From: a virus
Lineage: Duplodnaviria; Caudoviricetes
DNA length: 53,362 nt
IMG/VR virus record: IMGVR_UViG_3300044707_001188
Span: 1-53,362 of that record
Strand: one strand, 5' to 3'
In this document: positions 1 to 53,362 of the stretch, piece by piece
How positions within the stretch are numbered: position 1 is the stretch's first letter
Layout: each line of letters begins with the position of its first letter
The notes under the pieces: generated by a model
What the model was told of the DNA's origin: nothing
The model's database searches: none
Seen by the model: the letters and a program-made list of their open reading frames with translations, nothing else
Position numbers and translations under genes: made by a program

Positions 1-31
1 CTGGCCAGTCTGATTCGACTCTGCACACGGT

Positions 32-3000
32 TCAGTTTGACAGATTCAAAGCTTGCAACCTCCCTGTCACCCCCCGATTCAACCCCTCCATCACCCTCGC
101 GATCTCCGCGTCGATCCCCCTCACCCGTTCCTGATACCCCTCCTCCTGCCGCAGCTGCACCTCCCGCCGCATCCTGCGCAGCCGGCTCACCGCCGCCTCG
201 GCCTTGTTGCCCTCGGCCACCATGTCCGCCAGCGGCTCACCGCGCCGGTAGGCCTCGACGTCCTCTCGGTTCTTCGCCCTGCCCTGCAGTTCGTTTTCGA
301 TCTGGTTCAGGCGCTTGACGTTCTCGTAGAACGCCTCCGACTGGCCTGAGATGCCGCGCGTGTTGCCGTACAGGCGCCCCAGCAGCGGGATCTTGTGCGG
401 CGGCAGTTCGTCGCCCGTGTAGGGTGCTGACACGGTCTGCGCAAGCTTGCCGATCTCCCGGCCGATGCCGCCGGTCAACTGGCCGATGACATAGTCGATC
501 TGGTCGGGCGTGGGGCTCCACATGCCGGGCTGGTACTTCGTGCCGCCGGTGATCCAGTTGGTGAGCTCGCTCGCGGCCTTGGCCCAGGGGGTGGCGGAGT
601 CCTTGGCCATCGCGGTGCCGGGCTGCGGGTCTAGCGGGTTCATGGTCTCGCGGTAGATGGGCCGGCCGGTCCAGTCCCGGTTCTGCCAGAGCGCCACAGC
701 CGGGTCGGCCACGGTGGGCGTGACCATCTGCGAGAAGGTCTGCGAGCCGCCGAGCGGGTTGAAGGCGTCCAGCATCACCTGCAGCAGTCGGCCGATCTGC
801 CGGCCGGCGGTCTTGTCCGGCCCGCCGAGCATGAACTCGACTGCCAGGCGCCCGACGTTGGGCAGGAAGTGGAAGCCCAGCGGCAGCGGGATGGACAGGT
901 AGTCCTCGCGGCCCAGCGGCACGATCAGGCTGCGCTCCTTGACGAACTCGGGAATCTTGTCCCAGTGATCGTCGCCGTCGTCGTCGCCACCCATCACCGC
1001 CATGCCGATGAGTGCGTTGACGGCGCCGAGCAGCACGCCGCCGAGCATGATCTTGCGCCCCATCGGCCCGCGCAGCGTCTCCCACATCCTGACCGTGCCC
1101 TGGATCGCCGCGTTGAAGAAGGCGTAGAAGGCGCCGATCTCGCGGGTCTGGCGGCCCTTGCGGTTGAAGTTGACGGTGAGGTTCTTGGCCAGGCTCGCCG
1201 CGCGCTCGGTGCTCATGCCCTGGTCGAGCGCGACCTTGAAGGCCGACACCCGCACGGCGTTCTCCATCGCCTCGTTGTAGTCGCTCAGCCAGTCGAGGAC
1301 GTAGTGGACGGTCTTGCCCGCTGCGCCCCGGTCCAGGCGGCCGAGTTCCTTCTCCAACTCGCGGGTGCGGTCCTCGATGTTGGCGTACAGGTCACGGTAG
1401 CCGGTGGAGCCTCCGGCTTCCTGCAACTGTTTCCACAGATCGATCCACTGCCGGTTGGCGGGGTTGGCGGCTTGCTTGCCGCGCTCCTGGCGGTAGATGG
1501 CACGCAGCGCCGGAAAGACGCCAGAGGCGACCTCGCGCTCGCGCCCGGCCAGCGCCGTGGTGCTGAGGTTCAGCAGCCCGGACTGGGCGTCCCGGGCAAA
1601 GTTGATGACGCCGAAGACCGGGTTGTACTGGGTGTTGACGCTGGCGAACCAGCGCGTGCCCTTGGCCACCAGCGTGACGGCGGCGTGCAGGTCGCCGATG
1701 TCCAGGTTCTTCAGCGAGTGCGCCAGCCGCAGCGCCTGGGGGTTGCGCTCGTTGAAGGTGATCGCCACGTCCTGCCCGGCGATGCGCAGCATCAGGACGT
1801 AGGGCAGGTTGCGGTAGTTCGGATCGGCCACCTTTCTGACGGTGCGCGTGAAGGGGTCGACCACCTTGATGACGGGCAACTCGTCCACCCGCCACAGGTC
1901 CGGGTCGGGGTTCTGCGCGGCCATGACGTAGAGCTTCTTCAGCACCAGGTCTTTCTCGCCCCTGGTGAGCGCGGCCTCGCGCTGCATGGCGATGTGGCCG
2001 AGGATATGGGTCACGCGCTCGTTGCTGCCCACGCGCTGACGCGCCGCTGGCCCCTTGACGTTGAAGCCCATCCCAGTGGGGTGCGCCACCGAGTCCGGGT
2101 GCGCCTCGTCCCGGTGCAGCGGCACGTAGTAGCGGTAGGCCCGGCGCCAGGCATCCAGCACCGAGCGCTCCATCAGACCGTAGTGCTCCAGCAGCTCGAG
2201 CGTGCGCGCGTTGACCGCATCGACCCTGGCCGCCAGCGCGTCCATGTCGGCCAGCCGCGGCGGCGTGAGCGCGGCGATCACGGCAGCCGCCTCGGCATCG
2301 GACATCCCCGACAGCGACAACCTCTCCTCTTCCGTGCCCCGGAAGGCCTGCGCACGGCGCCAGACCGACTGCGTCTCGCGCGCGGCGTCCAACGCCTCGT
2401 TCAGCGCCCGGGTCGAGGTGCCCCGAGCCACCGCCGACTGCAGCCGCAGCTCCAGCGCCTTGACATCGGCATTGGCCTGGGCGCGCCGAGCGTCGAGCTC
2501 GACCTGGCTGGGGTTGCGCCGGGCCATCTCGGCATTGGCCTCGGCGGCGTGCCGGGCGTGGAGGTAGCGCTCGAAGTCCTCCATCGTCACCCCGCGCTCA
2601 CGCATCTCGGCCAGCAGCGGACGCAACTCGTCGTCCAGGAACACCTGCGTGCGCCGCGCCAGGCGCTTGTGGAACAGCTCCTCGCCGAGGTAGGCGTCGT
2701 TCAGATCCGAGATCGCCCCGCCGAGTGCCTGGATGCGGGCGCGGATGCGCTTGAGGTCGACGAACTTGTCCTGGAACTCGTAGATCAACTTGTCCAGCGC
2801 CTCGGGGCTCGTAAGGGCAATGACACGCTGCTTGAGCGCCTGCCAGCGGCTGCGCTGGGCGGGGCCGGGCTGAGGCGGCGGGTTCGGGCCGGCGGCGTTG
2901 GGCTGCGAAGGCGGCGGCGGGGCGAGGTTCTCCAGCAGCACGGGGCGCCCGTCTGACGCACGGCGCACCGGTGCCACCTTGCTCGCGTTCGCGCGCTCGC

Positions 3001-6000
3001 GCTGGATGCGCGCCAGCTGCCGGGCCCGCAAACCGTAGACGGCCGCGAAGGCGTCCTGCGCGGCGTCCAGCACCACGCTGTCGGGCAAGTTCGGCTCCAT
3101 GCCCCCGTGGCGCCAGGCGTAATCGTCAACCATCCCGCGGATGAAGTCCGCCTGCTCCGGCGGCATCATGCCACCGTAGGGGCTGCGTGCGTCCGTCATC
3201 TCGCGCCAGACGTTGGCCAGGTCGCGCACGATGTCGGCCTCGCTGTCGCCGGCCTCCCCGTCCTGCAGCTTGTGCAGCAGCAGCGGGTTCAGCAGGTCGG
3301 CGCGGGTCATCTGGTCTTCCTCCAGCTCGGCGAAGCTGGACTCCAGCGCGTCCATCAGGGTCTCGAGCCGGGCGTCCAGGCGCTCGGCCATGCTCGCGCT
3401 GCGCGGTCCGGCCTCGTAGGCTTTTTCGACACGGGGAATGAGTTCGCGGATCTCAGCCTCGATCTGGGCCGGGGTCATGCGGTTGACGTCGGGCTCGGCG
3501 TCGGCACCGCGCCGGGCGGGTGCGGGGTTCTCCAGAACCGGGGACGGACCCGCATCAGGCGCAGATGCAGCGCGCTTGACCTCCTCCAGTTCTGCGCCCA
3601 GCCGCAGCTCATTGGTCAGAAATTTCTCGTTGCTCGCGACCAAGCCTGGCGCGCGCCCTTGCTGGACGTCCCGCCGCTCCTGTTCCTGCGACCAGGCCAT
3701 GAGGCCCTCGACCAGCACGGTCTTGCTCAACTCACCAATGACCGACGCATTGACCAACAGCGGCTCGCCGTCGCTGCCAATGCCGACCACGTCACCCGTC
3801 ACCAAGTAAGCACCCTTGGCGTGGCGGAAGCCCAGATAGTCGATGTAGTTGCTGATGCCGCCGCCAAGGTTGGCCGGATGGTCCTGCGGCAGGTCTTCAA
3901 ATGGTTGGTAGTAACCCAAGGCGTCCGGACTCTCCACGAGCTGCACCACCGACAAGCCCATCTCGCGCCGCCCATCGACCCAGTTCTTTGAGCGGCGGCC
4001 GCGCACGTCGCCCTCGATGTCTCGCGCAAAACGCAGGTACACCGGCCGGCCTCCCACACCCTCGCGCAACACGCGCTGCAGCCGCGCCATCGTCGTGATG
4101 TCGCTGGCCTTGCGGTTGTCCAGGATGCCCGACACCCCCTCGAACAACATCTGCCTGGACTGGAAGCTGCCGTCGTTGTCGGCGCCGACGACGTACTCCA
4201 TTGCCCGCAGCACCGCCGCATCGGCACGCGCACCGAGCAGTCCCTTGATGCGCTCGACCATCTCGCGCATCCACACCATGATCCGGCGCCACATCGCATC
4301 CGACGCGGCGTAGCGCCGGTGCAGCAGACGGGTGGCGTTGACCGCCCAGAACTCGCTGGGGTTGACCAGTTGGTAGTGGGGGTCGTACTTCAGCACCCCC
4401 TTGGCGAAGGCGCTCTTCAGGGCGTCGCGGGCACTGCGGTCGCCGGCCATGGCGGGCAGGATGTGGTCGAGCGCCTGGCGCTGCTCGGAGGTCGCGTTCT
4501 TGTACCCCGCCGCCAGTGCCTTGGCCCACTCCGCCCGGATGCGCCCTTGCATCGGCGCGGGCATCATGCGCTCGGCGTGGTGCAGGATTTCGTGCACTGC
4601 CGTGCCGCGCAGGGCATCGCCCTTGAACAGGCGCATGACGCGGGTGGTGGGGTTGTAGTCCCCCGATGGCGTGTCCTCGCCCGGGGATTCGATCGAGATG
4701 CCCAGGTCAGCCGCCAGCGCCGGGTTGCGGTCCAGCGCCCACAGTGCGAACGCCACGTCGTCCGGGTCCAGGTCACCGCGCCGGCGGGCCTGCAGCAGAC
4801 GCTCGCGCACCAGATCGGCGCCGCGCTTCCGGCTGCGCCCGAAGACCCGCTTGTGGCGCTTGGCCTGCGCCGCCGCGTCCAGCTCGGCGGTCAGCATCCG
4901 CACCGCCAGGATGTACTGCTCGTCGTCGATCTCGCCCTTGGCCAGGCGCTCGGCCAGCTTGGACAAGCGGCGCGCGGCCTGGATCCTCGGCACCTCAGCC
5001 TCGCCGTCGTCGGGCGCGAAGTCCTCCTCCAGCGCCTTCCTGGCGCTGCGCCGCGTCACGCCGGCAGCCTCATGGCGCCCGGGGTTCATCGGCGCGAGGT
5101 TGGACAGGGTTCCCCCGACCGACCCGGAGGGCTGCGTTCCACGCTCGGCCATCGAGGACCGCGTGACCGGGTCGATCACGTCAAGCAGCCGCAGGTCAAG
5201 TCTGGCCAGGGCGTTGGCCATGTTCTGCGCCGCGCGTTCGGCACGCGCTACTTCCACCTTGCTGCCGCCCTGCACCGGGATCGACAGCAAATAGGCGGCA
5301 GAGCCCGAGAAGGCTCCGGAGTTCAGCAGGCGATCCAGCCGACCCTCCTTGGTCAGCGACAGCATCTCTTCCTGGATCATCGGCACCCAGGCCGTGACGC
5401 GGTGGCTGTGGCTGACGAACACGATCCCCGGCTGGCCTCCGGCGAGGTTCTGCACCACGTCCTTGGCCCTGCTGGGCGTGTCGATGACCACATTGGCACT
5501 GTCCACACGCCGGATCAGGCGGTCGACCACTGGGATGCGCGCCACCGTCTTCCCCGGGCGGACCTTCCCACTGACGAAGTTGGCGCCGTCGCCCTCCACC
5601 GCGCGCCAGTCGCCACCATTGGCCACCGCAGCCATGCCGGTCCAGCGGATCGACGTGTCGCGGAAGACCGATGCCACCGCCTGGTTCAGATACTCGTCGG
5701 CCCGCGACAACTCGGCACTGCCGCTCGGATGGTTGTGCACGCCCCAGGCCGTGGCCGCGCCCTTGATGCGCAGCGCCTCTGCCAGGATGGTGGTGGGGTA
5801 CACCGCCGTCTGCGCGATGGCGCCCTTGAAGGAGCCCACCACCGCCAGCGGCTTGCCCGCCATGTTGGTGATGAGCACGTCCATGTGCTCGACGGCGTAA
5901 TCGCCGATGGCCTGCAGCGCGTCCACCGCGTCCTGCCAGGTTTTCACGCTTGCGACCGGCAGGTCGCGCACGTTCACTTGGACGAGTTGGTCGTTGACTT

Positions 6001-9000
6001 GGTAGACGCCGGGCAGCGTCGGGTTGGACCGCACCGATAGGGTGGCGGTGGGGAGTACGTCCCCAGCGGAGGTGGCTTGCCCGGCTCGGGAACGTAGATC
6101 ACCTCCTCGGGCACGGGGTAGCGCCCGTCCGGCAACAGGCTGCAGGTCCTGCTGGGTTTCTGGGAAGAGGTCATAGCTGAGATCGTAATTCGAGACCGGA
6201 TCGTTGACGTTGTAGACACCGCTCTCCTCTCGCGCAAGGTTTGCGTCGCCGTCCGCCTTCCCAGTCTTCAATGGCGGCAACCCCAGCACCTCGCGCGCGA
6301 CGTCGGGGTGCGAGACAGGGATCAGCTTGCCGTCGGCCCGAACCTGCAGCAGATGCTCGACCGCGCGCCGTAGCGTGGCCTCGTTCAGGTTGCGCACCGA
6401 CATCACATCGCCGCGCTTGTAGAAGTCCTGCCTGAGCGCGTCGATCAGCCTCTGGTCCAGGTAATAGGTGCCGCCCTCGCGCTTGGCCGCCGCAACAGAG
6501 ATGCTGTAGGTGGGCGCACCCTCCCCGTGCGAACGCAGGATGCGCAGCGTCCCGGCCGCGTTCCTCACCGTCGCCCCACCGCCGGCCCGCTCGAAGAACT
6601 GCATCAGCTTGACCGGCGCCGTGAAGACCACGGCATCCGCAGCCGCCTGCTGCTTGACCTTCTCGAAGTCGTAGCCCCGGCGCATCAGCACGCCCTGCTG
6701 CACGCGCCCGTCGTCGGTGGTGTAGCTGACGATCTGCCCGGGGAACTTCGCGAACCCGGCCAGCAGGTTGCCGGTGACCATCCAGCGCTGCTCGCGCCGC
6801 ACGTTGCCACTGCCGCCGCTGTACAGGTCGAACAGCTCCGGGATGCTGTAGTAGCGGGCGGTGTCCGTCTTGGGGTCCAGGGCCGCCACCGGCTCGACCT
6901 GCTTGCGCAAGGTGACGCTGCGCCCGAGTTGGCTCACGCTCAGCGTGAGCGACCGCGCATCCCCGTTGGCCAGCGCCAGCGTGATCTTCCACGACGAGCC
7001 CGCCGCCGGGTTCTTGGTCGTGCCGGTATTCGCAATCGAGGTGATGATCCCGTAGGTGGGCACCTGCATCGAGTCGAGCACCGTCACCTGGTCGCCGACC
7101 CCGTAGTTGCGCAGCGTCTCCTCGACCAGGTTCTTCTGCATCCCGACCGTGTCGACCTGCCGCTGGATCTTCAGCGGGTCGGTGTCGGCGGCCTCCAGCT
7201 TCGCGCGCAGCGCCTGCACATAGATCGCGGTACGGGCGCTCAGGTCCCGGATCATGTCGACGCGCATCTTCAGCGCAGTCTGTCCGCCCAGGCTCTGCGC
7301 GATGGCCGCCTCGACCTCGGCGCTGGACATGGGCTTGACCGTGCGCGCCACGTCCACCTTCTCCATGTGCGCCGGCTCGGCGAACCGGGAGCCGGCATCG
7401 CCTTCGCGCTGTGCCGTCACCTGCTCGCTCGACAGCGTCTTCGCACCCAGGTTCAGCGCCTTGGCCTCCAGCTTGTTCGTGCCCATCGCGTCCTCGCGCG
7501 CGATCAGATCGTTGTAGCGCTGGGTCAGGTCGGCATAGATCTCCTCCTGCTGCTTGATGGGCAGGATGGGGATGTAGCCGGTGAGCTTGCGGATCAGCTC
7601 GTCGTCGGCTTCCTCGACCTTGTCGGGCACCTCCAGCCGGTCCTGCCCTCCGAGTTCGGCGTGGACATCGGGGTTGTCCATCAGGAACTCGGCTGCGACC
7701 TGGCCGCCGTAGTCGTTCATGAAGTCGACCACGCCCTCGGCCGTCACCGCCGACTTACGGCTGGCGGTGGTGTTGGCGTTCAGCGAGGCCATCTTCTTCA
7801 TCAGCACCGCCGCTGGCCGCATCTCGGCCGGGATGTCGGCCATGGCCTGCGTGTAGTCGGGCGTGATCACCTGCCCGGTGCGGTGCACGCGGCCGAGCAT
7901 CTGCATGTGGGTGTCGATGTTGCGCTCGGCCTGCACGATGATCATGCGGCGCTTGCGCTGGTCCTTGACCTTGGCCGATGCGTGCAGCGACAGGCCCGTC
8001 GAGCCCGACTGGTTCAGGATCAGCGCGTCGACCTCGCCGCCGTTGAAGCCCCGAATGGCCCGCAGGCGCTGGCGGATGTTGGCCGTGCGGTTGGCCAGCA
8101 CCGGCGAGGGGCCGGCGTAGTTCACCGTGATGTTGCGCCCGGTGATCTCGTCGGTCTTGAAGCCCGCCTCGCGCAGGCGGTTGTGCATGAAGTCGATGGG
8201 CGAGATGGGCGCGGCCCCGAAGCCCGCGTTGCCGATGAATTCGGCCGTGCGGTTGAACATCTTGACGAGCGACTCGCCGAGTTGCTCATCGGTCAGTCGG
8301 GACTGCTCCGGCGGCGCGCCCCCAGGGCGCTTGATCGTGATGACGCGCTGCTTTTCCAGGTAGCGCAGGTACAGGTCCCGGAAGCTCAGCGCCACCGGCT
8401 CGCCCGGGCGAAGGTCCATCTCCTTGGCGTAGTCCGCCAGGAACGAGCCCATCGTATTGGCCACGGTGAGCACCACCTTCTCGCCCGCCTTCAGCCGCTC
8501 GATGGCGAAGTCCACCGAGTCCTGCGCCTTCAGCGCAAGAAGCATCTGGTCGATCAGGTTGTGCATGATCGCGCCGAAGTTCGCGCCCTGCACCGTCGCC
8601 TTCTCGGTGCCCTTCTCGGTGATGACGGCGCCTTCCTTGTCCAGTTCTTTCTTGATGGCCTCGACCGCCGCTTCCTTGGCGCGCGAGAAGGCGAGCACCA
8701 TGCGCATGGCGGTGGCCATGTTCTCGGCCGTGGCCTTGTCGACCGTGGTCGCCCGGGTCTCGTATCCCACGCCTGCGAAGGTGCGCTCGCGCCGGATGTA
8801 CTGGCCGTCCTCGGAGAGCATCGTGGCCACGATCTGCTGCAGCGGCACGCCCCCGGTCTGGATAGCCGGCGCGAGCTGGGTGGGCTTCTCCACAGCGAGC
8901 ATCATGTTCGTGCTGCTGTACAAGTCCATCACGTCGGGGCGCTTGGCGTAGGTGGCCGAGCTGAAGAAGCTGCCCGCCGAGTTGCGCACCAGCACGCGGG

Positions 9001-12000
9001 CAAAGCCGGCGCGGCCGAGCTTGTCCTCGCCCTGCTTCAGGGCCTCGCGCTGCTCCTTCGTGCGCGCCTGCGTCGTGGAGGTACCGCCGGCGTTGTGGCT
9101 TTCGTCGAAGATGACGTAGCCGCCGTCAGCGAAAGCCTGCAGGAATCGCATCCGGGCCGTGGTCTTGCCCGCTACCGTCTGGATCTGGCTGTAGGTCGTG
9201 AAGATGACCTTGAAGCGCCCCAGGCTGCCCTCGCCGACCATGCCGTCCATCAGCTTGTTCAGCTCCGGCCCACTGGCTGGCGGGCGCAGCACGAGTTCGA
9301 GTTCGACCCGATCGCCGTTGCGCTCGCGCTGCAGCGTGTAGTCGATCGACTCCTTGCTGTTGGTCATCAGGATGCCCGGGCGCTGCGTGGACAGCCCCAG
9401 TTCCTCGGCCATGCCGATGTCGTCGAGGTCGCGGATCATGTCCGCGTACAGGTTGGGCTTCTCGGTGACGAAGATCGGCACCTTGCCGCTGCGCAGCGCG
9501 TAGCGGATCATCCCGGCCACCACGCGGCCCTTGCCGATGCCGGTCTGGTCCCCGATGATGAAGCCGCGCCCCTGCTCGGCGTTGTAGATCGCCAGCGCCA
9601 GCGCGTCGACCTGCTCGGCCGAGAAGTAGCCGGCGAGTTCAAGCGGGTCGTACTCGAGCTTCTGGGCGACGAAGGCGTCGAGATCGCCCACCGCCGCCTG
9701 CACGCGCTCCAGCGACTTCTGCACCGAATCGCGCATCGCGCGCGGCACCAGCGTGCCCACTGACGGCGCGCTGGAACCCGGCGTGTAGGCCACCTGTCCG
9801 GCGGTCTCCTGCTCCTGGCCGCGGCGGTCGCTCAGTCCAGGCTTGACGAGCTGGTCTCGGCCAGGGCCATCTCCAGCCACGCCTCCAGATCGGTTTCCTC
9901 CAGCGCCTCCCGGACGGCCTCCATCCGCACCGTCGGGCGAGCGGGCACCTTGGCCGGGAACGGATTGATCCGACTGTTCATCTGAAGAGACAGCACCGTC
10001 TGCAGATGCAGGTTGTGGCTGAACAGGCTGCCGCCCGCCTCGTATGCCCTCACGACTCCCATCACGCCCATCGCCGACAGCGCCCGATTGGCCATCCGCA
10101 GGCCTTGCGGATGTTGATCCACCATTCGGTTGATCCGGTCCTCCACGGCGTCCATCCACGCCCACTGCGTCAGTTCGCCCGGGGGCACCATCACCCCGCA
10201 CAGACCCGCCTGGACGTTCGGGGGACACCACGGCACCAGAACCCGACGCTGCTCCTGGGGCGTTGACGGCGGCGTTTGCATCCAGCTTCTCCTTCAGGGC
10301 CGGCCACGAGTCGAAGCGCACCGGCAGTTGGGCGGCGGGCAAGGGTCGAGTGGCCTTGCCACCACGGCCCGCGATCACGATCACGTCCACGGGGTAGCCG
10401 GCGCCCTGGCGCGCGTACAGATCGCCGTCGACCGTGAAGTGGTCGACGACCTGGTAGTCGTTGTACAGGCGGAAGTAGAACTCCCGCTTGGCTTTGGCAC
10501 GGTAGCCGTCACGGATCTCGTCCTCGGCGCGGGCATCCACCCCGCCGACGATCAGCACGGCGCGGCCGTCGTCCTTGAGTGATTCGAGGGCCTTCATCGC
10601 GATGGCGTGGTCGACCTCCCGCGTCGCGAAGAACGGCGCGGCGGCCCACACGGTAGGCTCGCCCTTGTCATCGCGCACCACCCCGAAAGGCGGGTTCATC
10701 ACCGCCACATCCAGGGACTTCGGCGGGGCCAGCGCAGAAGTGGCCGCGTCGTTGCGCTGCACCTCGAAGCCCAGGGCGCGAGCGTTATCGGCGCGCTCGG
10801 CGTTCAGCTCGTTGACGACGGCATCCTTTGGGGCGACCTCGATCAGCAGCATCGTGTTGCCGGCCGTGGGCTCGCCCACCTTGTCGCCGGGCTTGATGCC
10901 CGCCAGGCGCGAGGCCAGGAAGGCCAGCGGCACCGGCGTCGAGTAGGCCTGCTCGCGCACGCTGGTGGACGAGCGCATGCCCAGCACCGGCTGCAGGCCG
11001 TACAGGTTGACCAGGCGGTCGTAGATGACACCATCGGTGCGCCCCTGGCGCCGTGCAGCGGCCACGATCTCGCGCCCGGCCAGCACGACGGCAACTTCCA
11101 CCGTCTCGTCGGCCCGCTTGGCAGCCTGTGTGCCGGGCTCCACGGGCTGACCGGTCAGCTCAGCGATGAACTTGCGGGCCTCGACGATGGTCTTGAAGCC
11201 CTCGCCGCCGAGTAAGCGGTCGGCGAGGGCCTGGGCCGTGGCGCGGCGGCCGGAGGCGGTGGTGAGGGATGGGCGTTCGGCAGCGTTCTGGGTGGTTTGC
11301 AGTTCTGGAGCGGTGTTGTCGGTTTGCGCGTTCCGCTTGTTTTGCGCGTCTTGCGCGATTGCCGCGTCCACGTCGATGTCCTCGACGTCGGCTGCGCGGT
11401 CCATGTCCGCTTTGAACGACGCTGCGCGAGGGTCGTTGCGCACCGCCAAGTACCACGACACCAGGTAGGGTTTGACGGCCTCACCCAGGTCGTCGACCAT
11501 CGCCCGCGCATAGGCAGCAAACCGGCGCGCACCGCGCTCGATGTGATACCCCGCCAGCGTGATGCCATCCAGCAGCGTCTCGGGGTCGATGCCCGACTGC
11601 AGGCGACCGAGCTTCTTGCGTAGGCGCTCGCGCGCCGCCTGGGCCGCATCCTCGGTGAAGATGGTGTTCGGCTTGGCAGCCGCAGTGGCGTCAGACGGTG
11701 CGGCGGGGGTGGAGGAATCGACCGGCGCCCCAGGCGTCTGCCCGGGCGCGCCAGCCGACGGGGTCAGTACCCCGGTTTCGGGGGCTTCTTGCCCTTGCCC
11801 TTCTTCATCATTGGTCGCTCCTTGGCGGGTTGCGGGCGCGCTTGCCGGGGCGCTCGATGCCGGGGTTTGGCGCCTCTGAGCGGCCGGGGGCTTACCGCCA
11901 AGTCGGTAGAAGCCCACCGCCGTGTCGACGATGTCCTGTGCGGTGCGGAAGTCCAGATCGGCTTGGCGCTGCTCGTCGCTCTGCATCAGCAGACGGTGCA

Positions 12001-14812
12001 GGGCCTGGCCTTGGGGCGTGATGCTGCTGTTGTCAGCCAGACCACGGTGCCGCAGGGCGTCCCGCAGGGCTGGGTTCTTGACGCCTTCCAGACCCCGATC
12101 CATCGCATCGGTGAGCCCGCCGACAACTTCATCCGGTCCGAACCGCAGTTGTCCTGGGGTCGGCTCGGGACGGGTCGCAGCGGGTGGAATCGCCGCAGGC
12201 GCTACCCCGCCAGTAGCCGTTTGTGCGCCGGCACCGGCGTTGGCCAGTGGGCCTGCGCCACCTGCAGCAGTTGGTGGCCTGCCCGTGTTGTCGATGGGTC
12301 CTTGTCCTGGCTGCCCTGGCGCACCAGCAGCGCCCCGAGGATCGCCGCTGCCATCGGACTGTCCTGCGCCCTGGGGCTGGGCGGGTGGGGTGTTGGCTTG
12401 TCCATCCGGGGTGATCTCCTTCGTCAACTCCGTGAGCACGTCCGACGGCGCAGGCGTGTCGCCGAACAGGCCTCCGCCCTGACCCGCCTGGCTGACGAGC
12501 CGGGTGTATTCCTCCAGCAGGCTGACCACGCGGTCGCGGCCCAGCGGGCGGGTGAGGAACTCGCCGCCATAGAACAGGCGCAGCGCGCTCAGCATCAGCG
12601 GATCCGGCGTCTGGCCGGTGGTCAGATCCACCTGTCGCGACAGGTCGTGCAGGCTGCGCCGGTCCTGACGAGCGCGGCGGATCATCCGCACGGCGTCCAC
12701 CACCGCGGGGGTGATGTCGGCCGAGGGCTCGACCGTGCCCGCGCGCACCGAGTCCCGCAGGTTGGCCCAAGCCCCTGCCGACAGCTTCAGCGCCTCGCCG
12801 ATGGTCTTGATGTCGGTGTCGGTGGACTCGAACATCTCCGAGATCAAGTCGGGGTCGCCGTAGGCGGCTTGCGCCATTGCGGCCTGGATGCGCGACCGCC
12901 CAGTGGGCGACAGGAAGCCCTCGCCGGTCATCAGGTTGGCAATGTCCTGCCCGGCGCCGTGCAACTTCCCGACGAAGGCGCGTACGAAGTCGCGGTTGTC
13001 CCGGGAGGCGACATCGCCGCCCTGCCACATCGCCAGAACGCTGGAATCGATGAGCCGGGCGTCCTGGCGCGCCAGCTCGGCCGGCGACATCCCCAGCCCC
13101 TGCCCTTGCGACAGCGCCGCCATGTTGGCGACGTTGCTCGCATCGGCATACAGCCGCACGAGCACCGGGTTCGCCGTCGAGCGGATCACGGCAGGGTCCA
13201 CCCCGTGCTGTGGCGCATCACGCTCGAGTTCGGCCTGATAGTTCGCTGCGGTCCCCGCCTCGTAGGCGCGGCGCAGGCCGGCCGTGCGCCCGTTGTTCAA
13301 GGCCTTGAGGGTGCCTGGAGCGGCATTGCCGAAGGCCGGGTTCACCGACCCGTCGGCAAAGTTGCTGGGCTGCAGAGCGTTCGCATCGACCACCGCGTAG
13401 CGGAAGGGCACACGCCGACCGTCGGCCATCACGGCCACGTCCTCGCGGCCCAGGGCCGATGGGGGAACGAGCGAGGTGTCGTCCCCCACCGCGAACACCA
13501 TCGGCGCACCGGCGTCGGGAGAGCGACTGGGACCCAGGCGCAGATAGTCGGGGTTGGCCGCGATCGACTGCATCTGCGCGATGGAGGCTGCGCGCGTGCG
13601 GTCGCGGTTCTGGGCGTCGAGTTCGGTGTCGGCGGGCGCCGAAGTGCCGGGCCCTGTGGGCGTCACACCCAAGGGCAGGATGCTCGCCTCATCCGACGGC
13701 ACCCCGAGCTGCTGCGAGAGACGCGCGCGCAGCGCCTGCTCCTGCGGCGTCAGCGCCCGGGTCTGAGCCAGAACGTCCAGTTCGGCCAAGCGGACCAGCG
13801 GATCGGGTGCCGGGGTCCGTGGCGTTGATGCGGGCGTCGGCGTGGAAGGCGGCGTTGGCGAGGAAGGCTGCACAGGCGCAGGCTGACCCAGGCCGGCATT
13901 CGCATAGTCCAGGGCCCCACCGACAGCCCCGCCCGGTGCAGCCAACGCCCCTTCGAGCACCGCCGAGCCCGCCACACCCCGATAGGCCGGCGTCGGGAAT
14001 CCCGCACGGTCGGTGGCGACGTTGGCGGCGTACTGCTCCTGCCCGCCTTGGGCCGCCTCCAGCGGCACCTCGCGCGCCACGCCTGCGAGCACCGAGCCCG
14101 TAAACGGCACAACACCTCGCTGGGCCGTCGATGCGGCCACGCTCTGCGCAGCCTCACGGCCGAGCACACGCGCAATGGCGCCTTCGACACCGGTGACAGA
14201 GGCTGCGCCGCCAAGCGCAGCGCCGCCGGCGATCAGCCCGGGGTTCTCAGCGTAGCTCTGGGCCTGGGTGGCGATGGAACGCGCATCGGCCTCAGAACGG
14301 CCTTCCTGACGCGCCCGCTCGTAGACCTGGTCGTAGATCGCCGACTTGACGACCCCCGTCCCCTGCACTGCGCCTACGCCGCCGAGCACCCCGAGACGGG
14401 CGCCCCAGGAAGCTTCACGCACGCCTGGGAGGAGTGAGGCCGCGATAACGGGCGCGCCGGTGGCCACCGCGCCGAGTCCCATGCGCACCGGGGCGATGCC
14501 GGCCGCGCGCAGGGCTTGCATGGCCTGCTCGCCAACACCCTTGTCCTCGGCGTCGCGCATGATTCGCGCAACTTCTTCGTCCTCGTACTGGGCGCGAAGG
14601 CTCTGCAGGCCCTTGACGGCCTGGTCGGCCACCCGCAGGCCACCGGAGACCGCGTTGTCCGCGCCGGCCACGTCGGTGATGAAGCGCAGGCCCTTGATCC
14701 CCCCGCTGACCACTTCGAGGCCCAGGTCCCCGGCGCTGCGCAGCACACCCGGGTTGGCGGACTCCGGGATGACCGGCTTGATCCCGAGTTCGTCGAAGAG
14801 GTTTCGCGCCAT
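32..14812 (-). CDS. Giant polyvalent / DarB-like internal virion protein: hydrophobic N-term, DdrB-like ParB domain, N6-adenine MTase, Strawberry-notch SF2 helicase, JAB/RadC, zincin peptidase, putative ART, LPD38-like C-term
   Basis: Motifs VPFRYAVVDA..NNGR (~13410-13290); YSTP, EPTAG, NPPF (~10950-10685); GDQTGIGKGR, DESH, QMLGRVHRTGQ (~9560-7870); HNHPSG..SRAD (~5740-5700); HEILH (~4590); IPEFVKER..IPLPLG..NRDWTGRPI (~970-650). ATG 14812 (MARNLFDEL) preferred over TTG 14851. Confidence 0.9.
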   Translation of the reverse strand: MARNLFDELGIKPVIPESANPGVLRSAGDLGLEVVSGGIKGLRFITDVAGADNAVSGGLRVADQAVKGLQSLRAQYEDEEVARIMRDAEDKGVGEQAMQALRAAGIAPVRMGLGAVATGAPVIAASLLPGVREASWGARLGVLGGVGAVQGTGVVKSAIYDQVYERARQEGRSEADARSIATQAQSYAENPGLIAGGAALGGAASVTGVEGAIARVLGREAAQSVAASTAQRGVVPFTGSVLAGVAREVPLEAAQGGQEQYAANVATDRAGFPTPAYRGVAGSAVLEGALAAPGGAVGGALDYANAGLGQPAPVQPSSPTPPSTPTPASTPRTPAPDPLVRLAELDVLAQTRALTPQEQALRARLSQQLGVPSDEASILPLGVTPTGPGTSAPADTELDAQNRDRTRAASIAQMQSIAANPDYLRLGPSRSPDAGAPMVFAVGDDTSLVPPSALGREDVAVMADGRRVPFRYAVVDANALQPSNFADGSVNPAFGNAAPGTLKALNNGRTAGLRRAYEAGTAANYQAELERDAPQHGVDPAVIRSTANPVLVRLYADASNVANMAALSQGQGLGMSPAELARQDARLIDSSVLAMWQGGDVASRDNRDFVRAFVGKLHGAGQDIANLMTGEGFLSPTGRSRIQAAMAQAAYGDPDLISEMFESTDTDIKTIGEALKLSAGAWANLRDSVRAGTVEPSADITPAVVDAVRMIRRARQDRRSLHDLSRQVDLTTGQTPDPLMLSALRLFYGGEFLTRPLGRDRVVSLLEEYTRLVSQAGQGGGLFGDTPAPSDVLTELTKEITPDGQANTPPAQPQGAGQSDGSGDPRGAAGAPGQPGQGPIDNTGRPPTAAGGAGPLANAGAGAQTATGGVAPAAIPPAATRPEPTPGQLRFGPDEVVGGLTDAMDRGLEGVKNPALRDALRHRGLADNSSITPQGQALHRLLMQSDEQRQADLDFRTAQDIVDTAVGFYRLGGKPPAAQRRQTPASSAPASAPATRQGATNDEEGQGQEAPETGVLTPSAGAPGQTPGAPVDSSTPAAPSDATAAAKPNTIFTEDAAQAARERLRKKLGRLQSGIDPETLLDGITLAGYHIERGARRFAAYARAMVDDLGEAVKPYLVSWYLAVRNDPRAASFKADMDRAADVEDIDVDAAIAQDAQNKRNAQTDNTAPELQTTQNAAERPSLTTASGRRATAQALADRLLGGEGFKTIVEARKFIAELTGQPVEPGTQAAKRADETVEVAVVLAGREIVAAARRQGRTDGVIYDRLVNLYGLQPVLGMRSSTSVREQAYSTPVPLAFLASRLAGIKPGDKVGEPTAGNTMLLIEVAPKDAVVNELNAERADNARALGFEVQRNDAATSALAPPKSLDVAVMNPPFGVVRDDKGEPTVWAAAPFFATREVDHAIAMKALESLKDDGRAVLIVGGVDARAEDEIRDGYRAKAKREFYFRLYNDYQVVDHFTVDGDLYARQGAGYPVDVIVIAGRGGKATRPLPAAQLPVRFDSWPALKEKLDANAAVNAPGAASGSGAVVSPERPGGSVRGDGAPGRTDAVGVDGRRGGPDQPNGGSTSARPADGQSGAVGDGRDGSREGIRGGRQPVQPQPASADGAVSSDEQSDQSVPGQGARSPDGADGGRPGGAGGNRSGGVAGDGPGRDQLVKPGLSDRRGQEQETAGQVAYTPGSSAPSVGTLVPRAMRDSVQKSLERVQAAVGDLDAFVAQKLEYDPLELAGYFSAEQVDALALAIYNAEQGRGFIIGDQTGIGKGRVVAGMIRYALRSGKVPIFVTEKPNLYADMIRDLDDIGMAEELGLSTQRPGILMTNSKESIDYTLQRERNGDRVELELVLRPPASGPELNKLMDGMVGEGSLGRFKVIFTTYSQIQTVAGKTTARMRFLQAFADGGYVIFDESHNAGGTSTTQARTKEQREALKQGEDKLGRAGFARVLVRNSAGSFFSSATYAKRPDVMDLYSSTNMMLAVEKPTQLAPAIQTGGVPLQQIVATMLSEDGQYIRRERTFAGVGYETRATTVDKATAENMATAMRMVLAFSRAKEAAVEAIKKELDKEGAVITEKGTEKATVQGANFGAIMHNLIDQMLLALKAQDSVDFAIERLKAGEKVVLTVANTMGSFLADYAKEMDLRPGEPVALSFRDLYLRYLEKQRVITIKRPGGAPPEQSRLTDEQLGESLVKMFNRTAEFIGNAGFGAAPISPIDFMHNRLREAGFKTDEITGRNITVNYAGPSPVLANRTANIRQRLRAIRGFNGGEVDALILNQSGSTGLSLHASAKVKDQRKRRMIIVQAERNIDTHMQMLGRVHRTGQVITPDYTQAMADIPAEMRPAAVLMKKMASLNANTTASRKSAVTAEGVVDFMNDYGGQVAAEFLMDNPDVHAELGGQDRLEVPDKVEEADDELIRKLTGYIPILPIKQQEEIYADLTQRYNDLIAREDAMGTNKLEAKALNLGAKTLSSEQVTAQREGDAGSRFAEPAHMEKVDVARTVKPMSSAEVEAAIAQSLGGQTALKMRVDMIRDLSARTAIYVQALRAKLEAADTDPLKIQRQVDTVGMQKNLVEETLRNYGVGDQVTVLDSMQVPTYGIITSIANTGTTKNPAAGSSWKITLALANGDARSLTLSVSQLGRSVTLRKQVEPVAALDPKTDTARYYSIPELFDLYSGGSGNVRREQRWMVTGNLLAGFAKFPGQIVSYTTDDGRVQQGVLMRRGYDFEKVKQQAAADAVVFTAPVKLMQFFERAGGGATVRNAAGTLRILRSHGEGAPTYSISVAAAKREGGTYYLDQRLIDALRQDFYKRGDVMSVRNLNEATLRRAVEHLLQVRADGKLIPVSHPDVAREVLGLPPLKTGKADGDANLAREESGVYNVNDPVSNYDLSYDLFPETQQDLQPVAGRALPRARGGDLRSRAGQATSAGDVLPTATLSVRSNPTLPGVYQVNDQLVQVNVRDLPVASVKTWQDAVDALQAIGDYAVEHMDVLITNMAGKPLAVVGSFKGAIAQTAVYPTTILAEALRIKGAATAWGVHNHPSGSAELSRADEYLNQAVASVFRDTSIRWTGMAAVANGGDWRAVEGDGANFVSGKVRPGKTVARIPVVDRLIRRVDSANVVIDTPSRAKDVVQNLAGGQPGIVFVSHSHRVTAWVPMIQEEMLSLTKEGRLDRLLNSGAFSGSAAYLLSIPVQGGSKVEVARAERAAQNMANALARLDLRLLDVIDPVTRSSMAERGTQPSGSVGGTLSNLAPMNPGRHEAAGVTRRSARKALEEDFAPDDGEAEVPRIQAARRLSKLAERLAKGEIDDEQYILAVRMLTAELDAAAQAKRHKRVFGRSRKRGADLVRERLLQARRRGDLDPDDVAFALWALDRNPALAADLGISIESPGEDTPSGDYNPTTRVMRLFKGDALRGTAVHEILHHAERMMPAPMQGRIRAEWAKALAAGYKNATSEQRQALDHILPAMAGDRSARDALKSAFAKGVLKYDPHYQLVNPSEFWAVNATRLLHRRYAASDAMWRRIMVWMREMVERIKGLLGARADAAVLRAMEYVVGADNDGSFQSRQMLFEGVSGILDNRKASDITTMARLQRVLREGVGGRPVYLRFARDIEGDVRGRRSKNWVDGRREMGLSVVQLVESPDALGYYQPFEDLPQDHPANLGGGISNYIDYLGFRHAKGAYLVTGDVVGIGSDGEPLLVNASVIGELSKTVLVEGLMAWSQEQERRDVQQGRAPGLVASNEKFLTNELRLGAELEEVKRAASAPDAGPSPVLENPAPARRGADAEPDVNRMTPAQIEAEIRELIPRVEKAYEAGPRSASMAERLDARLETLMDALESSFAELEEDQMTRADLLNPLLLHKLQDGEAGDSEADIVRDLANVWREMTDARSPYGGMMPPEQADFIRGMVDDYAWRHGGMEPNLPDSVVLDAAQDAFAAVYGLRARQLARIQRERANASKVAPVRRASDGRPVLLENLAPPPPSQPNAAGPNPPPQPGPAQRSRWQALKQRVIALTSPEALDKLIYEFQDKFVDLKRIRARIQALGGAISDLNDAYLGEELFHKRLARRTQVFLDDELRPLLAEMRERGVTMEDFERYLHARHAAEANAEMARRNPSQVELDARRAQANADVKALELRLQSAVARGTSTRALNEALDAARETQSVWRRAQAFRGTEEERLSLSGMSDAEAAAVIAALTPPRLADMDALAARVDAVNARTLELLEHYGLMERSVLDAWRRAYRYYVPLHRDEAHPDSVAHPTGMGFNVKGPAARQRVGSNERVTHILGHIAMQREAALTRGEKDLVLKKLYVMAAQNPDPDLWRVDELPVIKVVDPFTRTVRKVADPNYRNLPYVLMLRIAGQDVAITFNERNPQALRLAHSLKNLDIGDLHAAVTLVAKGTRWFASVNTQYNPVFGVINFARDAQSGLLNLSTTALAGREREVASGVFPALRAIYRQERGKQAANPANRQWIDLWKQLQEAGGSTGYRDLYANIEDRTRELEKELGRLDRGAAGKTVHYVLDWLSDYNEAMENAVRVSAFKVALDQGMSTERAASLAKNLTVNFNRKGRQTREIGAFYAFFNAAIQGTVRMWETLRGPMGRKIMLGGVLLGAVNALIGMAVMGGDDDGDDHWDKIPEFVKERSLIVPLGREDYLSIPLPLGFHFLPNVGRLAVEFMLGGPDKTAGRQIGRLLQVMLDAFNPLGGSQTFSQMVTPTVADPAVALWQNRDWTGRPIYRETMNPLDPQPGTAMAKDSATPWAKAASELTNWITGGTKYQPGMWSPTPDQIDYVIGQLTGGIGREIGKLAQTVSAPYTGDELPPHKIPLLGRLYGNTRGISGQSEAFYENVKRLNQIENELQGRAKNREDVEAYRRGEPLADMVAEGNKAEAAVSRLRRMRREVQLRQEEGYQERVRGIDAEIARVMEGLNRGVTGRLQALNLSN
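9832..10281 (-). CDS. Putative nested (+1 frame) 149-aa protein inside the MTase-helicase linker of the giant gene
   Basis: AAGGAG-7nt-ATG; product has globular-like composition while the host frame here is a G/R/D/P-rich linker. Confidence 0.55.
   Translation of the reverse strand: MQTPPSTPQEQRRVLVPWCPPNVQAGLCGVMVPPGELTQWAWMDAVEDRINRMVDQHPQGLRMANRALSAMGVMGVVRAYEAGGSLFSHNLHLQTVLSLQMNSRINPFPAKVPARPTVRMEAVREALEETDLEAWLEMALAETSSSSLD
11764..11811 (-). CDS. Putative nested 15-aa basic peptide MMKKGKGKKPPKPGY (+1 frame)
   Basis: AAGGAG-6nt-ATGATG...TGA read directly on the minus strand. Confidence 0.3.
   Translation of the reverse strand: MMKKGKGKKPPKPGY
12202..12405 (-). CDS. Putative nested 67-aa ORF (+1 frame) in the linker after the ParB-like region
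   Basis: AAGGAG ~10 nt upstream of ATG; helix-like core MAAAILGALLVRQ; host frame is low complexity. Confidence 0.3.
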   Translation of the reverse strand: MDKPTPHPPSPRAQDSPMAAAILGALLVRQGSQDKDPSTTRAGHQLLQVAQAHWPTPVPAHKRLLAG

Positions 14813-14853
14813 GAGCAAGCCGCCAGCCGCCGAGTTGAGACCGGCGTCCAAGG

Positions 14854-14864
14854 TGCCATGCTTG
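14854..14864 (-). promoter_or_regulatory. Putative late-promoter motif CAAGCATGGCA (copy 1, upstream of giant gene)
   Basis: Exact 11-mer, intergenic; here inside the inverted repeat GGTGCCA-tgct-TGGCACC (14852-14869). Confidence 0.65.
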
Positions 14865-14881
14865 GCACCCGATGCGGCTGC

Positions 14882-17389
14882 TCAGCGGCGCGGCGGTGGC
14901 GCGTCGGTGACGCGCGGCGGGTTGGCGATACGGATACCCCCGTCGCGCTGATTCAGAACGACCAGACCGGCCCGCCTGACGGCTTCGACGAATCGCCCGA
15001 AGGCCTCCTCGGGCGGCTCTTCGGATTGCGCGGTGACAGTGATCTTGCTGCTGACATCGTCATCCACCTTGATCTGCCGGCCGGTGGCGGCGGCCACCGC
15101 TCGCGCAACGGCAGCAGTGGGCGCGTCCTTGAAGGACATGCGGATGGGCGCGGCAGGTGGTGCGACGGGCTGCGCGGACGAGGTAACAGCGGGGGAATCC
15201 GACGCCGATGGCGCGACAGAGCGCACGCCGGTGCTTGCCAAAGCCGCAGCGGACGGTGCCGTGACTGCGGGCGCCGCGGAGGCCGGCGAAGCGGCTGCCT
15301 GCGGCGATACCGGTACGCCAGGCGCCGGTGCAGAGTTCGACACGATTGGCGCAACTGGAGGTTGTGTGGTGGGCGCCCGAACTGACGCTTCTCGCCGCGA
15401 GTGCGCCTCGATGGAGGCGGGCGCAGGCGGGGCTGCAACCGTAACCGCGCCGCCTGCAGCGGCTGAAGTTGGCGCGGCAGCAGGAACCGGCCGCGCCGGA
15501 ATCCTCGGCGGCCCGAGGTCGATCCCAGGCGCAATGGCGCCGGGTGGCGGCGCCGCAGACGTGGCGGGTGCCACAGGAGCGGGCGCTGCGACTGGCGCAG
15601 CCGCCGGCGCGCCGGCGCCCTGCTTCTCCCGCGCGTCGTTGGCATAGACCACGGCCTGCAACTGGTCCACCGTCATGTTCATGCGCCCGGCGAGCTGCTC
15701 CATGACCTGATCCATCGGCAGCTTGGCACTCCGAGCAGTCTCCTCCAAGGCCCGGGTGGTCACCGTCGGAAGGAACGCGTTCACTTTGCTGGAATCGACG
15801 CCAGAGGTGCCGCCGCGCGCCGCAGTGCCAGCCGCAACCGGCGCAGAGCCCGGCGCCTCGATGGTGGCTGGCGCACCCACCTTGCCGTCCGGGGCCACGG
15901 GCGTGATCAGGACGCGGCCGTCCCGCAGGCGCTGCGTCACGGTGCCACCGCCGCCCAGCGGGTTGGGCGTGAAGGTCGATTCGACTTTGGGCTCCGAGGG
16001 GACCACCTGGATCACGCCCAGCCGCGCGGCGTTGATCTGGGCCGCCGACGCGTTCGGGTTGAGCTGCCTGAAGAGGGCTTCCCGCGCGTCCTGCTCGGCC
16101 TTGGTGGCGACGCCACGGGCGTCGGCCGCTGCCTCTGCTCGCCTGTCGTCGCGCGCGAGGTTGGCGACATAGGCGTCGTCTCGCCGCACGTTGGAGGCGT
16201 TCGCAGCGCCCTGGTTGTTGGCCGTCATCACTGCGCGCGCCTGCTCGTTCTCGGCCTTGATCACCTCAGCCAGCGTCTTGTTGACCCCCGCGATCATCTT
16301 GAAGGCGCGGTCGGGGTTGGTCTGCAGCAGCTGGCCCGCCGCCCAGAGTTCGGCCTGGTCGGCGCGGGACAGGCGCAGGAACAGAGCCCGCTTGTCCGGC
16401 TGCACGATGGAGGCCTGCCGGATGCCGGTCTTCGGGTCCGCATCGCCTATCGTGATGCCCGGCGAGCCGGCGTTGAGCAGCTCGATGGACTTGTCGACCT
16501 GGGCCTGCGCGCCGTCGTAGCCCTTGCGGAAGTCGTTGACGACGTCGTCGATAACCTGCTCCTGGCCTTTCTCGAACAGGTTCTGGAACTGCCCACGGTC
16601 GCCGCGCAGCCTGGCCGACTCCGCCATGCGGAACAGGTTCATCGCCTTGTCGGAGTAGCGCGGGCCGGCGGCAGGCTTCGCCGGCTCAGGGGCAGCAGCA
16701 GGCGCAGGGTTGCCCGGCGAGACAGGGCTTGCCACTTGCGGGGAACCGGGTGCGGCTATCGCCGGCGGCACTGCGGACGGGCTGGAGGTGGAAGGTGTCG
16801 CCTCTGCTGGTCTGGAGCCTTCCGGCCGGAAGAACCCGACATCGCCCTCAGCCACTGCCACCGCACGCCCGACGCCCACGGGATCGACCGCGCGCTGCAG
16901 CCGGCCCATTGCGGTGCCCTGGGTCCACAGGTACTGCAGACCACGCGTGATCGCGCTGGCCCGAGGGTTCTCTCGGTACCACTGGGCCTGCTGCTCGGGG
17001 GTCATCTGCTCCCAGTCGGTGGGCGCCGCGCCGGCTGCGGTCGTAGAACCAGGCACCTCTGCCGCGGTGGCGAGCGGCACCGCAGATACCGCTGGCATCG
17101 CAGGCCCTGTCGATACGACGGCCGGTCGTGGCGCAGCAGCCGCCTGAGGTGCGGACTGCAACGGCCCGGGGTCGATGCCCACCCCGCGCACGATCTCGGC
17201 GTCAATGGCATCCGCACGGCGGTTGTTCTCAGCGCGACGCTCGGCTTCGGCGACGCCCAATTCGAGCTGGCGCAGGCGGAGCTTGCGCTCCTCTTCCTCG
17301 CGCTTGACCCGATCCTCCCGCTCCTTGCGGTCGAGGGCTGCCTGGGCAGCGGACGAGCCGATCTGGAATCCCGTCTGGAACGCGCCCAT
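14882..17389 (-). CDS. Internal virion/ejection protein with Pro/Ala-rich linker and C-terminal secretin (GspD) N0-like domain
   Basis: MGAFQTGFQIG N-terminus typical of ejection proteins; position in ejection cluster; C-term IRMSFKDAP..AVARAVAAATGRQIKVDDDVSSKITV. Confidence 0.75.
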   Translation of the reverse strand: MGAFQTGFQIGSSAAQAALDRKEREDRVKREEEERKLRLRQLELGVAEAERRAENNRRADAIDAEIVRGVGIDPGPLQSAPQAAAAPRPAVVSTGPAMPAVSAVPLATAAEVPGSTTAAGAAPTDWEQMTPEQQAQWYRENPRASAITRGLQYLWTQGTAMGRLQRAVDPVGVGRAVAVAEGDVGFFRPEGSRPAEATPSTSSPSAVPPAIAAPGSPQVASPVSPGNPAPAAAPEPAKPAAGPRYSDKAMNLFRMAESARLRGDRGQFQNLFEKGQEQVIDDVVNDFRKGYDGAQAQVDKSIELLNAGSPGITIGDADPKTGIRQASIVQPDKRALFLRLSRADQAELWAAGQLLQTNPDRAFKMIAGVNKTLAEVIKAENEQARAVMTANNQGAANASNVRRDDAYVANLARDDRRAEAAADARGVATKAEQDAREALFRQLNPNASAAQINAARLGVIQVVPSEPKVESTFTPNPLGGGGTVTQRLRDGRVLITPVAPDGKVGAPATIEAPGSAPVAAGTAARGGTSGVDSSKVNAFLPTVTTRALEETARSAKLPMDQVMEQLAGRMNMTVDQLQAVVYANDAREKQGAGAPAAAPVAAPAPVAPATSAAPPPGAIAPGIDLGPPRIPARPVPAAAPTSAAAGGAVTVAAPPAPASIEAHSRREASVRAPTTQPPVAPIVSNSAPAPGVPVSPQAAASPASAAPAVTAPSAAALASTGVRSVAPSASDSPAVTSSAQPVAPPAAPIRMSFKDAPTAAVARAVAAATGRQIKVDDDVSSKITVTAQSEEPPEEAFGRFVEAVRRAGLVVLNQRDGGIRIANPPRVTDAPPPRR

Positions 17390-17392
17390 CGC

Positions 17393-18406
17393 TCAGACCT
17401 CCATCCACTGGATACCGAGCCGGGCGTAGTCCACGCTCGCGTAGCCCGAGCCGTCATAGCTGACCGCACCCGGGTCGATGCGCTCCACCTCGTCGGCCAT
17501 CACACCGCGGAACCGCCGCCCCTCAGCGTCGTCGAGATAGCCGAACTCGTACAGCGTCAGTCCCGTACGACCGTCATGCCCGACGGCGACGATGTCGGTC
17601 TTCAGGCGCCGGTCGCTGAACATGAACTTCGTCACCCCGCCGGCTACCGCCCCAAGGATGGTGTTGAACGGGTCGTTGGCGGCCGCGATCTGATCCTGGT
17701 TGTTCTTGTAGTTGGCCTGCGCGTTCCACATCCCTGTGGCGTTGGCCCCCATCGAGGCCGCGCCGGCGTTGGCCATGCCGAAACCCGCGTTCATCCCGGC
17801 TGCCCCGGCGTTGGCCGCACCCTGGGCGCCGAGCGCCATGTTGACCGTCTGGCCGGTGGCGCTTGTGGTCATCGCCGGGTAGCCCGCAAGCGCGTTGGAA
17901 GCCCGGTCGGTCAGCGCATAGCCCTCGGCGCGCGCGGCGCGGCGGGCGTTGTTCATGCCGCCTGCCGTCAGCGCAGCCTCACCCAGCACCAGGCGCGCAT
18001 CACCGGCTCGGCCCGAGCCAGGCATGATCCCGCGACGGGCCAGGTCCCGCCCCGACGAAGCACGCGCGTTGGCAATGGCGATCTGGGCGTCGGCTCCCGC
18101 CTCCTGGGCGAGTTCGTCGCGGCGCGCCCGGGCGTCGAAGGTGTTGGCGTCCGACACCAGGCGGTCCTGCACGCCGCTGAGCATGGCCCGGCGCGTGAGC
18201 ATCCAGCTGCGGTCGGCCTGCGTGTCGGCAGCGCCCTGACGCGCCTGGTCGAGCGCGAACTGCGTGGCCTCGCGCTGCAGCGGCAGCATGGACTCGGAAT
18301 TGCGGACGATGCGCTGGATGACGTCGTCCTGCACCTCCATCGAGCGGATCTGTGCCTCGGTCAGGCGCGGATCAGGCGGCGGCGCATCGGAACCCTTGGT
18401 ACCCAT
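17393..18406 (-). CDS. Ejection/pilot protein with C-terminal intramolecular chaperone (peptidase S74-like)
   Basis: GGAG RBS and ATG at 18406 (MGTKGSDAPPPDP); Ala/Gly/Asn-rich helical body; SDRRLK..GVMADEV..VDY. Confidence 0.8.
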   Translation of the reverse strand: MGTKGSDAPPPDPRLTEAQIRSMEVQDDVIQRIVRNSESMLPLQREATQFALDQARQGAADTQADRSWMLTRRAMLSGVQDRLVSDANTFDARARRDELAQEAGADAQIAIANARASSGRDLARRGIMPGSGRAGDARLVLGEAALTAGGMNNARRAARAEGYALTDRASNALAGYPAMTTSATGQTVNMALGAQGAANAGAAGMNAGFGMANAGAASMGANATGMWNAQANYKNNQDQIAAANDPFNTILGAVAGGVTKFMFSDRRLKTDIVAVGHDGRTGLTLYEFGYLDDAEGRRFRGVMADEVERIDPGAVSYDGSGYASVDYARLGIQWMEV

Positions 18407-18408
18407 GG

Positions 18409-18828
18409 TCAGGTCTCCAGGAAACGGCAGTCGGCCCGCCACATCACATAGAGGATCACGTCGCTGCCGTCGTGTGCGGCTGCGGCGAGCCGCGCCTCCG
18501 GCACAAAGCCCAGGTGGCCGCAGAAGCGCCGTGAGGCCACGTTGCTCGAGTCCACGTGCGCGCTGACGCGCTGGACGCCGCACACCTTGAACGGGTAGAC
18601 GAAGCAGGCGCGCAGGTAGTCCCGGGTCAGCCACCGCCCGCCGGGCTCAGCAGCGACGTGCATCCAGACGTTGTGCCGGTTCAGCCCTTCGTAGACGACC
18701 CCGGCAACCAGCCTCGCGTGACGCACGAGCCCGATGGCGACCATCCCCTCGGTCAGCCGCAGCCCGGGCAGGAAGCGCCGCATGAAGGCAGCGACCCTCG
18801 GCAGGTCGTAGTCGAACTCTTGGGGCAT
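18409..18828 (-). CDS. GNAT-family N-acetyltransferase-like virion-associated protein
   Basis: AGVVYE..WMHVAA..WLTR..YPF..N..SRRF..HLGF..E; typical position before podovirus ejection genes. Confidence 0.8.
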   Translation of the reverse strand: MPQEFDYDLPRVAAFMRRFLPGLRLTEGMVAIGLVRHARLVAGVVYEGLNRHNVWMHVAAEPGGRWLTRDYLRACFVYPFKVCGVQRVSAHVDSSNVASRRFCGHLGFVPEARLAAAAHDGSDVILYVMWRADCRFLET

Positions 18829-18841
18829 GGCGGGGGCAGAC

Positions 18842-18852
18842 TGCCATGCTTG
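18842..18852 (-). promoter_or_regulatory. Putative late-promoter motif CAAGCATGGCA (copy 2)
   Basis: Exact 11-mer 13 nt upstream of the GNAT ATG; 18 bp (18835-18852) identical to 34951-34968. Confidence 0.65.
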
Positions 18853-18856
18853 CCAC

Positions 18857-18898
18857 CAAGGGCGAAGCGCTCCGACTTGCAGCGCTTTTCAGCCCTTG
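18857..18898 (-). terminator. Stem-loop after tail-tip gene (terminator or mRNA-stability hairpin)
   Basis: CAAGGGC..AAGCGCT / AGCGCTT..GCCCTTG inverted repeat right after the stop; no clear U-tract. Confidence 0.4.
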
Positions 18899-18903
18899 AG
18901 ACT

Positions 18904-20823
18904 TCAAACGAACGGGTTGCCCTCGGGCGGCGCGACAGTGGGCAGAACGCCCTGATGCTCCGTGGCCCAGCCGCCGTGGCTGAATCTCATGAAGCCAATC
19001 GTTGGAGACAGCGAATCGCTGGCTGGTTCATAGGCTGCGGCATAGATGCTGAGCCTGAAGCTCCAAGTCCCCGCGGTCAGCGTACCGGAACGGATGAATG
19101 GCAAAGGAAGAATGCCGCTCATGCCTGGAGGTCTAGTTTGTGTGTATACCCAGTAGTCCCCTTGAAACAGCCAATTCAATGAGATAGGTATGCTGGTGAT
19201 GTAATACCCGTTTGCGGGCCAGAGCCAGCCACCGCCGACTGTCCTGATGTCCAAGAACTCTGTCCCAAGGCGACTAGCTCCATCACTGGATCGATAGGCA
19301 CTCAACGTGGCTTGAACCCGCAAGACGCGACTTGCATTTGTGCCCAAGTAAAGCTGTAGATTTCCAGCGACACCACAGGAAACAACAAAGCCCTTGGTCG
19401 TGATCTTTGCAAACTCGACCTCCAGAGTGATTGAGCTTGCCGAAGGTTCATAGCTGCCACCACTGGACCCTACTCCATTGTTGACCGCTGAAGCAGCTTT
19501 TGCGGACCTGACGACCAGATCGTCGAGCACCATCTTGCCGGCTTTGCTGATGGCCCATCCCAGGGTGCCGTTGTCGGTGATGGTTCCGGCCTCGTTGAAT
19601 GTCCCGTCGAAGTTCGCGCTTTGGAGGATGTTGCCGATCTTCGCGTTGGTGATCGCGGCGTCAGCGATGTAGGTCGATGCGTTGTCTTTCGTGATCTGGC
19701 TGAGAGTTGCAAACGCGCCTTGGTTCGCGATGCCCGCTGCGGTGTTGTCAGCCGTCTTGTCGGCATTGGCGGGGGGCTTGGCCCCTGTGATCCCCGAGTA
19801 ATCCACGCTGCTGGCCGTGGCCAGCGCGCCGAGGCCGGAAATGTTGGCTGTGCTCAGGGGCGTGCCGGCCGCCAGGATGATGTTGTTGCTCGCGTCCCTG
19901 ATGCTCAGGCCGCGGCTGTCGATCTGCGAGGCCGTGAGCAGCCCGCGGATGAAGGCCGCCTGCATCTCGGCTGTCCCGTCGGCGTTGATGCGCCAGCCGT
20001 TGCCCGAGGGTCCGCTCGTGTAGTTGGTCGACTGGATGAAGGCGCCGACCTTCATCTCCGCGCCGTTCAGCTTGGCGACGCTCAGGTCCGCGATCTTCGC
20101 GTCATCGACCGCCAGGTTGGCGATCTTGGCGTTGGTGACTTGGCCGTCTTGGATGAACGCCTGCGTCGAGTAGGTCGCGGCTGGGAACGTCACGCCGCCG
20201 ATCACGGTGGATTCCGTCAGCACAGTGAAGGGCTTGCCGGCGCCTGTCATGGCAGCCACCATCGCCGACACATCCTGCCCGGTGACCACCTGCAGCCCGT
20301 TCGTCCCTCCGGCCGGTGTCACGCTCAGCACCCCGTCCGCGCTCTCCCACTTGATCCACAACCGCCAGGTCGTTGACGGGTTGCTAGGGTGCGCATGCAC
20401 CGTGCCGGTGAACTGCGTGATCTCCACCGCGTTGGCGAACGTCGGCAGCGGGTCACCCTTCGCCACGATCTTGCCGTAGACCCGCGTGCGCAGGTGTCCT
20501 TGGCCCTGGGTGTACAGCGGCGCGTCGTGCTCGATGAACACATGACTGATGGCCGCCGACACCGTGAAGCCCGTGGGCGTGGGCGGCGGGGTGAGGTCGG
20601 GGCCCCGGACATCGGGCGCGATGGCCAGCGCGCCGCCGCTGGCCGCGGCTTGGCCAACCGTGTAGCCGTCGCGCAGCCGGGCGAAGCCGCCCTCGATCAG
20701 GTCGCGCAGCGTGATGCCCCGGTCCAGCGGGTCGCCGGTACGGCCCAGGTAGGTCATCACCGCCTCGCGCAGGCGCTGCGGGAAGTTCGGGGCGCTGGGG
20801 CTGGGAAGGTCGTTGCGGGCCAT
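18904..20823 (-). CDS. Tail tip/fibre host-specificity protein (DUF1983-like AKIxN repeats, variable C-terminus)
   Basis: PPPTPTGF FN3-like segment; ITNAKIANL / ITNAKIGN repeats; GWRINADG; lower-GC C-terminal third. Confidence 0.75.
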   Translation of the reverse strand: MARNDLPSPSAPNFPQRLREAVMTYLGRTGDPLDRGITLRDLIEGGFARLRDGYTVGQAAASGGALAIAPDVRGPDLTPPPTPTGFTVSAAISHVFIEHDAPLYTQGQGHLRTRVYGKIVAKGDPLPTFANAVEITQFTGTVHAHPSNPSTTWRLWIKWESADGVLSVTPAGGTNGLQVVTGQDVSAMVAAMTGAGKPFTVLTESTVIGGVTFPAATYSTQAFIQDGQVTNAKIANLAVDDAKIADLSVAKLNGAEMKVGAFIQSTNYTSGPSGNGWRINADGTAEMQAAFIRGLLTASQIDSRGLSIRDASNNIILAAGTPLSTANISGLGALATASSVDYSGITGAKPPANADKTADNTAAGIANQGAFATLSQITKDNASTYIADAAITNAKIGNILQSANFDGTFNEAGTITDNGTLGWAISKAGKMVLDDLVVRSAKAASAVNNGVGSSGGSYEPSASSITLEVEFAKITTKGFVVSCGVAGNLQLYLGTNASRVLRVQATLSAYRSSDGASRLGTEFLDIRTVGGGWLWPANGYYITSIPISLNWLFQGDYWVYTQTRPPGMSGILPLPFIRSGTLTAGTWSFRLSIYAAAYEPASDSLSPTIGFMRFSHGGWATEHQGVLPTVAPPEGNPFV

Positions 20824-20826
20824 GAG

Positions 20827-20890
20827 CTACGACATATCTACGAGCAAACTACGAGGAAACCACGACAAAAACACGAGGAAAACACGACGG
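20827..20890. repeat. Six degenerate 11-bp tandem units (ACGA core + A-rich spacer) filling the intergenic space before the tail-tip gene
   Basis: ACGA at 20829, 20840, 20851, 20862, 20873, 20884. Confidence 0.85.
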
Positions 20891-20899
20891 TCGGCTCTC

Positions 20900-22564
20900 C
20901 TACACCTGCGCCAGCTCGGCGATGCTGGTGGCGATGGCCGCGGTCTGCACCGCGCCCGTGCCCTCGAGCTCGATCTGCCACTCCACCGCCATGAAGCCCG
21001 CCGGCAGGCGGAAGGCCTGGCGGTTGGCTACGGTCTGGGTGTGGCGCAGCACGCCGTCGGCGTAGACCCGCATCGTCACCGGGTAGGCGTCGGCCGAGAC
21101 CTCGCCCGCCGCAAAGCACAGCGGCCTGGGCGCGCGGTGCAGCTTGCTGCGGAAGCGCCAGGTCATGCCCGTGGCGCCTGCATCCCAGCGGCGCACGTTG
21201 GTGCCGTCCAGCACGTACAGCTGGTCCAGCAGCTCGTCGAAATGCAGGCCCTCGTAGCCGGTGTCGAGGAAGTAGATCCCGGCGTTGGGGTCGCCCGGGT
21301 TGAGCATGAAGCCCTTGCGCGAGGCCCCGTTGTCGGTGGAGTAGCTGCCGAAGTACAGGCCCTCGAACAACCGCCCGACGATGCTGGAAGGCACCAGGGC
21401 CTGCCAGTCCTTGCGCGTCATCAGGCCGGCGGTGAGGATGCGCGCGCCGCCGCTGCCGTACCAGCACAGCCCGTCCTCGCTGGCCCAGGCCACGCCCGAG
21501 CCCATGTTGACAATGGAGCGCGCCGACACGCAGCCCTGCGGCAGATCTAGGGGCGTCTGGTCCATGCCTTCGGGCGTGGAGCCCGCCGCCAGCAGCGGCC
21601 GGCCCGTGGTCAGCACCAGCAGCGCCTGCCCGAACACGCCCAGGCCCACGGGCTTGCCGTCGGGCGGCACGATGTCAAACTCGGCCGGCCAGGCGTAGGG
21701 CACGTAGGGCTCGCACAGGCGCACCGCGTTGCCGCTGATGCCGACCAGCATGCCGTTCCACAGCGCGGTCAGGTGCGTGAGGTTGCCCTCGGTGCCGGCG
21801 CCCGCGCCCACGGGAACGCCCGGTGCGGGCAGCCAGGTCGTGGTGGGCAGCACCTCGCCCAGCGTGCGGTTGTCGTCGGTCGTGCTGCTGTCGCCCAGGG
21901 CGATCTCGCGCAGGAAGAAGAACTCGGTCGCCCCGCTGGCGCCGGTGGCAGTGCGGTAGAGGCGCCGGCGGTTGACGCCGTAGTTCCCAGCGGGCACGGC
22001 CGCGAAGCCGCCGATGGTGGCCGTGTCATCGGTCTTGCGGGTGTTGGCCGCACTCGGCGGGCTGGGCGCGCTCTCCCAGCCCCAGTCGTTGACGTAGGTG
22101 TAGACGTAGAACACCGTCTGGTTCTGCGTCGAGGTGCCGCCGGCCACGGTGGTGACGGTGGGCCCGGTGGCCGGCGCCGGCAGGCCCAGCGGGCGCGTGG
22201 CGGTCGGGTTGTCCTGCGGGTCCGTGGTGTCCAGCGCCAGGTTGTCGGTGACCTTGGGCGCGCCGTCGCCGGTGAAGAAGGTGCGCTCGCTGGTGTCTGC
22301 CGGGTCGAACCCGCGAACGGCGTGGACCGGACTTGAGGTCCAGCTCAGCCAGGCGGTGGCGTCGTTGGCCACGTCGCGGCCCATGCGGTAGATGCTCTTG
22401 CGGCCCGACGGGACGGTGGCCACGGTAAGCGGCTGCAGCCAGGCGCGCAGGTCGCCCCGGCCGGGCTTCTGGTTCAGGCTGACCACGCCCTGAACGTCGG
22501 GCAGCAGCGTCGGATGCAGCGCGCGGTTCTCGCCGGCAAAGCCGAGCAGGCGGATGACGGGCAT
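20900..22564 (-). CDS. Podovirus tail nozzle/stabilisation protein (probable beta-propeller)
   Basis: 554-aa beta-rich ORF; YVYTYVNDWGWESAPSP, SEPY-like CEPYVPYAWP, GC.S.RS, WRFRSK motifs seen in podovirus tail proteins; position. Confidence 0.7.
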   Translation of the reverse strand: MPVIRLLGFAGENRALHPTLLPDVQGVVSLNQKPGRGDLRAWLQPLTVATVPSGRKSIYRMGRDVANDATAWLSWTSSPVHAVRGFDPADTSERTFFTGDGAPKVTDNLALDTTDPQDNPTATRPLGLPAPATGPTVTTVAGGTSTQNQTVFYVYTYVNDWGWESAPSPPSAANTRKTDDTATIGGFAAVPAGNYGVNRRRLYRTATGASGATEFFFLREIALGDSSTTDDNRTLGEVLPTTTWLPAPGVPVGAGAGTEGNLTHLTALWNGMLVGISGNAVRLCEPYVPYAWPAEFDIVPPDGKPVGLGVFGQALLVLTTGRPLLAAGSTPEGMDQTPLDLPQGCVSARSIVNMGSGVAWASEDGLCWYGSGGARILTAGLMTRKDWQALVPSSIVGRLFEGLYFGSYSTDNGASRKGFMLNPGDPNAGIYFLDTGYEGLHFDELLDQLYVLDGTNVRRWDAGATGMTWRFRSKLHRAPRPLCFAAGEVSADAYPVTMRVYADGVLRHTQTVANRQAFRLPAGFMAVEWQIELEGTGAVQTAAIATSIAELAQV

Positions 22565-22565
22565 G

Positions 22566-23126
22566 TCAGGGCGTCCTGGGTGATGTCAGCGCGTCGTAGG
22601 AGCGTTCACAGGCTGCGCCGGCTGCGCCGCGGGCGTCGGCTACGGCAGCAAGCTCTCCAGCAGCCTGCGTAAGCCCTCGGAGCAGTTGGGCGAGCACAGC
22701 ACCGGGGTCGCGGGCTGGCGCGCCTCCAAGGGCAAAGCCGGGGCCTGGGGCGGCGGAATCACGGGTGGGGTTGACGCACTCGGCTGCGACGGTTTCAACG
22801 CGACGCTGCAGGCTGTCAGCAGCATTACGTGCGCGAGCGGCAGCAGCCTGGGCAGCGCGGACTTGAGTCTGGGCATGGGTCTGGACCTCCTGGTGCTTGG
22901 CGCGCCACTGCGCCTCGGTCTGGCGGGCTTGCTCGGTGGCCGCGGCCAGGGCCAGGGCAGCAGCGGCGCGCTCGGCCGCGCGGTCGGAGCGCTTCTCGGC
23001 CAGGGTCGCGCGCAGGCGCTCGGCCCGGCGCTCGGCGTCGAGCTTGCCCAGGTGGGCGTAGATGCCCGCCGCCATCAGCAGAACGCACAGGGCGCCCCAC
23101 AGCAGATTCACTGCTAGCCCAAGCAT
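22566..23126 (-). CDS. Inner-membrane spanin (Rz-like, DUF2514-type)
   Basis: N-terminal TM helix, coiled coil, C-term ADARGAAGAACERSYDAL; follows endolysin. Confidence 0.85.
   Translation of the reverse strand: MLGLAVNLLWGALCVLLMAAGIYAHLGKLDAERRAERLRATLAEKRSDRAAERAAAALALAAATEQARQTEAQWRAKHQEVQTHAQTQVRAAQAAAARARNAADSLQRRVETVAAECVNPTRDSAAPGPGFALGGAPARDPGAVLAQLLRGLTQAAGELAAVADARGAAGAACERSYDALTSPRTP
22640..22876 (-). CDS. Outer-membrane spanin lipoprotein (Rz1-like), embedded in Rz
   Basis: Lipobox LLTAC, Pro-rich body, C-terminal Cys pair; GGAGG RBS; nested in another frame within Rz. Confidence 0.8.
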   Translation of the reverse strand: MPRLKSALPRLLPLAHVMLLTACSVALKPSQPSASTPPVIPPPQAPALPLEARQPATPVLCSPNCSEGLRRLLESLLP

Positions 23127-23572
23127 TTGCGGTGCTCCTCCTGGCGGCGCTTGGTCAAGCCGGGCAGCGGCTGCCCTCGGAACTTGTCCCAGCGAAGGAT
23201 CTGGTCACAGGCGCCCCGGTAGTCGCCCTGGTTCAGCACGCGCACCAGCGTCGAACTGCAGAAGGCGCCCGAGCCGATGTTGTAAGCCAGGGACAGGAAG
23301 GCGTCGTACTCGTGCTGGTGCAGCGGCACGCGCACGCAGGCCCGCAGCGCCCCCTCGAACTTGCGCACGTCGTCTAGCTTGCGCACCAGGGCCCGCACGG
23401 GGTCGATGGTGTCGCCCATCTTGACGCCCTCGGTCGCGCCGAAGCCGATGGTGGGCACATCCCCCGGCACGGGCCGGTAGGCCGCGGGGCGGAAGCCCTC
23501 GTGCACGGCGATGCCCACCAGCCCGGCAGCAGACAGCGCCAGGGTGGCCACGGCCACACGCAGCGGCTTCAC
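23114..23572 (-). CDS. SAR endolysin, GH24 lysozyme
   Basis: GTG 23572 overlapping holin stop; weakly hydrophobic SAR N-terminus then E-x(13)-D-x2-T in HEG..GDVPTIGFG; YNIG, GLTKRRQEE. Confidence 0.92.
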   Translation of the reverse strand: MKPLRVAVATLALSAAGLVGIAVHEGFRPAAYRPVPGDVPTIGFGATEGVKMGDTIDPVRALVRKLDDVRKFEGALRACVRVPLHQHEYDAFLSLAYNIGSGAFCSSTLVRVLNQGDYRGACDQILRWDKFRGQPLPGLTKRRQEEHRKCLG

Positions 23573-23775
23573 GCGCCGGACTCCTCGTCCACCCTGCGCG
23601 AGAAATGCAGGCGCTGCCAGCGGTACAGCAGAAAGCCGATCTGCAGCACGATGTAGACCAGCGTGGCCCACAAGATCAGGTCGTTGACCTGCACGCCGGC
23701 CACAGTGGCGCCGGCGACGGTGACAGGTGGCGCGGCCTTGGCAACCTCGGCAGCGACATCGGACTTGTAGCTCAT
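23569..23775 (-). CDS. Holin
   Basis: 68 aa with hydrophobic helix (LILWATLVYIVLQIGFLLY) and charged C-term; GGAGG RBS; directly upstream of endolysin. Confidence 0.8.
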   Translation of the reverse strand: MSYKSDVAAEVAKAAPPVTVAGATVAGVQVNDLILWATLVYIVLQIGFLLYRWQRLHFSRRVDEESGA

Positions 23776-23807
23776 GTCTCACCTCCGCTTCGATAGCGCG
23801 ATCGGTT

Positions 23808-24968
23808 TCAGAAGAAGGTGACGACGCGAACGAAACCTTTGGCGCCATTTCCGCCCGCACCGGAAGGCTGTCCGCCCGTGTTGCCGCCGCCGCCGCCGCC
23901 AGGGCCGCCCGGGAACCCACCGTTGCCTCCAGCAAATCCGGCGGCTCCGCCGCCGCCGCCTGAGCCGCCCGTGAGATTTCCGTCTGCGCTATCCGGTCCA
24001 TTTCCGCCGGCAGAGCCAACGACACCACCCGTACCACCTCCCCCGGTGGTGTCTGAGGAGCTGGAGGTGAAAAAAGCCCCTGAAGACCCACCGGCTGCCC
24101 CAGCGCTTGCAGTCGTTGAGCTCACCGGAAACCCGCCCCCAGCGCCACCGCCACCGCTGCTCAAGCCGCCCTTTGAGGCGGCGTTTGGGGTGCTGCCGCC
24201 CGTCTGAGGACTGGAGGACGTTCCTATCGGAATAGTTGTGCTTGCAGTGGTGCCTACCGGATAGAGCCCTGTCGAGGACTTGGCAGCCAAGGTGCTGGTT
24301 GTCCCGCCAGTGCCGCCATCGCCGCCTCTTGCCAAAAAGGAACCGAAACTTGAAGCACCACCATTGCTGGCTGTGATGCCGTTGAAATCGGTGGACCCCT
24401 GCGCAGGCGCTCCAGCGCCGCCTGCCCCGACCGTAACGGTCACCGTCGAGCCTACGGAGGACGCTGGAAACGCAAGCTCGACCCGTGAGCCCCCGGCGCC
24501 GCCTCCGCCGCCGCCGGCGGCCGTGCTTGAGGAAATGCGACAGCGGCCACTGCCACCACCGCCGCCACCGCCGTACATCAGCAGGTGAATCCACTTCGCG
24601 CCGGCAGGCTTGGTCCAGGTTGAACTGCCGACGGTGGAGAAGTCTTGGATGTCGACCGAGGTATCGGCCTTGATCGCGTCGAGCAGTGCCCTCGTCACCC
24701 GAATCTCGACCACTGCGCCCGCTGAAAAGCTGGCAGCACTCGTCCCGTCCTGCGCGCGCTCGATGGTGAAGGTATCCGTGGATCGGGCCGTGACCTTCAC
24801 GATTTCCACAGACCCCGTGCCGTTGTCGATGGTGGCCAAGAAGTAGTCAGAGCCCGTGATGCTCGGAAAGCGAGCGCCGTGGCCGGCCTGTACCAACAGC
24901 GTCGTGTCCGTGTTCGAGATCCCTGCCGCGAGGGTCGAGGTAGCCTGGTTGGTGTAGAGCGCTGGCAT
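23808..24968 (-). CDS. Glycine-rich fibre / receptor-binding protein
   Basis: N-term STLAAGIS..EIVKVTARS..TIERAQDGT module; WTKPAGA..GGGGGGGSG Gly-rich domain ending G.VRVVTFF. Confidence 0.75.
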   Translation of the reverse strand: MPALYTNQATSTLAAGISNTDTTLLVQAGHGARFPSITGSDYFLATIDNGTGSVEIVKVTARSTDTFTIERAQDGTSAASFSAGAVVEIRVTRALLDAIKADTSVDIQDFSTVGSSTWTKPAGAKWIHLLMYGGGGGGGSGRCRISSSTAAGGGGGGAGGSRVELAFPASSVGSTVTVTVGAGGAGAPAQGSTDFNGITASNGGASSFGSFLARGGDGGTGGTTSTLAAKSSTGLYPVGTTASTTIPIGTSSSPQTGGSTPNAASKGGLSSGGGGAGGGFPVSSTTASAGAAGGSSGAFFTSSSSDTTGGGGTGGVVGSAGGNGPDSADGNLTGGSGGGGGAAGFAGGNGGFPGGPGGGGGGNTGGQPSGAGGNGAKGFVRVVTFF

Positions 24969-24970
24969 GA

Positions 24971-27900
24971 TCAAGCAGCCTTTCTGAGGTTGGCGTAGAA
25001 GACGAAGACCTCGACCGAGATCTCGGTAGGTTCGACAGCAACGGTGACCGACGGGTCAGGCATGGACAGATCGGCCACGATGGCTGGGTCCGCGACCTCG
25101 ACACCCGTCCCGACGAATGACTCCAGGGGGGTCAGGTAGGACGAAACCAATCTGCCGCTGACCGTAGCCAAGGCCAGAGCCGACTCGACCCTGCGGCCGT
25201 TGAGCGCAACGCGGTTCAGCGCCGCGCCGCCCAGCGGGGAGGACGAAGGTGGCTCCACGATGGTCGACAAGCGCTTGTCGACGGCAATCGGTGCCGCATC
25301 CGTATGGGCCTGTAGGTCAGCCTGGGATGAAAGTGGCTTGACCAGCGCAAGGTGTCCGCCAGGCGTGCTGGCCGCCGACGCGGTGGACTGGACGGGCCTT
25401 TGCGCTACAGCGAATGCGTCTGCATTGGCTGCAACGAAGGCGTCGCCCTGAAGCAGCTTGCCGAGCAAAGCCACCGAGGTGGTGATGGCCACGCTCTGTC
25501 CCGTCGCTTGAACACGTTTGTCCACCGAGGCAAGGCCTTGCGTCGATGCCGTGGACTGCCCTTGCGCGTCGATGATCTTGGAGATGGCCGCGCCGGCAAG
25601 TACCGTGGTGGAAGGCGCAACAGCCGCGCCAAGCCCCTTGCCCACCGACACGGTGGCCCCCGCAAGGCTGGACGTAGATTCCGCGCCCGCCAGCGGCTTG
25701 ACGATGGAGGCGCCACCGCTGCTGGCAACCGATGCGCCACTGGACCCGACGAGAGTCCAGGCGACCGAACTACTACCCAACGACGACGCAGCAACACCAG
25801 CCGCCGCGCCTACTGTGTAGTCGACCTTGGCCTGGCTAGATGCGACGCTCTGGCAGACGTCCGAGCCGGCCAGGGGCTTGAAGGCAAGCAGGTCTCCACC
25901 TGCACCGGAGACTGTGGTCGACGAGGCGACCTGTGAAGCAAGGATCTTGACCAGTGCCGCTTGTGCCGTGGTCTGCCCGGAGCCTACTGCGGTGGATGCC
26001 AGCGTCTTGAGCACCCCAGCCTGCGCCGCCGCACTGCTCTGCACCTGCGCCGCACCTGCCACAGAGAAGTCGACGGTCACGCTGCCCTGGGCGCCCAACG
26101 AGCCATTGACTCCTGCGGAAACGGCGTAGTCCACCGTTGCATCGGCGACACCCTCGACGAAGCATGCGGCCGATCCGCCGGCAGCAAATGCAACAACCGG
26201 ACTTGCGGAACCGCTGGCCGAGACCTCGATGACGGAGGCACTGCTCGGGTTCAGCGGTGACGCGTTGAGGGCGCCCGCGCCGATCCAGGCGGGCTGCCGC
26301 TCGACCGCGAACAGCAGAGGTTTGGAGACCGCAGGCTCTGCCGAGGCCGAAGCGGGCGCAGTGACGGCTGCCACCATCGGCTTGACCAGTGCCGCGCCGC
26401 CAGATGACGAGGCTGCCGCCTGCAACCCAGCAGACACCGGCTTGCCGACTGCCACGGTCGCAGACAGGGACACGACAGAGGCCACTGCCGCAGACAAGGG
26501 AAGAGTCAGCGCCGCACCGCCTGACGACCCGACGCCGACACCGACAGCCGCTGCGAGCGGCTTGGTGGTCGCCACAGCCCCGGCCGAAACCGCAGGCGAA
26601 TGAAGGCCCGCCTCGACCACCTTCAGAACAGCACAGACGGCGGCGGCAGTCGATGCAGCCGTACCCGCGCCATCAACGCGGTAGGCCACGGTCGTGGCGC
26701 CGGTGCTCGCGGCCGAGCCGGTCGCTGACCCCATGAGCAGTTTGCCCAGCAACGCCATCGAGCTGGTGCCCGCCACGGCTTGCCCTGCCGCCGAGATGCT
26801 CTTGTCCAGCGATGCAAAGCCCTGCGTCTGGCCGACCGGCGCCGCCACCGCGGCGAGCGTCTTGACAGCGCCCATCTGCCCTGCGACGACGCCCGTTGCG
26901 CTGGCCGAGGCGGCCAGCGGGCGATCCGCCACGGCAAACCCCGACGTTGCTCCCGACGCCACCGGACTCGCGCCGACCGTGAAGTCGACCACTGCAGTTG
27001 CGGAGGCGGTCACAGGGGCGGCGGCGGCAGCTCCGACGACGAAGTTCACAGCCGCGTCGGCGCTGCCTTCAACCTGCGCACCACAGACGCCGCTTGCGAC
27101 GTAGGCCACCGTCGGGCTGCCCGAGGCGACGGCCGAAACGAAGACCACGGGAGCGCTGCCAGCGTTCAGGGCCTGGCTGTTGAGAGCGCCTGAGCCAAGG
27201 TCGGCGGCGGGTCGCTCCAGCACGAACAAGAGCGGTTTGCCCACCCCCAAGACCGCCGAGCCAAAGGCTGCGCCCGCACCTTGCCCGGAGAGCGGCTTCG
27301 AGGCTGCCGCAAGCCCGGTAAGTGACGACGAGGCCGTGATGCCGACGGTCAAGAGCTTCGACGTCGATGCGGCGCCCGCAGCACCAACCGAAGCGGCAGC
27401 GCTGCCCGACACCGCGAACGCCACGTTGACGCCGCCAGCCATCGCCGCACCTGCTGCAATGTCGTCAGCCAGGGTCTTGCCGATGTCGAGATTGGCTACG
27501 CTCGCCGCAGATGCCACTGCGCCAGACGCGAGCGGCGTGGTGAGCGACAGGGTGCCGACAGGAGTGGCCGAGCCGACGGACTGCCCTGCCAAGGTCTTGG
27601 TTGCGGAAAGGCCGGCCGCCAAGGCGCCTTGGGCGGATGCAGATGCGCCTACGGTGTAGGCCATCACGGCTGACGCCGACGACGTGCATGTCGAGCCGAT
27701 GGATCCGGCAAGCAGCTTCCCCAGCAACGCCATCGAACTTGTCTGCCCGACCGCAGCGCCGGCCGCCGCGACGATCTTCACGAGCGACGCCTGCGCCGTG
27801 GTCTCTCCCGAAGATGCGACTGCCGCCTGCAAGGACTTGGTCGCGGCCGCGTTGCCAGAAGTGAGTGCGTCGAGGGCGATTGCCGAAGAAACGGTGTAAG

Positions 27901-29602
27901 CCACCGTCGGCGATCCCGAGGCAGACGCCGAGACAGCCGCCGAGGCGCCAAACGGCTTGCCCAAGCCCATCGTGACATCGGCGTTGGACGCTGCTCCCAG
28001 GCTGCCCGCAAGCGGCTTCGCCGCCGACACGGCTGCTGCGCTGGAGGCCAAGGCCGGTGTGCTCCCCGACAGCGCCTTGTGGATCGACACCGCACCAGTC
28101 GCAGTGGCTGGCGAGGAGATCACGCCAGCGACCGGGTACGACACACTGGTGTCGGCCTCGACACTCGCCGCCGAAGCGCATCCGGCTGCCAAGACGTAGG
28201 CGACGACCGGGCTGCCCGATGACGCTGCCGTGCCCTGGAGCGCAGGCAGGATGCCAACACCGACAAGCCCAGTGCCGATGGCGCCTACGTTCAGCGCTGC
28301 AGGGGGCTGCGGCACCTGGAACAACAGCGGCTTGACGACATCCGCAGACGCGGAGGACGAGGAAGTGGCGCTCGCGCCGGCAGAGACAGGCTTGCCCACT
28401 GCCGTACCGGTCGAGACCACGGCAGATACCGCTGCGGCACCTGCAAACGGCTTGGTCAGTCCGGCAGATCCGACAGCAGAAGCACTTGCTGAGCCCGCGG
28501 CCGACACCAAGTAGGCAACCCTTGATGCCCCGGAAACGGCGGCCGAGCCCACCATGGACCCGGTTAGCAGTTTCCCCAGCAGCGCAGCGGACGACGTGAG
28601 GGCGACTGCTGACCCACCAGCAGAGACTGTCTTATGGAGCGCAGCAAGCCCGGAGGTGGTGCCCGACGAGCTTGCCGATGCGGCAATAGGCTTCGACGCA
28701 GCCAGAGCCGCAGCGCAGACGCCAGTGGCCCCAGCAGAACCCGCCAGCGGCCGCTGAGCAAGAGCCAGCCCGGCTGTCGACGCAGAAGCCGCACCACTCA
28801 CGGCGATGGTGTACGACACCACGCATCCCGCGCCCGCAGTGGCGCTGGCCGCCACATCGCCGGCGAGTGACTTCGAGACCGCCGGCGTGGCCGACGCGCT
28901 CAAAGCGCAGGAAACGCCAGCCGCAAGGCCCTTCGTGGCCTGGATCAGGCCGCCGCTGGATGCGACTGATGAAGCGGTGCCCGAGGCGATCTTGTTGAGG
29001 ACAGCAGACCCTGATGCCTGACCCGTACTCGTGACCGATGCGGCAACTGTGAAGGCCACCTGGGCGCCGGCTGCAACGGCGGCCGAGCCAGCGCTAGAGC
29101 CGCCCAGCGGGCGTTGAGCCATCGCCAGCCCAGCCGTGCCAGAGTTAACAGACGCCGCCCCGCCCAAACTCTTGCTGGCCGCCACCACCGCGGATGTTGC
29201 CGCGGACACCGACGCTGCGGTGGCTGCTGTCTTGGCGACGCCGAGCCCACCGGCAACCGCGCAGGCAGCGGCAACGTCGTCAGCCAGCGGCTTGACAACC
29301 CCGAGCGACGCCTGGGTCGAGGCCGACGCATGTGCAGCCGCAGCCGATACGAAGTTGACCCGGCAGGAGCCGGTGCCGGAGGCTGCCCCGGCGGCAGCTC
29401 CGCCCAGCGGCCTGGACACGAGCAAGTCGCCGCCCGCGCCGGTGACTGTGGTCGATGTCGCGACCTGGGAAGCGAGAGTCTTGGCGAGCCCTAGCGTGGC
29501 TGCCGGGAAAGCAGACGCGCTCAAGCCGGAAGCCACCGTAACGGCGGCTCCAGTAGCCGAGTTCAACGCCGCGCCATTGAGCGGCCGCGCGTTCAGCAGC
29601 AT
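24971..29602 (-). CDS. Long Ala/Ser/Gly/Val-rich repeat fibre protein (1543 aa)
   Basis: ~20-aa repeats (xxKxLAG..), LNxxxLN motifs, recurring ALLGKLLxG and KPLLF; lies in the fibre cluster. Confidence 0.7.
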   Translation of the reverse strand: MLLNARPLNGAALNSATGAAVTVASGLSASAFPAATLGLAKTLASQVATSTTVTGAGGDLLVSRPLGGAAAGAASGTGSCRVNFVSAAAAHASASTQASLGVVKPLADDVAAACAVAGGLGVAKTAATAASVSAATSAVVAASKSLGGAASVNSGTAGLAMAQRPLGGSSAGSAAVAAGAQVAFTVAASVTSTGQASGSAVLNKIASGTASSVASSGGLIQATKGLAAGVSCALSASATPAVSKSLAGDVAASATAGAGCVVSYTIAVSGAASASTAGLALAQRPLAGSAGATGVCAAALAASKPIAASASSSGTTSGLAALHKTVSAGGSAVALTSSAALLGKLLTGSMVGSAAVSGASRVAYLVSAAGSASASAVGSAGLTKPFAGAAAVSAVVSTGTAVGKPVSAGASATSSSSASADVVKPLLFQVPQPPAALNVGAIGTGLVGVGILPALQGTAASSGSPVVAYVLAAGCASAASVEADTSVSYPVAGVISSPATATGAVSIHKALSGSTPALASSAAAVSAAKPLAGSLGAASNADVTMGLGKPFGASAAVSASASGSPTVAYTVSSAIALDALTSGNAAATKSLQAAVASSGETTAQASLVKIVAAAGAAVGQTSSMALLGKLLAGSIGSTCTSSASAVMAYTVGASASAQGALAAGLSATKTLAGQSVGSATPVGTLSLTTPLASGAVASAASVANLDIGKTLADDIAAGAAMAGGVNVAFAVSGSAAASVGAAGAASTSKLLTVGITASSSLTGLAAASKPLSGQGAGAAFGSAVLGVGKPLLFVLERPAADLGSGALNSQALNAGSAPVVFVSAVASGSPTVAYVASGVCGAQVEGSADAAVNFVVGAAAAAPVTASATAVVDFTVGASPVASGATSGFAVADRPLAASASATGVVAGQMGAVKTLAAVAAPVGQTQGFASLDKSISAAGQAVAGTSSMALLGKLLMGSATGSAASTGATTVAYRVDGAGTAASTAAAVCAVLKVVEAGLHSPAVSAGAVATTKPLAAAVGVGVGSSGGAALTLPLSAAVASVVSLSATVAVGKPVSAGLQAAASSSGGAALVKPMVAAVTAPASASAEPAVSKPLLFAVERQPAWIGAGALNASPLNPSSASVIEVSASGSASPVVAFAAGGSAACFVEGVADATVDYAVSAGVNGSLGAQGSVTVDFSVAGAAQVQSSAAAQAGVLKTLASTAVGSGQTTAQAALVKILASQVASSTTVSGAGGDLLAFKPLAGSDVCQSVASSQAKVDYTVGAAAGVAASSLGSSSVAWTLVGSSGASVASSGGASIVKPLAGAESTSSLAGATVSVGKGLGAAVAPSTTVLAGAAISKIIDAQGQSTASTQGLASVDKRVQATGQSVAITTSVALLGKLLQGDAFVAANADAFAVAQRPVQSTASAASTPGGHLALVKPLSSQADLQAHTDAAPIAVDKRLSTIVEPPSSSPLGGAALNRVALNGRRVESALALATVSGRLVSSYLTPLESFVGTGVEVADPAIVADLSMPDPSVTVAVEPTEISVEVFVFYANLRKAA

Positions 29603-29630
29603 CCCGCCCCCGCAGGCGCCGTAAGGCGCG

Positions 29631-30065
29631 TCAGGCGAAGGTGATCGTCAGCGACGCAGCCGGGAACGACACCGTGTCCGACTGGTTGATCGTCTTGGCA
29701 ATGGTCAGCGCACCCCAGAACAGCAGGTTGCCCGCCGAGGCCGCGTCGTAGATGCCGAAGTGCGACACGGTGCCCCAGTTGCCCGAGGGCGTCGGGAAAG
29801 TGATGGCGCCGTTGTTGCTCGTCTGCCCGCCGGTGCCGCTGGAGGCGGTGGTGGAGGCGGCGGCCTGGGTCCCGGCCCAGTTGGCCAGCGAGGACGTCAC
29901 TGCCACGCGGGCGTAGTTGTTGCCAGAGACCTCGGTGCCGCCACCGGAGTCGCTGGGGGCAGCGGTGAGCAGTCCGATGTGCAGCGAAGCCGGTGCGGCC
30001 AGCGTCTGCGCGCGGAACAGGTGGTCGACGAGCTTGTTCTCCAGGTAGTCGGACATCGCGGACAT
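29631..30065 (-). CDS. Conserved phage fibre-associated structural protein
   Basis: MSDYLENKL..EVSG.NYAR..ITFP..WGTV.HFGIYDA..GNLL; AAAGGAG RBS. Confidence 0.75.
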   Translation of the reverse strand: MSAMSDYLENKLVDHLFRAQTLAAPASLHIGLLTAAPSDSGGGTEVSGNNYARVAVTSSLANWAGTQAAASTTASSGTGGQTSNNGAITFPTPSGNWGTVSHFGIYDAASAGNLLFWGALTIAKTINQSDTVSFPAASLTITFA

Positions 30066-30092
30066 GGTCGGCTCCTTTGCAGGGTCAGTGGG

Positions 30093-30422
30093 TCAGAGGA
30101 ACTGGGATCGCACGGTGAACTTCAACGGCTCGTAGACCGTCTGCCGCTCCCCGCTCCAATCGATCTCGATCTCGCCTTCGTAGGCGCCGGGCTCGACGTC
30201 CAACGTCTGCCCGGGAAAGTTGAAGGACACCTCACCACCTGCGCCGCCGTCGAGCTTGGTGCAGACGAGCGTGCTCAGCACCGCGGTATCGCCCGCGCGC
30301 CGGAAATGCACGACCACGCTGGTGGCGTTCTGCAGGTCCATGGCCGTGCCGTCGGCCTGGCGCAGGGTCATGCGGATGTAGGGCCGGTTGTCGCCCTGCA
30401 CGAGTCGGATGCGCTCGGCCAC
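30093..30422 (-). CDS. Small fibre-attachment protein (BppU N-terminal-like)
   Basis: LVQGD..DL..G.YEGEIEI..TV..F.VR pattern; GAGG RBS with GTG. Confidence 0.65.
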   Translation of the reverse strand: MAERIRLVQGDNRPYIRMTLRQADGTAMDLQNATSVVVHFRRAGDTAVLSTLVCTKLDGGAGGEVSFNFPGQTLDVEPGAYEGEIEIDWSGERQTVYEPLKFTVRSQFL

Positions 30423-30436
30423 GATGCGCCCTCACC

Positions 30437-31153
30437 TCAGCCCTGCGCCGGGGCGTTGACAGCCGCAGCCGCCCCCGGCCGGTTCGGGTTGCCGGGTGAC
30501 GTCGGGGCTACCATCACGGTGCCCTTGAGATCCAGCCCCAGCGCGTTGGCGAAGGCGGTGTAGTGCGCCATCGCGCGCTGCCCGTTGCCCGCGTAGTCCG
30601 AGTCCTTCATGTAGGCCCGGTACAGGATGTAGTCCTGCAGCACGTTGCCGTAGATGTCGGGCGAGCTGATGTTGCCGCTCACAGCCGTGTAGTCGGTGCC
30701 GGCTGCGGGCTCGGCCACGTCGGTGGGCAGGGCCGAATACACCAGATCGACCGAGGCGCCCGACGAGGCCGCTGGCGGGTAGACGTAGAAGGTCTTGGGG
30801 TCGCGCGGGTCGAACATGAAGTGCACGACCTCGGTGACGCCGGCCAGGTTGTGCCAACCGGGCGACTGCGCGTCCAGGATCTCCCGCGAGCACAAGCGGA
30901 TCGCCCGCTTGTTGCCGGCGGTGTTGCGCACCACGTCGATCAGCTTGGTGCCGTTGGACGGGATGGCCTGCCGGCTGCCGCCCACCAGCGCCTGCGCGGC
31001 GTTGGTCACCATCGCATCGGGGCGGTGGACGATGATCTCCCGCTGCCCATCGTTCAGGTAGCGCACCAGCTCGGCCACCGGCCAGCGGATGGACGTGGTG
31101 TCCTGCAGCGTCTCGACGCAGCGGCGGATGATGGATTGAGCAGCGATGGGCAT
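30437..31153 (-). CDS. Head-tail adaptor protein (DUF6682-like)
   Basis: LQD..RW..EL..YLNDGQREI..RPDA; FYVYPP; DYILYRAY.KD. Confidence 0.75.
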   Translation of the reverse strand: MPIAAQSIIRRCVETLQDTTSIRWPVAELVRYLNDGQREIIVHRPDAMVTNAAQALVGGSRQAIPSNGTKLIDVVRNTAGNKRAIRLCSREILDAQSPGWHNLAGVTEVVHFMFDPRDPKTFYVYPPAASSGASVDLVYSALPTDVAEPAAGTDYTAVSGNISSPDIYGNVLQDYILYRAYMKDSDYAGNGQRAMAHYTAFANALGLDLKGTVMVAPTSPGNPNRPGAAAAVNAPAQG

Positions 31154-31171
31154 GGTCGTGTCCCCGGTGCC

Positions 31172-31789
31172 TCAGCACCACTTCGGCCGCGCGCGCGGCG
31201 TGACGTTGGTGTGCCCGCGCCAGCCGTCGACGCTCGCAGCCGCCACGGCACGCTCGAAGAGCAACCGGGCCTCCTCGGCCTCGCGGGGCTTGTGCAGCGG
31301 GCCGGGCATGCGCAGCAGCCGGTGCCGCGCGCCCTCAGCCAGCGCTTGGCGGTGCTGAGCGAAAAGCGTGTCGCCGATGCCGGCGGCAGTGCGCGAGGGC
31401 GCGAGCGAGACCCGAAGCTGGATCCGGTCGGCCGCGCCCACCGGCTGCGACAGCCACACCGTCACCCGGTCGGCCGATGTCAGCGCAAGCGGTCCGTCGA
31501 CCGCGCGCTGCGCCGGATCGGACGCCAAGGACCGGAACCCTTCGATCTCGAAGGGCGCTCCGTTGCGCGTGGCCTGCTCGATGCGCACGACCTCGCTGCC
31601 CGCAGGCAGGTCGAGGTCGTACTCGCGCAGATTGGCCGCCGCGTAGATCGGCTCGAGCCACTCGGTCCAGACGCGGGTGCGGCGGAAGAACTCGATGGCC
31701 GCCTGCCGGATCTCCTGGTCGAGCACCGGATCGGGGCAGCCTGGGACGTAGGGCAGCACGTCCGGGTGAAGATCACTCCAGGTCGCCAC
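31172..31789 (-). CDS. Head-tail connector/adaptor protein
   Basis: GTG 31789 with AGGAG RBS; W....P.V...VPGCPD..IR.AAIEF..T..W. Confidence 0.7.
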   Translation of the reverse strand: MATWSDLHPDVLPYVPGCPDPVLDQEIRQAAIEFFRRTRVWTEWLEPIYAAANLREYDLDLPAGSEVVRIEQATRNGAPFEIEGFRSLASDPAQRAVDGPLALTSADRVTVWLSQPVGAADRIQLRVSLAPSRTAAGIGDTLFAQHRQALAEGARHRLLRMPGPLHKPREAEEARLLFERAVAAASVDGWRGHTNVTPRARPKWC

Positions 31790-32051
31790 CGCCCTGCTCC
31801 TGTGCAGCACCAGCAGGCGTCGCGGTCACCCGGGCCGTGCCCTTGCGCCGACCGACAGGCGCCGAAGAGGACGAAGCCTCTCCCGCAACCCGGAAGTTGC
31901 CCGTCGCCACCAGCGTGGAAGCCACCGCAGCATCGACCTCGCAGGCCAGATCGCCTTCGGCCGTCGGCGCGAATACGAGCGCCGGCCCACCGGGCAAGGT
32001 CACCCGGACGGTGCCGTCCCGGCGCGGCGGAACGAGCGCGACGAGCTTCAC
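31773..32051 (-). CDS. Hypothetical phage protein
   Basis: Fills the gap between co-oriented structural genes. Confidence 0.6.
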   Translation of the reverse strand: MKLVALVPPRRDGTVRVTLPGGPALVFAPTAEGDLACEVDAAVASTLVATGNFRVAGEASSSSAPVGRRKGTARVTATPAGAAQEQGGGDLE

Positions 32052-32059
32052 CGCAGCCC

Positions 32060-32512
32060 TCAGACCGCCCGGTACAGCAGCGTCAGACCCACCTCGCCGG
32101 CCGCCTTGGTGGCCGCGGCGGCGGTGAACTTGATGCCGATCCGGGTGTCGCTGGTGGCGCTGGCCGCCAGGCGCATCGCGGCCTTGGACAGCGTCAGCGT
32201 GGCGGCAGTGCCGTCGCGGCTGGCGGTGATGCCCGAGGCCCAGACGTCCGACAGGTCCGTCTCCGCCGCGTTGACGGGGCCGACGCTGGCCGAGATCGTC
32301 GGGCTGGCGTTGGTGTCGAGGTCGTCCGAGTCATAGACCAGGCCGACGGGCACGCAGCCCGCGGGTAGCACGGCCACGGCACCGGTGTCGTTGGCGTCCA
32401 GGTCGGCCGCGACCAGCGCAATGGGGAAGCGGACGGCGACCACCTCGCCGCCGGCCGGGAGGACCGTCGGCTTGCGGCCGTCCAGATAGTCGTTGCGATT
32501 CGTGAAAGGCAT
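32060..32512 (-). CDS. Capsid decoration/cement-like virion protein
   Basis: AGGAG RBS; immediately after MCP; LPAG..V..DDLDT beta-rich pattern. Confidence 0.7.
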   Translation of the reverse strand: MPFTNRNDYLDGRKPTVLPAGGEVVAVRFPIALVAADLDANDTGAVAVLPAGCVPVGLVYDSDDLDTNASPTISASVGPVNAAETDLSDVWASGITASRDGTAATLTLSKAAMRLAASATSDTRIGIKFTAAAATKAAGEVGLTLLYRAV

Positions 32513-32535
32513 GGTGCGCTCCTGAGGTGAGGGGG

Positions 32536-33654
32536 TCAGCGGTTGGCTGCCGCGGTGTCGAGGCTGAACAGCCCGAAGTCCTGCGCGCCCACGCCGTCCA
32601 TCGAGAACGTGACCTTCTTCATCCCGAAGATCGAGCTGGTCGTGATGACCACCTTGTCCCCGTTGTCGCGGGTCTCCTCATGCCAATCGAAGCGCATGTT
32701 GGTGCCCGGGCTGCCGAAGGCGACCACCGCCGCCTGCGAGCCAAGGAACAGCGCGCGAGCGGCCTCGACGTTGGCGCCGGCGCCCGCGTTGGCGAAGCGG
32801 ATCACGTTGCGGTGCGAGTGCAGGATCACGCCCCGGTACATGCCGAGCGAGCCCTTGAACATCGGGTTGTTGCGCCCCTCGGCACCGGCGGCGGCCTTCT
32901 GGATGTCGAGCCACTGCCCGGTCTGGACGTTGGCCCGAAGGTCATCCTCCTGGAAGGTGTGCATCACGCACACGAAGGTCTCGTTGCCGTCGATCTTGCA
33001 GGGCTGAAGCACCGGCACCCCGGTGGCGCCGCCGCCCTGGCTGTCGGCCCGGGTCTTGGCGCGGTCGATCAGCCGCAGGTCGAACTTGTCGTTGGCGTCC
33101 AGGTTGTTGAAGGCCGTCGCGTCACCGCCGTACATGCGGTGGTTGGCGTCCGGCGTGACGAGCGGGTTCTGCGCGCGCCCGGTGTAGTCGGTCGGCAGCA
33201 GGAAGTTCGGGTTCACGCCCCGGGCTCCGGACAGGTAGATGAACAGCAGTTCGTCCATCAGCCGCGCCCACCAGCTCGACTGCTGACGCTTGGCCTTCTC
33301 GCGCAGGTCGTGCAGGGTGCGCTTGCGGGTCATGCGCCCGCCGGTGTTCACGCCGCACCGCGCCTGGTCGATGTAGATCTGGTCGGTGTAGAACTTCTGG
33401 CCTTCTTCCTTGCCTTCGAGGATGTCCTCGCCCTCGACGGGGGCCATGCGCAGCTCGGCCAGCAGGTCGTAGCTGATCTGCTCCCCGGCGTCGGACTCCA
33501 GGTCGGTGAGGATCTGGATCGGCACCTCGGCCTCGGCGCCGCGGGCCATGAAGCGCTGGTTGAAGTAGGACTTGTGCGACTGGTCGTGCGCCAGCAAGCC
33601 ACTCCACTTCTTGACCGCCTTGGGGTCATTGACTCCAACAATCGTGCGTGCCAC
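32536..33654 (-). CDS. Major capsid protein, N4-gp56 / DUF4043 family
   Basis: DLESDAGEQI, LEGKEE, IDQ.R, DLR, F.GSLGMY.GVILH, RALFLGSQA, E..D.G; GAGGAG RBS with GTG. Confidence 0.93.
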   Translation of the reverse strand: MARTIVGVNDPKAVKKWSGLLAHDQSHKSYFNQRFMARGAEAEVPIQILTDLESDAGEQISYDLLAELRMAPVEGEDILEGKEEGQKFYTDQIYIDQARCGVNTGGRMTRKRTLHDLREKAKRQQSSWWARLMDELLFIYLSGARGVNPNFLLPTDYTGRAQNPLVTPDANHRMYGGDATAFNNLDANDKFDLRLIDRAKTRADSQGGGATGVPVLQPCKIDGNETFVCVMHTFQEDDLRANVQTGQWLDIQKAAAGAEGRNNPMFKGSLGMYRGVILHSHRNVIRFANAGAGANVEAARALFLGSQAAVVAFGSPGTNMRFDWHEETRDNGDKVVITTSSIFGMKKVTFSMDGVGAQDFGLFSLDTAAANR

Positions 33655-33702
33655 AGGAATACTCCTCTGGGCCCATCGGCCCCAAAGAGCACTCCTGCGC
33701 TC
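33655..33702 (-). promoter_or_regulatory. Capsid mRNA leader with two mutually exclusive folds (RBS-sequestering stem vs GGA-loop hairpin)
   Basis: AGGAGUGCUC (33696-33687) pairs with GAGUAUUCCU (33664-33655) over the SD; alternatively GAGCGC-AGGA-GUGCUC (33702-33687). Confidence 0.65.
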
Positions 33703-33723
33703 GACATCGACAGCAAACGCGGG

Positions 33724-34002
33724 TCAGGTTGCCATGCTTGCCACGGAAGAAATCGCCGGCTCGTCGAAGGACTGCCAGCCCACACCCAGGCGGGTCGACG
33801 GCACCACACGCGCCGGCCGCCCCCGCTGGATACGCACCTCGGGCGGTGCGACGATGCGCAGCCGCACCAGGGCCCCGGTCTTGTGTTCGGGCTCCACCAC
33901 CACGGTACATAACGCAGACGGATCACCCTGCACCGACAGCGACAGCCGCTCACCGACCCGCAGGTCGATCACCATCCCGGCCTGGTGTCGCGCCAAGGAC
34001 AA
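33724..34002 (-). CDS. CsrA/RsmA-like RNA-binding protein (start TTG 34002 or ATG 33975)
   Basis: DLRVGERL..VVV....GALVRLRIVAPPEVRIQR matches CsrA RRVGETL..VTV...GNQVRIGVNAPKEVSVHR, including the Arg44 equivalent. Confidence 0.7.
   Translation of the reverse strand: MSLARHQAGMVIDLRVGERLSLSVQGDPSALCTVVVEPEHKTGALVRLRIVAPPEVRIQRGRPARVVPSTRLGVGWQSFDEPAISSVASMAT
33730..33740 (-). promoter_or_regulatory. Putative late-promoter motif CAAGCATGGCA (copy 3, upstream of MCP)
   Basis: Exact 11-mer just upstream of the structured capsid leader. Confidence 0.65.
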
Positions 34003-34014
34003 GCCTTCCAGAAC

Positions 34015-34917
34015 TCAGATCGCCCGCGCGAAACGCTCGCGCTGCACAGGCGTCATCCGCGCGATGGCGGCCTCGTACTCGAGCCCGTCCAGAGACAGCA
34101 CGTCAGCGAACTCTCCGCCGATGTCACCAGGCCCGTCGGCACCCGGCACCTGCGCCAGCGTGGCAGGGACATCATCCAGACGCGGCTTGCGCGCGGCAGC
34201 GGCCTCGGCCTTGCGGTCGACGGCCGAAGTAGGTGCTGGTGCCGCAGCGGAAGCCGGCGAGCCGCGCAACGCCATAACCCGCTTGTGCGCCTCGGCCAGG
34301 AACCACTCCATTGGCTGACGGGCATTGGACTCGCGACCGGCCAGCACCTTGACGAAGCCGTCCAGGTCGGCCATGGCCTCGCTGTCCTTGCGGTAGTCCA
34401 GCGCCGCGGCACTGGTGTCGAGGAAGCGCTCCACCGTCGTGCGCCACTGCGCTTCGGCCGTCTGCGCCTGCATCTCGCTGGCGATCTCGGCCTTGGCGCG
34501 GGCGATGGTCAGACCTTCGCGCTCGCGCTGCAACTCATCGCGCCGAGTCTCGAACTCGTCGAACTCCAGCTCACCGGCCCGAAAGGCCCGCTTGAGCTCC
34601 GCCTCGCGATCCGCCACCGCCTTGACCTTGTCGTCGTAGTCGGCGGGCAGTGCAGCCTGGTAGCCGGTGGGCGTGGCGTTGGTCGGGGCGGCGGCCGGAG
34701 CCGCAGCAGCAGGGGCAGGGTCTGGGGCACCAGCAGCCTCCGAGCCCTGATCGCCCTCGTCGTCGCCGTCATCGTCACCGTCGTCGCCCTCTGCATCAAC
34801 GCCCGGTGCATCGGCCGCTGCCGCCGGCGCAGCGTCCGCGTCCTCATCGTCGGACTGGATCGCCGCGCGTTCCTCGTCGGTCAGCGTGGCCAGGGCGTCG
34901 GCGTCGAAGGTGCTCAT
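34015..34917 (-). CDS. Capsid scaffolding protein
   Basis: Acidic N-term, coiled coil, C-term YEAAIARM helix; between portal and MCP. Confidence 0.75.
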   Translation of the reverse strand: MSTFDADALATLTDEERAAIQSDDEDADAAPAAAADAPGVDAEGDDGDDDGDDEGDQGSEAAGAPDPAPAAAAPAAAPTNATPTGYQAALPADYDDKVKAVADREAELKRAFRAGELEFDEFETRRDELQREREGLTIARAKAEIASEMQAQTAEAQWRTTVERFLDTSAAALDYRKDSEAMADLDGFVKVLAGRESNARQPMEWFLAEAHKRVMALRGSPASAAAPAPTSAVDRKAEAAAARKPRLDDVPATLAQVPGADGPGDIGGEFADVLSLDGLEYEAAIARMTPVQRERFARAI

Positions 34918-34957
34918 GGAGGCTTCCTCGGGTCAAGCGTGAAAGGCGGCGGCAGAC

Positions 34958-34968
34958 TGCCATGCTTG
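34958..34968 (-). promoter_or_regulatory. Putative late-promoter motif CAAGCATGGCA (copy 4, upstream of scaffold)
   Basis: Exact 11-mer in the 56-bp portal-scaffold gap. Confidence 0.65.
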
Positions 34969-34973
34969 GCGCG

Positions 34974-37340
34974 TCAGTCGTCCTTCGCCTTGGTCTTGCT
35001 GGTCTTTGTGGAGTCGCCCGACGATTGCTCCAGCGCCTTGAGCCGCTGGTCGAGGGCCTGCAACCTGCGGTCGCTGGCCGCCTGGATCTGGGCCACCCGC
35101 GCCTTGGCGTCGGCGTCGATACGGGCGACTTCCAGCTTGGTGTCGGCTTCGCGGTTGATCTGGATGGCCCGGTTGGCCAGCTCCGCCTGGGCCTTGCGCA
35201 GCGCCTCGCTCAGGCGGTCGATCTCGGCCGCAGCCTCGGAGCGGACCTTGGCCAAGGCCTCCTGCATCCCGGCCTGGCCCTGGGCTTCACCCTCGACCCC
35301 CACCATGCCCGCCTCGGCCTCCAGCTTGGCGGCCCGGGCGTTGATCTCCCGCACCTTGGCCTGCTGCTCGGACAGCGCGGCTCGGGCAGTCTCGCGCTGC
35401 AACTCCATCGCTTCGGCCTGCATCTGCGCCTGCTGCTCGGCTTGCGCCTGCTCATCGGGCGTCATCGGCTTGGAGGTATCGCGGTCCCCGGTCAGCTTGC
35501 GGATCTGATCGGCGATCTCGTCCTTGTTGGGCAGGTCCGAGAACTCCATCGCGATGGTCAGCACACGCAGCGAGATCTCAGGCGGCAAGCGGTTGGCCAG
35601 CTCGCCCAGGCGCTCGAACATGACCTGGCGCATGGTCCCCGCGTAGTCCTGCTCGGCGACAACAAAGTCGCCCATGCTGGCGGTGATGTCGTTCATCCAC
35701 CGCACGCTGCCGTCGGGCTGCACCTCGGGCTGGTTGATACGCACCCACTCCAGCGCGCCCTTGGCGCCGGTCAGGCGGATCACCTTCTCCTGCGTGTACC
35801 ACTGCTCCACCAGGGACAGCTGCTTCTCGCCCTGCACCTGGGTCGCCAGGCGCAGGTTGTCGAACGGCTCGGTGGTGACAACGGAGCCCTGCAATTGCCG
35901 CGCCTCGATGGCCTTGCCCGACACGGCGTTGGTCTGCCGGCCCATGTTTTCGTCGGCGACGCCGCCCGAGCGCTGGATGCCCCGCATCCCAAGCTCCATC
36001 ATCTGGATCTGGCCGGTGGCAGCGTCGGTGTCGCGGCGGATCTCCAGCTTGCGGCCGGCCTTGTAGACCACGACACCGTCGGGCCGGTCAGCCTCGTCGC
36101 GCAGGGTCTCCCAGTCCTCGGTCGCGCCTTCCTCGGCCAGGATCTGGTTGCTGTTCAGCATGAACAGCGCCTTGGACGCGCGCTTGTTGATGTCCTGCTG
36201 GATGTCGCGCACCCGGCGGATGGCGCCGTAAGGCAGCCGGTCGCGGCTACGGCGGTAGCACCAGATCGGCGTCAGAGAAAACCGGTTGTGCCGGTACTGG
36301 CTCGGGCCGCTGCCCAGCAGATGCGACTCTGTGAACACCGCGATGTGCACACGCATCATCAGCTTGTCCACGATCATGCTGCCCAAGCGCCCCAAGGCGT
36401 CGGCCAGCGCACGGTCGGCGGGGTTGAAGATCGCGCCGCGCAGCGGCCCCTCATCGACGATGCGTACCTGGGCGGGCTTGCGGTATTGGCACTCGATCAG
36501 CTTGACCCGTCGGCGCCGCGCATCGGCCAGCTGGCCGACGCCTGCGGCGTAGAGCGTGCCGGTCTTCACATTGCTGAGGTCGTGCGCGGTGTACCAGGTC
36601 TCCTCTTCCCAGCCGTCGGTGGTCAAGTGCGTGCCTTCCTCGACCGCCTGGCGGATGCAGTCGGCACGGTCAGGGAACATCAGAAGCGCCACATCCTCGT
36701 CCACCCAACGCCAGCGGAACAGGTAGCGCGCGTCCGACAAGTCGTGCTCGTAGGCGTTGCTGTCCCACAGCACGTTGCGCCAGTCCTCGTACTTCGAGTA
36801 CAGGATGTCCTGGGTCGGGTCGTCGCGCACCCCGTCGTCCATCCAGCCCACGCCAGCCTTGATGGCGTCCGCGAAGGCGCGAGATCGCAGGAAGGTGACG
36901 CGGTTGATGTCCGAGACGTACTTCAAGACCCGCGTCTTGACATCGGCCAGGTCGACGTCGTCCTCGGTGCGCGGCAGCACGCGCCAGTCCACCCGGGTCC
37001 GCCGCTCGGTGCCGATCAACCAGTCGACCATCGGCGCGATCTCGTTGTAGACCAGGGGCATTTGCCCGCGCTCGCGCAGGACGGCGGCGTCCTCGGGATC
37101 CCACTGCAACGAGTCATAGAAGTCGCAGTCCATCGCCATGTCCAGGCGGTTCAGCGACTGGCGCTCCTTCTCGTAGAAGTACCACTCGAGCAGCTGGCGC
37201 AGCTCGCGCCGGGCCTGCTCCGAGTCCAGCTTGTGCTGGCCAGCCGAGGCTGTCACCACCGCGCTCTGGGGCCGCAGCACCTCGTCCAGCGAGCCCCCGT
37301 CGCGGCGGCGGCGGGAGAACTCCAGCGGCTCAATGGGCAT
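34974..37340 (-). CDS. Portal protein (P22-like, long C-terminal coil)
   Basis: DFYD..QW, P..YN.I, G.G W, DLSDARY, PYG.IR..RD.Q..INKR.SK, SG.AI..RQ.QG. Confidence 0.92.
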   Translation of the reverse strand: MPIEPLEFSRRRRDGGSLDEVLRPQSAVVTASAGQHKLDSEQARRELRQLLEWYFYEKERQSLNRLDMAMDCDFYDSLQWDPEDAAVLRERGQMPLVYNEIAPMVDWLIGTERRTRVDWRVLPRTEDDVDLADVKTRVLKYVSDINRVTFLRSRAFADAIKAGVGWMDDGVRDDPTQDILYSKYEDWRNVLWDSNAYEHDLSDARYLFRWRWVDEDVALLMFPDRADCIRQAVEEGTHLTTDGWEEETWYTAHDLSNVKTGTLYAAGVGQLADARRRRVKLIECQYRKPAQVRIVDEGPLRGAIFNPADRALADALGRLGSMIVDKLMMRVHIAVFTESHLLGSGPSQYRHNRFSLTPIWCYRRSRDRLPYGAIRRVRDIQQDINKRASKALFMLNSNQILAEEGATEDWETLRDEADRPDGVVVYKAGRKLEIRRDTDAATGQIQMMELGMRGIQRSGGVADENMGRQTNAVSGKAIEARQLQGSVVTTEPFDNLRLATQVQGEKQLSLVEQWYTQEKVIRLTGAKGALEWVRINQPEVQPDGSVRWMNDITASMGDFVVAEQDYAGTMRQVMFERLGELANRLPPEISLRVLTIAMEFSDLPNKDEIADQIRKLTGDRDTSKPMTPDEQAQAEQQAQMQAEAMELQRETARAALSEQQAKVREINARAAKLEAEAGMVGVEGEAQGQAGMQEALAKVRSEAAAEIDRLSEALRKAQAELANRAIQINREADTKLEVARIDADAKARVAQIQAASDRRLQALDQRLKALEQSSGDSTKTSKTKAKDD

Positions 37341-37749
37341 AGGTCGCGCCCTCGCGCTCGATGCGGATGTCCTGCTGCGCCAGCACCTGCCCGTCGGCGC
37401 GCAGCGTCATCGCCCCGACGCTGCCCGGGTAGAACTCGGCCGGCGGGGCCGAGGGCATCTTCACCAGGTCGGGCAGCCCGTCATGGATGATCCCGGCAAC
37501 CCGCACCCAGTTGGCCCGGCTGGGCTCGATGCCCAGCACTTCGCAGGCCGTGACGCACTGGCGGGCCAAGTAGGCGGGGTCGTCGTAGCGCCAGGCTGAC
37601 GAGTCGCAGACGATGTACCAGGGTGCGCCGGGCCGATGGGCAGGCAGCAGCACCATCGCGCGCTCGTCATTGACCCAGGTGAAGACAACCACCAAGTCAC
37701 CGTGCTGGCGAGTCGCGTAAGCCTTGCGAGGATTGAGGGTTGCGGGCAT
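37330..37749 (-). CDS. Conserved hypothetical phage protein preceding portal
   Basis: ATG 37749 (MPATLNPRKAY); overlaps portal start; IHDGLPDLVKMP. Confidence 0.75.
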   Translation of the reverse strand: MPATLNPRKAYATRQHGDLVVVFTWVNDERAMVLLPAHRPGAPWYIVCDSSAWRYDDPAYLARQCVTACEVLGIEPSRANWVRVAGIIHDGLPDLVKMPSAPPAEFYPGSVGAMTLRADGQVLAQQDIRIEREGATYAH

Positions 37750-37779
37750 GATTGAGCGTCGTCGGGAATGTGGCGAGGC

Positions 37780-37790
37780 TGCCATGCTTG
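37780..37790 (-). promoter_or_regulatory. Putative late-promoter motif CAAGCATGGCA (copy 5, portal operon)
   Basis: Exact 11-mer 30 nt upstream of ATG 37749, at the boundary of the moron. Confidence 0.65.
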
Positions 37791-37819
37791 GGGCGATACA
37801 ACGAGATTTCGGAGCACCT

Positions 37820-40800
37820 ATGGATAAGTCGTTGATTATCGTTATTGACCAGTTTTCAGATCGAGTTCTCGATAATAGCAATGTAACACTATTTGATTAT
37901 GGAAAGCTAGAGAAGGTAGCATATATTGATAACTATTACAATGTATACAATGGAAGTTTTTCAGGATACGGGAATTATGACGATCTGCTACTAGTCGAGG
38001 ACTATGGATACGGGTTCTTCCCGGTTTCAAAAGACGGGGTATTGTATTCGTACACGTCAGATCTAGATTTCATTGCTCGACAATCATTCATTGATATATT
38101 TGGGCTAACCGCTTACGCAGACAATTACCTTAGCCTTTCTCGAACAAATCAATCATCAGAACTTTCAGTAAATCATGGGGATTGGGTTGTTGAAGCACTC
38201 TTGCAAACTCTTGATCGACCGCAGTACACCGAAATAATTTGTATCGACGTCGACACCTTGAATGGCGAGTACTCTCATTTTGATGATGTCTTTGATCAAA
38301 CATTAATCTATTTTGATGGATCAACGTTTATCGGATCCAACCTTGAGAAGATATTGACATCTTTTCTTTCCTCGAATGACACTAGATTTAGTATATCTGG
38401 CTCCACACAATACGCTTTAGGAGGCATCAGCCTATCTATCGGAGGCACATTACCAGATATCAATGAGGCAATTTTCTTGGATTTCTTAGAAACTGCAAGA
38501 GTCCCTATATTTCAAGCCGCACCAAATGTCAACCAAGGATTTTATGATTATGCGATGGTGTTTCCAAACGTTATTACGGTTGGCGCATGGAATAAATCAA
38601 ACGCAAACGGTCTCCTCTTGGGATCGGATAGCACAATCGCAACGATAGATATAGTTGCGGATGGTTTGGTTTCCAAGAACGGATGGGGTTGGAACTTTGG
38701 AACATCATTTGCCACCCCAAAAGTAGCAGCCGAGTTTTTGAATATACTTAATGATGCGATTGTTTCATTGAACAATTCGGGGAAAAGCCTCTCGGATATT
38801 GAAACGCCAGATATTGAGGGAATTATTTATTCGAATTTCGTCAATTCCATAATACACGCAATATCGACAGATGTACTAGCAACAATAAATGGAGAACAAA
38901 TTTCGGGCATAAAAGTTCTTACGTCCACAGTCGAACAAAACGGATTTATACCAAAGACGGTAAGCGGCGTAAGTGGGTCAAGTTTTGTGATTTCAAGCGC
39001 ATCGGCGGATGTGCCTCAAGTCAATAGACCGCCGAACGGAAGCGTTACGATTACTGGTAATGCAATCCAAGGTCAGGTCTTGACAGCATCGAATACTCTG
39101 TCGGATGCTGATGGGTTAGGTGTGATCACCTACACGTGGCGAGCGGGCGGCACACCAGTCGGTACCGGGACAACGTACACACTGAGCCACGCTGAGGTCG
39201 GCAAGACAATTACAGTCACAGCCAGCTACATCGACGGCGGCAACACCATGGAGTCGGTCTCAAGTGCTGCCACCGCCACGGTAGCCAATATCGAAGACGC
39301 TCCCGTAATTGTGGCTGGTGATGGCATAGTTACGACAAAAATAGGTTCGGAACAAAATATAGCACAAGGCGTTTTATTACAGCCCGATCAGAAAATCCTA
39401 ATTGTCGGCTACAGCAATAACGGGAAGTACCACGAATTTGCACTTATTCGCTACAACATAGATGGCAGCCTCGATACAAGTTTTGATTTTGATGGAAAGG
39501 TCACGACTGCAATAGGATCAAGTAGGGCAGAGGCTTCAAGCGCTCTACTGCAACCCGATGGAAAGATTTTGTTGGCAGGTGGCAGCGATCAAGAGTTTAC
39601 CCTTGCACGATACAACGACAATGGAGATCTTGACTCGACTTTTGGCAATAGCGGTATAGTCACTATGTCAGTCACGGCGGGGGCCGATATCGGACACAGT
39701 GTTGCACTACAGCCGGATGGAAAAATTCTATTTGCCGGATATAGCCTTAACGGCAACACCAGTGATTACTCCCTTGTACGCCTCAATTCCAACGGCAGCT
39801 TAGACTCTCTTTTTGGCCAAGGCGGCAAGGTTATTACTCCGATTGGGACAGGCGATGATTTCGGATTAAGTACAACGCTTCAGTCTGACGGGAAGATATT
39901 GGTAGCTGGCTATAGTCACAACGGAAGTAACAATGATTTCTCCCTCGCTCGCTACAATACTAATGGGAGCCTCGATACAAGCTTTGATTTTGATGGCAAG
40001 GTCACGATTGCAATTGGGTCAAGTAGAGACGAAGCTCGCGGGATCACGGTGCAGTCGGATGGAAAAATCTTGATGGCTGGATTTTCCTACACTCAGATAA
40101 GTGGGAATTTTGATTTTGCAATCGTCCGCCTTAATCCGAATGGCAGTCTTGATCAGACGTTTGGCGACAAAGGCAAAGTTATTACTTCGATAGGCATCGG
40201 TGATGATATTTCTCGGAGTATCACCCTTCAACCTGATGGCAAAATATTGGTATTGGGCTACTGCTCAAATTCTGAATCCAATGATTTCGCGCTCGCCCGC
40301 TACAACACCGACGGAAGTCTAGATACCACGTTTGATTCAGATGGTATAGTCACGACTTCGATTGGAATTGGTAATGATTTTGGATTGAGCGTTACGGTTC
40401 AATCGAATGGCAAGATATTAGCGGCGGGGTATAGTGAAGATAAATTCGCCCTCGTTCGATATAACTCGGATGGTAGCCTGGATAAGGGATTTGATTCAAT
40501 TGGGGGCACTGGCTTAAATGTGAGCGTCAGGACTTGGAACACTAATTCATCAATGCCAAGTGTTGGCGTTACAATCGGACAAAACACACTTGCGACTGAT
40601 CCATTAGGGCTTGCTAACTTTGTGTCTGCTGTCGACTCTTCTACGTTGGTATCCGCCGCCGTCGCGTCTTCCTCTTCTGTCTACAGTGGCGCATCACAGT
40701 CCGTCACCCTTCAAGATGCTGTCTCCATCCTGAAAATGATCGGTGGTCAATCAGCAGACGCCACACCCGTTTCGCGCTTTCAGTCGCTGGCCGCAGACTT

Positions 40801-41047
40801 CGACGGTTCAGGCACTGTCAGCCTCGCCGACGCCCTTGGGGTGCTGCGGCACGCAGTAGGGCTTCCGGCCCCGACACCGTCCTGGGTCTTCGTCGAAGAA
40901 GGTGACGACGCACTTTCGTCGGTCCTGAGTCCGGGCGTTCCTGTCCCTGTGACCGTCGACGTGACCCCACCCGGTCCCATCGAGGTCAACCTGATCGGAG
41001 TCCTTCGCGGAGACGTGGACGGCAGCTACGGCGTCTACGGCAGTTGA
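37820..41047 (+). CDS. Moron: S8 subtilase-like domain + Ig/cadherin-like domain + 7 delta-60 repeats + dockerin/EF-hand-like C-terminus
   Basis: GGAG RBS and ATG 37820; candidate triad IIVID / NHGDWV / GTSFATP, with AAPN at the oxyanion position; NRPPNGSVTITG..DADGLG; (L/V)Q(P/S)DGKIL..RYN.DGSLD repeats x7; ADFDGSGTVSLADA, GDVDGS; much more AT-rich than flanks; opposite strand. Confidence 0.85.
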   Translation: MDKSLIIVIDQFSDRVLDNSNVTLFDYGKLEKVAYIDNYYNVYNGSFSGYGNYDDLLLVEDYGYGFFPVSKDGVLYSYTSDLDFIARQSFIDIFGLTAYADNYLSLSRTNQSSELSVNHGDWVVEALLQTLDRPQYTEIICIDVDTLNGEYSHFDDVFDQTLIYFDGSTFIGSNLEKILTSFLSSNDTRFSISGSTQYALGGISLSIGGTLPDINEAIFLDFLETARVPIFQAAPNVNQGFYDYAMVFPNVITVGAWNKSNANGLLLGSDSTIATIDIVADGLVSKNGWGWNFGTSFATPKVAAEFLNILNDAIVSLNNSGKSLSDIETPDIEGIIYSNFVNSIIHAISTDVLATINGEQISGIKVLTSTVEQNGFIPKTVSGVSGSSFVISSASADVPQVNRPPNGSVTITGNAIQGQVLTASNTLSDADGLGVITYTWRAGGTPVGTGTTYTLSHAEVGKTITVTASYIDGGNTMESVSSAATATVANIEDAPVIVAGDGIVTTKIGSEQNIAQGVLLQPDQKILIVGYSNNGKYHEFALIRYNIDGSLDTSFDFDGKVTTAIGSSRAEASSALLQPDGKILLAGGSDQEFTLARYNDNGDLDSTFGNSGIVTMSVTAGADIGHSVALQPDGKILFAGYSLNGNTSDYSLVRLNSNGSLDSLFGQGGKVITPIGTGDDFGLSTTLQSDGKILVAGYSHNGSNNDFSLARYNTNGSLDTSFDFDGKVTIAIGSSRDEARGITVQSDGKILMAGFSYTQISGNFDFAIVRLNPNGSLDQTFGDKGKVITSIGIGDDISRSITLQPDGKILVLGYCSNSESNDFALARYNTDGSLDTTFDSDGIVTTSIGIGNDFGLSVTVQSNGKILAAGYSEDKFALVRYNSDGSLDKGFDSIGGTGLNVSVRTWNTNSSMPSVGVTIGQNTLATDPLGLANFVSAVDSSTLVSAAVASSSSVYSGASQSVTLQDAVSILKMIGGQSADATPVSRFQSLAADFDGSGTVSLADALGVLRHAVGLPAPTPSWVFVEEGDDALSSVLSPGVPVPVTVDVTPPGPIEVNLIGVLRGDVDGSYGVYGS

Positions 41048-41059
41048 TCCGCGCTCTGA

Positions 41060-42358
41060 TCACACAGCCATCGCACTCCCCTTCCTCCGCAGCCCCACCG
41101 CGGTCCCCGACCGAAACCGATCCTCCGCCACCACGCACATCAGCCCGAACGCATCGGCGCCGTGACTCGACCAGTCATGCTCCGGCCCCAGGCCAATGCT
41201 GCGAGCCTCGTCCTTGCGCTCGTGATACCAGCCGAGCGCATCCAGCCCCGCTGAGGTCGTCGCCTCGTTGAACCAGACCGACGTGAACAGCCGCCGCCCG
41301 GCCTCGATGCGCGCTGCAGCTGCGCCGCGGCCTTGGTTGGGCACCACCTCCACTGCATAGCCCGCCTGGCGCAGCGCGGACTCGTAGCTGACGTCGAAAA
41401 CCTTGTCGTGGGTCGACCCGTCGTGCGGCAGCCAGATGTCGGCCTTGCCAGGCGCGTAGCCCTGCGCACGCATCCACGCCAGATGCGCCGCCAGCGGCTG
41501 GCCCACGGCCTCGTAGTAGTTCAGGACGCGGATCTCTCGCCCGACGAACTGCGCCACCCAGATCGTGAAAGCGTCGGCCCTCGCGCCCGTGCCGCCAATG
41601 TCGCAGAACAGGCGCACCGTCATCAGCGGGTCGGCAGCGACCTTGCCGATGCGGCCGGCGGCGCGCGCCTCGGCCAGCACCCGGGCGTAGTACGCACCCT
41701 CGAGCACCGTGGCGTAGCCGCCTTCCCAGATGTGGCTGTACTGCTCAGGCGTGTCGCGCAGGCAGTCCTGGCGCTCCTGCTTCAACACCGCGGGGAAGCG
41801 CGGGTTGTCGGCCCAGTTGGCACGCACCACCACCGCGCCGGTGGGCAGCGTCGCGCCGCGCAGCATCATGTCCACCGCGTCGGTCTTGCGCCGAGGGTTC
41901 CACGAGAACCAAAGCTCGGAGCCCTCCGCCCGCAGCGTCGGCCGCAGCAACTGCAGCGACCTGGCCGACAGCGACTGCGCCTCCTCCACCCAGGCACGCC
42001 GGTAGCCTTCCAGGCTCTTGATGCTCTCGGCGCTGTGGTCCTGCATGCCGATGAAGGTGATCAGGCCATCGCCTGGCGCCTGGATGACCTCGTTGAACAC
42101 CTTGAACCCGTCGGCCTCGCCGATGCCCAGCGCCGAGAGCTTGTCCTCGATCAGCCGCTTGCTCGACTCCTTCAACGTCTTCTGCACCTCGCGGATGCAC
42201 ACCGAGCGCATGCCCTTGTGGCAGATGTGATCCTCGATCAGCAGCTCGGCGAAGAAGTGCGACTTGCCGCTGCCCCGGCCGCCGTAGGCACCCTTGTACC
42301 GGGCTGGGCCCAGCAGTGGACGGAACACCCGCGCAGTGTCAAGCGTCAGGTTTCTCAA
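41060..42358 (-). CDS. terL: Terminase large subunit (PBSX/Terminase_3 type)
   Basis: GGRGSGKS Walker A, CIRE.Q, WVEEAQ Walker B, SWNP, DIG, HDWSSHGADAF. Confidence 0.95.
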   Translation of the reverse strand: MRNLTLDTARVFRPLLGPARYKGAYGGRGSGKSHFFAELLIEDHICHKGMRSVCIREVQKTLKESSKRLIEDKLSALGIGEADGFKVFNEVIQAPGDGLITFIGMQDHSAESIKSLEGYRRAWVEEAQSLSARSLQLLRPTLRAEGSELWFSWNPRRKTDAVDMMLRGATLPTGAVVVRANWADNPRFPAVLKQERQDCLRDTPEQYSHIWEGGYATVLEGAYYARVLAEARAAGRIGKVAADPLMTVRLFCDIGGTGARADAFTIWVAQFVGREIRVLNYYEAVGQPLAAHLAWMRAQGYAPGKADIWLPHDGSTHDKVFDVSYESALRQAGYAVEVVPNQGRGAAAARIEAGRRLFTSVWFNEATTSAGLDALGWYHERKDEARSIGLGPEHDWSSHGADAFGLMCVVAEDRFRSGTAVGLRRKGSAMAV

Positions 42359-42770
42359 GGGTCACCCCCACGTCGATGATGCGACGCGTGACCGAGGTCA
42401 CCGCGCCCGAGTGCTCGACCTTCTGCGGCGCGTTGAAGCCGTGCATGGCGTTCAATTCCTTGACGGCCGAGACGATGTCGCTCGCCCGCTCGGCGTCCCG
42501 TATCACGCCCATCAGAGAACGCACGCTGTCCTCGCGCGACCAAAGCGACCGCTTGGCCAAATCGGCACGGTGCTCGGCAACCCTTGCGATAACCTCAGGC
42601 TTCGCGCTCAACCGGCTGGCCCGCTCCCAAACGGCGGATTCCTTCCAGGTGGTCGATTTCGCATAGGCAGTGCGATAGGCCTCGGCCTGGGATTTACCAC
42701 TCGCCACCAGGAGCGCGAAGGCTTCCTGCTGCGGCGTCAGCGAGCCGGTGTCGTCGTCGGTCTTGTTCAT
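42339..42770 (-). CDS. terS: Terminase small subunit
   Basis: LTPQQEAFA..AEAYR.AY..ASRL; A.KELN.MHG; KVEHSG; overlaps terL; ATG 42770. Confidence 0.85.
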   Translation of the reverse strand: MNKTDDDTGSLTPQQEAFALLVASGKSQAEAYRTAYAKSTTWKESAVWERASRLSAKPEVIARVAEHRADLAKRSLWSREDSVRSLMGVIRDAERASDIVSAVKELNAMHGFNAPQKVEHSGAVTSVTRRIIDVGVTLEKPDA

Positions 42771-43123
42771 CGCGGTTCCTGTCGTCTTGGTTGAGGGTCG
42801 GCACACAGCACGGCGCGATATCGCAGATACCGGCACGGTATGGATGGCCCGCCGCAGGGTGTGGCTTCTATGTGGCCGAGGGTGCGCAGGTAGTGCAGCG
42901 CCCAGCTCACGGTCTTCTGGCTGCGCCCGACCGCACGGACGATCTCCGCGGTGCGGTGCCAGCGCTTCGGGTGCTGGCGCAGATGCTTGAGCACAGCATC
43001 GCTGACGCTGCCAGACTGGATCGCGCCGGGTGGGCGAGGATTCGGGATGGCCTGGCGCAGCGACGGTGCCGACATGGCCACGGGGTAGGAGACCAGTTGC
43101 TGGGTGAGCCAGAGAAGCGTCAT
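42767..43123 (-). CDS. Winged-helix DNA-binding protein, candidate late regulator
   Basis: AVLKHL..TAEIVRAVGRSQKTVSWALHYL..GHI; ATGA-coupled between RuvC-like gene and terS. Confidence 0.65.
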   Translation of the reverse strand: MTLLWLTQQLVSYPVAMSAPSLRQAIPNPRPPGAIQSGSVSDAVLKHLRQHPKRWHRTAEIVRAVGRSQKTVSWALHYLRTLGHIEATPCGGPSIPCRYLRYRAVLCADPQPRRQEPR

Positions 43124-43647
43124 GCTGTCAGCGCTCCGACATCGCCACGGCAGGCAAAGTGCAACAACGCCAGTGCGTCGGCCTCGTTGTCGTCGCCAGG
43201 GTCGAAGCCGAGGCTGTGCATGGCGCTGATGACCTCATCCTTGCCGGCATTGCCGCGCCCGGTAGCCGAGCGCTTGATGGTCGCCACCGGCACGCCCTGA
43301 TAAGGCACACCGACAGATTCGCACCAGGCCGCCAGATGGCCCAGAAAAGCCCCGTAGGCGTGCGCGGCCGCCGTACCCTTATGCGCCCTCACCTCTTCGA
43401 AGAAAACGCCTCCTAGAGGCCCTACGCCCCGCTGAAGCTCGTTCAGCCAGGCCACGAACCTGAGCAGCGGCATACCGCCGCCCTCAAACCGCCCGGGTTT
43501 GAAGCGCTGCGTGCCGGAAATGATCTGCCCAGTGCCGTCGCGAATCGCCCAGCCGGTGTTCTGGCCGAGATCGAGCGCGAGTACGGGGTCGCTGCCGGTA
43601 ATCGTCGATCCGGGCTGCGGCGATGAGGGCTGGTGTTTTCTGGACAT
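43120..43647 (-). CDS. RuvC-like Holliday junction resolvase
   Basis: LALDLG..TGWA, FEEV, K...TG.GNA.K, DDNEADALA; GGAGG RBS. Confidence 0.9.
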   Translation of the reverse strand: MSRKHQPSSPQPGSTITGSDPVLALDLGQNTGWAIRDGTGQIISGTQRFKPGRFEGGGMPLLRFVAWLNELQRGVGPLGGVFFEEVRAHKGTAAAHAYGAFLGHLAAWCESVGVPYQGVPVATIKRSATGRGNAGKDEVISAMHSLGFDPGDDNEADALALLHFACRGDVGALTA

Positions 43648-43769
43648 GCGTCCTCCATGGTTGTCGGGTCAACCTGGAGGAGCGCTGGCACTGCCGGGTC
43701 AGGGCGGTGCGGCTCCCTCACGTCGGGATTCGGCGCCGGTGGCCTCAAGCCGGACCGGCTGCCGAGGAA

Positions 43770-43950
43770 AACTTTCAAAATTTCAGTCATTCAACCCCGT
43801 CTACTATTGAGAGGGGGTCTCTATAACTTCAATATTTCATTCATTCAATATATATCGAAGATCAAGGGCAGAGAGGCCCACCCGTCGCGCGCGAGAGGAT
43901 GTGTGTATATCTATAGACCCCCCTTGAAGGTTTGAAGTTTTGAAGCGAAC
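43770..43950. other. Putative replication origin
   Basis: AT-rich intergenic region after primase; TTCA triplets at 8-bp period (43774/82/90; 43828/36/44) and inverted TGAA triplet (43925/33/41); GGGGGTCT..TATA / TATAGACCCCCC inverted pair. Confidence 0.6.
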
Positions 43951-44041
43951 GTCGGAATCGAAGCAAATCCTTTACCGATCAAAGACTTGCGTGATCGATA
44001 CCGTCGCTTGCGCCTTGAAGCTCGCATTGTGAAGGCATCCA

Positions 44042-46369
44042 TCACCTGCCAACTGCCCTCAGCAACTGGCCTGGTCGCCTGATGGAGGCCACCATTTCTG
44101 CCTCAACCAGGCCCGCCTCGATCAGGGTTTGAAGCACACCATCCCGCTGGCGGCTGTCCATGAACTGCGTGCGACGCGTGAATTCGCTGCGCAACATGCC
44201 GGCATCGCCTGCATCGCGAAGCAACTTGAGCGCCCGCTTGTGATGCTGCTCGATGGGGTTCTCCGACACCCTGGCGTCGGCCTCTCGCATGGCGTACTCG
44301 GCGCAGTGCTTTGCGATCAGCAGCCCCCACTCGGCGTCGTGGTCTTCGATCTGCGGGTTCACGGCGTCGCGTGAGACCGAGCGGATCAGCGCCAGCTTGG
44401 TCGCGTGCTCCTCGATCCGCGCCAGGATGGACGCGTTCGCCGTGCCCCGCGCTCCGCGCAACCGCACCATGATCGAGCGGTCCAGCGCCTGGAACACGGC
44501 GCGCGCCTGTGGCGTCATGCGCACCACGCGCGGATCGACCGTCACCTGGTTGATGGCTCCGCAGTCGGCGAGGTTGCCATTGAGCTTGCCCCCGCCCTCA
44601 TGGATCGCGATCAGTCGGCCGATCACATCCTGCGGCGGGTCGACCACGCCGAACTGCTCATTGCTGTCAGGGAAGTCGTCCTCGCTCTCCACGATCAGAA
44701 ACCGCGCCAGCGAACCGTCGGCCACGTTGGCCGCCTGCAGCGCCTGCCAGAAGTGCAGCGGCGTGGTCGTGCCGTAGACGCACAAGCACGGCTGGTGGAT
44801 CAGCCGGTGCGCGTCGTTGTGCTTTGCACTCGCGTACTCGATGCCGAAGTAGGTCGTGCCGGCCGTCGTGAACAGCTCCGTCATCAAGTCCAGGATCTCG
44901 GTGACGAATCGGGGCGAGCCCTTGCGGTCGGCCGCTGCGGCCAGGAACATCCCGAACTCGTCCAGTTGGAACAGGATCGAGGGCTGGCGCACCATGGCCG
45001 TGAGCAGCCCGGAGCCCGAGGCGATCTTGTTCCCGCCGATGTACTGCGTGAGCCCGGCGCGGCCAAACAGCTCGTTGATCACTACCCGGGCGTGGTTCTT
45101 GCCCGCTCCGCTTTCGGCGATACCGACCATGTAGAGGTTGGACCGCACGTTGGTCTCGGTGCGGTACTTGCGCCCCATCAGCGCGCCGACAGCGCACAGG
45201 CTGGCCGCGAGAGCCAGCACCGGCTGCGGACGCTTGGCCGTGATGACCATCAGATTGATCATGTCGGCGATCACGCCGCCAACGTTGTCCCAGCCTGGGG
45301 GCATGGGTATCCGCGGCGGCGGACCAGGCGGTGGTGTTGACGGCGGTGCCGGTGAAGCAGCCACAGGCGCGACGCCGACGGACCTAGTGGGCAACGAGTC
45401 CAGCAGCGCCCTGGCCGGGTGCTCTTCTGCCACCGGGATCTCGCCGTTGAGCTGAAGGTGAGGGGCGGGTTGCCAGCCTGCGTCGAGCGCAAGCCCGTAG
45501 ATCGTGCCTGCGCCAATGCGCTCAGGCTCGAACCCTGCCCAAGCCTTCGCCGTGACCGCAGGTCGGTTCTTGGCCGACGTGGCGGACCACGCTTCGAACA
45601 GACACGCCCCCTCATCGCCGAGCGCACCCTTGATCGCCATGCCGATACGCACCCAGCTGTCGTAGTCCAGGTCGGCGTTGGCGATGTGGGGCAGCGCCGA
45701 CTCGACCGCTTCGAAGGTGCCCCGCAGTTCGGCCTTCGCGAGGGTCACCCCTGCGTCTCGAGGCCGTGTCGGCAGGCCAACCGGTCGATGCTCCGGCGGC
45801 ACCAGCTCGATGGCCTGCGCAACGAAGGCGCGCACCTGCTCTTGCGTGACCGTTGGCAGATCCGACAGATCCACATCCGCGAGACTGGCCACGGGCCAGT
45901 CATAGGGCTTGCCGGTGTCGGGGTGCAGCGCATAGGCGACGAACTGCTGCCCGACGCCGAGAACCTCGATGGGGTGCTGCTTGAAGCCCCGGAAGGGTTC
46001 TGCAGCCCGGTAGACCAGCAGCCGCTTCGGCGCACGCCCGATGCGCACGGCCGGCGTCTGGCCGAGCTCGCGCATGGCCAGTGCCTGGATCGCGTCGGCG
46101 ACTTCCGGCGAGTGCACCACATCGATGTCGATGCCGATCACATTGCCTGCCGCAATACCGACGCCGGCCTCCGGCCAGCTCGCCCAGACGGAGACCTCGG
46201 ACTCGGTGGTATCGCGCTCGCAGTGCCGCGACCACTGGGCGTAGCCGTGCCAGGCGTTGCGCGAGTAGGCGCCGGGGCTCTTGGCTCCAGGCCGGATGGG
46301 GAGGATACGGTAGCCGCGGTCGACCAGCGTCGGCCCGTACCGGGCCATGAAGTCGGCCTGAACCGTCAC
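44042..46369 (-). CDS. Primase-helicase (Prim-Pol, PriCT-2, DUF3987-like P-loop)
   Basis: GTG 46369 with GAGGAG; IGIDID; DYDSWVRIGMAIK..WS; AESGAGK, LDEFG, DGSLARF. Confidence 0.9.
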   Translation of the reverse strand: MTVQADFMARYGPTLVDRGYRILPIRPGAKSPGAYSRNAWHGYAQWSRHCERDTTESEVSVWASWPEAGVGIAAGNVIGIDIDVVHSPEVADAIQALAMRELGQTPAVRIGRAPKRLLVYRAAEPFRGFKQHPIEVLGVGQQFVAYALHPDTGKPYDWPVASLADVDLSDLPTVTQEQVRAFVAQAIELVPPEHRPVGLPTRPRDAGVTLAKAELRGTFEAVESALPHIANADLDYDSWVRIGMAIKGALGDEGACLFEAWSATSAKNRPAVTAKAWAGFEPERIGAGTIYGLALDAGWQPAPHLQLNGEIPVAEEHPARALLDSLPTRSVGVAPVAASPAPPSTPPPGPPPRIPMPPGWDNVGGVIADMINLMVITAKRPQPVLALAASLCAVGALMGRKYRTETNVRSNLYMVGIAESGAGKNHARVVINELFGRAGLTQYIGGNKIASGSGLLTAMVRQPSILFQLDEFGMFLAAAADRKGSPRFVTEILDLMTELFTTAGTTYFGIEYASAKHNDAHRLIHQPCLCVYGTTTPLHFWQALQAANVADGSLARFLIVESEDDFPDSNEQFGVVDPPQDVIGRLIAIHEGGGKLNGNLADCGAINQVTVDPRVVRMTPQARAVFQALDRSIMVRLRGARGTANASILARIEEHATKLALIRSVSRDAVNPQIEDHDAEWGLLIAKHCAEYAMREADARVSENPIEQHHKRALKLLRDAGDAGMLRSEFTRRTQFMDSRQRDGVLQTLIEAGLVEAEMVASIRRPGQLLRAVGR

Positions 46370-46641
46370 TGGCGCTCCTCCTTGTCGGTCTTCTCGCGGG
46401 TCGGCAACCGGCATCCTGGTCGGACACCGTCGACGAACCCGTCGATGCCCCGGTGGAAGGTGGTCCCTGGGTGCAGGCAGCGGAAATGCGCGATGCGCGA
46501 GCGCTGGAACTCGGGCGTGCAGTCCTCGCAGAACTCGCTCGGGCCTGGTCGCACGCGCACTGTCATCGACTTCCACGCTCGGTACTGGCGGGCGGAGGAA
46601 AAGCACGGCGGCACGCCGTGCGAGCTGGGGATTGCGCTCAT
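46366..46641 (-). CDS. Small Cys-containing hypothetical protein
   Basis: ATG 46641, GTGA-coupled to primase; PPCF..FCEDCTPE..RC. Confidence 0.6.
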   Translation of the reverse strand: MSAIPSSHGVPPCFSSARQYRAWKSMTVRVRPGPSEFCEDCTPEFQRSRIAHFRCLHPGTTFHRGIDGFVDGVRPGCRLPTREKTDKEERQ

Positions 46642-46654
46642 GGCGGGCCTTTCT

Positions 46655-46978
46655 TCAGATCGGGGGGTCATCGGCGTACGCCCTGCGCAGGGTGTCCTGG
46701 TACTCGGTGACGATGACATCAACGAGCCGACCCCACTCCTGCTCCGACCAAGTCGTCAGGTCGGTTCTTGACAGCAACTCGACATAGGCGCCGCCCGCCT
46801 GGGATGCCGCGTCCAAGGCGGCCGCCTCGTGCTTGTTCGGGTTGATCATTCCTTTGAGCCTCGCAGCAATGTCCATGCAGCGCATGGAGCACAACTTCAC
46901 GGTGGGCGCGGCCACCCGGATGAGGTGCGGCGCGAAGCCGAACCCCCGGGCGTCGCGCCGGCAGATAGCGCACAGCAT
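46655..46978 (-). CDS. DUF6511-like protein with N-terminal Cys knuckle
   Basis: CAICRR..CSMRC; E.AA..A..GG.Y....TDL..W..W; TGATG-coupled to helicase. Confidence 0.7.
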   Translation of the reverse strand: MLCAICRRDARGFGFAPHLIRVAAPTVKLCSMRCMDIAARLKGMINPNKHEAAALDAASQAGGAYVELLSRTDLTTWSEQEWGRLVDVIVTEYQDTLRRAYADDPPI

Positions 46979-48552
46979 CAGAAACGCGCGCCGACGACCT
47001 TCGTGTACTGGCCGTCTGGGCGCACCTTGATGTGGGTGGGCACGCGCAGTCGGTCGCGCATCGCCAGCGCGTCGACTACGCGGGCAGGTACAGGCATGCC
47101 GGGCGCCCTTGTCGCCCACCAGCCGCGCGCCACCTTGCCGGGGAACCCATCGTGCTCCAGGCAGACGAACTCGCTATGCCGGGCCAACCCGCTGTGGTAG
47201 TCCACGCGCATGCTGGGGGGCTTGCCCGGCTTGCGGTGCAGCGAATAGCTCACACCCGTCACACGTACCGCCTGCGGTTCCGGCGAGCTGACGACCTCTA
47301 GTTCACTGGCCTCGGGATCGATCTTGGGCGGCGCCCTCATGAACACATGGCCGCAGTCCGGGCATTCGCACAACGCCGCGTGAATGATCGAATCGCACTC
47401 GGGGCACACCTTCGTCGGTGCAGCACCACCGCCGTCGCCGGGTTTACCGCGAGGCCTGACGACGTCGATGGGGCCGTGCCTGGCGATGTTGCCCGCGAAG
47501 TCCAGCACCAGGCAGTTCTTCTTGCCCGGTGAGAGGCGACTGCCTCGGCCGACCATCTGCACGTACAAACCTGTGGACTGCGTAGGACGAAGCATCGCGA
47601 TCAAGTCCACCGCCGGGGCGTTGAAGCCGGTGGTCAACACGTTCGCGTTGGTCAGGCACTGGATCTCGCCGGCCTTGAAAGCAGCGATCAGGGCTTCGCG
47701 CTCCGGGCCCGGTGTGTCCCCGACGATGGTCGCGCAGCTCACGCCGCGCGCGAGGATGGCATCGCGGACGTGGTGAGCGTGTCCGACGCCTGCGCAGAAG
47801 ACCAGCCAGCTGCGCCGGCCGTGGCTGTACCGGAAGATCTCGTCGACGGCCGCCTGCGTGATCACGTTGGTGTCGACCGCACGCTCCAACTGCTTGCCGA
47901 TGAAGTCGCCACCGCGCGAGCCGACACCGCGAACATCAAGCTGCGTCTTCGTGCGCTTGGACACCAGCGGGCTGAGGTAGCCACCGTCGATCAGTCTGCG
48001 CACCGAGACGTCGTAGGCCACATCCGTGAACAGCGCGCCCTTCCCCTCGTGGAGCTTGCCCGAGTCAAGCCTGTACGGCGTCGCAGTCAGGCCGATGATC
48101 TTCAGCGAGGAATTGATGCCCTGCAACTGGCCGAGGAAGCGTCGGTACATCGCGCTGTCACTGCGCGGGATGAGGTGAGCCTCATCCACCAGGACCAGAT
48201 CGACGTGACCGATCTCGTCTGCCCGCCGCTGCACAGACTGGATGCCGCAGAACAGGATGCGTGCACGAGACTCGCGCCGGCGCAGCCCGGCCGAGTAGAT
48301 GCCGGCCGGGGCCTCGGGCCACAGTCGCATCAGCTCCGCATGGTTCTGCTGAATCAGCTCGCGCACATGGGTGACGACGAGGATGCGCTGGTCGGGGTGT
48401 TCACGCAGAACGCCCTCGATGAACGAGGCCATCACCAGCGACTTGCCGCCGGCCGTCGGGATGACGATCAGCGGGTTGCCGCTGTGGTGTTCGAAGTAGC
48501 CGTAGAGGCTGTCGATCGCCTCGGCCTGATAGGTTCGCAGCGGGAGCTTCAT
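46978..48552 (-). CDS. SF2 DEAD/DEAH helicase (RadD/YejH-like) with Zn ribbon
   Basis: LRTYQ, PTAGGKS, DEAH, TATPYR, LTTGFN, QMVGRGSR, CPEC..CPDC. Confidence 0.93.
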   Translation of the reverse strand: MKLPLRTYQAEAIDSLYGYFEHHSGNPLIVIPTAGGKSLVMASFIEGVLREHPDQRILVVTHVRELIQQNHAELMRLWPEAPAGIYSAGLRRRESRARILFCGIQSVQRRADEIGHVDLVLVDEAHLIPRSDSAMYRRFLGQLQGINSSLKIIGLTATPYRLDSGKLHEGKGALFTDVAYDVSVRRLIDGGYLSPLVSKRTKTQLDVRGVGSRGGDFIGKQLERAVDTNVITQAAVDEIFRYSHGRRSWLVFCAGVGHAHHVRDAILARGVSCATIVGDTPGPEREALIAAFKAGEIQCLTNANVLTTGFNAPAVDLIAMLRPTQSTGLYVQMVGRGSRLSPGKKNCLVLDFAGNIARHGPIDVVRPRGKPGDGGGAAPTKVCPECDSIIHAALCECPDCGHVFMRAPPKIDPEASELEVVSSPEPQAVRVTGVSYSLHRKPGKPPSMRVDYHSGLARHSEFVCLEHDGFPGKVARGWWATRAPGMPVPARVVDALAMRDRLRVPTHIKVRPDGQYTKVVGARF

Positions 48553-49493
48553 GCGCAGACCTCCATTTGCTTGTCGGACCCCTGGTCGCGCCAGCACTGA
48601 CCGTCAGGGAATTCGTACTCCACCCAGTCGTCGCCAGCGTCGATCTGCTTGCCGGGCACCAAAGCCGGCAGGTACAGGTGGCGCTCGCAGCCCTGGCGCT
48701 GCTCTGCCATCGGCAGGGGCCTGTCGTGGCGGTCGCAGTGCCACCCCCCATCGACCGGCGTGGCACTCAGGCAGGTGCGGCAGTTGACCGACGCTGGCTG
48801 CTGCCCGTGGCAGATGTCCCGGTAGTCGCAGAACCGACACTGGAACCAGGTCGGGTCGTCGCTAAGCCTGGGCGCGGGCGCACTGGCCGAGATGACCCGA
48901 GCCGCCTTGTCGAGCAGGCCTTGTGCGAGGGCCGGGTCCGCGGGTACGCGCTCGACGTGGATGTCGTCGGAATCCTTGCACACGGCGACGTACATCGCCC
49001 ACTGCAGGCCCGACAGGTGAAGGTAGGTCTGCATCTGCGCGTGGTGCTGCGGCTTGCTCACCTTGACGCCACGCACCTGCAGGTCGCCGAAGCTCTTGAC
49101 GCCATGCGTCTTGAACTCCACGACGTGCCAGGTGCCAGGGTCCTCGAGCAGGCCGTGCGCGATGGCATCCATCGAGCCGCCGAAATGCCCGCCGTGCGTC
49201 TCGACCCGGAACTGCCGTCCGGTGTCGGGATCGACTTCGAGCACGGTGGCGCCGGTGCGCCGAAGGTTGCGCACCAGGCGCGCCTCCTCCAGTTGTCCGG
49301 TCTCGAACAGACGCAGGATGCGCCCCGGGAACTGCGTGGCCTTGGCCCAGCGAAATGCGTACCAGAGCGCACGCTCGCACTCCGTGCCGATCAAGGACGC
49401 CCCCAAGTGCGGACGCCTGCCGTCGCCGGCGTCGACCTCGTAGTTGCGGAAGATCGCCTCACGGGTCGTGATGGGGTCGATAGCCTCAGTCAT
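48549..49493 (-). CDS. Cas4/AddB-like PD-(D/E)XK exonuclease
   Basis: LGAS.IG..C.R; D..EFKT; QMQ.Y; CRFC..C; GGAGG RBS, ATG 49493. Confidence 0.88.
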   Translation of the reverse strand: MTEAIDPITTREAIFRNYEVDAGDGRRPHLGASLIGTECERALWYAFRWAKATQFPGRILRLFETGQLEEARLVRNLRRTGATVLEVDPDTGRQFRVETHGGHFGGSMDAIAHGLLEDPGTWHVVEFKTHGVKSFGDLQVRGVKVSKPQHHAQMQTYLHLSGLQWAMYVAVCKDSDDIHVERVPADPALAQGLLDKAARVISASAPAPRLSDDPTWFQCRFCDYRDICHGQQPASVNCRTCLSATPVDGGWHCDRHDRPLPMAEQRQGCERHLYLPALVPGKQIDAGDDWVEYEFPDGQCWRDQGSDKQMEVCA

Positions 49494-49869
49494 GGGGTAC
49501 CTCCAGTGCTTGCTCATGGAGCTTGCGCGCCCTGGCCAGCGCCCGGGACCACGACGCTTCGTCATAGTCCTCGCGCAGCACGCTGATCAGCACATCTTTC
49601 AAGCCGTCGCGGCGCGCGGGTCCAAGCAGCCGCTCGAGTTGAAGTTGCACCATCGCGATCTCTCTTCGCTTGTGGCGCAGCGCCGTGCTGGCGCGGTGAA
49701 ACCAGTCCGGGTCGGCGTTTATCTTCTCGGCCTGCCGTCGCAGGTCGCGCGTGGAAATCTCGATGCGGATGGACCGCAGCTCGTCGTGGAGCTCGACCAG
49801 TCGAGCCCGACACCCTTGCGGCGTGTCGGGCAGACCAGCCACCGATTCAGAGGTGGCGAAGTCATGCAT
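49486..49869 (-). CDS. Hypothetical helical protein
   Basis: Coupled within the replication operon. Confidence 0.7.
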   Translation of the reverse strand: MHDFATSESVAGLPDTPQGCRARLVELHDELRSIRIEISTRDLRRQAEKINADPDWFHRASTALRHKRREIAMVQLQLERLLGPARRDGLKDVLISVLREDYDEASWSRALARARKLHEQALEVPHD

Positions 49870-49881
49870 GTGCCACCCCCG

Positions 49882-50403
49882 TCAACCCTGGCGCTTCCAG
49901 GGCAGGCTGCGAGGCGCCTGGGTCGGCTGAGCAGCAGATGCCGGTCCGGGAGGCGTCGACGGTGCCGGCCGTGGTGCAACCGGAGTCGGCGCCGGTCCAC
50001 CCAGTTGGGCACGCGGCAGGAAACGCTTGACCGAGTTGCGTTCGTCGTAGCCGTTCTTGGCGGGTTCGACGCGCACGTCGGCGATCAGCGGGATGTGGTG
50101 CAGCTGCTCCGAGGAGGTCACCTGGGCCTTGCCCACAGCACGACAGATGCTGGAAAGCGTCTGCTCGGCGTACTGAACCGTCCTCGGGTTGTCGTTGGTC
50201 AGATTCAGCCGCTCGAACACCTTGCGACCGGTGTGCTGCCCCTCGATGATCTCAAGTTCAATTTCCAGGTACTCCCCGCGTCCGTCCCTCGTCGGGCGGA
50301 ACTCGCTGCGGACGATGTGCGCTGGGTACTGGCCGGCAGGCAGTGGCGTGTACTGCGGCGCCGGGATGGAGGAAGCGTCGAACGGGAAAGCGAAGTTAGG
50401 CAT
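49882..50403 (-). CDS. DUF669 family ssDNA-binding protein
   Basis: PLPAG.Y...I..SE, G..L.....I.EG.H.GRK.F..LNL, C-term PWKR. Confidence 0.88.
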   Translation of the reverse strand: MPNFAFPFDASSIPAPQYTPLPAGQYPAHIVRSEFRPTRDGRGEYLEIELEIIEGQHTGRKVFERLNLTNDNPRTVQYAEQTLSSICRAVGKAQVTSSEQLHHIPLIADVRVEPAKNGYDERNSVKRFLPRAQLGGPAPTPVAPRPAPSTPPGPASAAQPTQAPRSLPWKRQG

Positions 50404-50429
50404 GTGAAGATCCTTGTAGATGGTGTCGA

Positions 50430-51221
50430 TCAGACGGCTGCACTGGGCGCCGTGTCGAGGTCGATGAGCAGCGGCTGCAGGGCAGCGGGCATCGCCTGGG
50501 CAAAGGCGTGCCAGTCCAGGGGCAGCGTGTCGGGCAGGCCGTAGCGGTTCTTGGCGATGAACGCCGGGCGCTCGGTGGTGTGGATCAGGCGTTCGCCCGA
50601 GCCCACCGCGCGGTTGACCCGCTTGCTGAAGCCGACGTCCGACCGGACCGTGGAGACCCTGTAGTTGGCGAACAGGATCACGTCAGCGTGTTCCTGCACC
50701 AGGGCGGCCGCTCGCGTGTGCAGCTTGATGCCGTACCGGTCGAAGGGCTCGTGCTCCGGGCTGTCGAACCGCCGGATCTCGGAGTGCGCGGTCTGCACCA
50801 CCGTCATCCCGCGTTCGTCGCGCAGGGCGTTCAAGCCGTCGAGGTACTGGCGCCAAAGCGCCAGCGCAGCGATGTAGCCCTTGCCGTAGCCGGGTTCCTC
50901 GATCGAGGCCCAGCCATTGTCCCGACAGGCCTTGGCCTGGATCAGCGGCTCCAGCCAGTCCAGGCTGTCCACGACGACGGTGCGGAAGTCGTGGTCATCG
51001 CTGTACAGCGACGCCAGGTGGCCCATGACGTCGTCATAGCTGCGCGCCAGCGGGAAGTGATCCACCTGGCACATGCCCAGACCGTCCTCGGTCGGGATGA
51101 CCACGGGCCGGAGCGCCGACGCGCCGAACGTCGTCTTGCCGACGCCGGACACGCCGAAGATGATCATCCTCGGCGGCTGTGGCCCGCAGGCCTGCGCTAT
51201 TCGGGTGAGCGGCACCTTCAT
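50430..51221 (-). CDS. AAA_24 / Sak4-like ATPase (recombination)
   Basis: GVSGVGKT, VVDSLDWLE, GYGKGY, AH, AKNRY; ATG 51221. Confidence 0.9.
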   Translation of the reverse strand: MKVPLTRIAQACGPQPPRMIIFGVSGVGKTTFGASALRPVVIPTEDGLGMCQVDHFPLARSYDDVMGHLASLYSDDHDFRTVVVDSLDWLEPLIQAKACRDNGWASIEEPGYGKGYIAALALWRQYLDGLNALRDERGMTVVQTAHSEIRRFDSPEHEPFDRYGIKLHTRAAALVQEHADVILFANYRVSTVRSDVGFSKRVNRAVGSGERLIHTTERPAFIAKNRYGLPDTLPLDWHAFAQAMPAALQPLLIDLDTAPSAAV

Positions 51222-51321
51222 GGCTGCACCCCCTTCCCGTCGTCCGGCCCGGCCCGACCACACTTGTGCGAAGGCATAGCTCCGCCTGCCCCCTGCGGGG
51301 CATCTCGATGAGTACGCATGG

Positions 51322-51735
51322 TCAGCCTCCTAAACGGAGGCTGGGGTCAGCCGTCTTCTTGGACTCCAGGCCGTTGCGCTGGACGGCGCGGATCAGGCCC
51401 AGCATGAAGGTCGGCACACCACCGATGGAGATCGGCTTGGGGAGCCTGCCCTCCCGAACCCACCGCCAGACGGTAGTGCGATGCACGCCGCCGAGCAGCT
51501 CGGCTGCGACGGGAAGCCTGACGGGATGGGAGTCTGGAAGGGTGTCGAGGTGCGGCGCCAAACCGCGCACGGCGGCTGACGGCCCGCGTGACGGGCGAGC
51601 AGAGGCTGCGAGCGCGTGCTCACACTTGTTCTGACGAACAAGATCGCTTTCAGCACCGACTTTTTGCGGTGCAGGATCAACAAAATCAAGTGTCAAAAGA
51701 CACCTCCGAATCACATTACGCAAACGGAGGCACAA
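51322..51735 (-). CDS. AlpA/excisionase-like HTH protein (start uncertain)
   Basis: VRLP.AAELLG.VHRTTVWRWVREGRLPKPI.IG; follows integrase; no convincing start codon/RBS near the domain. Confidence 0.7.
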   Translation of the reverse strand: MCLRLRNVIRRCLLTLDFVDPAPQKVGAESDLVRQNKCEHALAASARPSRGPSAAVRGLAPHLDTLPDSHPVRLPVAAELLGGVHRTTVWRWVREGRLPKPISIGGVPTFMLGLIRAVQRNGLESKKTADPSLRLGG

Positions 51736-52126
51736 AAAGCACTGGGTCTTCGTCGTGAATTCGTTGCTCTAAGCGCGAATTAAACGTAAAGTCTGCACTG
51801 TCTTCCGGACAGTGGTGCTTTAGTGCCACTTCGCCCAGCCCTTTCGTGTCACCGATCGGGCCGGGCACCTCACACCTCTGGACGCCCTGCAAAGGGTCGT
51901 CCTGCGAAGTGCTGGGCAGCATCATACCGACGACTTCCCCTTGCTTCAAGACACTAGGGGTGGGTTTCCACACCCTAGCCCCGGCCGGGTGAGCGCGCCG
52001 CGATTACTGGGTGTTCATCCAGTAGCACAGCGCAGCAGCGGGATTCATCTCGGCGAACGGATCAGCGCTCTCTTGGCGGATAGCAGACCTAAAGTTGACT
52101 TTAATTGTCGGATTTTGGGTGACCAT

Positions 52127-53362
52127 TCAGGGCTTGGACTGGTCTGGCGGCCGGCTTTCCGGCGTAACTGTGCCTGACTCACAGTACCGGCCCCAGTCTT
52201 CCATCAGCTCCCGCCGCTTGTCCAGCATGTCCCCCCGACGGTAGGCTGCTTCAACCGCATTGCCGACCGCGTGCGCCAGCGCCAGCTCGGCTGCGGCGTG
52301 AGGATGGTTCGTCGCCTCGGCGGCCCAGTCCCTGAACGAGGAGCGGAAGCCATGCGGCACGGCTGTGAGCTTCATGCGCCGCATCACAGCCGCCAGGGTC
52401 ATGTCCGAGAGCTTGACCCCCTTGAACGGCGAAGGGAAGACGTACCTCTCCTCGCCCCTGGGGAGAGCCTGGAGCAACTCGAGGGCAGCGCTCGACAGCG
52501 GCACCCGGTGTTCGCGCCTCATCTTCATGCGCTCACCCGGAACGGTCCACAGTCGCTGGTCCAAGTCAACCTCGTCCCAGATCATGCCGCGAACCTCCCC
52601 GCTGCGCGCTGCCGTCAGGATCGCGAACTCCAGTGCCCAGGCTGCGATACCCGGACGCAGTCGCAGGTCGACCATGAACTTCGGCACCTGGCGCCAGGGG
52701 ACGGCCTCATGGTGCTTGACCGGCGCGACCTTCGACGGCTTGGGGAAGATCTTGTCCAAGGCCCCGACCCAGCGCGCAGGGTTCAAGCGGTCGCGCTCCG
52801 CGAGCGCATCGGCGGCACTGATCACACGTTCGATCCGCTCGCGAACGCGCGTGGCCGTCTCGGTCTTCGTCGTCCAGATCGGCTTCAGCACCTCGACGAT
52901 GTGCGCCGTGCGGATGTCACCGACCGCCAGCTTGCCGATGATTGGGCTGGCATAGGTGGCCAGCGAGTTGGTCCAGATCTGAACCTGCCTCGGATGCGAC
53001 CACTCCGAAGCCTGCGATTCGATGTAGGTCTTGGATGCTTCGTCGAAGGTCACCGCCGCAGCGGCTTCGGTCGCGCGAGCGGCCGCTTCAGCACGCCTTG
53101 CAGCTATCGGATCTTCTCCTGCTGATGCCTTACGGCGCAGTTCCCTGGCGCTCTCGCGAGCCTCGGCAAGCCCTACCGCGGGGAATGATCCCAAGCCCAC
53201 ATCGCGGCGCTTGCTGTTGACCGAGATCCGCGCAATCCACGAGCGCGACCCGGTCGCACCGACGACAAGATGAAGCCCGGGGGCTCCTCCGACAGCGTGC
53301 ATCCCAGGCTCACGCAGCCTGCTCACGGCCATCGCGCTGAGCTCACGTGCGATCTTCGGCAT
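52127..53362 (-). CDS. int: Tyrosine integrase, P4/IntA type with N-terminal arm-binding domain
   Basis: GL.L.V...G.RSW..R, LG.FP.V.LA.AR; catalytic R (TAARSGE), K, HGFR, H, Y (AAYRRG) present. Confidence 0.96.
   Translation of the reverse strand: MPKIARELSAMAVSRLREPGMHAVGGAPGLHLVVGATGSRSWIARISVNSKRRDVGLGSFPAVGLAEARESARELRRKASAGEDPIAARRAEAAARATEAAAAVTFDEASKTYIESQASEWSHPRQVQIWTNSLATYASPIIGKLAVGDIRTAHIVEVLKPIWTTKTETATRVRERIERVISAADALAERDRLNPARWVGALDKIFPKPSKVAPVKHHEAVPWRQVPKFMVDLRLRPGIAAWALEFAILTAARSGEVRGMIWDEVDLDQRLWTVPGERMKMRREHRVPLSSAALELLQALPRGEERYVFPSPFKGVKLSDMTLAAVMRRMKLTAVPHGFRSSFRDWAAEATNHPHAAAELALAHAVGNAVEAAYRRGDMLDKRRELMEDWGRYCESGTVTPESRPPDQSKP

Follow-up and report, generated by a model that had tools for sequence, protein, structure and literature searches.

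A GspD-type N0 domain on an Ala/Pro-rich tether in a probably virion-carried protein of a Bcep22/933W-type prophage

Results

We identified a secretin-type N0 domain at the C-terminus of an 835-aa protein, P0001, encoded on the minus strand at positions 14882..17389 of the window (the whole stretch of DNA analyzed, 53,362 nt). The N0 domain is genuine and specifically of the GspD type, it hangs on a long Ala/Pro-rich tether, and the tether and N0 together form a portable add-on common to two protein families with unrelated cores. The carrier of P0001 is a temperate Bcep22/933W-type prophage, i.e., a podophage. We tentatively propose, with rather less than even confidence, that P0001 is a modular, probably virion-carried protein that is ejected at infection and whose tethered N0 binds an HR-type partner at the inner membrane, most likely GspC. 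This suggests that the phage latches onto host secretion machinery during DNA injection.

The N0 domain occupies residues 752-821 of P0001 (14927..15136, minus strand), and its assignment draws on the Pfam match, a genome search, the fold, the identity to the host GspD, and dN/dS. The Pfam profile of GspD-like N0 domains (PF21305, curated cut-off 27 bits) is matched over model positions 2-71 of 71, with an E-value of 4.6e-10 (39.6 bits) when the C-terminal 100 aa are searched alone and of 2e-8 (34.4 bits) when P0001 is searched in full. Searching the complete genome in six frames with the same profile recovered window positions 14927-15136 (E 1.8e-9, 39.8 bits), and at the level of sequence the match of the P0001 C-terminus is far beyond chance. 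The beta1 Phe (F753) and the TGR/K motif conserved in the family are retained. The preliminary description of this DNA had claimed a GspD N0 pattern within positions 14900-15150; the peptide on which it relied (IRMSF...GLVVL) corresponds to residues 749-812 (window positions 14954-15145), inside that interval, and the pattern is real. When P0001 and its C-terminal 100 aa were compared with GspD N0 and STN profiles, the GspD type was matched, and at E ≤ 1 neither query gave a match to STN (PF07660). The N1-N3 ring domain (PF03958) and the secretin pore (PF00263), both of which occur in GspD and PilQ of the host, were not matched in P0001 at E ≤ 1 in the Pfam search.

The AlphaFold2 model of the last 100 aa, built from a 26-row alignment, has a mean pLDDT of 77.4 and the element order b-a-b-b-a-b-b, which is the two-layer alpha/beta N0 fold. 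The top PDB matches of this model in Foldseek are the N0 domains of type II secretion system (T2SS) secretins, namely LspD (7pmp), XcpQ (5ngi), and ETEC GspD (4jtm). T2SS secretin N0 structures align with Z 11.4-12.8 in VIA-align; the crystal structures (XcpQ and ETEC GspD) align over 75-81 residues with an rmsd of 1.4-2.4 Å, and for 7pmp, an NMR model and the top row, the alignment spans 90 residues with an rmsd of 6.4 Å. The fold thus stands closest to the T2SS secretin N0.

The remainder of P0001 is helical and interspersed with linkers. Its N-terminal part (16661..17389, minus strand) begins with a long charged helix (residues 3-69) and contains a helical segment (residues 125-180) and two disordered Ala/Pro linkers. 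A helix-rich core (residues 244-515) and a small helical domain (residues 533-591) follow at 15617..16660 (minus strand); conservation in the family is highest here, with the invariant columns concentrated at residues 250-445, and this part has a pLDDT of 65-88 in the full-length model. The Ala/Pro-rich disordered tether (residues 592-751; 15137..15616, minus strand) is defined by composition and low pLDDT, and its length differs among homologues. The long Pro/Ala tether reported earlier is borne out: residues 592-752 (161 residues) are 32% Ala and 22% Pro, and their pLDDT stays under 50 in the full-length model. There, the helices are parted by three disordered linkers, as would be expected of a protein that threads through a tail. 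A hydropathy heuristic finds no signal-peptide-like or membrane-spanning stretch in P0001 (top 19-residue Kyte-Doolittle mean 1.23). The core has no match in Pfam, PHROG, or the PDB, a Foldseek search with the full-length model matched the N0 part alone, and a protein-atlas look-up was uninformative (scores ≤ 0.83, TM ≤ 0.37). Residues 438-516 are common to a 530-aa N0-less protein in another locus (L018).

The gene order around P0001 agrees with that of Bcep22 (gp67-gp69-gp70-...-gp74-gp75) and is the same in two related loci (L015 and L016). The equivalent of gp67 is a 554-aa "internal virion / head closure" protein (20900..22564, minus strand; phrog_511, E 6e-123) that is ~30% identical to its counterparts in Bcep22, GP4, DC1, and Stx phages by tblastn. 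An ORF resembling a GNAT acetyltransferase lies at the gp69 position (18409..18828, minus strand; a weak match under the cut-off, E 5.7e-4). The gene directly upstream of P0001 encodes a gp70-like virion protein with a C-terminal Peptidase_S74 chaperone domain (17393..18634, minus strand; 31% identity to gp70, E 2e-13), and its true start is probably near 18409. P0001 starts 3 nt past the stop of this gene and ends ~30 nt before the downstream ORF, which encodes a DarB-like giant polyvalent protein of 4939 aa (32..14851, minus strand) with ddrB-ParB, Sno/SNF2-type helicase, RadC/JAB, and LPD38 regions. The giant is the equivalent of Bcep22 gp75 and phi24B gp47, and the authors of the phi24B preprint propose the latter, an LPD38 giant, as an encapsidated ejection protein (bioRxiv 10.64898/2026.04.10.717836). 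A giant ORF directly follows the P0001 homologue in the related loci too; the two are tightly linked in every locus seen.

The genes at the P0001 position in better-known phages encode virion proteins: Bcep22 gp74 is annotated as virion-associated, and JC1 gp68 is listed in Table 6 of its description as detected in virions by mass spectrometry (PMC9144972). Bcep22 gp74 (532 aa), JC1 gp68 (510 aa), and 933W L0133 (421 aa) all share the position and orientation of P0001 in a syntenic late module, but none has detectable sequence or profile similarity to it. For gp74, BLASTP gives an E-value of 0.61 and hhalign a probability of 9%, and neither P0001 nor its parts match phrog_9667; membership of P0001 in this gp74 family is rejected on the BLAST and hhalign results. 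The PHROG assignments differ as well (phrog_9667 for gp74, phrog_601 for L0133, none for P0001), gp74 has no N0 domain in Pfam, and no secretin-type PHROG matches gp74 or L0133. The earlier designation of P0001 as a phage ejection protein is plausible by gene position and finds no counterpart in similarity to gp74. P0001 is probably virion-carried, and it is the position of its gene that makes an ejection role plausible.

We compared P0001 with its homologues to see where N0 is carried, a check that the preliminary description had proposed, and the answer was positive: the tether and N0 form an optional, swappable C-terminal module. In the P0001 family (11 homologous clusters), N0 is present in seven clusters and absent from four. 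In another family, whose core is unrelated, it is present in two clusters and absent from the other nine of 11. A profile-profile comparison of the two families gives the linker and N0 region as the sole match (93.8% probability). With N0 missing from so many clusters of both families, the core function does not depend on it. Phage N0 domains from the two families group in a single long-branched clade, separate from 36 cellular GspD N0 rows (support 97/93). Among homologues, dN/dS is ~0.20 and 0.38 for N0 and similar for the core (0.24 and 0.29); judged by these ratios, the phage N0 is under purifying selection. The N0 of P0001 is 33% identical to that of the host GspD (E 4e-9), and some other secretin N0 domains are closer, at 41-42% identity. 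Given the 33% identity and the separate phage clade, we reject a recent capture of the domain from the GspD of its host.

Relatives of P0001 are rare. Among 50,697 records of isolated phages, tblastn found no relative of P0001, its N0, or P0038; window positions 14000-22000 have no megablast match to phage records; and no P0001 relatives were found in viral contigs or, in two scans, in metagenome contigs. It follows that P0001 is carried by no studied phage. A scan of genome contigs returned 2 loci. No further full-length homologue turned up when 401 genomes of the same order were searched with a profile; 18 genomes were matched, including that of the prophage itself (G000), and the 17 others comprise 15 with cellular secretin N0 domains and two with a partial core match (G398 and G009). 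Three top matches of the representative search with many matched stretches (P0012, P0013, and P0014) were dropped as compositional, and P0012 and P0013 are repetitive.

The host codes for GspD, GspC, GspM, GspN, PilQ, and PilP. Its GspC was missed with PF11356 at E ≤ 0.001 and with TIGR01713 at E ≤ 1; it was recovered at an E-value of 0.075 and confirmed via homologues, which carry PF11356 and bear the name GspC. The gene (G000:C76:668-1342) encodes 225 aa and is divergent from gspG. The beta1-alpha1 segment is named as the main GspC-binding surface in PMC3169554. A manual count on the alignment of the P0001 and host GspD N0 domains gives 11/25 identities in this segment and 11/41 in the remainder. 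This surplus in beta1-alpha1 may be due to no more than family residues that define the fold.

The predicted complex of the P0001 N0 with the HR domain of GspC (residues 60-150) scores an ipSAE of 0.44, within the weak score band, against 0.00 for the best control. Three runs gave 0.42, 0.44, and 0.45, with at least 94% agreement in contacts and a partner pLDDT of at least 75. Of 157 solved complexes, 116 reach the mark used for complex scores, as do two of 215 mismatches; scores of 0.60 or less contain just 18 of the 157 solved complexes together with both passing mismatches, and a prediction in the band of 0.44 is rated more often wrong than right unless the pairing is likely beforehand. Similar complexes have been solved (3oss and 6hcg), so the score may reflect memory or mere family likeness. 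The modelling thus lends weak support to docking of the P0001 N0 on GspC.

Discussion

The combination of a GspD-type N0 domain, a long flexible tether, and a gene position associated with virion proteins leads us to the following tentative scheme. P0001 would be packaged together with the neighboring giant LPD38/DarB-like protein and expelled via the tail into the periplasm at infection. To our knowledge, every characterized secretin or TonB-type N0/STN domain acts in the periplasm, and for a protein without a signal peptide, ejection is the sole evident route to that compartment. Once there, the N0, held on a semi-rigid Ala/Pro tether of ~160 residues, would mimic the docking domain of a secretin and bind an HR-type beta-sandwich partner anchored in the inner membrane. 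The likeliest partner would be the GspC of the host T2SS, engaged by beta-strand augmentation as in the GspD N0-GspC HR pair. Such binding would fix the ejection conduit, the giant protein, and the DNA to the inner membrane or direct them towards it.

A further-reaching form of this scheme, which we consider doubtful, is that a capsid-delivered secretin mimic captures GspC, which would then serve at the inner membrane as receptor or port for the genome and for a protein cargo of ~5000 residues, and that the tether and N0 move as a cassette between unrelated ejection scaffolds to serve as a host-targeting module.

N0-like domains also occur in the hubs of Mu gp44 and T4 gp27, and the N0 of the filamentous-phage secretin pIV pairs with phage pI. 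The N0 of P0001 could accordingly be a structural or oligomerizing module of the phage's own ejection apparatus, forming a ring or binding a phage protein such as the giant LPD38 protein, the needle, or the nozzle, with no host partner. This is unlikely, yet it is the alternative that we take most seriously. The fold lists include hub proteins (3cdd, 1wru, and 3d37; Z 7.0-7.8), the BFVD matches include hub or tail proteins of viruses, and the long-branched, separate phage N0 clade fits adaptation to a phage-specific partner. P0001 also has a weak match to PF22255 (Gp44-like_2nd), but it stays below the Pfam cut-off (E 0.0049, 17.2 bits against 27), and no further hub domains were found. The hub structures align to the N0 model with Z 6.8-7.8, lower than the secretin N0 domains, so the T2SS N0 is clearly the closest relative in both bits and Z. 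Moreover, the domain sits on a disordered tether and is not packed in a hub, it is optional in both families, and the prophage yielded no HR, PilP, or T2SSC-like domain; whole-genome searches at E ≤ 10 matched C76 and C143 alone.

Delivery to the periplasm with a different N0 partner is somewhat less probable still. The candidates would be PilP of the type IV pilus, the C-terminal domain of a FecR/PupR-type anti-sigma factor, or a secretin ring. PilQ and PilP are present in the host, PilP and the GspC HR domain are described as having a common fold (PMC3169554), and the PupR CCSSD (Z 9.9) and PilQ N0 (Z 8.4-9.8) align well with the N0 model. Yet the domain is of the GspD type by sequence; the host PilQ matches STN, which the P0001 N0 does not, and BLAST gives no significant match between the P0001 N0 and PilQ.

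We regard it as improbable that P0001 is not ejected at all and that the N0 fold is re-used in the cytoplasm, for example, in a protein that helps to assemble or package the giant. The Dar accessory proteins of P1 offer a model for such helpers, the P0001 gene is tightly linked to that of the giant, and the heuristic finds no signal peptide. The JC1 paper states that P1 DarB requires accessory proteins (PMC9144972). Against the cytoplasmic reading, the Bcep22 and JC1 proteins at the P0001 position are virion proteins, we know of no N0/STN domain that acts in the cytoplasm, and a long flexible tether is better suited to spanning a compartment than to scaffolding. The preliminary description had offered jamming of a host secretion component beside docking. 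A form of this in which the N0 rivals GspD for binding to GspC and thereby jams type II secretion, as a host-takeover or exclusion function, is very improbable: it shares the GspD N0 likeness and the weak complex score with the docking scheme, but an ejected virion protein would arrive in few copies, no signal peptide is available to bring the protein to the periplasm from within a lysogen or at a late stage of infection, and the benefit of a secretion block is not evident.

The scheme of a tethered N0 docking on GspC sets P0001 beside several known systems. It shares family and fold with the N0 of T2SS secretins (GspD, XcpQ, and LspD; PF21305; 3ezj, 4jtm, 5ngi, 7pmp; GspC HR complex 3oss). 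Unlike these, P0001 carries the domain at the C-terminus of a non-secretin protein on a 161-residue Ala/Pro tether, lacks N1-N3, the secretin pore, and a signal peptide, and has an N0 that falls in a separate phage clade. The f1/M13 secretin pIV (phrog_1012) likewise has a phage-encoded N0; f1 pIV is the best viral structural match of the P0001 N0 (E 3e-5), and phrog_1012 matches it with an E-value of 0.0058. However, pIV is a complete exported secretin for virion egress, whereas P0001 is a tailed-phage protein with the N0 alone and no pore. TonB-dependent transducers that bind FecR/PupR, and VreA-type proteins, also use the N0/STN fold as a periplasmic docking unit (6ovk and FpvA align to the N0 model with Z 9.9 and 8.4), but those modules are cellular, exported, and of the STN type, whereas the P0001 N0 is phage-borne and of the GspD type.

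Podophages are known to use ejection or internal core proteins, such as gp14/15/16 of T7 and gp7/20/16 of P22. P0001 would share the logic of such proteins, including phi24B gp47 as proposed by its authors, in being signal-less, helix-rich, linker-rich, capsid-packaged, and released into the periplasm. In the literature searched, we found no description of a podophage ejection protein with a secretin-derived docking domain, or of a P0001-type tethered N0 on a phage virion protein.

Little is understood of how phages with short tails traverse the periplasm and select their site at the inner membrane, where few partners are known. If P0001 does deliver a secretin docking domain from the capsid, it would provide a testable handle on these steps, with a small domain and a named candidate host partner in GspC. 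The tether and docking domain suggest a modular logic akin to that of the receptor-binding modules of tail fibers, but inside the envelope. If the N0 is only structural, P0001 still shows a domain architecture that is new, in a family of proteins left unannotated by Pfam and PHROGs. The known uses of the N0 fold would be widened beyond pores, receptors, and tail hubs to a portable, phage-borne adaptor.

Results

P0001, an 835-aa ORF (window 14882-17389, minus strand), carries a genuine N0 domain of the GspD type in its last third. Pfam places the GspD-like N0 family (PF21305) at residues 752-821 (window 14927-15136, minus strand; model positions 2-71 of 71), with 34.4 bits (E 2e-8) when all of P0001 is searched and 39.6 bits (E 4.6e-10) for its last 100 residues; the family's curated cut-off is 27 bits. 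A family search of the complete assembly in six frames recovered this segment as well (E 1.8e-9). The peptide for which the preliminary description had claimed a type II secretin N0-like domain corresponds to residues 749-812. Pfam reports no STN match in P0001 at E<=1, and a Mu gp44-like hub domain reaches 17.2 bits, under its cut-off. The AlphaFold2 model of the last 100 residues (26-row alignment A2; mean pLDDT 77.4) shows the element order b-a-b-b-a-b-b. The first Foldseek matches in the PDB are T2SS secretin N0 domains (LspD 7pmp, E 3.7e-5; XcpQ 5ngi; ETEC GspD 4jtm), followed by PilQ N0 and then by Mu-type hub proteins, PupR/FecA signalling domains, InvG, and DotD. VIA-align gives Z 11.4-12.8 for T2SS N0 domains, 9.9 for the PupR CCSSD, 9.6 for MxiD N0, and 6.8-7.8 for hub proteins; the crystal-structure rows (XcpQ and ETEC GspD) align over 75-81 residues at rmsd 1.4-2.4 A, and the top row, the NMR model 7pmp, over 90 residues at rmsd 6.4 A. 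The best matches in the viral-structure library are filamentous-phage secretins (f1 pIV, E 3e-5). The Pfam result and the fold-match ranking thus confirm the N0 observation and mark the domain specifically as a type II secretin N0.

The N0 domain stands at the C-terminus of P0001 on a long disordered tether. In the full-length model (mean pLDDT 58), the N-terminus forms a long, charged helix (residues 3-69), followed by a helical segment (125-180), a core rich in helices with a few strands (247-510), and a small helical domain (533-591); three stretches are disordered (72-122, 182-243, and 592-754). The last of these is the Pro/Ala tether already noticed in the preliminary description, with 32% Ala and 22% Pro over residues 592-752. 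The core has no match among Pfam or PHROG families or among solved structures, and a protein-atlas look-up of P0001 was uninformative. Over 19-residue windows the Kyte-Doolittle mean peaks at 1.23, and the N-terminal end is charged; by this heuristic, which is not a dedicated predictor, P0001 therefore shows neither a signal peptide nor a membrane-spanning segment.

The window belongs to a 136-kb bacterial contig within a 5.19-Mb assembly and carries a prophage. The prophage genes include an integrase (window 52127-53362), a portal (34974-37340), a major capsid protein (32536-33654), a helicase, a primase, a Cas4-type exonuclease, and a large terminase, as well as the lysis genes for an endolysin and an Rz spanin. 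Another prophage protein, of 554 aa and labelled 'internal virion / head closure' (phrog_511, E 6e-123), shares ~30% identity with proteins from Bcep22, BcepIL02, DC1, Ralstonia phage GP4, and Stx-converting phages. The gene order is that of Bcep22: the gp67 equivalent, a GNAT-like ORF at the gp69 position, a gp70-like gene (product 31% identical to Bcep22 gp70, E 2e-13), P0001, and a 4939-aa giant. This order places the P0001 gene within the late virion module of a prophage of Bcep22/933W type, adjoining a giant LPD38 protein (window 32-14851, minus strand), which has ddrB-ParB, Sno/SNF2-type helicase, RadC/JAB, and LPD38 domains and a DarB-like PHROG. The helicase of the giant is of the Strawberry-notch type (AAA_34 + Helicase_C_4), and its further parts are a methyltransferase-like stretch and a weak DUF6098 match. 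Comparison with a homologue in another genome (locus L018) makes it likely that the giant truly starts at a Met located 13 codons after the TTG with which the ORF is listed.

The gp70-like virion protein (window 17393-18634, minus strand) ends in a Peptidase_S74 intramolecular-chaperone domain, as do its homologues in two MAG loci (L015 and L016), which points to a fibre or needle protein that cleaves itself; in PHROGs, relatives carry the label 'DNA ejection protein' as well as 'tail fiber'. A 1543-aa late-module ORF (window 24971-29602, minus strand) has no Pfam or PHROG match and lies roughly in the region of the Bcep22 tail-fibre and pectin-lyase-like genes. Between the portal and large-terminase genes, an island of GC 0.45 versus ~0.68 around it holds a 1107-aa ORF (window 37724-41047, plus strand) with seven DUF5122 beta-propeller repeats (E 4.7e-82); this ORF looks like a recently inserted moron.

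P0001 is the positional equivalent of known virion proteins. Bcep22 gp74, directly upstream of the giant gp75, is annotated 'virion-associated'; JC1 gp68, at the corresponding position, gave 9 unique peptides in CsCl-purified virions (PMC9144972); and 933W has a 421-aa ORF at the same place. The phi24B report (bioRxiv 10.64898/2026.04.10.717836) describes the LPD38 giant gp47 as present in virions and absent from the cryo-EM map, and its authors propose that gp47 is an encapsidated ejection protein. P0001 resembles Bcep22 gp74 and JC1 gp68 in gene position, but in sequence no likeness to Bcep22 gp74 is detectable (BLASTP E 0.61, hhalign probability 9%). The earlier designation as a phage ejection protein is thus backed by position and not by sequence, and by this analogy P0001 is probably a virion or ejected protein.

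A word-indexed search of 5.8 billion proteins groups P0001 and its homologues (family 1) into 11 clusters. PF21305 is present in seven of them (P0001 to P0007, two truncated at a contig end); the other four (P0008 to P0011) share the N-terminal ~450 residues, differ in the middle, and have a helical C-terminal end without N0. In the two Rubrivivax-type MAG loci, an N0-bearing homologue is directly followed by a giant ORF running off the contig. A profile search of 401 same-order genomes found no further full-length P0001 homologue; the 18 genomes with a match include the host assembly itself, and the other 17 comprise 15 secretin N0 domains and two partial core matches (G398 and G009). The G398 protein, 530 aa long and encoded upstream of a homologue of the giant, shares only P0001 residues 438-516 (44% identity, E 1e-14) and has neither tether nor N0. 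When the last 100 residues were used in an exhaustive HMMER search, 34 proteins matched, in three groups: family 1, many secretins or N-terminal secretin fragments, and P0038, an 825-aa protein built like P0001 with PF21305 at residues 748-811. Three repetitive top matches were set aside as compositional.

P0038 and its relatives (family 2, proteins of about 630 aa) also form 11 clusters, of which two (P0038 and P0097) have an Ala/Pro linker and N0, eight end after the core at 547-671 aa, and one (P0101) has the linker followed by a different, coiled-coil-like helical end. When the profiles of the two families are compared with each other, nothing but the linker and N0 region matches (probability 93.8%); tether and N0 thus make up a cassette that is portable and optional and sits on two unrelated cores. 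In both families, the variants that lack N0 (P0008-P0011, P0101) have a helical, charge-rich end, e.g. ...QWRAELDRMYKDLDAQRRELVAKDK, with no Pfam match; this end may serve instead for docking or oligomerisation.

The N0 tree contains 49 domains, 9 of 58 domain hits having been dropped beforehand (rows of the multi-domain or partial proteins P0017, P0019, P0020, P0023, P0026, P0032, P0037, and P0041). Nine family-1 and two family-2 domains form one clade (support 97/93) apart from 36 cellular GspD N0 rows, the host's own included; with long branches meeting and few columns (77), this separate phage clade counts as a suggestive result, not a firm one. Identity between the phage N0 and the host GspD N0 is 33% (E 4e-9), whereas some other secretin N0 domains reach 41-42%, so recent capture from this host's GspD is unlikely, as the separate clade also indicates. 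In codon comparisons with the two MAG homologues, dN/dS of N0 is about 0.20 and 0.38 (0.178/0.881 and 0.431/1.122) and that of the core about 0.24 and 0.29, while dS of the tether is saturated and its length varies. These ratios indicate purifying selection on the phage N0.

The host T2SS genes include those for GspM, GspN, and GspD on one contig (C54) and for GspG on another (C76). Divergent beside gspG is the gene for a 225-aa protein (C76 locus L005, 668-1342, plus strand), the host GspC: it matches PF11356 at E 0.075 only, but PF11356 is present in its homologues, whose source annotation is GspC. Neither a PDZ nor a coiled-coil domain was detected in this short protein. The gene sits away from the gspM-N-D cluster. 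As described in PMC3169554, GspC HR binds GspD N0 mainly through N0 beta1 and alpha1 by beta-strand augmentation, and a Phe in beta1 is family-conserved. This beta1 Phe is kept in all phage copies (F753, invariant in alignment A1 and nearly invariant in A2), and we infer that F753 equates with ETEC Phe9. The complex predicted from GspC residues 60-150 (51-row alignment) and N0 residues 8-95 (26 rows) has an ipSAE of 0.44 (runs 0.42, 0.44, and 0.45) versus 0.00 in three controls, with at least 94% of contacts common to the runs and partner pLDDT of at least 75; the tool rates this as 'weak support'. The mark is reached by 116 of 157 solved complexes and 2 of 215 mismatches, and scores up to 0.60 include only 18 of those 157 but both passing mismatches. 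Since a similar complex is already solved, the score may reflect family likeness only. The proposed docking on an inner-membrane secretion component stands out from the controls for GspC but falls in a weak score band. GspC is a candidate partner of the phage N0, at clearly less than an even chance.

Discussion

The phage N0 is genuine and constrained; the tether-N0 unit is optional and common to two unrelated families, and its N0 domains appear to form one phage clade. The strongest alternative to a host-directed function is a structural or phage-internal role for N0; the prophage contig has no HR, PilP, or T2SSC-like domain at E<=10, which is mild evidence against such a partner being encoded by the phage. 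Next in rank is a host partner other than GspC, such as PilP, anti-sigma domains, or the secretin ring, and the host does have PilQ and PilP. A cytoplasmic assembly role for P0001 ranks third. Last comes jamming of the T2SS by N0, the other outcome envisaged in the preliminary description.

N0 domains, podophage internal proteins, and polyvalent giants are each already known. The full-text literature searched, which most subscription journals fall outside, holds no description of a secretin N0 on a tailed-phage ejection or internal virion protein, and the combination of these parts and its cassette-like spread appear to be new. In the reading we tentatively favor, P0001 would be packaged in the virion and then ejected, and its N0 would act in the periplasm and bind host GspC. 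In a broader form, to which we give somewhat less than an even chance, the tethered N0 would be a capsid-delivered, periplasm-acting docking module, with GspC as its most likely partner.

Follow-up and report, generated by a model that had tools for sequence, protein, structure and literature searches.

The leader of the major capsid mRNA in a Bcep22-like prophage (a relative of Burkholderia phage Bcep22), carried on the 53,362-nt stretch of DNA analysed here and hereafter called the window, can adopt two mutually exclusive folds that are conserved among related phages: a long hairpin (fold A) that buries the ribosome-binding site of the capsid gene, and a small hairpin (fold B, or hairpin B) that draws on the same strand. 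We infer that the phage CsrA-like protein encoded just upstream captures the small hairpin and thereby opens the ribosome-binding site; to this reading, including the binding itself, the sign of the control and the rationale for the timing that it implies, a probability of about 0.5 is assigned.

The late module on the minus strand of the window is arranged in the order portal, scaffold-like gene, CsrA-like gene, and capsid gene, which is also the order in Bcep22 and JC1. The portal gene (nt 34974–37340; Pfam P22_portal, 2.6e-152) is followed by the gene at nt 34015–34917 (phrog_8246, 6.9e-49), whose scaffold function is deduced from its position; it lies upstream of the CsrA-like ORF, in agreement with the statement of the initial annotation that the CsrA-like gene comes after the scaffold gene. 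The CsrA-like ORF (nt 33724–33975) encodes 83 amino acids from an ATG at nt 33975 to a TGA stop at nt 33726–33724; an alternative TTG start at nt 34002 would give 92 amino acids, the ATG being more likely as judged from the homologues. The major capsid gene (nt 32536–33654; Pfam Phage_capsid_3, 5e-63; phrog_334, 7.8e-112) starts with a GUG codon at nt 33654–33652. Scanning of nt 32400–35100 revealed no sigma-70 promoter.

The sequence CAAGCATGGCA, here called the late motif and presumed to be a late promoter or regulatory site, was found in five exact copies, all on the minus strand and each located just upstream of a late gene. One copy (nt 34958–34968) lies upstream of the scaffold-like gene, and three others are located at nt 14854–14864, 18842–18852, and 37780–37790. 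The remaining copy (nt 33730–33740) overlaps the final codons of the CsrA-like ORF and ends 27 nt ahead of hairpin B, which agrees with the earlier remark that the leader begins just after such a motif. Among 102 distinct related upstream regions, 74 have the motif (up to two mismatches) no more than 90 nt upstream of the hairpin. Relatives of the leader were also present in RNA libraries from two studies, in contigs spanning nt 33388–33795, 33494–33729, and 33576–33826; these metatranscriptome contigs were of low depth and show neither transcript ends nor strand, the parts that they do not cover being uninformative, and the ending of one of them at nt 33729, beside the late motif, was given no weight.

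Searched singly, the protein predicted for the CsrA-like ORF matched phrog_8397, "CsrA-like regulator", with an E value of 1e-4, and Pfam CsrA (PF02599) with an E value of 0.048 (14.1–14.3 bits, under the cut-off of 27). A tblastn search of phage records with the ORF returned nothing at E ≤ 1e-3, and the homologues were found by way of the capsid gene, not the ORF. A profile built from 27 homologues, with the window protein placed first, matched RsmE 2jpp (E = 1.6e-9, residues 3–47), CsrA 2bti (4.8e-9), and CsrA 1y00 (1.1e-8), the match spanning beta1 to beta5 and including the position equivalent to Arg44; PF02599 was matched at E ≤ 0.1 by 26 of the 27 family members (best 3.4e-8). On the strength of these alignments the ORF belongs to the CsrA superfamily and its predicted product is a divergent member of CsrA/RsmA, and the original description of the adjacent ORF as CsrA-like was borne out, the family being homologous to CsrA/RsmE at an E value of about 1e-9. 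Relative to most homologues, the window protein has a 9-residue insertion in the beta2–beta3 region and a long C-terminal tail. Arg44 is critical in CsrA; its equivalent in the window protein is the R of VRIQR in beta5, and a basic residue occupied this position in 82 of the 99 distinct protein/loop combinations. POI1126 gp06 gave an hhalign probability of only 28% with the family profile and is thus no more than a possible CsrA-like protein. The 18 records matching the subfamily of the window ORF do not include PTXU04, the phage with the csrA knock-down phenotype, which may carry a different type of CsrA.

No CsrA was found elsewhere in the 5.19-Mb host genome, of which the window ORF was the sole Pfam CsrA match, and none above the Pfam cut-off was present in any of the 24 same-genus genomes searched. 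The host CsrA that the initial annotation had allowed as an alternative regulator can thus be discarded.

The minus-strand leader sequence quoted in that annotation is present exactly as written. Folding of nt 33652–33702 with RNAfold gave fold A as 16 bp, a 1 × 1 internal loop, and 5 bp, with a free energy of −36.9 kcal/mol and a z score of −7.15, none of 200 dinucleotide shuffles folding as well; the same stem was formed in a 91-nt context. In this long hairpin (nt 33652–33699), which bears an apical mini-hairpin at nt 33669–33682, the Shine-Dalgarno (SD) sequence, the spacer, and the GUG start are base-paired to the loop and the 3′ half of hairpin B. The SD sequence, GAGGAG (nt 33662–33667), contains a second GGA about 31 nt from that of the hairpin loop, and all four scored SD positions were paired in the minimum-energy fold of the leader. 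The predicted burial of the SD sequence was therefore reproduced, with the GUG start paired as well.

Hairpin B (nt 33687–33702) is composed of GAGCGC (nt 33702–33697), the loop AGGA (nt 33696–33693), and GUGCUC (nt 33692–33687), giving a 6-bp stem worth −7.7 kcal/mol alone. Its GGA loop and 3′ half constitute the anti-SD strand, and it thus competes with fold A for this strand in the way first described. With hairpin B enforced, the window leader reached −24.1 kcal/mol, compared with −38.1 kcal/mol for its minimum-energy fold; fold A is thus better than the fold-B state by 14 kcal/mol. The capsid leader alone was exceptionally structured among 17 late-gene starts in the window, with a z score of −7.8 versus −1.3 to +1.5 for the others. 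No Rfam 15 family was placed on the leader, the search returning two chance-level matches elsewhere (E = 1.3 and 5.2). An intrinsic terminator or attenuator was considered and rejected: the stem is followed by GGCACGC with no U tract, and a scan of nt 32400–35100 detected no minus-strand terminator.

Leaders for comparison were taken from 30 genome loci, 79 of 80 viral contigs (these 80 being drawn from 566 relatives reported), and 8 cultured phages. The hairpin, with the core GCGC-ANGA(N)-GUGC, was retained by 114 of the 116 homologous capsid leaders (97 distinct), and this near-invariant stretch of 12–13 nt spans phages of alpha-, beta-, and gamma-proteobacteria. For 78 of the 97 distinct leaders, the minimum-energy fold paired three or more of the four SD nucleotides with the 5′ arm; the SD sequence was not clearly sequestered in the other 19. 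Hairpin B was part of the minimum-energy fold in just 6 of the 97, and enforcing it cost a median of 6.4 kcal/mol (IQR 3.8–8.7), a price plausibly payable by a tight RNA-binding protein. The estimated barrier for refolding from B to A also had a median of 6.4 kcal/mol, from which it follows that hairpin B should not persist unaided. Duplexes of cognate 5′ and 3′ arms averaged −15.38 kcal/mol versus −12.16 ± 0.24 kcal/mol for permuted partners, with none of 10,000 permutations as good, and a set of 38 leaders gave the same outcome.

Base pairs were counted in the 66 leaders found by the covariance model. For fold A, 81.5% of the cells were paired versus 43–66% in slid controls, and four pairs (nine cells) had changed on both sides; for fold B, 96.1% were paired versus 22–70%, with double changes in two pairs (11 cells). 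In both cases 0 of 500 shuffles reached the covariation score, counts that overstate the support, since the alignment behind them was fitted to fold A and consists of related sequences. A G·U pair was invariant (60/60), which points to an RNA on the sense strand. All 76 distinct hairpins formed pairs 1 to 4, counted from the loop; pairs 5 and 6 covaried. Within the close clade, double changes were seen in three pairs of fold A, whose score was attained by 24 of 500 shuffles, and in one pair of fold B; formal covariation is weak there because the 5′ arm hardly varies. Both stems are therefore conserved in homologous leaders and both carry compensatory changes, as would be expected if the two folds set out in the initial annotation are real. 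The loop contained GGA in 73 of the 97 distinct leaders and lacked it in 24. A complement of the loop tetramer beside the start codon, looked for as a feature tracking the loop class, gave no clear signal, and the claim was dropped.

The hairpin and the CsrA-like gene travel together. Of 117 loci, 108 have a CsrA-like ORF no farther than 1.3 kb upstream, and the two leaders devoid of the hairpin (L049 and L117) were also devoid of the ORF; two others (L050 and L059) kept the hairpin with no CsrA-like ORF within 1.3 kb. In the distant phages Stx2a_WGPS9, LKA5, and Vibrio K248, which do not have the adjacent gene, neither a leader nor a covariance-model match was found. The 66 matches of the covariance model were one per locus and always in the capsid leader, with a single match in the 53-kb window. 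In Atu_ph08, about 27 kb separate the capsid gene, which retains its hairpin, from the portal gene, the scaffold gene, and the small ORF, an arrangement that we count as favouring a predicted action in trans. Among combinations with a GGA loop, the residue equivalent to Arg44 was basic in 74 of 78, and among those lacking GGA in 8 of 21, kinship being ignored in this count; as judged from these sequences, the CsrA-like protein and the RNA loop change together. No other candidate RNA-binding gene was found conserved beside the hairpin.

The hairpin core was also present 20–45 nt before the endolysin gene in Pavtok, PEp14, SopranoGao, Pseudomonas phage Itty13, and POI1126, and in POI1126 it precedes gp21 and the giant gp30 as well. 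Folding of seven such leaders gave a helix sequestering the start codon or the SD sequence in five; in POI1126, the start in the gp32 leader was unpaired in the minimum-energy fold, and the helix in the gp21 leader excluded the 3′ half of the hairpin. Neither the window nor the 5 kb past its low end yielded a further copy of the hairpin, and matches to the exact core pattern in the whole host genome were at chance level (46 versus 41 in the reversed control). Second exact copies in Bcep22 and JC1, about 0.9 kb inside a giant gene, and looser matches inside ORFs of Serratia phage Parlo (nt 40238) and GP4 (nt 22372) were set aside as ambiguous or due to chance.

In the switch proposed here, the leader left unaided would adopt fold A, in which the anti-SD stretch would pair with the SD sequence, spacer, and start codon and so block ribosomes. 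Hairpin B, the candidate binding site of the CsrA-like protein, would be transcribed first and display A-G-G-A in its loop. The CsrA-family protein produced from the portal–scaffold transcription unit would then bind the hairpin, probably on the emerging RNA, and retain the anti-SD strand; with this strand held, the ribosome-binding site would be open, and the capsid protein would be made only after portal, scaffold, and regulator had been expressed. Activation as the direction of control is suggested by the architecture, since an RNA that closes its own ribosome-binding site and bears a hairpin competing with that closure argues for activation. The gap of 14 kcal/mol in the window leader exceeds the likely equilibrium binding energy, and co-transcriptional capture would thus be needed. 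Canonical CsrA requires GGA; the loops without it in 24 of 97 leaders, and a spacing between loop and SD GGA that suits canonical repression, speak against an activation switch. Also counted against it are the sub-cut-off Pfam score of the window protein, with its insertion and tail, the weak covariation within the close clade, the hairpins of L050 and L059 that have no CsrA-like ORF nearby, the small number of leaders (6 of 97) whose minimum-energy fold includes hairpin B, and the 19 leaders in which sequestration of the SD sequence is not clear.

With somewhat more reserve, the capsid and lysis observations may be read jointly. The protein, instead of being a moron, may be the late translational activator of Bcep22-like phages, with an operator of its own, GCGC-ANGA-GUGC, in the leaders of capsid, lysis, and other late genes. 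Each such leader would be a switch opened by the protein and, left without it, would keep the SD sequence or start codon buried; capsid and lysis synthesis would be timed after the expression of portal and scaffold in hosts free of Csr, and the specificity for the loop would have moved off GGA together with the Arg44-equivalent residue.

Control of the opposite sign, in which a dimer of the CsrA-like protein would bind the GGA of the loop and that of the SD sequence and repress capsid synthesis, for example as feedback limiting capsid relative to scaffold, is considered unlikely. A GGA in a hairpin loop combined with one in the SD sequence is the usual geometry of CsrA repression, which the two sites about 31 nt apart and the loop GGA of 73 of the 97 leaders would suit. 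However, the RNA closes its own ribosome-binding site in 78 of the 97 leaders, so that a repressor would have no task left to perform and the most abundant protein of the virion would be without any means of opening its site. In addition, the SD sequence does not change in step with the 24 loops that are without GGA, and in Pavtok, Itty13, and SopranoGao it has the form GAGGA or GAGGG and is not within the conserved pairing. Similarly improbable is an RNA element that works independently of the protein, as a 5′ stabiliser, an RNase III site freeing the ribosome-binding site, or a co-transcriptional timer, with the CsrA-like gene serving, for example, in host manipulation or as a virion component. 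RNase III substrates comprise about two helical turns of duplex, and the window stem, about 21 bp with an internal loop, is within this size range, but the stems of most family members are far shorter. RNase III or stabiliser roles also need no near-invariant core with a fixed G·U pair across phages of three proteobacterial classes. Retention of the hairpin without a nearby gene in L050 and L059 would fit independence from the protein, whereas the joint loss of gene and hairpin in L049 and L117 would not. One CsrA peptide was detected in purified JC1 virions and the gene was treated as a moron, according to parts of PMC9144972; manipulation of the host is difficult to reconcile with hosts having no Csr system to manipulate, as indicated by the genome searches above and by parts of PMC7366521.

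That the hairpin is the operator of some other factor, either a late protein of the phage or an RNA-binding protein of the host, and that the adjacency of the CsrA-like gene reflects just conserved synteny, appears quite improbable. Such a factor would accommodate the loops without GGA, but the presence of the element tracks the CsrA-like gene, joint absence included, the Arg44-equivalent residue shifts in step with the loop type, and the search for another conserved RNA-binding gene alongside gave no candidate. A functionless inverted repeat arising by chance is already contradicted by the comparative data. GC-rich DNA does fold readily, and the exact core was at chance level in the host genome; the z score of −7.15, the conservation in 114 of 116 leaders, and the single covariance-model match per locus, always in the capsid leader, nevertheless leave such a repeat with next to no probability.

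Several known systems share features with the proposed activation by the CsrA-like protein. Canonical CsrA and RsmE are small beta-sheet proteins that recognise GGA in short loops, with a second GGA in the SD sequence. The capsid leader likewise has a loop GGA and an SD GGA, but it differs from targets of canonical repression in that it closes its own ribosome-binding site, the hairpin competes with this closure, and a quarter of the loops are without GGA. The coat protein acting on the replicase hairpin in MS2 and RegA of T4 are phage-encoded repressors acting at the ribosome-binding site itself. As in these cases, a phage protein and a short hairpin near the ribosome-binding site would determine how much of a phage protein is made, or when, whereas the putative operator of the prophage is located 25–45 nt upstream and competes with a helix sequestering that site. 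The leader of lambda N, in which the SD-sequestering structure is opened in an RNase III-dependent manner, is similar in that translation of a phage gene depends on the removal of a long stem burying its SD sequence, although it needs no conserved sequence core and has no link to a CsrA-like gene. In E. coli, translation of ymdA is turned on when CsrA destabilises the structure in which the SD sequence is sequestered, upon which the ribosome binds (Renda et al. 2020, PMC7492729), and the undoing of SD sequestration by a CsrA-family protein at a 5′ leader is the mechanism proposed for the capsid leader. ymdA, as described there, is a chromosomal gene under the global CsrA of the host, whereas the prophage regulator, whose binding is putative, is phage-encoded, divergent, and found in Csr-free hosts, and the operator in its family would be a conserved hairpin dedicated to this use and recurring in the leaders of capsid and lysis genes. 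The initial annotation, in knowing of no description of such a switch, was thus too strong as regards the mechanism; the phage setting and the dedicated RNA element, together with the link of the latter to the CsrA-like gene, appear to be new.

Genes of the same family are located upstream of the major capsid gene in Bcep22 (gp54), JC1 (gp47), CSP3 (orf23), GP4, Pavtok, and SopranoGao, and members of the family are annotated as "CsrA-like regulator" or "carbon storage regulator". Phage csrA-like genes, as morons, and the opening of an SD-sequestering hairpin by CsrA, as in ymdA, are already known. In the portions of PMC9144972, PMC10269572, PMC7366521, and PMC8450108 available to us, the CsrA-like genes of Bcep22-like phages are regarded as morons with no known function or as genes that might manipulate the host or CRISPR, and a capsid-leader target is unmentioned. 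According to the part of a 2025 functional-genomics paper available to us (PMC11879866), CsrA's part in a phage life cycle was previously untested.

Phage csrA homologues, long catalogued as accessory morons that were supposed to act on the host, are now given a concrete candidate target in cis and a candidate mechanism. If the proposed switch is true, it would define an RNA family absent from Rfam and provide a compact protein/RNA switch usable for engineering. It would also be a natural CsrA-type activator with a dedicated operator in bacteria free of Csr and, the same switch being proposed to gate the lysis cassette in cultured relatives, a device that times virion assembly and lysis post-transcriptionally.

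On its minus strand the window encoded a late module belonging to a podophage-type prophage and including genes for a P22-like portal (34974-37340, -) and a scaffold-like protein (34015-34917, -), a small CsrA-like orf (33724-33975, or to 34002, -), and a major capsid gene with a GUG start (32536-33654, -; Pfam Phage_capsid_3 at 5e-63), the last two being separated by a leader of 69 nt. An orf of 4939 aa located downstream of the capsid gene (32-14851, -) corresponded to the giant DarB-like virion protein known from Bcep22-like phages, and the capsid shared approximately 50% identity with its equivalents in Burkholderia phages DC1, Bcep22, and JC1; these two features placed the element among the Bcep22-like phages. 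Between the terminase large subunit gene (41060-42358, -) and the portal gene, on the opposite strand, was an orf of 1107 aa (37724-41047, +) with a low GC content (about 45%) and seven DUF5122 beta-propeller repeats, which looks like a moron inserted into the packaging module.

The leader sequence quoted in the initial annotation matched the window exactly, and both of the structures described there were recovered. The 51 nt at 33652-33702 (-) folded into a single long hairpin (-36.9 kcal/mol, z -7.15; energy reached by none of 200 dinucleotide shuffles) in which a 1x1 internal loop separated 16 bp from an apical hairpin of 5 bp, and this structure (fold A, 33652-33699, -) buried the GUG start as well as the Shine-Dalgarno (SD) sequence GAGGAG. 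The competing 6-bp hairpin GAGCGC-AGGA-GUGCUC (fold B, 33687-33702, -) had an energy of -7.7 kcal/mol by itself, and enforcing it gave -24.1 kcal/mol for the leader versus -38.1 kcal/mol unconstrained. Among the 17 late-gene starts of the window the capsid leader was the sole outlier (z -7.8; others, -1.3 to +1.5). No U tract followed the leader stem, neither a terminator nor a sigma-70 promoter was called in the capsid-leader region, and no Rfam family matched the leader. Metatranscriptome contigs from freshwater and aquaculture (two studies, low depth), which carry no information on transcript ends, covered relatives of the leader (window 33388-33826) with two in-stem differences that preserved pairing (A-U to G-U and G-U to G-C).

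Homologous capsid loci were collected from genome contigs (30 loci, 49-98% capsid identity), from the best 80 of 566 viral-contig relatives (79 used, L077 having no upstream DNA), and from 8 cultured phages; with at least 70 nt upstream required and L073 left out, 116 leaders were obtained, 97 of them distinct. The small hairpin was present in 114 of these 116 leaders, the viral contigs being the best 80 of 566. Loops in the 97 distinct leaders were AGGA(N) in 67, UGGA in 6, AUGA(N) in 11, AAGA(N) in 10, UGAA in 2, and ACGA in 1. The four loop-proximal pairs were formed in all 76 distinct hairpins and were almost invariant, the G.U pair included; pairs 5 and 6 showed five and four pair types and were formed in 62 and 68 of the 76, respectively, while pairs 7 and 8 were at background, so the conserved stem is 6 bp. 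A covariance model trained on the 30 genome-contig leaders matched 65 of the 80 viral contigs (best 80 of 566) and the window once, with exactly one match per matched locus, always in the capsid leader; no match was obtained in the Stx, LKA5, and Vibrio loci or in the more divergent cultured phages. The observation is far more general than the initial annotation had recognized. Capsid start codons in the 97 distinct leaders included an apparent ATC in 5, GTG in 4 (the window included), and TTG in 3, with unusual starts noted for L052, L059, L079, L093, L122, and the window (33652-33654); a major capsid gene seldom has so weak a start codon.

Of the 97 distinct leaders, 79 had minimum-energy folds in which 4 nt or more of the hairpin's 3' half paired downstream, 78 had the SD paired with the 5' arm over 3 or all of the 4 nt scored, and 64 had two or more start-codon nt in pairs; the small hairpin itself was within the fold in only 6. 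Enforcing the hairpin cost a median of 6.4 kcal/mol (IQR 3.8-8.7), the 14 kcal/mol of the window being near the extreme, and the estimated barrier to refolding of the hairpin state into fold A had a median of 6.4 kcal/mol. When 30 close leaders were aligned by MAFFT without fitting, 81.5% of cells were paired for fold A (43-59% when slid) and 96.6% for fold B, with changes on both sides in only 3 pairs and 1 pair, respectively; this weak covariation reflects a 5' arm that hardly varies. In 66 model-aligned leaders, fold A was paired in 81.5% of cells (slid, 43-66%) and fold B in 96.1% (slid, 22-70%), with double-sided changes in 4 pairs (9 cells) and 2 pairs (11 cells), counts that lean favourable given the kinship of the sequences and the fitting of this alignment to fold A; the covariation score was reached by none of 500 shuffles for either fold. 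In an alignment-free comparison, the 5' arm paired with its own 3' arm at -15.38 kcal/mol versus -12.16 +/- 0.24 kcal/mol with permuted arms of other leaders, none of 10,000 permutations being as good, and the result was repeated in a 38-leader set. In Bcep22, JC1, and GP4, the 3' half of the hairpin was complementary to an 8-mer between SD and AUG, and the cultured phages share the leader design with different sequences. Folds A and B are mutually exclusive and both are supported, each being conserved in homologous leaders with double-sided changes in the model-aligned set, weak in the close one.

The product of the small orf, searched alone, scored under the Pfam CsrA cut-off (E 0.048, 14 bits versus 27) and matched phrog_8397 'CsrA-like regulator' (E 1e-4). 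A profile built by aligning it with 26 homologous orfs of related loci matched the solved structures of RsmE (E 1.6e-9) and CsrA (4.8e-9 to 7.3e-8) across beta1-beta5, which bore out the proposed homology, and 26 of the 27 members matched Pfam CsrA at E<=0.1. The orf is predicted to encode a divergent CsrA-family protein, with an N-terminal xID(V/L)RPGE and a KSGQ motif as family-wide departures from canonical CsrA. The window copy additionally has a long tail and an insertion of 9 residues, with R at the position equivalent to Arg44. A basic residue occupied this position (alignment position 51) in 74 of the 78 protein/loop combinations that had a GGA loop versus 8 of 21 with other loops (Fisher 5e-8, kinship ignored), a hint that protein and RNA loop may co-evolve. 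Loci with AAGA loops were mostly non-basic there, often with K/R one residue earlier.

In 108 of 117 loci, a CsrA-like orf (HMM E<=1e-3) lay upstream of the capsid gene at a distance of no more than 1.3 kb, and three of the remaining nine have insufficient upstream DNA. Both orf and intact hairpin were missing from L049 and L117, while L050 and L059 kept the hairpin with no such orf nearby. Where an extra orf was inserted (gaps up to 794 nt), the hairpin remained at the capsid start. In Stx2a_WGPS9, LKA5, and Vibrio K248, distant capsid relatives with no adjacent gene, the scaffold gene abuts the capsid gene and the element is absent, LKA5 having a phrog_8397 gene elsewhere in its genome. In Agrobacterium phage Atu_ph08, the capsid gene is separated by ~27 kb from portal, scaffold, and small orf and still has the hairpin. 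Gene and element thus appear to travel together, the protein presumably acting in trans.

The late motif proposed for this module, CAAGCATGGCA, proved real, with five exact copies in the window (14854-14864, 18842-18852, 33730-33740, 34958-34968, and 37780-37790), all on the minus strand. The first lies directly ahead of the giant orf, the second before an orf near 18.6 kb, the third before the capsid leader, and the last two before the scaffold-like and portal genes, respectively. No sigma-70-like promoter was called near these copies. Of 102 related upstream regions, 74 had the motif ahead of the hairpin, and cultured relatives have sigma-70-like promoters where relatives of the window have the motif. 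The motif probably acts as either a late promoter or an activator site. At about 1290-1440, upstream of its capsid leader, L059 carried an 11-nt unit (TTCTCGGGGAT) in four tandem copies, together with two adjacent copies of the motif.

Genes annotated 'CsrA-like regulator' occupy the same position in Bcep22 (gp54), JC1 (gp47), GP4 (gp04), Pavtok (gp9), and relatives, with unannotated small orfs at the corresponding position in Itty13 and SopranoGao. The gene was termed a moron of unknown function in JC1 (PMC9144972) and CSP3 (PMC10269572), a survey listed 30 csrA-positive phages, the Burkholderia hosts of which were without chromosomal csrA (PMC7366521), and suppression of host CRISPR has been proposed for phage CsrA (PMC8450108). 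A 2025 paper, describing what CsrA does in a phage's life cycle as previously untested, reported small plaques upon csrA knock-down in phage PTXU04 (PMC11879866), which may carry a CsrA type other than this family. The Bcep22-like csrA gene is already known. Host CsrA, named earlier as an alternative binder, found no support, as the only Pfam CsrA match at E<=1 in the host genome (5.19 Mb, 98% complete) was the window orf. CsrA above cut-off was found in none of 24 same-genus genomes and in one of 16 other families of the host order, the controls E. coli, B. subtilis, and T. maritima being recovered.

These features can be combined in a model in which the leader would shut its own ribosome binding site (RBS) by default; the small hairpin would be transcribed before the rest of the leader, and the CsrA-like protein, co-expressed with portal and scaffold, would capture it, withholding the anti-SD strand so that the RBS opens. 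We give such activation a probability of about 0.5. It is favoured because conservation of the sequence core points to recognition by a specific binder, and because the ymdA leader offers a precedent for the mechanism type (PMC7492729). The initial annotation knew of no such switch, but this mechanism type had been described before, although no capsid-leader target of a phage CsrA was described in the portions of the literature searched. Repression via two GGA sites is unlikely, since a repressor would be redundant on a self-closing leader of the most abundant virion protein.

Several observations count against activation: a quarter of the loops are without GGA, the energy gap is very large in the window, two loci keep the hairpin without the gene, and covariation is weak in the close clade. 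A protein-independent role, for example in stabilisation or in processing by RNase III, is improbable, and capture by a different binding factor is regarded as quite doubtful; chance is extremely unlikely. The original observation of a CsrA-like orf beside a two-state leader is confirmed, and its interpretation is supported as far as computation reaches, apart from the host protein and the novelty of the mechanism type.

The putative target may extend beyond the capsid. In the window no hairpin copy was found besides the capsid one, the prophage lysis genes not being located. In cultured relatives, the hairpin core occurred on the late strand 20-45 nt before the start of the endolysin or lysis cassette in Pavtok (NC_070921.1, 42147), PEp14 (NC_016767.1, 41914), SopranoGao (MF612073.1, 2886, -), Itty13 (MW460249.1, 59731, -), and POI1126 (NC_070932.1), the last also having it before virion protein gp21 and the giant DarB-like gp30 (cores at 15323, 21641, and 36273). 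Each of these leaders was downstream of a sigma-70-like -10 element as judged by eye, and in 5 of the 7 folded an alternative helix took in the start codon or SD, the exceptions being POI1126 gp32, with the start unpaired in the minimum-energy fold, and gp21, with a helix lacking the 3' half of the hairpin. These findings suggest that a small regulon of late leaders may exist in the cultured relatives.
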